Below, piece by piece: positions 1 to 20,575 of a stretch of DNA of 20,575 nt. Every line of letters starts with the position of its first letter. Position 1 is the stretch's first letter. This DNA comes from Myxococcota bacterium (GTDB taxonomy: Bacteria > Myxococcota > JACRCW01). Position numbers and translations under genes: made by a program. The stretch covers positions 1-20,575 of the forward strand of contig JBFMGU010000191.1 in NCBI GenBank assembly GCA_040752415.1, written 5' to 3'. The notes beneath the pieces are model-generated. The model saw only the letters and a program-made list of their open reading frames with translations. It had not been told where the DNA came from and made no database searches.

Positions 1-221
1 GGCCAGGGTGTCGCCCAAGCCAGGCCAACGACGACAAGGGACCCGGGACCCGCCTCGGCCGACAGCCAGGACGGTTTTTGGAGCACTTGTCCAAAGCGGC
101 GAGGGCCCGCCGCACTCCAGGTCGTGGCCCGCTCACGACGTCTGCAATGCCGATGGACATCTTGTTCTGGCAAGCGCGCGGACGCTTCCGTCCTCCAGGG
201 CGCTGCGCCACACTGCCGCGC

Positions 222-1133
222 ATGTCCTCCTGGCTGCGCCGGCTGCTCACCCTCCCGCTGTCGTCGTCACCCGTGGCCTCCCTCGACGAATTGCGCCGCC
301 TCCACGCGGACGCGGCCACCGACCTCAGCCACAGCGTGGAGCGCGCCGCGTTGGGCGGCGTGGTGGCGGACCGCACCGGCTTCGCATTTGCGTGCGGCTA
401 CCAGGAAGCGCTGCTGCGCCTGCTACCCCAGCTCCCGCGCCACGCCCTGGTGTCCCTCTGCGCCACCGAGGAGGGCGGCGCGCATCCCCGCGCCATCCAG
501 ACCTCGCTCGACGAAAACGGGCGCCTGCGCGGTCGCAAGGTGTTCGCCACGTTGGCCACCGCGGCGGACGTGCTGATGGTGGTGGCCAGCACCGGCACCG
601 ACGAGAACGGGCGCAACCGGCTCCGCCTGGTCCGCGTCGACGCGCACGCCGCCGGGGTCCGCATCCAGCCGCTCCCGCCCACCTCCTTTGCCCCGGAGAT
701 TCCGCACGCGGTGGTGGAGCTGGACGGCGTGAACGTGCGCCCCGACGACGTGCTCCCCGGCGACGGCTACGACGCGTACCTCAAACCCTTCCGCACCGTG
801 GAGGACCTCCACGTGCTGGCCGCGCTGCATGGCTACCTCGTGGGCGTCGCACGTCGTCACCGGTGGCCAGAGGAGGGTCTGGAGCTGCTGTGCGCGTCAC
901 TGGTGGGTCTGCACGCGCTGGGTGACCTGGACGCCGCCGCGCCCGAGACCCACGTGGCCCTGGCGGGCGCCTTCACCGCCACGCGCAATCTGCTGGCCAC
1001 GCTGGAGCCGCGCTGGGATCTCGTCGACGAGGAGACGCGGACCCGCTGGAAACGCGACGCCCGCCTGCTCAACGTGGCCGAGACTGCGCGCACGCAGCGA
1101 CGGGAACGCGCCTGGAGCTCGTTGCGGTCCTGA
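222..1133 (+). CDS. Acyl-CoA dehydrogenase family protein (short form)
   Basis: ORF 78..1133, with ATG at 222 (MSSWLRR) the more plausible start. ACAD-like motifs: 'SLCATEEGGAHP' (FAD-binding TE..GS-like), 'LRGRKVFAT' (L.G.K.F.T), 'VLMVVA', 'VELDGVNV..DDVLPGDG'. Confidence 0.8.
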   Translation: MSSWLRRLLTLPLSSSPVASLDELRRLHADAATDLSHSVERAALGGVVADRTGFAFACGYQEALLRLLPQLPRHALVSLCATEEGGAHPRAIQTSLDENGRLRGRKVFATLATAADVLMVVASTGTDENGRNRLRLVRVDAHAAGVRIQPLPPTSFAPEIPHAVVELDGVNVRPDDVLPGDGYDAYLKPFRTVEDLHVLAALHGYLVGVARRHRWPEEGLELLCASLVGLHALGDLDAAAPETHVALAGAFTATRNLLATLEPRWDLVDEETRTRWKRDARLLNVAETARTQRRERAWSSLRS

Positions 1134-1136
1134 GGG

Positions 1137-2327
1137 CTACTTCTTCCGCTCCCGCGGCGGCGCCACGCGGAACACCGTGTACGGACCCCGTGACGCCAGC
1201 AACGTGGCCACCGGCTGAGCATCCACGCGCATCGGTTCCACCCACTGCTTGTGCAGCTTGCCCAGCGCCAGCCACAGCGCCTGTCCGCCCGGCTTCAGGA
1301 TCCGTCGCGACGTGGCCACCTCGTGCACCGCCACCTCCACGCCGGTGCCCGCGTTCAGCTCGCCCACCACGAGGTCGAATCGCTCGTCGGGGGAGACCGC
1401 CGCGGGCAGCCACACCGCTTCGCGCGGGGCCACCTCCACGCCGTGACGACGCGCATTGCGCTGCGTGTACGCAATGGCCATGAGGTCGCGGTCCGCCGTG
1501 GTCACGGAGGCACCCCGTCTGGCCAGCAGCACCGCGGGAGCGCCGTACCCCGCACGCATCACCAGCGCCGTGCCCCGGGGCGCGCGCGGCAGACATTCCA
1601 GCAGCAGCGGCATGCCCTCCTTCACGTGCGTCGGGTCCTCGCTGGCGTCGTGCGGGCGGTCCAGCACCAGCGTGTCGTCGCCGGCCTGGAAGGTGACCTC
1701 GTCACGTTTGTAGAGCCCGGCGTCCTCGTCGGCGGCGGCCACCGCGGAGAGCGCGTAGACGTGGTGTCGCTCCCCCGCCGCCACGCTGCGCAGCGGCCAC
1801 CCGCGCTCCCGGGCCAGCTCCTCCACCACGGGCATCAGGTCGCGGATGACCACCGCGCGGTACTCACCGCCCGCGCTGAGGCGCGCCGCCCCGCACTCCA
1901 TGAGATGCGCCACGCCCCGCTTCCCAATGCGCGCCGGGATGTTGCACAGCACCCAGTCAAACGGCCCCTCGCCCACGGCCAGGTAGCCCAGGCTGGGACG
2001 CGCGGTGACGTTGTGCAGACCGTGCTGCAGCGCGTTGGCCCGCGCGTACTGCACGGCGAGCAGGTCGCGGTCCACCAGCAACACCTGCGCCCCGGGATGC
2101 ACCGCGGCCACGGGCAACCCCAACGCCCCGTAGCCACACCCCATGTCCAGGATCCGCTGCGGCGTGCCCGACGGGAGGTTGTCGAGCAGCAACCGGGTCC
2201 CGTCATCAATACGATCCGCGCTGAACAACCCCCGCCCGGTCCGCAGCCTCAGCCGTTGGCCCAGGAGCTGGATGTCCAGCACGGTCTGGTCGAACGGCCG
2301 CAGGTCATCTGGTGAGGCAGTGATCAT
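1137..2327 (-). CDS. RsmC/MTS-like class I SAM-dependent methyltransferase with two tandem MTase domains
   Basis: N-domain has 'GLFSADRIDDGTRLLL', 'ILDMGCGYGALG', 'VDRDLLAVQYARAN' and 'FDWVLCNIP'. The second copy is degenerate: 'LVMRAGYG', 'ADRDLMAIAYTQRN', 'FDLVVGE', 'LKPGG'. Confidence 0.85.
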   Translation of the reverse strand: MITASPDDLRPFDQTVLDIQLLGQRLRLRTGRGLFSADRIDDGTRLLLDNLPSGTPQRILDMGCGYGALGLPVAAVHPGAQVLLVDRDLLAVQYARANALQHGLHNVTARPSLGYLAVGEGPFDWVLCNIPARIGKRGVAHLMECGAARLSAGGEYRAVVIRDLMPVVEELARERGWPLRSVAAGERHHVYALSAVAAADEDAGLYKRDEVTFQAGDDTLVLDRPHDASEDPTHVKEGMPLLLECLPRAPRGTALVMRAGYGAPAVLLARRGASVTTADRDLMAIAYTQRNARRHGVEVAPREAVWLPAAVSPDERFDLVVGELNAGTGVEVAVHEVATSRRILKPGGQALWLALGKLHKQWVEPMRVDAQPVATLLASRGPYTVFRVAPPRERKK

Positions 2328-2457
2328 GGCAGCCGCAAGAGTTGCCTGAGGGATGGGGGCCTGTCACGGGCGTCGTGCGTCCTCCACGTGACGCGGTCCG
2401 GAGGTCCCTTGTGAGATGCGTTCGAATGCCGCAGTCTTCTCGCCGGTCATCCGCCCC

Positions 2458-3573
2458 ATGGAAGAGCTGCACGTTGCCCAGGGTCAGCTGGTCTGCTTCC
2501 GCGTCTACGACGCCGCGGACGAGTTTGACCTGGAGGCCGCCAGCTCCGCGCTGATGGAGCAGGTGGTCACGCGCGCCACGTTCCGACGGGTGAAGGCCGC
2601 GCATCTCCAGATGTACGAAGCGCCGTTGCAGGTCCGCATGGGCACCACCAAGGTGACCGCCGGCAACCACGCGCTCAGCGGCGACGTCATGGTGCGGGTG
2701 TTCCACACCGGCGTGGTGAGCGTGGGCTTCTGGCTGGAGGTCCCGGCGGGCACCGCGCTCACCGAGCTGCAGACCCCGGTGGCCTCGCTCATGGATTCCC
2801 GCGAGCTGGACCAGACCAGCGCGGACATGGTGCGCAAGCTGGTGAGCACCGTGGGCGCCGCGGCCAAGGTGCCTCGCGCCGAGCTGAAGGTGGTGGAGGA
2901 ATACACGGTGGTGCTCCTCACCAAGCTCAGCCGCACGGTCTCCGCCGCGGACCTGGTGCGCCACCCCTCCCTGCCCGCGCTGCTCCTCGGCGAGCCCACC
3001 GACTCACCCAAGCTCAGCAGCATGACCCGTCGCGCCGCGCTCAAGCGGGCCCTGTCCTTCTACGGGGATGACCTCACGCTCATCGAGTGGAACGGGGCCT
3101 TTGTCTATGATCCCCGCGGCGCCGACGACGTGGCCGACATCCTGGAGTTCGCCACGCAGCAGCTGGTGGAGTTCCGCTACTACGACGAGTACCTGGACCA
3201 CTACCTGGACCGCATGTACGACGAGGTGGAGCTGCACGCGCGCAAGAGCTACTCGCTGCTGGGCGGCCGGTACACCTCGCTGGCCAAGCAGCTCATGTTG
3301 CTGCGCGTGGAGCTGACCGAGGTCACCGAGAAGATCGACAACAGCCTCAAGCTGGTGGGTGAGCCGTTCCTGGCGCGCGTGTACCTGGCGGCGCTGGAGC
3401 GCTTCCGCATCCACCAGTGGCGCGTCAGCGTGGAGGAGAAGCTGAAGGTCATCGACAACCTGGTGACCCTCATCCGCGGTGAGATCTCGTCGGGGAAGAC
3501 CATTGCGCTGGAAGCGGCGGTGGTGATCCTCATCGTGGTGGAGATCCTGATGGGCCTGTTCAAGGTCCACTGA
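2458..3573 (+). CDS. RMD1/DUF155-family (YagE-like) protein with C-terminal TM helix
   Basis: ORF 2416..3573, second ATG at 2458. Contains 'RVFHTGVVSV', 'ILEFA..QLVEFRYYD..LD', 'RVYLAALERFRIHQWR.SVEEKL' and the C-terminal 'LEAAVVILIVVEILMGL' typical of this family. Confidence 0.7.
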   Translation: MEELHVAQGQLVCFRVYDAADEFDLEAASSALMEQVVTRATFRRVKAAHLQMYEAPLQVRMGTTKVTAGNHALSGDVMVRVFHTGVVSVGFWLEVPAGTALTELQTPVASLMDSRELDQTSADMVRKLVSTVGAAAKVPRAELKVVEEYTVVLLTKLSRTVSAADLVRHPSLPALLLGEPTDSPKLSSMTRRAALKRALSFYGDDLTLIEWNGAFVYDPRGADDVADILEFATQQLVEFRYYDEYLDHYLDRMYDEVELHARKSYSLLGGRYTSLAKQLMLLRVELTEVTEKIDNSLKLVGEPFLARVYLAALERFRIHQWRVSVEEKLKVIDNLVTLIRGEISSGKTIALEAAVVILIVVEILMGLFKVH

Positions 3574-3644
3574 AGCGCGCGTGAGCCAGGGCACGGACGC
3601 GGGTCGCACCGGCGCGTCGCGCGTGTCACGGCTAGCTCCCCCAC

Positions 3645-4148
3645 GTGGAGAGACAAGACCGTCCGCGACGCGTGGTGCTGGTGGACATCGACGGGACCGT
3701 GGCCGACGTGAGCCACCGGCTGCACCACGTGCAGGGCCGCCCGCGCAACTGGAAGCGCTTCTTCGAGGGGATGGACCGGGATGAGCCCATCACGCGCGTG
3801 ATCGAGCACGTGCGCAAGCTGGCGCGCGACCATGACGTGGTCCTGTTCACCGGGCGGCCCGAGCCCTACCGCGCCCGCACCGAGGCCTGGCTGCGCGCGC
3901 ACAACGTCCCCTACACCCGCCTGCTGATGCGTCCCGCCGGGGACCGTCGCCCCGACTACGTCACCAAGCGGGAGATGCTGCGCCACGTCGACCATCAGCG
4001 CATTGCGCTGGCCATCGACGACCGCGACCCGGTCTGCGAGATGCTGCGCAACGAGGGTATCCGCGTCCTGGAGGTGCACAGCGACTTGGAGAACCAGGCC
4101 GTCAACGACGTGTACGCGGAGAGCCCGGAGGCGCCCGCCGCCCCCTGA
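3645..4148 (+). CDS. HAD-superfamily phosphatase resembling the polynucleotide kinase/3'-phosphatase (T4 PseT) C-terminal domain
   Basis: HAD motif I 'VLVDIDGTVAD', motif II 'FTGRPE', 'LLMRPAGDRRPD..TK' (motif III Lys) and motif IV 'IDDR'. Confidence 0.8.
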   Translation: MERQDRPRRVVLVDIDGTVADVSHRLHHVQGRPRNWKRFFEGMDRDEPITRVIEHVRKLARDHDVVLFTGRPEPYRARTEAWLRAHNVPYTRLLMRPAGDRRPDYVTKREMLRHVDHQRIALAIDDRDPVCEMLRNEGIRVLEVHSDLENQAVNDVYAESPEAPAAP

Positions 4149-4376
4149 GAGGACGTGCGACGACGAGGTGACATGCCTCCACTGGCGGCGCGCGCTTCGA
4201 CGCTGCGCCTTCACATGACTGGTCTGGCGGCGGCTGGCGTCGTCACGGACGTCAGCTGGAGACATGATTCGCGCTGCCGCGTTTGTCGGCTGCCGGAACG
4301 CTGGTTAGACCCATGCAGAATGTGGTCACGACGGGCGCTGCCGCATCCGTGGTCCGGGTCGTGACCGGAGCGAGCC

Positions 4377-4661
4377 ATGTCCGGTGAAACGCTGCTTCTG
4401 TGGCTGGTGGTAGGCCTGATTGCAGGCTGGCTGGCGTCCGAGGTGGTGGGCGGTGGCTACGGCCTGGTGGGGGACATCATCGTCGGGGTCGTGGGCGCGT
4501 TCATCGGCAGTGCGGTGTTCCGCGCGCTGGACGTTGGCGTGCCCTTCGAGGGCCTGGCCGGGACGATCTTCGTGGCCTTCATTGGCGCGTGCCTGCTGCT
4601 GTTGCTGCTGCGGCTGGTGCATTACGGCGGCACCCATCGGCGCGGAATACGCGGCGTCTAA
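4377..4661 (+). CDS. GlsB/YeaQ/YmgE (transglycosylase-associated) small membrane protein
   Basis: 'WLVVGLIAGWLA..VGGGYGLVGDIIVGVVGAFIG' and 'IFVAFIGACLLL'. GGAG lies upstream of the ATG. Confidence 0.9.
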   Translation: MSGETLLLWLVVGLIAGWLASEVVGGGYGLVGDIIVGVVGAFIGSAVFRALDVGVPFEGLAGTIFVAFIGACLLLLLLRLVHYGGTHRRGIRGV

Positions 4662-4698
4662 GGTCCAGGCAGGTGGGCTCGCACGACCACGCGCCGTT

Positions 4699-4757
4699 GC
4701 GCCGGTAGGCGGCGCGGAGCGCCGGGGGTGGACGGTGGCCGCACCGCGGGTGGCCAC
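4699..4757. terminator. Two GC-rich hairpins between convergent genes (possible terminator region)
   Basis: GCGCCG-gtagg-CGGCGC and GTGGCC-N11-GGCCAC lie between the stops at 4661 (+) and 4778 (-). There is no clear U-tract. Confidence 0.3.
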
Positions 4758-4777
4758 GGCGTGACGTCGCGCGGGGC

Positions 4778-7438
4778 TCAGCCGATGATGGACGCGGGCG
4801 TTGCCTCACGGAGCACGGTGGCGTGGCGCGCCAACAGCTCCCTGGCCAACTGCGCTTCCATGGGCGGGCCGTAGTGGAAGCCCTGGGCGAACTCGCAACC
4901 GAGCTTGCGCAGGTGCTGGTCGAGCGTGGCACTGGACACCCCCTCCGCCACCACCGCCAACCCCAGCGCGCGCGCCAGCTCCAAGGTGGACCAGAGAAGG
5001 GCCTCGCCCCGGGTGTCCGCGCCCGCCTCCACACCCGCAAGAAAAGACTTGTCCAGCTTGACGACGTCAATGGGGAGGTCTCTTAGCCGTGTTAGCGACG
5101 AATAGCCCGTGCCGAAGTCATCCAGCGCCAGACGCACACCGAGGCGCTTGAGGTCGCGCAGCCGGACCACGGCGGCGGCGTCCTCCAATGCCTGGCTCTC
5201 GGTGATCTCCAGGCACAGACCACCCGGGGGCAGCCCGCTGGCGTTCAACGCGTCTTCCACCCGCTGCACCAGGTCCGTCTCGCCCAGCTCCCGCGCGGAA
5301 ACGTTGACCGCCACGGTGAAGCTCCCCGCTCCGGGCACGTTCCGTCGCCACTCCGCGGCCTGGCAACAGGCTTGTTGCTGGACCCACCGCCCCATGCCCA
5401 CCACCAGGCGCGTGCGCTCCACCTCCGGCATGAAGGTGCCGGGAAGCAGCAGGCCGCGCACAGGGTGACGCCAGCGGATGAGCGCTTCAAACCCCACCAC
5501 GCTGCCGTCCGCCAGCCGCACCACGGGCTGGTAGTGCAGGACGAATTGGCCTTCGCGCAGCGCCGCGGGCACCTCGCTCTCGAGCTCCAGGCGGGAGACC
5601 ATCTCCGCGTGCAGGGTGTGGTCGTAACGTATCCAGCAGCCCTTGCCGCGCGCCTTGGCGGCGTACATCGCCACGTCGGCGTTCCGCACCACGGACGCGG
5701 CATCCTCCCCGGGCGCGTGCGAGAGCGCCACGCCCAGGCTCCCCGACACCGTGAGCGTCTTCTCCCCCAGCATGAACGGGCTCGAGAGCTTCGCCAGGAT
5801 GCGGTCCGCCATCCAGCACACCACCCGCTCGTCGGGCGGGTCGAGCAGCAGGACGGCAAACTCGTCCCCGCCCAGCCGCGCCACCAGGTCATCACGACGG
5901 ACCGCCGCGCGAATCCGGCTGGCCACCTCCACCAGGAGCGCATCACCCACGGGATGCCCAAGCGTGTCGTTGACCTGCTTGAAGCCGTCCAGGTCCAGCA
6001 GCAGCACCGCCACCGCGCCGGCGCGTCGGGTGGTGCAGGCGCGTTGCAGACGCTCGTTGAACAGCGCGCGGTTGGCCAGCGCCGTCAGCGGGTCGTGGAA
6101 GGCCTGGAACATGAGGTGGTCCTCGAGGCGACGCCGCTCCTGGACGTCCCGGCACGTCACCACCACCCCGTTCACGCCTTCCTTGTGCAGGCAGTTGTTG
6201 AGGAGCAGCTCGGTGTGTCGCCAGCCTCCGTCGCACTGGCGCCAGCGCACGCACACCGTCAGCGTTCCCTCGCGCTGCGGCACCAGGAGCGCGAACTTCT
6301 CCACGAAGACCGCGGTGTCCTCGGGGTGCAGCAGCTCCACCAGGCGCAGTCCCACCATGCTGTCCGGGGCGTACCCGAGGACACGTTGGGTCGAGCCGCT
6401 GTGGCAGAGGATGGTGGTGTCGTGGCCGAGCACGCAGATCACGTCGGAGCAGTGGTTCAGCAACGCGCGGAAACGGGCCTCCCTTGTCTCGGCCTGTTCG
6501 CGCAGGGCCAGGCCGTCCAACGTCGACGCCACCTGCGCACTGAGGTCCTGCAACGCTTCCCGGCACGCGGCGGACGGCGCTTCCGGCGTCTCCACCACCA
6601 GCAGGCCCACCACCTCACCGTGCGTCACCACCGGCTGGAGGCGGAGGTGCCACTGCAGGAGCGGGAGCCCCATGGCGTGAGCGTAACGCCGGGCTTCCGC
6701 GCCGCTCGCGGACTGGGGCCGGCCGCGCAGCACCGCGGACCAGGCGGCGCCCGGAGGCGTGCCCAGCGGCGAGAGCGCGTCAACTTCCCAGGCCCGCTCC
6801 CCCACCGCACCCGTCCACCGCCAGGTGCGGCTTGCAACCCAGGCCACCGACACACGACACCCCGCGTGCCCGTCCAACACCTCGAGCGCAGCGCGGGCCG
6901 CGACATGTTGGAGCGCGTCGCGGTTGTGCGCGGTGGCCAGGGCCACGCCCGCCCGGGTGAGCGCAGCCCGGCGCGCCAGGGAGCGGAGCAACAGCCGGCA
7001 CGCCACGCCCGAGGCCCACGCCGGTGCCAGCGTGGACACCACCCCGACGAGCAGGTGAGCAGCTCCCGGGACTTCCAGCGACGACGATGTTCCCGCGACC
7101 CCCGGCACCACCAGGCCCAGCGCGGAGCAGACCAGCGTGGGGAGCGAGATCCGCGGGCGCTGCTGCATGCCCTGCGTCATGGCCGCGGCGCCCAGGAGCG
7201 GGAGCGCGCTCCAGGGATCCGCAAGCCCGAAACCGATCACGACGAACGCCGCCACTTCCGCCGCCAGCGGCACCGGCCCCCGCCACGGTCTCCGCCATTC
7301 CCGTGCTCGCAGCAGCACCACGCACAGCACACCGAGCGCCACCTCGAGCCCGGCGGTGGCGTGGGTTGCGGTGGCACCGCCCAGCGCGTGGCCCAGGCAC
7401 CAGGCGGCACCCAGGAGCGTCAGTGCCAGGAGCAGCAT
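4778..7438 (-). CDS. Membrane-bound GAF-PAS-GGDEF-EAL diguanylate cyclase/phosphodiesterase
   Basis: ORF 4778..7585; ATG at 7438 (MLLLALTLL) precedes about 5-6 hydrophobic segments, and the true start is uncertain. GAF-like 'PVVTHGEVVGLLVV'; PAS 'RFRALLNHCSDVI...LGYAPDSMVG...DGGWRH...RDV'; GGDEF 'HDPLTALANR','DLDGFKQVNDTLGHPVGD','RRDDLVARLGGDEF'; EAL 'YQP','FEALIRW','VNVS','LEITE','LDDFGTGYSSL','KLDKSF','AEGV','QGF'. Confidence 0.95.
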   Translation of the reverse strand: MLLLALTLLGAAWCLGHALGGATATHATAGLEVALGVLCVVLLRAREWRRPWRGPVPLAAEVAAFVVIGFGLADPWSALPLLGAAAMTQGMQQRPRISLPTLVCSALGLVVPGVAGTSSSLEVPGAAHLLVGVVSTLAPAWASGVACRLLLRSLARRAALTRAGVALATAHNRDALQHVAARAALEVLDGHAGCRVSVAWVASRTWRWTGAVGERAWEVDALSPLGTPPGAAWSAVLRGRPQSASGAEARRYAHAMGLPLLQWHLRLQPVVTHGEVVGLLVVETPEAPSAACREALQDLSAQVASTLDGLALREQAETREARFRALLNHCSDVICVLGHDTTILCHSGSTQRVLGYAPDSMVGLRLVELLHPEDTAVFVEKFALLVPQREGTLTVCVRWRQCDGGWRHTELLLNNCLHKEGVNGVVVTCRDVQERRRLEDHLMFQAFHDPLTALANRALFNERLQRACTTRRAGAVAVLLLDLDGFKQVNDTLGHPVGDALLVEVASRIRAAVRRDDLVARLGGDEFAVLLLDPPDERVVCWMADRILAKLSSPFMLGEKTLTVSGSLGVALSHAPGEDAASVVRNADVAMYAAKARGKGCWIRYDHTLHAEMVSRLELESEVPAALREGQFVLHYQPVVRLADGSVVGFEALIRWRHPVRGLLLPGTFMPEVERTRLVVGMGRWVQQQACCQAAEWRRNVPGAGSFTVAVNVSARELGETDLVQRVEDALNASGLPPGGLCLEITESQALEDAAAVVRLRDLKRLGVRLALDDFGTGYSSLTRLRDLPIDVVKLDKSFLAGVEAGADTRGEALLWSTLELARALGLAVVAEGVSSATLDQHLRKLGCEFAQGFHYGPPMEAQLARELLARHATVLREATPASIIG

Positions 7439-7760
7439 GCGCAAGGGACGGAGGCCGGGTGTGTCCGGTGGCGTGGCAGCGTCCACCCGCGAAGCGCCAG
7501 CCTGGCGCGGGTCGCAGGGGGCCAGCACCGACGTGGCGCGCGTCGCGCGGTCCGGTTCTGAAGGGGAGGAAGTGGATCGACGCACGGTCTACCCGCGAGG
7601 TGGTTGGTTGCGCGCGCGCCCAGGGCAGCGCCGCAGGGAGAGATACGCAAAGGACACTGCTGCGACGCCGGTGACTCCTCGGGTGTCGTCGTGATCAGCG
7701 TGCGCGGGCTGCGTTGGCGCGACATCGCGACCGGGCGTCGCGGTGCAGCCGGCGTCACGT

Positions 7761-8708
7761 TCAGGGGACCGCACCCGCGTCCACCTGGTTCTTGCCCCGC
7801 GCCTTGGCGCGCAACAGCGCGCGGTCCGCGTGCGCCACCACGTCGCCGCTGGTCCTCCCGTGCGCCGGGTACGAGGCCACGCCCAGGCTCAGCGACGGGC
7901 GGACGGGCTCCGCGCCCTCCGGCACCCGCAAGCCCGACACGCGCTCACGCAGGCGGTGCGCCAAGGCCAGCGCGGCGGTGGTGTCGGCCTCCGGCATCAG
8001 GATCATGAACTCGTCGCCTCCCACGCGGAACCCCTGGTGGCGCGGCCCCAGCTCCGACCGGATGGCGCCGCCCACCTCACCCAGCAGACGGGAGCCCAGC
8101 TCTTGTCCCCGGGTGGCGTTGAGGTGTTGCAGGTTGTCCAGGTCCGCGCTGAGCAACCCGTAGCTGCGACCGTGCCGCTCACAACGCGCGTGCTCCTGGG
8201 CGAGCGCTTGGCGGAAGTGGCGGACGTTGTAGAGACCGGTGAGCTCATCCCGCAGGGCGTTGCTCTCCAGTTGCACCACCTGCCCGGCGGCCACGTGGAG
8301 GACCTGGCGCTGGATGTCCACCACCACGCGCCCGGTCTGCACGCGCTGTACCGACGCGCGCAGCGCCTGGGCCAGCAACGCCGGCGGCCAGCTCAGGTCC
8401 ACCACGGCGTCCGCGCCCAGGAGCGACACCGCTTCCGCGGCGCCCTCCCGTCGTGGATCCACGAACAGGACGAGCGGAATGGTGGTCTCCTCGGAGGCGT
8501 GCTGGACGCGCAGCGAGTCAGAGCCGGGCCACGGCTGGCACACCACGCCAATGCAGTCCGCGTCTCCTCCCGCAATCCGTTGCACCGCCTCCCGGGCCGC
8601 GCGCACGGTCCGGACGCTGAAACCCGGCAGCCCCTGCAGGCGGGGCTCCTCCGCCGCGCCCAGCACCAGCAATCTCAGATCGTCGCGCGCTGGCATCTCC
8701 GCCTCCAT
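7761..8708 (-). CDS. GGDEF dinucleotide cyclase with degenerate receiver-like N-terminus; Hypr-type signature (candidate 3',3'-cGAMP synthase)
   Basis: 'RDELTGLYNVR','ADLDNLQHLNATRGQELGSRLL','FRVGGDEF','SLSLGVA','ADRALLRAKARGKNQV'. Start is ATG 8708 or 8696 (GGAGG precedes 8696). The N-terminus has a REC-like pattern ('IPLVLF','LGADAVV') without the canonical acidic pocket. Confidence 0.9.
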   Translation of the reverse strand: MEAEMPARDDLRLLVLGAAEEPRLQGLPGFSVRTVRAAREAVQRIAGGDADCIGVVCQPWPGSDSLRVQHASEETTIPLVLFVDPRREGAAEAVSLLGADAVVDLSWPPALLAQALRASVQRVQTGRVVVDIQRQVLHVAAGQVVQLESNALRDELTGLYNVRHFRQALAQEHARCERHGRSYGLLSADLDNLQHLNATRGQELGSRLLGEVGGAIRSELGPRHQGFRVGGDEFMILMPEADTTAALALAHRLRERVSGLRVPEGAEPVRPSLSLGVASYPAHGRTSGDVVAHADRALLRAKARGKNQVDAGAVP

Positions 8709-8710
8709 CC

Positions 8711-10174
8711 TCAGGTGTCGTCCCACTTGCCAAGGCAACCGGTGTGCCGCAGCAGCACCAGGGTCATGTCGTCGTCCTGACGCGCCATGAAGGTCTGCAC
8801 GTCGTCGAGGATGTTGCGGACCGCCGCGGCGCCGGGCGCGCGGGCCATGCGCTTGAGCGCCTGGACCAGTCGTTCCTGGCCGTAGAACTCTCCCGCGGGG
8901 TTGGTGGCCTCGGTCACTCCGTCGGTGAAGAGCAGCGCCACGTCGCCCGGGTGGAGCGGAACGAACTTGTCCGGCACCGCTCCCTGCGGGTCATCCACCA
9001 CGCCCACCCAGCACCCCTCGGTGGGCACCTCCTCCACGTCGCCCGTGGCCGCCCGCAGGATGAGGACGTCCTGGTGCTTGCCCGCCATCCACATGCCGGA
9101 GTCGTCCAGGCGGATGACGGAGAGGGTCACGTAGCGACGCACGCCCAGGCGGGAGATGTTCTCGCGGATGGCGGCGTTGACCGCGCGCAGCACGTGGGAC
9201 GGGGACAATCCGGGGAAGTTGTTGACCACCGAGAAGATCCCCGTCTGCGTCATCATCATCACCAGCCCGGACTCCACGCCGTGGCCGGACACGTCACCAA
9301 TCCCCACCCATTTCTCACCCCACGACGTGCGGATGATGTCGTGGTAGTCGCCGCCCACCTCCGCGGCGGGATGCATGACCGAGGTGACGTCATAGGGTCC
9401 CAGCTTCTGGCTGCGCGGCAACAAGCCGGTCTGGATGTGCTTGGCCATCTCCATCTCGCCCCACAGCGCGTCACGGGCGGCCCGCAGCTCCGTCCGGGAC
9501 GCGTCCAGGTTGCGGTTGGTGCGCAGCAGCTCCTCCCGGGCCCAGAACTCGTTGGCGATCAGCAGGTGCTTCCGGTGGGTGATGGCCACCACGATCACCA
9601 CCGTGGCGACGAGGAAGAACAGGTTGTTGACCAGGAAGTCCGAGGCATGGCCCGGCGACCCGAGGCCGTTGACCAGGAGGTACATGGCGATGACGAGCAG
9701 GCCGTTGAGCGCGGAGTGGATGGCGCGCCACGGCAGGAACACGTTGACCGCGACGATCACCAGGTTGAGACCTGCATAGTAAGCGGAGTCGAAGCCCCCC
9801 AGGTCGCGGGTCATCAGCACGATCATCCCGCCCACCACCAGCGAGAAGACGTAACCGTGCAGGTGGGAAAGGCGACCCGGCTGCGTCCTGCGGATCACGA
9901 AGTACTGGGCCACCACCAGCAGCGTGGTGGCGGCGCGGTAGCCCCAGAAGCGCGGCAGCAGGCTGGTGGGCATGGTGAAGTAGTCAAGCACGCCGAACAG
10001 CGGGATCAGGCTGATTCCCAGCGCGGTGATGATGCGGGACCAGTCATGGATGATGCCGTTGAGGTGGAGGCCAAAACCCGAGGCCTCGTGCTCAACCGCC
10101 GCGGCAGCGGCCCGCGTGGGCGCGGGGTGGGCGGTGACATGTGCAAGTCCGTCAACGGCCATGGCTTCCCTCAT
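8711..10174 (-). CDS. Multi-TM sensor (PhcS-like) fused to SpoIIE/RsbU-type PP2C Ser/Thr phosphatase (SiaA-like)
   Basis: About 6 hydrophobic helices including 'FGVLDYFTMP', 'SAYYAGLNLVIV....LPW' and 'NNLFFLVATVVIV', then a coiled coil. PP2C motifs are intact: 'EMEMAKHIQTGLLP','EVGGDYHD','IGDVSGHG','LFTDGVTEA','QDDDMTLV'. Start is 10174 or 10162. Confidence 0.92.
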   Translation of the reverse strand: MREAMAVDGLAHVTAHPAPTRAAAAAVEHEASGFGLHLNGIIHDWSRIITALGISLIPLFGVLDYFTMPTSLLPRFWGYRAATTLLVVAQYFVIRRTQPGRLSHLHGYVFSLVVGGMIVLMTRDLGGFDSAYYAGLNLVIVAVNVFLPWRAIHSALNGLLVIAMYLLVNGLGSPGHASDFLVNNLFFLVATVVIVVAITHRKHLLIANEFWAREELLRTNRNLDASRTELRAARDALWGEMEMAKHIQTGLLPRSQKLGPYDVTSVMHPAAEVGGDYHDIIRTSWGEKWVGIGDVSGHGVESGLVMMMTQTGIFSVVNNFPGLSPSHVLRAVNAAIRENISRLGVRRYVTLSVIRLDDSGMWMAGKHQDVLILRAATGDVEEVPTEGCWVGVVDDPQGAVPDKFVPLHPGDVALLFTDGVTEATNPAGEFYGQERLVQALKRMARAPGAAAVRNILDDVQTFMARQDDDMTLVLLRHTGCLGKWDDT

Positions 10175-10178
10175 GAGC

Positions 10179-11570
10179 TCATTCTCGTCGGGTGACCTGC
10201 AGGAACATCTGTGCGCCCGTCTCCTCGAAGGTGATGCGCGCGTCCGCGCCGGGCAGTCCCTCGGTCAGCGCCAGGAACTCCTGCTCCGTGCGGTAGTAGA
10301 GGACCCAGTCCATCCAGTATTCCATGTACAGGCGCGTGGGATTTCCGACGTGGAAGTTCCCCACCACCAGCGTCCCGCCCGGCTCCAGCAACTCGTAGAG
10401 GCGGGCCAGCACCGTGCGCGCCACCGGCGGCGTCAGGTAGTCGAACAGGCCCATGGAATAGATGAAGCGGAACCGCCCCCAGAGGTCACGCAGGTTGGGC
10501 GTCTTGAGCATGGTGCGCACGGACTCATTGACCACGTTGACGCGCAGCTGGAACGCGCCCATCCGCTCCAGCTCACGGATGCCCTCCCGTGCCGCCGCCA
10601 ATGCCATGGGGTCCTGGTCCAGCAACGTGCACTCCAGGCGGTGGACGTCGCGCGCCACCAGCACCACGTCCCGCAGCTCCCAGGCGGGGCCGCACGCCAC
10701 GGACATGAAACGGAAGGGCTCGTCGCCGCGCTGCGGGAAGCGCTCCTGCACCTGGCGCAGCAACCCGGCAATGAGCGCGCGACGGTTGCGCACCGCCTGC
10801 GCCGCCGCGGAATCCAGCGGGTGCTTGTGCAGCAGCCGGTTGAACACCGTGGTGCCCTGGTAGGCGTTCTCGTAGATCATCTGCATCATCTGGGAGTCCC
10901 CGGCATAACCGCGCGGCTTGAGGTTGGTGCGGGCCAGGAACGCGGAACCGAGGATGAACTCCCAAACGTGACGTCGGAAATAGAAGCCGTGCCGCTCGTG
11001 ATCTTCCTTGTCGAAGCCCGCGGTCACTTCCTTGAGGGACTCCAGGGACTGGTCGAGGAAACGCACGAAGGCGGGCCCCTCCGCACGGATGATGGCCCGC
11101 TGTGCCGCGTCCCGGACCACCGGCGCCTCCAGCGCGCACAACCGGTCCTGCTCCGAGAAGAACCGTTTGTAGACGGACAGGTCGAACGTGGTGTTGGCGG
11201 TGTACTCGCGGAAAGCCGGTTGGATGCGTTCCCGCTGCTGCAGGAACAGGGGAAGGTTGTGGAAGGACCGCTTGATGTCCACGAACCGCTTCTCCCGGAA
11301 GAGCGCGCGGAAGTCGTAGACGTCATCCAGGAACACCAGCCGACCCGTGAAGCCTTCCGGTGCGTCCGGCTCCAGCCGACACCGGCTGAACCGGAAGGTC
11401 TGGCTGTCCACCTCCACGTCCAGCGCGTCGAACTGCCGCGGGGGCTCCGGCGGTGAAGCGCCCAGGGCCACGTACACCGAGACGTTGGACGCGTAGCCCA
11501 GCGTCACGCCGCAGGGACGGCCTTCCTGGAACAGGGTCCCGCGCAGGGTGGTGGTGCTGGTGGCGGCCAC
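10179..11570 (-). CDS. phcB: PhcB-like class I SAM-dependent methyltransferase (3-hydroxy fatty acid methyl ester signal synthase family)
   Basis: 463 aa with 'KPRGYAGD..MM..IY', 'AQAVRNR', SAM motif 'MSVACGPAWE', 'LLDQD', 'FIYSMGLFDYL', 'PGGTLVVGNF' and 'MEYWMDWVLYYR'. Motif order and length match Ralstonia PhcB as recalled; not confirmed by search. The symbol denotes family similarity only. Confidence 0.75.
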   Translation of the reverse strand: MAATSTTTLRGTLFQEGRPCGVTLGYASNVSVYVALGASPPEPPRQFDALDVEVDSQTFRFSRCRLEPDAPEGFTGRLVFLDDVYDFRALFREKRFVDIKRSFHNLPLFLQQRERIQPAFREYTANTTFDLSVYKRFFSEQDRLCALEAPVVRDAAQRAIIRAEGPAFVRFLDQSLESLKEVTAGFDKEDHERHGFYFRRHVWEFILGSAFLARTNLKPRGYAGDSQMMQMIYENAYQGTTVFNRLLHKHPLDSAAAQAVRNRRALIAGLLRQVQERFPQRGDEPFRFMSVACGPAWELRDVVLVARDVHRLECTLLDQDPMALAAAREGIRELERMGAFQLRVNVVNESVRTMLKTPNLRDLWGRFRFIYSMGLFDYLTPPVARTVLARLYELLEPGGTLVVGNFHVGNPTRLYMEYWMDWVLYYRTEQEFLALTEGLPGADARITFEETGAQMFLQVTRRE

Positions 11571-11573
11571 GTC

Positions 11574-11942
11574 TCATTCCCCACGCAGCTCAATCCGGCG
11601 ATCCAGCGTCTCGAAGACCTTCATCGCGGAGAAGCTGAGCTGCTGCCATTTCAGACCGGAGCGGTACACCATGCGTACGCGCGCAAGGCCGGTGCGCGCG
11701 GACTCCATCAAACGCACCAGGGGCGTGAACGTGGAGGAGTTCATGTAGTCCAGCGCCCGGAAGTCCAGCACCAACAGCTTTCCGCTGGCCTCCGCGGAAG
11801 CCAGGGCCCGGTCCAGGATGGGCGCCAGGAACCGCCCGGGCTCCCGCTCGTTGCTGCGCCCCGTCCACCGCAAGTGCACGGTGTCCGTGGTCTCCTCCAC
11901 CTCGATCTGCAGGGTCTTCTCGGTAAAGACGCTTCGTTCCAT
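11574..11942 (-). CDS. SiaC/DUF1987-like STAS-fold phosphoacceptor (anti-anti-sigma-like) protein
   Basis: 'LRWTGRSNEREPGRFLAP.L', 'LVLDFRALDYMNSSTF..L' and 'MVY....WQ'. This parallels the SiaC G.S..E...F..P / YxNTSS phospho-loop. GGAG upstream. Confidence 0.75.
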   Translation of the reverse strand: MERSVFTEKTLQIEVEETTDTVHLRWTGRSNEREPGRFLAPILDRALASAEASGKLLVLDFRALDYMNSSTFTPLVRLMESARTGLARVRMVYRSGLKWQQLSFSAMKVFETLDRRIELRGE

Positions 11943-11964
11943 GGGTCAGCTCCCGGAAAAGGCA

Positions 11965-12444
11965 CTAACGCCGGTGCACGGCGGAGATGGCCAGCACGCC
12001 CGACTCGTCGACGTAGAAGTCCAGGATGGCCTGCCCCTCGTAGGCAATCCGGACCAGTCCCAGGCCACTGCCGCCTTCGCGCTGCGGTTGGGTGGACAGC
12101 AGCTTGAGCCGGTCCACGTAGGCTTCGAACGGATCCTGGAACCCGCGGATCCACTGAATGGTGTCGTCCAGGTGGCGCAGCTGATCGTCGTCGGGGGAGA
12201 CCGGGCTCTTCACCTCGATGGTCACATCGCCTTCGCCAATCCTCATGCCCAGGTCGATCTTGTCGGAGCTGGAGAAGCGCCCGTACTTCACGGCGTTTTC
12301 GAGCAGCTCCTGGGTCACCATCGACAACGCATAGGCGGCATCCGGTCCCAGTCCCTCGCGCCCAAAGAAGTCGACGGAGACATCCCAGATGTCCTTGATG
12401 GTGCACCAATTCGGTTCCAGCTTGAGCGCCAGTTCCTGGCTCAT
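11965..12444 (-). CDS. Stand-alone HATPase_c Ser/Thr kinase (SiaB/RsbW-like)
   Basis: ATG 12444 (MSQELAL) with GGAG upstream. N-box 'VTQELLENAVKYG', G-box 'GGSGLGLVRIAYEG'. There is no HisKA/H-box. Confidence 0.8.
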   Translation of the reverse strand: MSQELALKLEPNWCTIKDIWDVSVDFFGREGLGPDAAYALSMVTQELLENAVKYGRFSSSDKIDLGMRIGEGDVTIEVKSPVSPDDDQLRHLDDTIQWIRGFQDPFEAYVDRLKLLSTQPQREGGSGLGLVRIAYEGQAILDFYVDESGVLAISAVHRR

Positions 12445-12623
12445 GGTGTCTTCACTCCGGGCGTGATTGCGCGTGGCATTTCCCCCCGTCCACGCGCCGG
12501 CGTGGCTTTCAACCACGGGCGAGCGCGGTTCCTTCCCGGAGTTCCCGGTTGCCGCGCACAGGATGCAACGAGACGTTCTGCGGGTTGCAGTCCAACAGCT
12601 GGCATGAACGCGGGAGCACGGTT

Positions 12624-13022
12624 GTGAAGCAACTCACCCTGGGAGACCTCTCCATCGACGTCGACACCGCCGCCCCCGGCGCCATCCACCTGCGCTGGCG
12701 CGGGCGGAGCAACAACCAGAATCCGGCGACAACCCTGCAGCCCTTCCTGGAGTTGCAGCTGGCGCACGCGCGGCAGCGGGGGGTGCGCGTGGAGATGCAC
12801 TTCGAGGAGCTGACGTACTTCAACTCCTCCACCATCGCCGTGCTGCTTCACGGGATACAGGAAGCCCACGCCCGCACCGTCCCCCTGGTCCTCCACTATG
12901 ACCGTCGACTGCGCTGGCAGGCCCACAACTTCGAGGCGCTGCGCGTGCTGCAATCCACGGACGACCTGCTGCGCCTGGATGGCGGCGCAGGTGAAATCAA
13001 CCCGACGCCACGGCGAAGTTGA
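12624..13022 (+). CDS. Second SiaC/DUF1987-like STAS-fold protein, divergently transcribed
   Basis: GTG 12624 after GGGAG. 'IHLRWRGRSNNQNPATTLQPFL','MHFEELTYFNSSTIAVL','LHYDRRLRWQAHNFEALRVL' align motif for motif with 11574..11942. Confidence 0.8.
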   Translation: MKQLTLGDLSIDVDTAAPGAIHLRWRGRSNNQNPATTLQPFLELQLAHARQRGVRVEMHFEELTYFNSSTIAVLLHGIQEAHARTVPLVLHYDRRLRWQAHNFEALRVLQSTDDLLRLDGGAGEINPTPRRS

Positions 13023-13028
13023 GACGAA

Positions 13029-13352
13029 TCACCGCGGCGGCGGGTCCGTACTCTCGGAGGGCGTGACGTACTGACGCAGGTCCGCCAGCAGGTTCTCGAT
13101 GGCGTCGGGGCGGCAGAACAATTTCAGGGCCACCTGGAGCTCGGGGACCATCCGTTCCACGTCGGACATTTGGATGTCCTGGGGGCTGAGACCGCTCCTT
13201 GCCACGGCCCGACCCAGGAGCATCTCGACGTTGAGCGCACTCAAGTAGCGGAGCAATACCTCGCGCAGGCCCGCCAGCGCCACGCTGCTTGCGCGCTGCG
13301 CTCCGACGGACGAGCCTGGACGTGTGGTGTGTGCTGCGGACGGCATGGCCAT
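13029..13352 (-). CDS. Small hypothetical helical protein (~107 aa)
   Basis: The 3' half of ORF 13029..13574 is protein-like ('LREVLLRYLSALNVEMLLGRAVARSGLSPQDI...LQVALKLFC'). Start is ATG 13352 or 13346; the upstream extension looks non-coding. Confidence 0.6.
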   Translation of the reverse strand: MAMPSAAHTTRPGSSVGAQRASSVALAGLREVLLRYLSALNVEMLLGRAVARSGLSPQDIQMSDVERMVPELQVALKLFCRPDAIENLLADLRQYVTPSESTDPPPR

Positions 13353-14250
13353 GTTGCGCTCGTCACCCGGGACGCGTCGAAGGCGCTCCTTTCGCGCTTG
13401 GTGCTCACGACCCGCCAGCGTTGGTGGAGTCGCGTGGGAGCGCCGCGGGTGCAGAGCGCATGCCAGCGCCTGGTTCGTCGTACGGCTCGCGCGAAATGCA
13501 CGCCCCAACTGGGGCGGCGTGCCCGTGCCACCGGGTTGGTGCTTGAGGCAATGTGGCCCGCCCGCCTCGCACAACGACCCGTGCGTGTGTCCGACGCGCC
13601 ACGAACCCCCTGTGACGTTGGCGTTTCACGACGAGGCTGCCAAACAGCTGGCGAACGTCCCACCGGTGAAGGCCAGTGCCGGCGAAGCCACCGTCGTGGT
13701 TCCAAGCACCGGCGCGTCCGGCCTCGGCCCTGCGTCAAAGCGCTGTTCACGCGCAGCGTGAGGACTCCGCTCGGAGGGGACACAGCGGATGCCACGCGGG
13801 AGAGCTGCGCGTTCCTGGCCCCGGCGCCAGCTCCGCCGCGCGGCGTCCGTGCGAACAACGCTTGGAGCTCCCACGCGTATCAGGTCCAGGGATGCCCTCG
13901 GCGGGCTCACCCGCCGCTGCGATTGGGGCACCTGTGAATGGGGGCGGGCCACCTAGACATCGTATTCCTTCGTTGCCATTAGACTTTGGAGCGGGCCGCT
14001 ACCTCCTTGCGCATGCGGATTGTCATCACAACAGGGCGCGGCTCTCATGCTGACGCCTCAACCCGAGGACGGTACGACAGCAGCGCGGTGCCGCTCTCTT
14101 GGGTCCCAAAAGAGCCGCACCCAATCTCATAGGCAGGGACTTCGCGACTGGAGGGCCCTCGTCGGGTGGGGCGTCCGGATGAGGAGCCACACCCTGACAA
14201 TCACCCGCGCGAATAACGCCTCCTGGCCGCTGCTGGCAGATCGAATCCGT

Positions 14251-14757
14251 CTACGCAGCAGTGCCCTGCCTGCGACGCAATCCACGCGCGTGGTTGACTG
14301 CAGCCTGGACCTCCACGCTCGCCAGGTTGACGTTCTCGGTCGCGCGAAGTTGGGCGCACACCCAATCCGCCGCGTGGTCCACGCGGTCAAAGACCTCTTC
14401 AGGCAGGAGACGTTTGGTCAATGCGTTGAGCGTCGTGGCGATGCTGCGAACCGTGGCCGCACGGAATCCGTTGCCCTCATAGACCACGGCCACGGCGGCC
14501 AGGCGGTCCGCATAGAGGCGCCGCCCCTCCATGAGCTCCGCGCGGGCCTCAGCCGTTGGAAGCGGGGAGTTCCGTTCCACCACCACCACCATCCCCACCT
14601 TCCTGCCCTTCCATGACGACGTACCTCGGGCAATCACCGTGTGCATGCGACGCAGATCCGCTGTGCTTCCACCGCGAAGAATGAGGAGGAGCAGGCCATT
14701 CCACGTCGCGACGCAATGGGCGTCGTCATCTTCAAGGACATTGAGAGCGTCAACCAT
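14251..14757 (-). CDS. Hypothetical protein, probable STAS/SEC14-like alpha/beta fold
   Basis: GGAGG RBS before ATG 14757. The pattern 'GMVVVVE..SPLP..EAR.EL...LAAVAVVYEG.GFRAA.VRSI...VFD.VD.AADW' resembles myxobacterial STAS/SEC14-like small proteins (from recall). Confidence 0.65.
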   Translation of the reverse strand: MVDALNVLEDDDAHCVATWNGLLLLILRGGSTADLRRMHTVIARGTSSWKGRKVGMVVVVERNSPLPTAEARAELMEGRRLYADRLAAVAVVYEGNGFRAATVRSIATTLNALTKRLLPEEVFDRVDHAADWVCAQLRATENVNLASVEVQAAVNHARGLRRRQGTAA

Positions 14758-14999
14758 CTTGCCTCCGGTGAAGCGTGCTGTTCACCGGGGGAGTCGCTGT
14801 GGCCGTCCCGCTCCTTCCAACTTTCTTCGGATGAGATCCCACTCCCTGCTGCGCGCCGTTCCGTTGCATCAAGCGAATCAGGCGAGCCCGCTCTCGAATG
14901 GGGCGAGCACCTACACCTTGGTTCATTCGCGACTTTCGAAAAGCCAGGCCGTCGACGACGTATGGACCGAGAGCCGCAAAGCCTCCACCGTCACCAGCC

Positions 15000-15431
15000 T
15001 CACGGCGAGGCCACCGTGACCTGCGGCAGTCCGGCCGCCGCGCACGCATCCATGGCGCCCACCAGCAGCTCGTAGGGCACCTCGTCGTCGGGCAGCACGC
15101 GGACCGGCGCGGCATGGGGCATCCCCGCGCGCAGCTCCTCCAATTCCACGCGCAATCCCTTGAGGTCGCGCGCCTCCCGACGGGCGCCGTTCCACCGCAG
15201 GCCAAAGTTCTCGCGTGAGACCCGCAGCTCCAACTCGGCGGGAGGGGAACCTTCCGAGGGACCGGTGCCTCCGGCCGCGGCGGTGAGCGTTCCCAACTGC
15301 GTCCACACCGCCGTCATCAGCAGGAAGGCAATGAGACTGGACAGCAGGTCAATGCACGGGACCAGGTTGATGGTGGCGTCCAGGGACCTGCCCCGGGAAC
15401 GCCCCGGCTCGACGGGCGCGCTGCCTGCCAT
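15000..15431 (-). CDS. exbD: ExbD/TolR family biopolymer transporter subunit (AglS/AglQ-like)
   Basis: 'INLVPCIDLLSSLIAFLLMTAVW' TM segment with conserved Asp; C-terminal 'VRVLPDDEVPYELLVGAMDAC..AGLPQVTV'. Confidence 0.88.
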   Translation of the reverse strand: MAGSAPVEPGRSRGRSLDATINLVPCIDLLSSLIAFLLMTAVWTQLGTLTAAAGGTGPSEGSPPAELELRVSRENFGLRWNGARREARDLKGLRVELEELRAGMPHAAPVRVLPDDEVPYELLVGAMDACAAAGLPQVTVASP

Positions 15432-15517
15432 GGGTCACCTCGCGGTGGGGTTGCGAGGGGGTGACAACACCGGCCCGGGGGAGGTTCCGCGCGGCGCATC
15501 CGTCGTCGGGCGGAGGA

Positions 15518-15949
15518 TCACGTGCTGCGCTTGATGAACCCGCCCAGCAATGCGCCCAGGAACCCCAGCACGGTGGTGTAGAGCCACACGCCCATCAGCA
15601 CACCCGCCATCACCGGCGGCTCGCGCAGCCTGGAGAGGATGCCGCCGTCCCCGCCTTCCGTGGGCGCCACGCGGGAGAGCACCACCGCGCCCACCAGGCC
15701 CACTCCCGTCGCCACCAGGACCCCCATCACGGCGCCAATGAGCGCGGCGTGACCGGAGCGCGCGCGCACCCGCGAACCAGCCAACATCCCGCCAATCAGC
15801 GGCCCCAACGGCCCGGTGATGATGTGGATGGGCGGCGGGATGATGAGCACCAGCGCCAGTCCCACACCGACCAGTGCGGCCATCACCACCTGTCCCGCCG
15901 TGGCCGGTGGCGCCGCCTGCTCCGACGGAGCTTCCGTCTGCGTCTCCAT
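15518..15949 (-). CDS. Hypothetical 4-TM Gly-rich membrane protein
   Basis: ATG 15949 with GGAGG upstream. Four hydrophobic segments with 'IHIITGPLGPLIGGMLAG' and 'LGFLGALLGG'. Confidence 0.7.
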   Translation of the reverse strand: METQTEAPSEQAAPPATAGQVVMAALVGVGLALVLIIPPPIHIITGPLGPLIGGMLAGSRVRARSGHAALIGAVMGVLVATGVGLVGAVVLSRVAPTEGGDGGILSRLREPPVMAGVLMGVWLYTTVLGFLGALLGGFIKRST

Positions 15950-16202
15950 GGATTGCCTCCGCGACAAGGCGCCCCGACCGATTAGCGTCCTCCCCGACGC
16001 GGCGTCCATGAAAGAAATGCCGCACGGGGACTCGGGTGCGCCGCACCGCGCGGCGGGCTGTCGCACCAGCTCGGTTGGTCCTCACTTCGTCGGAGGACGC
16101 CAGGCGACCGACGTCCTGGCGGTGCGACGTCCGTGTCACTGGTCTACGCTTGCCCTCGTGCCACGAGCCACATGGGCACCTTCTCCCCGCGCCCAGGCAG
16201 CC

Positions 16203-17456
<1,254 letters not shown>

Positions 17457-17561
17457 CGCAACGCATCCAGCGTCGGCGGAACCTAGAACACCGGGAGGAT
17501 GGGCAAGGCAGGAAGCACTGTTAGCGTTCCCTTCGCCTGGCCTGCCCAGAGGAGCATCCGG

Positions 17562-20213
17562 ATGAAGCGCTTTCCCGTCGTCATGGCATTGGCAGCGTTG
17601 TCCACCGCGGCCCTTCCCGCGCTGGCGGAGCACGCGGAGCTGACCAGTGCCGCGCTGGAGGCCCGTGCCCGGGAGGCGCTCCTGGCCACGCCGCGCGTGG
17701 GCATCTACGTCCCCATCCCGCGCGAGTACGCGCCGCCGCCGGGCCAGACCCGTGCCATCTACGCGCCGGGCGGACCGCCGGTGCCCATCTTCATCAACCG
17801 CAACGGCGGCACCTACTACCGCGGCCAGGACAACTCCGGCGCCAACATCTCCTCCATCGTCCCCGGGCAGAGCGCGTACGTGGACGCGTTTGGCGGCAGC
17901 AACACCACCTGGAACGCCATGATGGACTGCATCCGGGAGCAGTTCGCACGCTTCAACGTGGAGGTCACCGACGTGGAGCCCAGCCGCGCGCACGTGGAGT
18001 GCGTGGTGGGCGGCAGCCCCGACCAGCTGGGCCTTCCCAGCGGCGTGGGCGGCGTGGCGCCGATCGATCCCTACGGTTGCGACGTGATCGACAGCGCCAT
18101 CGTCTACGTGTTTGCCGACGTGATCGGGAACAGCGCGCAGGTGCTGTGCGAGGTGGCGGCGCAGGAGATTGCCCACTCCTTCTCGCTGGACCATGAGCTG
18201 TTGTGCCAGGACCCCATGACGTACCTGAACGGGTGCGGCGCCAAGAGCTTCCAGAACGTGGACGCGCAGTGCGGCGAGTACCAGACGCGCGACTGCATCT
18301 GTAACCGCGACAGCCAGAACTCCGTGCAGATCATGCTGGAGAAGCTGGGCCCCTCGACGGGCGGCGGCTCCAGCAGCAGCGGCGGTCCCACCGACACCGT
18401 GCCGCCCACCATCCAGCTCACCAGCCCCACCACCGGCTCGTCGCTGCCGGCCAACAGCACCATCGAGGTGGTGGCGGAAGCCAACGACGACCAGGGCGTG
18501 CAGGACATCGAGCTCATCTGGCCCTACACCGGCAACATCTTCCCCTGCCCCATGCAGAGCCAGAACGTGAACTGCGCGCGCACCGGCAACACCGCCACGT
18601 GGCTGTTGCGGGTGGGCACCGGCACGCGTTCCTTCCAGGCGCGCGCGCGGGATGCGGCGGGCAATGAGACGTTGAGCGCGGCGGTGAGCATCACGCTGGG
18701 CGACGGGACGCCTCCGCCCGAGGACAACAACCCGCCCGTGGTCTCGGTGGTCAGCCCCGACGACGGCGCGGTGCTCCCCGCCAACAGCACCATCGAGGTG
18801 GTGGCCAACGCTTCCGACGACGTGGCGCTGGACGCGGTGGAGCTGGTGTGGCCCTACACCAATGAGGCCTTTGGCTGCCCCAGCCAGCGCCAGGGCGTCA
18901 CCTGCACGCAGAACGGCAGCACCTTCACCTGGTCGCTGCCGGTGGGCACGGGGGAGCGGCCCTTCCAGATCCGCGCCACCGACCAGGCCGGGCACCTCTC
19001 CATCACGCCGCAGCGCACCATCTACCTCGACGACGGCTCGGGCCCGCCGGCGGACACGCAGGATCCGCAGGTGATCATCAACCGCCCCGCCGACGGAGCC
19101 ACGCTGTCCGCGGGCACGCTGGAGGTGGCGGCCACGGTGACCGACAACGTGGGCGTGGAGAGCGTGGAGCTGCTGTGGAACGACGGCGCCAGCACCTATC
19201 CCTGCCCCACCAACCAGGGCGCCACCTGCTCTTCGCTCGGGACCAGCTACGTGTGGTCCATCACCGTGCCCACCGGCGAGTACGGCTTCACGGTGCGTGC
19301 GCGTGACGCCGCGGGCAACGAGAAGGTGACCACGCGGTACTCGGTCACCGTCACCGACGGACCGGTCACCAGCGACGACGACACCAGCGAGCCCAACGAC
19401 TCCTTTGGCGAGGCCACGCCGGTGGGCTGCGGCGCGTCGCTCTCGCTCATCTCGCTGCCGGGCAACCCCGACTGGTTCTCGCTCACGGTGGCGGAGGGCA
19501 CGCAGCTGCAGCTGGACGCGGACTCCACGGAGCAGGCCAACCTGGAGATGCGCGTGGCCACCGGCCCCAACACCGCGGACCTCATTGCGCTGGCCAGCGG
19601 CCCGGCCCTCGACGAGCGGATCATCCTCAACGCGCCCGCCGCGGCCCTGGGCATCCTGGTGCAGCAGACCGGCGGCGGCAGGGGCGCGTACACGCTGCGG
19701 GTGGCCTGCAACGGCGGAGGAAACAACAACGGCGGCCAGGACGACAACGCCGAGCCCAACAACACGCCCGCGCAGGCGGCGGTGATGTTCTGCGGTCAGA
19801 CCCAGAGCTACGTGCTGCAGGACGAGGACCACTTCAAGGTGCAGGTGCGTGAGGGCGACGAGCTGGTGGCCTCGGTGCAGGCCAGCGGCGAGGTGCAGCT
19901 GGAGATCCTGGACGCCAACGGCGCGGCCCTCCCCGACGCCACCGCCACGGGTGCGAACACCTCGGTCAGTGCGCCCAACCTGGTCGCGGGAGCGCACCAC
20001 ATCCGCGTGGCGCCGACGGTGGGGGCCGGGATGAGCTACTCGCTGACCATTGCGTGCAATCCCGCGGGCGGCGCCGGCGGCGACGTCGACGAGGAGCCGG
20101 AGGCGCGCAGCGTGCTGTCGTGCGTCCACGCCAGCACGGGTTCGCGTGGTTTCTCACCGCTGCTCGCATTCGGTCTGGTGTTGCTGGTGCGTCACGCCCG
20201 TCGTCGTCGCTGA
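17562..20213 (+). CDS. Secreted metzincin-like protein (QExxHxxxxxH) with 3 Ig-like (Big) repeats, 2 PPC-like domains and a MYXO-CTERM-like anchor
   Basis: GAGGAG RBS, signal peptide 'MKRFPVVMALAALSTAALPALA'. 'AQEIAHSFSLDH' plus Met-turn-like 'DPMTY'. Three repeats of 'D..PP.....P..G..L......V.A...D..GV..VEL.W...ARA.D.AG'. Two 'D..EPN.....A..V.CG' PPC-like units. Tail 'SCVHA...LLAFGLVLLVRHARRRR'. Confidence 0.88.
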   Translation: MKRFPVVMALAALSTAALPALAEHAELTSAALEARAREALLATPRVGIYVPIPREYAPPPGQTRAIYAPGGPPVPIFINRNGGTYYRGQDNSGANISSIVPGQSAYVDAFGGSNTTWNAMMDCIREQFARFNVEVTDVEPSRAHVECVVGGSPDQLGLPSGVGGVAPIDPYGCDVIDSAIVYVFADVIGNSAQVLCEVAAQEIAHSFSLDHELLCQDPMTYLNGCGAKSFQNVDAQCGEYQTRDCICNRDSQNSVQIMLEKLGPSTGGGSSSSGGPTDTVPPTIQLTSPTTGSSLPANSTIEVVAEANDDQGVQDIELIWPYTGNIFPCPMQSQNVNCARTGNTATWLLRVGTGTRSFQARARDAAGNETLSAAVSITLGDGTPPPEDNNPPVVSVVSPDDGAVLPANSTIEVVANASDDVALDAVELVWPYTNEAFGCPSQRQGVTCTQNGSTFTWSLPVGTGERPFQIRATDQAGHLSITPQRTIYLDDGSGPPADTQDPQVIINRPADGATLSAGTLEVAATVTDNVGVESVELLWNDGASTYPCPTNQGATCSSLGTSYVWSITVPTGEYGFTVRARDAAGNEKVTTRYSVTVTDGPVTSDDDTSEPNDSFGEATPVGCGASLSLISLPGNPDWFSLTVAEGTQLQLDADSTEQANLEMRVATGPNTADLIALASGPALDERIILNAPAAALGILVQQTGGGRGAYTLRVACNGGGNNNGGQDDNAEPNNTPAQAAVMFCGQTQSYVLQDEDHFKVQVREGDELVASVQASGEVQLEILDANGAALPDATATGANTSVSAPNLVAGAHHIRVAPTVGAGMSYSLTIACNPAGGAGGDVDEEPEARSVLSCVHASTGSRGFSPLLAFGLVLLVRHARRRR

Positions 20214-20331
20214 GGCGGCGCGCCCGCACACCGCTGCGAGGAGGAGCTCCGAGCGGTCGACGCCAGCCGCCGTCGTGGTGTGGTGCTGCGTGACGCCGTC
20301 GCGTGCGTCCTCTGACCTGGAGAAGGGGTCC

Positions 20332-20549
20332 GCAATGTAGGGGCTGCCCGTTGCCGGGACCGCGTGAACGGTGAAGGTGGCCAGCGATGGTCAGCCCCGG
20401 GCCGCGCTGTCATGACGACGGAAAACGGCACGCGATGCGACCGGCCCCACCGGTTCAACGCGACGGAGGACCGGACAGCAATGTAGGGGCTGCCCGTTGC
20501 CGGTACCGCGTGAACGGTGAAGGTGGCCGGCAATGGTCAGCCCCGGGCC
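20332..20549. repeat. Two 72-bp direct repeats (20332-20403, 20478-20549; period 146 bp), each a GTAG-headed long imperfect palindrome (REP-like)
   Basis: GCAATGTAGGGGCTGCCCGTTGCCGG[G/T]ACCGCGTGAACGGTGAAGGTGGCC[A/G]GC[G/A]ATGGTCAGCCCCGGGCC, with 3 differences. GGGGCTG pairs with CAGCCCC and CCGTTGCCGG pairs with CCGGCAATGG. Confidence 0.9.
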
Positions 20550-20575
20550 CAGTGGTTCGTGACGACGGGAATTGG

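Follow-up and report, generated by a model that had tools for sequence, protein, structure and literature searches.

The locus and the question it raises

Within a 20,575-nucleotide stretch of a Myxococcota genome (GCA_040752415.1, contig JBFMGU010000191.1; hereafter the window), a gene for a PhcB-type methyltransferase lies among genes resembling a serine partner switch and a GGDEF enzyme, which raises the question of whether a self-made small-molecule signal is read here by a phosphatase and passed to a cyclic dinucleotide output. An earlier note on this DNA had proposed such a hybrid, with Phc-type methyl-ester signalling wired through a SiaABCD-like switch and no His-Asp relay. On balance, sequence comparisons favour a Phc-type self-signalling (quorum-like) circuit in which a PP2C phosphatase has replaced the histidine kinase as receptor output. 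As the note had supposed, no description of a PhcB/PhcS-type cassette with a partner switch was found in the literature searched.

All seven ORFs of the locus are open at the coordinates below, with a GC3 of 0.86-0.91:

11965..12444, minus strand: SpoIIAB/RsbW/SiaB-superfamily anti-sigma-type serine kinase, 159 aa, core gene 1 (HATPase_c_2, E 7e-7)
11574..11942, minus strand: type-1 (co-transcribed) single-domain STAS phosphoprotein, predicted acceptor Ser69, core gene 2 (fold model, conserved serine)
10179..11570, minus strand: PhcB-family class I SAM methyltransferase, 463 aa, core gene 3 (Methyltransf_25; PhcB homology)
8711..10174, minus strand: PhcS-type membrane sensor, coiled linker and PP2C/SpoIIE phosphatase, 487 aa, core gene 4 (SpoIIE, E 4e-35)
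7761..8708, minus strand: pseudo-receiver, helical stalk and GGDEF protein, Hypr-like Ser206, accessory output (GGDEF, E 2e-34)
12624..13022, plus strand: type-2 (divergent) single-domain STAS phosphoprotein, predicted acceptor Ser68 (33% identical to type 1)
4778..7585, minus strand: membrane-GAF-PAS-GGDEF-EAL protein, motifs intact, neighbour (Pfam)

The five co-oriented genes are separated by gaps of 22, 3, 4 and 2 bp, as originally described, the 4 bp lying between the methyltransferase gene and the sensor-PP2C gene after it, and a further 175 bp precede the GGDEF-EAL gene. In divergent orientation, the second STAS gene begins with GTG and lies 179 bp from the kinase gene. The domains proposed for these proteins were also recovered by Pfam search (HATPase_c_2, Methyltransf_25, SpoIIE, GGDEF and GAF-PAS-GGDEF-EAL), but the STAS/SiaC matches were weak and fell below the cut-off (E 9e-4 and 0.015). 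No RNA family reached its gathering score in the window, neither sigma-70-type promoters nor terminators were found in positions 4300-14300, and a sigma-54-like motif was absent from the two intergenic regions.

The GGDEF-EAL gene, which had been linked to the system, looks like a bystander. Its start is uncertain, a codon model placing it at 7444, and the protein does not carry the PhcS-type membrane domain. No conserved link to the unit was found, and its membership was rejected since the N-terminal 320 residues matched nothing in the other fetched loci that were searched.

A conserved four-gene core

Neighbourhoods of related loci were counted by tblastn because the gene caller overlooked small genes in AT-rich loci. 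The conserved unit consists of four genes, encoding a SpoIIAB-type kinase, a STAS protein, a PhcB-family methyltransferase and a PhcS-type sensor-PP2C. All four are adjacent in 73 of the 97 related loci with enough flanking sequence, and kinase, methyltransferase and sensor-PP2C occur together in 90/97 if the STAS gene is allowed to lie elsewhere, a recurrence which indicates that the gene order is not due to chance. The kinase gene is found at most 1.3 kb upstream of the methyltransferase gene in 104/107 loci, the type-1 STAS gene directly upstream of it in 88/109, and the sensor-PP2C gene after it in 94/100. The core was found in at least six phyla, i.e. Myxococcota, Spirochaetota, Thermodesulfobacteriota, Calditrichota, Fidelibacterota and Pseudomonadota, and is not a myxobacterial speciality. 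Cultured organisms with all four genes include Anaeromyxobacter oryzae Red232, A. oryzisoli SG63 and Aquisalimonas sp. APHAB1-3 (loci L166, L131, L153). The gene order of the window is therefore conserved elsewhere for the four-gene core but not for the GGDEF gene, which comes directly after the sensor-PP2C gene in 1/94 other loci and on that count was rejected as a core gene.

Putative signal synthesis and perception

By sequence comparison, the methyltransferase is a PhcB-family protein, with 31% identity to PhcB of Cupriavidus necator N-1 over residues 187-460 (E 3e-34; both 463 aa) and a profile-profile probability of 100 over 448 columns; many close homologues bear JGI's PhcB-type name. 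The N-terminal 186 residues alone gave no significant alignment to PhcB. While the family assignment made earlier is upheld, orthology with the canonical Ralstonia/Cupriavidus PhcB clade was ruled out, given that in an unrooted tree of the last 300 residues of 75 selected rows the cassette clade (37 rows, 100/99) and the canonical clade (14 rows, 100/100) occupy separate branches with other groups between them. The two clades share 39 invariant columns and are fixed differently at 24. Most invariant columns are also held by two short homologues without a sensor neighbour, so these motifs do not prove a signalling role. The fold model (pLDDT 91) comprises a PilZ-like barrel (about residues 1-95; TM 0.57-0.64) whose sequence lacks the RxxxR motif, a helical part and a Rossmann domain. 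The family points to a fatty-acid methyl ester as product, which remains putative because the branch is distant from Cupriavidus PhcB.

The membrane domain of the phosphatase (about residues 35-215) is homologous to that of PhcS according to profile comparisons, in keeping with the receptor role first suggested for it. A PhcS-type profile matched it at E 5.9e-12, the sole significant match among 56,183 ORFs of its own genome (next 0.39), so that no such domain was found elsewhere in that genome; hhalign gave 97.9%, and 78/78 cassette domains scored 25-61 bits vs at most 5.1 for shuffled sequences. On other branches, a PhcS-type membrane domain also follows the methyltransferase, there fused to histidine kinases according to Pfam, and a gene with this domain comes next in 12/14 distant same-phylum methyltransferase paralogues. 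Sensors of the canonical loci have a His box near 230, matching PhcS H230 (PMC11960443). Further PhcS-type sensors, including many histidine kinases, were present in 36/112 related loci, with the domain fused to HK, PP2C, GGDEF-EAL, adenylate cyclase and HD domains, the variety to be expected of a module that binds a ligand. The proposed absence of a His-Asp relay holds for the present locus, in which none of the seven proteins matched HisKA or Response_reg, but many of the extra sensors in those 36 related loci are histidine kinases. Methyltransferase and sensor distances were correlated (r 0.75-0.91), which was left out of the evidence because relatives share both proteins.

An alternative that we consider improbable is that there is no diffusible signal. 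The substrate of the methyltransferase would then be a membrane lipid, an intracellular metabolite or the receptor protein itself, whose state the membrane domain would read in a private lipid or adaptation circuit. Such an arrangement would be consistent with the low identity to PhcB and the 24 fixed differences, with the receptor-less short homologues, with a nearest solved structure (3ocj; Z 20.3, rmsd 3.1, 255 aligned) that is uncharacterised, and with features of the membrane domain that also resemble MASE-type sensors. However, synthase-then-sensor pairing is found on both the canonical PhcB branch and the cassette branch, the fold matches are mostly small-molecule methyltransferases, and similarity to CheR-type protein methylases, a candidate that was rejected, is marginal (E 0.008-0.03).

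The predicted partner switch

The kinase, STAS protein and phosphatase retain their catalytic and phospho-acceptor residues. Kinase residues E46, N50, G129 and R132 were present in 105/105 aligned loci, Ser69 of the type-1 STAS protein in 106/106, at the acceptor position at the start of helix 2 and aligned with SiaC T68, and PP2C residues D276, D294, D418, D468 and D469 were invariant across aligned loci. With a STAS fold bearing a serine acceptor, a GHKL serine kinase and a PP2C with metal-binding Asp residues, the three proteins have the architecture of an anti-sigma partner switch. A single-sequence search of the STAS protein against solved structures gave no match; its fold model (pLDDT 95) matched SpoIIAA, RsbV, TM1442 and SiaC at TM 0.60-0.67.

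In architecture alone, the combination of PP2C, anti-sigma-type kinase, STAS-fold protein and stalked GGDEF is SiaABCD-like. Membership of SiaABCD was rejected, all four proteins being far below the NCBIfam SiaA/B/C/D cut-offs: window proteins reached 61 bits vs 700 for SiaA and 119 vs 290 for SiaD, while the SiaB and SiaC models matched neither window protein and weakly matched 7/42 kinase and 4/51 STAS homologues, respectively. A SiaC family search of the window's own genome likewise gave no match at E 0.01. The top NCBIfam matches were the slr1658 superfamily for 42/42 kinases and the slr1659 superfamily for 51/51 type-1 STAS proteins, at 47.8 bits (E 1e-12) and 27.5 bits for the window proteins vs cut-offs of 100. 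Judged by these scores and folds, the switch resembles SpoIIAA/RsbV and slr1658-9 as much as or better than Sia. One genome (G001) holds GGDEF, kinase, STAS and PP2C genes without a detected methyltransferase, suggesting that the switch can run on other inputs.

The GGDEF protein as a putative accessory output

The GGDEF protein lies outside the core as a putative accessory output and was found in 7/44 cassette genomes of the phylum sample. Among its 14 orthologues, 11 were associated with the system, five in the cassette and six beside a cassette-type STAS gene, whereas three had no cassette gene within about 6-8 kb; the orthologues found after profile building were part of the cassette or immediately preceded a STAS gene in 5/5 cases. 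All 12 genomes with this subfamily hold cassette-type STAS genes and 10/12 hold the cassette methyltransferase. STAS genes beside detached orthologues scored higher on the type-2 profile in 6/6 cases, making the type-2 STAS protein the likeliest partner of the GGDEF protein on present comparisons. No stalk-like motif was found below E 0.009 in other neighbouring effectors outside the GGDEF subfamily.

The guanine-specifying Asp is missing in 14/14 orthologues and is Ser/Thr in 10; cGAMP-making Hypr enzymes likewise lack it. In the window protein, Ser206 aligns with Ser348 of Geobacter GacA (PDB 6d9m) and the GGDEF motif lies at 230-234; the Hypr criterion is Ser/Thr at GacA position 348 with a GGDE[F/Y] motif (PMC6456294). 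The third strand of the receiver lacks its terminal Asp. An F-to-L change and loss of the Asp after Asn occur in 14/14 subfamily members, whereas these residues are retained in three ordinary Hypr-type genes of the same genome. The window copy retains metal Asp189, Asn197 and the GGDEF motif but has no I-site, and three residues kept in GacA are replaced, a conserved Lys (intact in orthologues G320, G307 and G469) by Gln194, Asp by Ala198 and His by Gln202. The protein is thus probably not an ordinary c-di-GMP synthase, and the window copy may be inactive. A cyclic dinucleotide output, as proposed, is consistent with the subfamily travelling with the STAS family, but only as an accessory.

Proposed circuit and alternative outputs

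In the favoured circuit, the methyltransferase would transfer a methyl group from SAM to a small hydrophobic acid; as its family suggests, the product would most likely be a fatty-acid methyl ester, which would then leave the cell. The PhcS-type membrane domain would bind this product and thereby change the activity of the fused PP2C, activation being likelier than inhibition. The phosphatase and the SpoIIAB-type kinase would then set serine phosphorylation of the STAS proteins, to judge from the intact residues and established partner-switch chemistry, and unphosphorylated STAS protein would bind an effector that differs between lineages. In some Myxococcota, this genome among them, that effector would be a pseudo-receiver-stalk-GGDEF dimer, the type-2 STAS protein probably binding its stalk as SiaC binds SiaD, given the gene linkage. 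A bolder version seems rather unlikely in its entirety: a PhcB-type autoinducer read by a receptor phosphatase and serine partner switch, with unphosphorylated type-2 STAS protein activating a new Hypr-like GGDEF subfamily in several Myxococcota lineages, so that cell density would be linked to 3',3'-cGAMP or mixed cyclic dinucleotides without a His-Asp step, in a widespread and undescribed system.

A closed feedback module, in which the main STAS target is the methyltransferase itself, bound through its PilZ-like barrel, would have the switch tune signal synthesis, leaving physiological output to other PhcS-type receptors and a secondary role to the GGDEF protein. No effector was conserved alongside the four core genes among the neighbours of related loci, the type-1 STAS gene is usually directly upstream of the methyltransferase gene, the barrel has a PilZ-like fold lacking RxxxR, and 36/112 loci have further sensors, all of which would suit this arrangement; in Ralstonia, moreover, R22C in the N-terminal part of PhcB is reported to lower signal and PhcQ was proposed as a PhcB modulator (PMC6989110). 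We nevertheless think it doubtful, since the type-2 STAS protein is linked to GGDEF independently of the cassette and 21/109 loci have no adjacent type-1 STAS gene. Further, an extra sensor gene was found nearby in 0/46 same-phylum loci and the window genome has one PhcS-type sensor, such that the window switch would have another output or none.

Least probable of all is a classical anti-sigma switch (SpoIIE/RsbU-SpoIIAA/RsbV-SpoIIAB/RsbW), in which the kinase holds back a sigma factor encoded at another site until the signal frees it and the GGDEF is a co-regulated passenger. In line with it, the STAS model finds its best structural matches in SpoIIAA and RsbV bound to anti-sigma kinases, and the kinase profile's top solved structures include SpoIIAB (E about 0.04). 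Yet no sigma-70-family match was found in a scan that covered 24 of 35 recurrent neighbour clusters lacking a label and 58 of 75 downstream genes, GGDEF-STAS adjacency occurs away from the cassette, and the nearest named families, slr1658/slr1659, are numbered beside GGDEF gene slr1657 (PMC10124867).

If the Phc-type circuit with a phosphatase receptor is correct, quorum sensing would gain a new wiring in which a receptor phosphatase acts on a partner switch, the quorum-sensing receptors known to us being histidine kinases or transcription factors. For STAS partner switches, most of which have no known signal, the cassette would supply a candidate input, and for Hypr-like cyclases a candidate activator acting upstream. 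Phc-type chemistry would no longer be confined to two betaproteobacterial genera but would reach myxobacteria, spirochaetes, sulfate reducers and others; the phc system is reported to be intact only in Cupriavidus and Ralstonia (PMC5995829).

Comparison with known systems

The Phc system of Ralstonia and Cupriavidus (PhcB, PhcS, PhcR, PhcQ) shares with the window a PhcB-family methyltransferase, equal in length, and directly after it a gene with a PhcS-type membrane domain. In the window, however, the sensor is fused to PP2C rather than HisKA-HATPase, kinase and STAS genes lie upstream with no PhcR/PhcQ receivers, and the methyltransferase belongs to a separate branch.

SiaABCD of Pseudomonas aeruginosa is alike in its membrane PP2C, anti-sigma-type kinase, STAS-fold phosphoprotein with an aligned acceptor position and helical-stalk GGDEF. 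The window differs in its sub-cut-off scores, Ser acceptor, PhcS-type sensor, inclusion of a synthase, two STAS paralogues, and a GGDEF protein with a pseudo-receiver and Ser for the guanine-specifying Asp. SpoIIE/RsbU-type switches have the same three folds and a Ser acceptor, but no sigma factor was found among the scanned neighbours here and the input is a putative self-made small molecule. The slr1658/slr1659 pair of Synechocystis, beside GGDEF gene slr1657, provides the top family matches throughout, albeit below cut-off for the window proteins; we know of no methyltransferase or PhcS-type sensor in that system.

The Hypr GGDEF cGAMP synthases (GacA of Geobacter, GacB of Myxococcus xanthus) are alike in Asn and Ser at GacA positions 339 and 348, a GGDEF rather than GGEEF motif and a non-Arg residue at 304. 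They differ from the present subfamily in its F-to-L change and missing Asp after Asn, from the window copy in its lost Lys and His, and in mode of regulation, which is predicted here to be STAS binding rather than receiver or cAMP input.

Gene layout and genomic context

The five co-oriented genes claimed in the earlier note, with gaps of 22, 3, 4 and 2 bp, were borne out by the coordinates, and the divergent gene that had been called a second SiaC-like gene was confirmed as a STAS gene. The features of the contig, which is the window in full, are as follows.

1137-2327 (-), double-domain MTS methyltransferase
3645-4148 (+), HAD/PNKP-type phosphatase
4778-7585 (-), GGDEF-EAL protein
7761-8708 (-), GGDEF protein
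8711-10174 (-), sensor-PP2C (core)
10179-11570 (-), methyltransferase (core)
11574-11942 (-), type-1 STAS (core)
11965-12444 (-), kinase (core)
12624-13022 (+), type-2 STAS
13029-13349 (-) and 14251-14757 (-), small ORFs without a Pfam/NCBIfam match
15000-15431 (-), lone ExbD/TolR gene
16203-20213 (+), Ser-rich TSP-3-repeat protein and secreted-looking Ig-repeat/PPC protein

All cluster genes had open frames throughout and a GC3 of 0.86-0.91, with the GGDEF-EAL gene separated by 175 bp from the five-gene run. The own genome, which belongs to the Myxococcota and is 11.0 Mb long and 96.8% complete, holds one copy of each core gene, the type-1 and type-2 STAS genes being each other's sole paralogues within it. 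Among the neighbours, the ORF at 14251-14757 has three paralogues in the own genome, and the proteins of 16203-20213 are typical myxobacterial surface proteins, the N-terminal part of the Ig-repeat/PPC protein being presumably metalloprotease-like.

Conservation of the core

Sixty handle regions and 80 genome loci (the best 80 of 233), less 14 duplicates, gave 112 loci with a close and 14 with a distant methyltransferase, and core counts were restricted to close loci with enough flank. The kinase lay upstream of the methyltransferase in 104/107 loci and the STAS gene directly upstream of it in 88/109 (nearby in 87/91), while the gene after the methyltransferase encoded a membrane domain in 101/105 and PP2C in 94/100. 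Kinase, methyltransferase and sensor-PP2C occurred together in 90/97 loci, and with an adjacent STAS gene in 73/97, so the neighbourhood survey proposed earlier finds the core order conserved elsewhere, in several phyla. Within the handle regions and the best 80 of 233 genome loci, and hence as a lower bound, the core was present in Myxococcota, Thermodesulfobacteriota, Spirochaetota, Pseudomonadota, Fidelibacterota and Calditrichota, and the loci of Nitrospirota and Bacteroidota were partial. A close methyltransferase (E < 1e-100) was encoded by 44 of the 401 phylum-sample genomes, a count that includes genome G195.

None of the 14 distant loci had a kinase, STAS or cassette-type PP2C gene. 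A membrane domain adjoined the methyltransferase in 12 of them, and in the eight of these genes that were scanned it was fused to a hybrid histidine kinase, one of which also ended in PP2C. Two loci (L084:1093-4032 and L090:9595-12204) have, after a distant methyltransferase paralogue, a hybrid of the sensor-HK-receiver-PP2C type, which may be intermediate between kinase and phosphatase wirings.

A PhcB-family methyltransferase

Close homologues of the window methyltransferase (47-63% identity) frequently carry the name that JGI gives to 3-hydroxypalmitic acid methyl ester synthase. The named comparison protein, PhcB of C. necator N-1, was reached via a Paraburkholderia plasmid locus that led to Cupriavidus proteins, and aligned over residues 187-460 with an identity of 31% (E 3e-34). 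Profile-profile comparison (111 vs 60 sequences) gave a global alignment of 448 columns with probability 100; residues 1-95 and 96-186 alone had no significant alignment to the PhcB profile. Thirty-nine columns hold the same residue in the cassette and canonical groups at 90% conservation or more, and 24 were fixed differently; most of the 39 also occur in two short homologues that lack an adjacent sensor gene. In an unrooted tree of 75 selected rows over the last 300 residues, the cassette clade formed one side of a branch (100/99), with canonical PhcB apart (100/100). The structural model (pLDDT 91) has an N-terminal PilZ-like barrel (TM 0.57-0.64 to PilZ clusters), from which the RxxxR motif is absent, and a class I methyltransferase domain whose nearest structure is the uncharacterised 3ocj (Z 20.3, rmsd 3.1, 255 aligned). 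The alignments, columns, tree and model therefore uphold the proposed PhcB-type identity at the level of family and not of orthology, and the product is putative.

Short PhcB-family methyltransferases with no sensor gene beside them (L087, L088), from same-phylum genomes, sit on a long branch adjoining the cassette clade. Canonical-type methyltransferases are also carried by Massilia, Pseudoduganella and Janthinobacterium, and on a conjugative plasmid of Paraburkholderia graminis a locus resembling phcB-phcS includes two response regulators (L171:5440-9815, NZ_CP024936.1).

A PhcS-type sensor-phosphatase

The gene directly 3' of canonical phcB homologues codes for a membrane domain together with a His box at about residue 230, corresponding to PhcS H230 in passages of PMC11960443. 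A profile built from 52/61 of these membrane domains had the window PP2C as its sole significant match among 56,183 own-genome ORFs (E 5.9e-12; next 0.39). A usable membrane-domain cut was obtained from 78/99 cassette loci, and all 78 scored 25-61 bits on this profile, with shuffles at 5.1 or less; profile-profile comparison of the two domains gave 97.9%. The membrane domain of the window PP2C is thus PhcS-homologous. Hydropathy placed five segments above threshold, and D276, D294, D418, D468 and D469 of the PP2C domain were kept across all aligned loci. No named Pfam family matched the membrane domain, and its placement in Atlas, close to MASE- and PilS-type sensors, fell short of the bar for a name.

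A second PhcS-type gene was nearby in 36/112 close loci (41 listed, from which four main receptors that had been misclassified and a sole receptor were removed) and in 0/46 same-phylum handle loci, fused to HK, PP2C, GGDEF-EAL, adenylate cyclase or HD domains. The PhcS-type membrane domain is a promiscuous sensor domain without a name. Fusions to adenylate/guanylate cyclase, PAS-HD and PAS-GGDEF-EAL were observed at L095:10224-11567, L118:4267-6192, L142:11877-15086 and L144:11950-14400.

The proposed kinase-STAS switch

The kinase N-box and glycine loop are intact, with E46, N50, G129 and R132 in 105/105 loci, and STAS Ser69, present in 106/106, aligns with SiaC T68, the comparison residue in excerpts of 10.1101/674879. 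The STAS model matched SpoIIAA, RsbV, TM1442 and SiaC near-equally (TM 0.60-0.67). Beside the cassette, loci L033, L039 and L052 have a second, more divergent kinase with a type-2 STAS; in genome G001 (C36 and C67; L305, L306) such a pair accompanies a PP2C without a PhcS-type domain, and a search of that genome for the methyltransferase found none. These arrangements are the reason that the switch seems modular.

The GGDEF protein as a proposed output

The GGDEF gene is not part of the core, because it lay directly 3' of the PP2C in 1/94 other loci (same-family genome G011), and any GGDEF gene was nearby in 16/70. Its subfamily combines a receiver-like domain, whose strand 3 does not end in Asp, with a conserved helical stalk after it. 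A first sample yielded nine genes in 8/401 genomes (at least nine, since nine candidates were scored per genome), and a second, overlapping sample of 363 genomes of one order yielded five more. Five of the 14 lie in a cassette (window, G011, G320, G400, G469) and six directly 5' of a cassette-type STAS gene outside it (G342, G307, G451 twice, G452, G468); the regions fetched around the other three (G085 twice, G001) held no cassette gene. The GGDEF output proposed earlier is thus lost as a core member and retained as a subfamily linked to cassette or STAS in 11/14 cases, which are not independent, several genomes being congeneric. All five late finds were linked. Cassette-type STAS genes occurred in 12/12 subfamily genomes and a close methyltransferase in ten, G468 having a more distant one only. 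The detached STAS genes scored higher on the type-2 profile in 6/6 cases, which points to the divergent STAS at 12624-13022 as the probable partner. Passages of PMC8457831 describe unphosphorylated SiaC binding the SiaD dimer stalk, and by analogy we infer that unphosphorylated STAS would bind at the stalk of the GGDEF dimer here.

The GGDEF-EAL gene, which the earlier note had listed as following the five-gene run, has intact motifs; the profile search found no PhcS-type domain in its product, the N-terminal 320 residues had no match in the other loci searched, and it is treated as a neighbour.

Predicted nucleotide product

Ser206 aligned with Ser348 of Geobacter GacA (6d9m), the Hypr signature position in excerpts of PMC6456294, which also describe a cross-dimer Arg. 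Val162 replaces this Arg, a weak test, since Arg is likewise missing from three of six canonical controls. At the Hypr position the 14 members have Ser (9), Gly (2) or Thr, Ala or Asn (1 each), and none has Asp; 13 retain an intact GGDEF motif, and 12 have Lys or Arg at the conserved Lys site. The subfamily might tentatively be assigned cGAMP or mixed products, and the window copy, with Gln for the conserved Lys and without the conserved His and I-site, is possibly weakly active or inactive. Further features of the own genome are as follows.

contig C301, 41544-42977; C416, 267-2258; C157, 44052-45134: three further Hypr-type GGDEF genes
contig C354, 1112-1205 (L298:1112-1205) (-): GEMM-I (c-di-GMP-I) riboswitch, 47.4 bits

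The three genes encode Ser at the Hypr position, and their active sites are intact in other respects. The riboswitch, the one GEMM-I in the genome, lies 5' of an ORF for a Ser/Thr protein kinase and has an A immediately 5' of the GGCAA segment, which we take to be a mark of cGAMP-selective variants. These genes and the riboswitch make cGAMP signalling plausible in the host.

Proposed mechanism and comparison with known systems

On balance, we consider it somewhat probable that the methyltransferase produces a methylated lipid made by the cell itself, that the PhcS-type sensor would read this lipid, that PP2C and kinase would act in opposition on the STAS Ser, and that the effector varies, here being the pseudo-receiver GGDEF; we infer all the biochemical steps. 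For feedback, with the switch acting on the synthase, PMC6989110 offers a parallel in its passages on R22C and PhcQ; this reading seems unlikely. Methylation of a non-diffusible lipid or of a protein is likewise improbable, and an anti-sigma switch is the least credible of the three. The favoured self-made lipid circuit matches, in its combination of parts, no paper found: a literature search of listings and abstract openings, mainly outside subscription journals, returned none that joins PhcB with PP2C, STAS or a partner switch, in agreement with the earlier note, by which no such hybrid is known to have been described. Passages of a 2026 review (PMC13220807) give PhcB for Ralstonia only and contain no PP2C, 'partner' or 'myxobacter', and those of PMC5995829 describe the phc system as intact in Cupriavidus and Ralstonia only. 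The cassette is a real multi-phylum rewiring of known parts, apparently undescribed so far.

The best NCBIfam matches were slr1658 (42/42 kinase homologues) and slr1659 (51/51 STAS homologues), the window proteins falling below cut-off, whereas the SiaB model had seven weak matches among the 42 and the SiaC model four among the 51. The SiaABCD-like switch claimed earlier therefore does not extend to membership, and the likeness of the cassette to SiaABCD is one of design analogy.

Follow-up and report, generated by a model that had tools for sequence, protein, structure and literature searches.

A GGDEF protein with Hypr-type marks beside a SiaC-like partner-switch cassette in a Myxococcota bacterium

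Organization of the locus

The window (the whole 20,575-nucleotide stretch analysed here, contig JBFMGU010000191.1 of assembly GCA_040752415.1 from a Myxococcota bacterium) carries a GGDEF gene whose product was named P0001. A PP2C phosphatase, a methyltransferase, a SiaC-like phosphoprotein (C1) and a GHKL kinase are encoded upstream of it on the same strand, and a second SiaC-like gene (C2) diverges from these (Table 1). The PP2C, GHKL kinase, STAS phosphoprotein and GGDEF genes are all present in one operon at this locus, with 2 nt between the PP2C stop and the start of the cyclase gene. Within 7400-13300, neither a sigma-70-type promoter nor an intrinsic terminator was detected. No sequencing run is listed for the locus, which is uninformative about expression and assembly accuracy. 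An alternative start (TTG at 8738) would give P0001 a longer frame of 325 aa, and its counterpart in the database, P0002, has 311 aa. The gene is unlike a pseudogene because its GC3 of 0.90 resembles that of the neighbouring genes (0.86-0.94); the frame is open and codon usage is normal, and both a pseudogene and a frameshift were rejected.

Table 1. Coordinates of the cyclase gene, its parts and the cassette genes in the window.
Feature	Position	Strand	Remarks
P0001 cyclase gene	7761..8708	(-)	315 aa; pseudo-receiver/stalk/GGDEF
Receiver-fold domain, residues ~11-124	8337..8678	(-)	without acidic pair, phospho-Asp and Lys; subfamily motif D-x3-D-x2-W-P
Helical stalk, residues 125-153	8250..8336	(-)	Gln133 at 8310-8312; candidate SiaC docking site
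GGDEF domain	7785..8258	(-)	keeps D189, N197, R228, GGDEF, D295, K302, K306
Val162, cross-dimer Arg position (GacA Tyr304)	8223..8225	(-)	non-Arg, Hypr-type state
Metal-/base-binding segment D189-S206	8091..8144	(-)	Ser206 (Hypr mark); Gln194 for Lys, Ala198 for Asp, Gln202 for His
Lost I-site, G-P-R-H for RxxD	8037..8048	(-)	Arg retained in 31/33 subfamily members
GGDEF motif, Asp type	8007..8021	(-)	confirmed by codon check
Membrane-anchored PP2C phosphatase	8711..10174	(-)	~5 hydrophobic helices; SpoIIE domain, E 3.7e-35; metal-binding Asp residues
Class I methyltransferase	10179..11570	(-)	463 aa; degenerate PilZ-like N-terminus
SiaC-like STAS phosphoprotein, type C1	11574..11942	(-)	Y-M-N-S-S-T; Pfam SiaC E 9e-4, under cut-off
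SiaB/RsbW-like GHKL kinase	11965..12516	(-)	N-box and G-box present; ATG 12444 may be the true start
Second SiaC-like gene, type C2	12549..13022	(+)	Y-F-N-S-S-T; divergent; homologous to C1, probability 99.9

The genes were compared with the family models of the Sia system and missed the cut-offs for SiaD (118.6 of 290 bits) and SiaA (61.2 of 700 bits) in NCBIfam and for SiaC (19.3 of 24.5 bits) in Pfam. The PP2C matched the SiaA model with an E value of 6.8e-17 and the kinase matched the slr1658 superfamily with 1.2e-12, each under the cut-off. When the C1 model was compared with 48,161 chains, the best match was SiaC (6KKO; Z 12.9, rmsd 2.7, 116 aligned), tied with RsbV (Z 12.1). No Pfam match of any kind was found in the PP2C N-terminus here or in 8 orthologues, and the genome gave no match to MASE8, the sensor domain of the membrane partner in PhcB/PhcS quorum sensing.

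PhcB is the quorum-sensing synthase of Ralstonia, with its output through PhcS/PhcR. Many close homologues of the methyltransferase carry the automatic JGI label of a PhcB-type 3-hydroxypalmitate methyl ester synthase. The output here is a PP2C/partner switch and not PhcS/PhcR. For the methyltransferase, neither a relative in the PDB at E 0.01 nor a match in NCBIfam was found, and its PilZ-like part lacks, by inspection, RxxxR and DxSxxG, which we take to be the PilZ motifs.

The SiaABCD system of Pseudomonas aeruginosa (7E6G, 6KKO) is reported to have the same PP2C, GHKL kinase, STAS protein with Y-x-N-(S/T)-S and stalked GGDEF protein in one operon (PMC8457831). Compared with it, the present locus adds the PhcB-like methyltransferase and the second SiaC-like gene, its cyclase is optional, and four of its genes are far under the Sia cut-offs. 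SiaD is described with Asp155, GGEEF, c-di-GMP as the product and no receiver domain (PMC8457831), whereas P0001 has Ser206, GGDEF and a receiver-fold domain.

Other genes were noted in the window. A 935-aa membrane/GAF/PAS/GGDEF/EAL protein with canonical cyclase residues (FK, ND, GH, GD) and intact-looking EAL motifs is encoded at 4778-7585 (-), on the same strand and 175 nt downstream of the cyclase; at other loci, the cassette was not observed with an EAL gene next to it. The gene at 14251-14757 (-) encodes a 168-aa protein that is STAS-like by eye, with no Pfam or NCBIfam match and three paralogues in the genome. Two predicted exported proteins follow, one with a long Ser tract and thrombospondin type 3 repeats (15816-17456 (+)) and the other with Ig-like and PPC domains (17499-20213 (+)), whose N-terminal H-E-x-A-H motif may be that of a metalloprotease.

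Domain architecture and base pocket of P0001

The predicted structure of P0001 (mean pLDDT 91.9) has a five-strand/five-helix receiver fold, one helix spanning residues 109-152 and then the GGDEF domain, which was matched by Pfam at residues 151-308 (E 2.3e-34). No Pfam match was found to the N-terminus, and the structural neighbours of residues 8-155 in the Atlas were Response_reg domains (TM 0.77-0.80). In the columns that we take to hold the receiver acidic pair (after strand 1), the Asp (after strand 3) and the Lys (after strand 5), the subfamily described below has no conserved Asp or Lys and an invariant Trp is present instead. All 28 subfamily rows have Trp107 and Gln133, and in 27 of them 21 residues separate Gln133 from the DxLT hinge. 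Because the phospho-site columns are unconserved and both the two residues and the spacing are fixed, the predicted input of P0001 is a pseudo-receiver with a length-fixed stalk. The top Foldseek matches to the whole model were WspR, DgcR and PleD, which share its overall fold, but theirs are reported as phosphorylatable receivers with Asp-type pockets (PMC8041772). The pseudo-receiver/stalk motif, with W and Q kept, also precedes a hybrid histidine kinase (P0214) and a DUF4388 domain (P0218), which suggests that it may be a portable input module.

The preliminary description of this DNA had claimed an Asp-to-Ser change in the base-binding segment, an intact GGDEF motif and the absence of the RxxD I-site (GPRH), and all of these were borne out when the codons were checked. 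On the minus strand, Asn197 is AAC at 8118-8120 and Ser206 is TCC at 8091-8093; Leu193-Gln194 replaces FK (8127-8132), Ala198 replaces D (8115-8117) and Gln202 replaces H (8103-8105). The HMMER alignments of P0001 with GacA (6D9M) and SiaD (7E6G) are free of gaps across D189-S206, and therefore Ser206 is at the position of GacA Ser348 and PleD Asp344, which is Asp in canonical cyclases. The Ser was placed in this column and nowhere else, and misalignment as its origin was rejected.

In the Hypr enzyme GacA, Ser348 and Asn339 are reported to bind the base; the Ser-type function requires GGDEF, failing with GGEEF, and also requires the fourth Glu, and cGAMP is favoured when the cross-dimer residue is not Arg (PMC6456294). 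P0001 has all of these marks, namely Ser206, Asn197, GGDEF, the metal Asp D189, the fourth Glu E233 and Val162, with Ser206 and Val162 standing in place of the guanine-reading Asp (D344) and the cross-dimer Arg of canonical diguanylate cyclases. In the same report, the D-to-S mutation inactivated four of five canonical enzymes, and the fifth, the GGDEF-type GSU3350, stayed a pure diguanylate cyclase making c-di-GMP only (PMC6456294). Because a protein having both Ser and GGDEF made c-di-GMP alone, the Hypr marks are not sufficient for cGAMP synthesis. The I-site does not indicate the product because the known Hypr enzymes are described as retaining it as well.

GacA (GSU1658/Gmet_1914, the Rec-Hypr protein of Geobacter) thus shares Ser348, Asn339, GGDEF, the fourth Glu, the non-Arg residue at 304 and a receiver-fold input with P0001, as far as it is described (PMC6456294). 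GacA keeps F-K, N-D, G-H and the RxxD I-site, whereas P0001 has lost the Lys, the His and the I-site. The equivalents of K332, D336 and H340 are Q194, A198 and Q202 in P0001, and each of the three is kept in 32 of 32 other Ser/Thr-type domains.

The subfamily and its linkage with the cassette

A word-based homologue search gave no full-length orthologue with P0001 as a single sequence and one with a 3-row alignment; the orthologues were obtained from whole-genome and profile searches. The profile of the N-terminal part of P0001 found 36 proteins among 1.84 billion representatives, and the 25 with a GGDEF domain were kept, leaving out the window's own entry, 5 fragments, 2 fusions (the hybrid kinase P0214 and the DUF4388 protein P0218) and 3 weak unrelated matches. 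These 25, the query, 5 genes from genome loci and 2 further sequences constitute the 33-member set, from which 2 near-copies and 1 partial gene were omitted. The GGDEF domains used for comparison were gathered by similarity to the query, near-copies included, and this collection is therefore biased towards it.

The specificity site was found to be Ser in 22 of the 33 members, Gly in 6, Ala in 2, Thr in 2, Asn in 1 and Asp in none (Ser/Thr, 24/33), whereas 172 of the 216 other GGDEF domains collected have Asp. On these counts, Ser206 is more than a chance single substitution. The motif centre Asp (GGD) is present in all 33 members and in just 63 of the 172 Asp-type domains of this query-biased collection, so the Ser/GGD pattern of the subfamily fits the ‘Goldilocks’ rule for Ser/Thr enzymes. 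The catalytic core is largely constant (metal Asp 32/33, Asn 32/33, fourth Glu 31/33 and Lys442 equivalent 32/33), and Lys/Arg332, His340 and the I-site Arg were counted in 30, 29 and 31 members, respectively. The subfamily departs from other Hypr-type proteins in having LK for FK and in losing the Asp after Asn; Leu replaces Phe331 in all 33 members, and the Asp336 equivalent is found in none, with Thr there in 17. It differs from GacA in the same two features, in its variable specificity residue and in its receiver without a phospho-site. The cross-dimer Arg is retained in 12 of the 33. Both partners of the Asp/Tyr dimer contact are relaxed (Asp 0/33, Tyr 10/33) as against 32/32 and 31/32 in other Ser-type domains. 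Two subfamily members (L038 415-2358 and P0208) carry an N-terminal EAL domain and a shorter stalk without the Gln motif, with Ser or Gly at the specificity site. Outside the subfamily, there are GGDEF groups with Asn, Ala or Glu at this site and the rest intact (P0145, P0149, P0073, P0075, P0121, L010, P0045, P0083 and P0168).

When the subfamily profile was compared with 58 PDB sequences, GacA ranked first (181 vs 167 bits), whereas with P0001 alone SiaD was first and GacA fifth. When the diagnostic columns were left out of the tree, 29 of 30 members formed one group (SH-aLRT 81), and in a second such tree 16 of 17 members came together at 94/92, with the bootstrap unsettled; in these trees, which did not include GacA itself, the grouping of the subfamily with other Ser-type enzymes was not resolved. 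The subfamily was found in 8 of the 401 sampled genomes of the phylum, and because its relatives are Archangiaceae and Myxococcales, Myxococcota is inferred as its host group. No earlier description of such a subfamily was found in the literature covered, which did not extend to subscription journals and figure supplements.

The claim that the Ser marks a cGAMP-making Hypr enzyme held in part. Every published sequence mark is present in P0001 and the subfamily profile is closest to GacA, but the Ser is not fixed, being Asn in the syntenic orthologue and Gly, Ala or Thr elsewhere, and Ser together with GGDEF was insufficient in GSU3350. 3',3'-cGAMP is a plausible product of P0001.

The linkage of the cyclase with the cassette was monitored across genomes. 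The cyclase adjoins a SiaC-like gene or a kinase/SiaC/methyltransferase/PP2C cassette in 8 of the 11 subfamily genes with flanks, and the other 3 do not. The linked cyclases are found after the PP2C (2), before the kinase (3) or directly before the SiaC-like gene (3); three of these 8 genes have overlapping stop/start codons and 6 have Ser at the specificity site. A close orthologue of the methyltransferase occurs in 44 of the 401 genomes (43 without the unpublished G195), and 7 of the 8 subfamily-bearing genomes, which as kin are not independent, fall among these 44. These results together indicate, at the level of sequence and gene order, that Ser206 is the mark of a separate Hypr-like subfamily with ties to a SiaC-type switch.

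The cassette itself was followed in 40 other loci picked from the strongest matches, with the three loci known to carry the cyclase excluded and a flank of at least 1.5 kb on both sides in 29 of the 40. All 40 have the PP2C, 37 have the kinase, 37 have a SiaC-like gene and none has the subfamily cyclase. Because the cassette is far commoner and none of these loci carries the cyclase, the cyclase is by gene content an optional output of the cassette. The view of P0001 as the output cyclase of an operon under a Sia-like switch is therefore upheld as far as the link with SiaC-like genes recurs in different gene orders, but the cyclase is an optional add-on. Three GGDEF genes near other cassette loci were considered as counterparts and rejected as unrelated Asp-type genes, two being FHA-like with GGEEF and one being cut by the locus end. 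The cassette has a wide distribution in the phylum (loci L046-L085); it frequently comes with two or three SiaC-like genes and mostly without an evident output gene.

Proposed function of P0001 and its alternatives

SiaC Thr68 is reported to insert between the SiaD stalk helices at Ser82 and Gln86 (PMC8457831). An offset of 51, from sequence and structure, puts P0001 Gln133 on SiaD Ser82, and the S-x3-Q motif of SiaD itself is absent from the P0001 stalk. The complex model of two copies of P0001 residues 8-165 with two of C1 scored 0.58, and the best of three controls 0.00; the runs agreed in at least 91% of the contacts with partner pLDDT of at least 88. Of 157 solved complexes, 116 reached the mark used, as did 2 of 215 mismatches; those that reached it with scores of 0.60 or below were just 18 of the 157 and both mismatches. 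The modelled C1-stalk complex is thus a weak pass, which may reflect its likeness to the solved SiaC-SiaD complex.

P0001 has the receiver/stalk/GGDEF domain order, a Ser/GGD base pocket, no phospho-acceptor and a gene linked to the cassette. The reading we prefer, tentatively and at a little below even probability, is that it would be a dinucleotide cyclase from a Hypr-like side branch, with weak activity and promiscuous for purines, activated by a partner and not by phosphorylation. The membrane PP2C and the kinase would control whether the first Ser of N-S-S in the SiaC-like protein is phosphorylated, and this setting could be driven by a self-made methyl-ester signal of the PhcB-like enzyme. 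By analogy with SiaC and SiaD, the unphosphorylated SiaC-like protein would clamp the stalk around Gln133 and bring two GGDEF domains into a productive dimer, and this part we consider slightly more probable than its contrary. The Ser pocket would then take ATP or GTP, giving 3',3'-cGAMP along with c-di-GMP and c-di-AMP, with the turnover lowered by the Lys-to-Gln and His-to-Gln changes and the feedback removed by the loss of the I-site.

The genome was also searched for other components of cGAMP signalling. Three further Ser-type GGDEF proteins (G000 C301, C416 and C157) have FK, ND and H intact and are good cGAMP synthase candidates; because of these, the organism probably makes cGAMP regardless of P0001. 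The single GEMM-I riboswitch of the genome (L096 1112-1205 (-)) has the c-di-GMP consensus G at the discriminating position, as presumably mapped from G20/A20 onto the Rfam consensus. Discrimination by G20/A20 in GEMM-I is described in PMC6140456. Downstream of the riboswitch is an ORF that, from its motifs as read by eye, resembles a Ser/Thr protein kinase, which is unusual as a target. Among 10 HD-GYP-like matches, 8 have RxxK/R and 2 were unreadable at that motif. No cGAMP-type riboswitch or HD-GYP of the cGAMP-specific RxxQ/N type was found in the assembly, which is 96.8% complete, so that either could have been missed.

A rather unlikely alternative, to which the losses in this copy nevertheless point, is that P0001 is catalytically dead or decaying and has kept its binding of NTP or of the SiaC-like partner, serving as a sink, scaffold or dominant-negative, with cGAMP coming from the three intact Hypr-type enzymes, which keep FK, ND and H. 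P0001 deviates at 7 of the 45 positions with conservation of at least 80% across the subfamily (K194Q, H202Q, R221G, D224H, A226G, D283H and R308Q), the second worst of 31 members. It is the only subfamily copy with Gln at both the Lys332 and His340 equivalents, and no other copy combines the loss of the Lys and the His with that of the I-site. Of the 239 domains whose core is intact, 5 are without the Lys, 4 without the His and 3, P0001 among them, without both. The closest orthologue, from the same operon in G001, has Asn at the specificity site and is 45% identical, compared with 55-60% for the four cassette genes. It keeps the Lys and the His. The Q for Lys, the GQ and the lost I-site are private losses of P0001, whereas NA/NT and L-for-F are subfamily traits. 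An earlier caution that with LQ, NA and GQ the activity could be low or absent is thus serious for the Q for Lys and the GQ, but NA and L-for-F belong to the subfamily. Two other members are clearly degenerate (GGDSF and GGDAF, one of them cassette-linked), so erosion apparently recurs in the subfamily, and all 40 other cassette loci do without this cyclase. On the other hand, P0001 keeps the residues reported as essential or as metal- or phosphate-binding (D327, N335, E370 and K442 equivalents) as well as the fourth Glu and the DxLT hinge, its stalk has exactly the subfamily length, and its codon usage is normal. The Lys is placed over the alpha-phosphate in the DgcR model, where the Asp and the His are proposed dimer contacts (PMC8041772), and in PleD its side chain is described as contacting the pyrophosphate, but one review gives the phosphate contact of K332 as through the main chain alone, which argues against a dead enzyme. 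Having lost conserved catalytic-site residues, P0001 may be weak or dead.

We regard it as improbable that P0001 is an active ordinary diguanylate cyclase whose Ser pocket prefers GTP, such that the switch controls c-di-GMP as in SiaABCD. This would agree with the pure diguanylate cyclase activity reported for the D-to-S mutant of GSU3350 with GGDEF, with the cross-dimer Arg in 12 and the I-site Arg in 31 of the 33 members, with the c-di-GMP type of the riboswitch and with the conventional GGDEF-EAL gene 175 nt downstream. However, the guanine-reading Asp is found in none of the 33 members, P0001 has Val162 for the cross-dimer Arg, a state linked to cGAMP-dominant output, and the I-site is uninformative, being kept in known Hypr enzymes too. 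It is very improbable that the subfamily lies beyond Hypr and makes mainly c-di-AMP, another dinucleotide or a linear product in a pocket where Ser, Gly, Ala, Thr or Asn is tolerated, F is replaced by L and the Asp after Asn is missing. The variation of the specificity site among small residues on a constant catalytic core and the Asp/Tyr dimer contact relaxed on both sides, unlike in other Ser-type domains, are in its favour, but Ser is still the majority (22/33) and the Asn is kept as in GacA.

In the accounts available, the known Hypr enzymes are under receiver or GAF control, and the one activator described is cAMP for GacB. GacA and GacB of Myxococcus xanthus and Bd0367 of Bdellovibrio, from related predatory lineages, are likewise Ser-type GGDEF cGAMP synthases, but they are Rec- or GAF-regulated, the I-site is kept in Bd0367, and no partner switch is described for them in the portions of these reports at hand (10.1101/600031, PMC9140294). 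The three other Ser-type GGDEF proteins of the genome resemble GacA/GacB/Bd0367, whereas P0001 does not. The pocket of P0001 appears GacA-like and its regulation SiaD-like, a likeness that does not place it in either family.

Taken as a whole, the locus might represent a quorum-sensing-like circuit in Myxococcota-type bacteria, which we consider unlikely as a complete chain. In it, a PhcB-like methyl ester would act through the membrane PP2C and the SiaC-like phosphoswitch on a portable pseudo-receiver/stalk and thereby on Hypr-like cyclases with a tunable pocket, so that a partner switch and cell density would control cGAMP or another adenine-containing dinucleotide. No description of such control of cGAMP was found in the literature covered. 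If P0001 is dead, the Ser mark alone over-calls cGAMP synthases, and the intact members P0190, P0191 and the L099 gene would be more suited to assay. The subfamily is a natural mutagenesis series, with Ser, Gly, Ala, Thr and Asn on an invariant GGD core, that tests the reach of the Ser-for-Asp rule. If true, a branch controlled by a partner switch would be a new input to cGAMP signalling.
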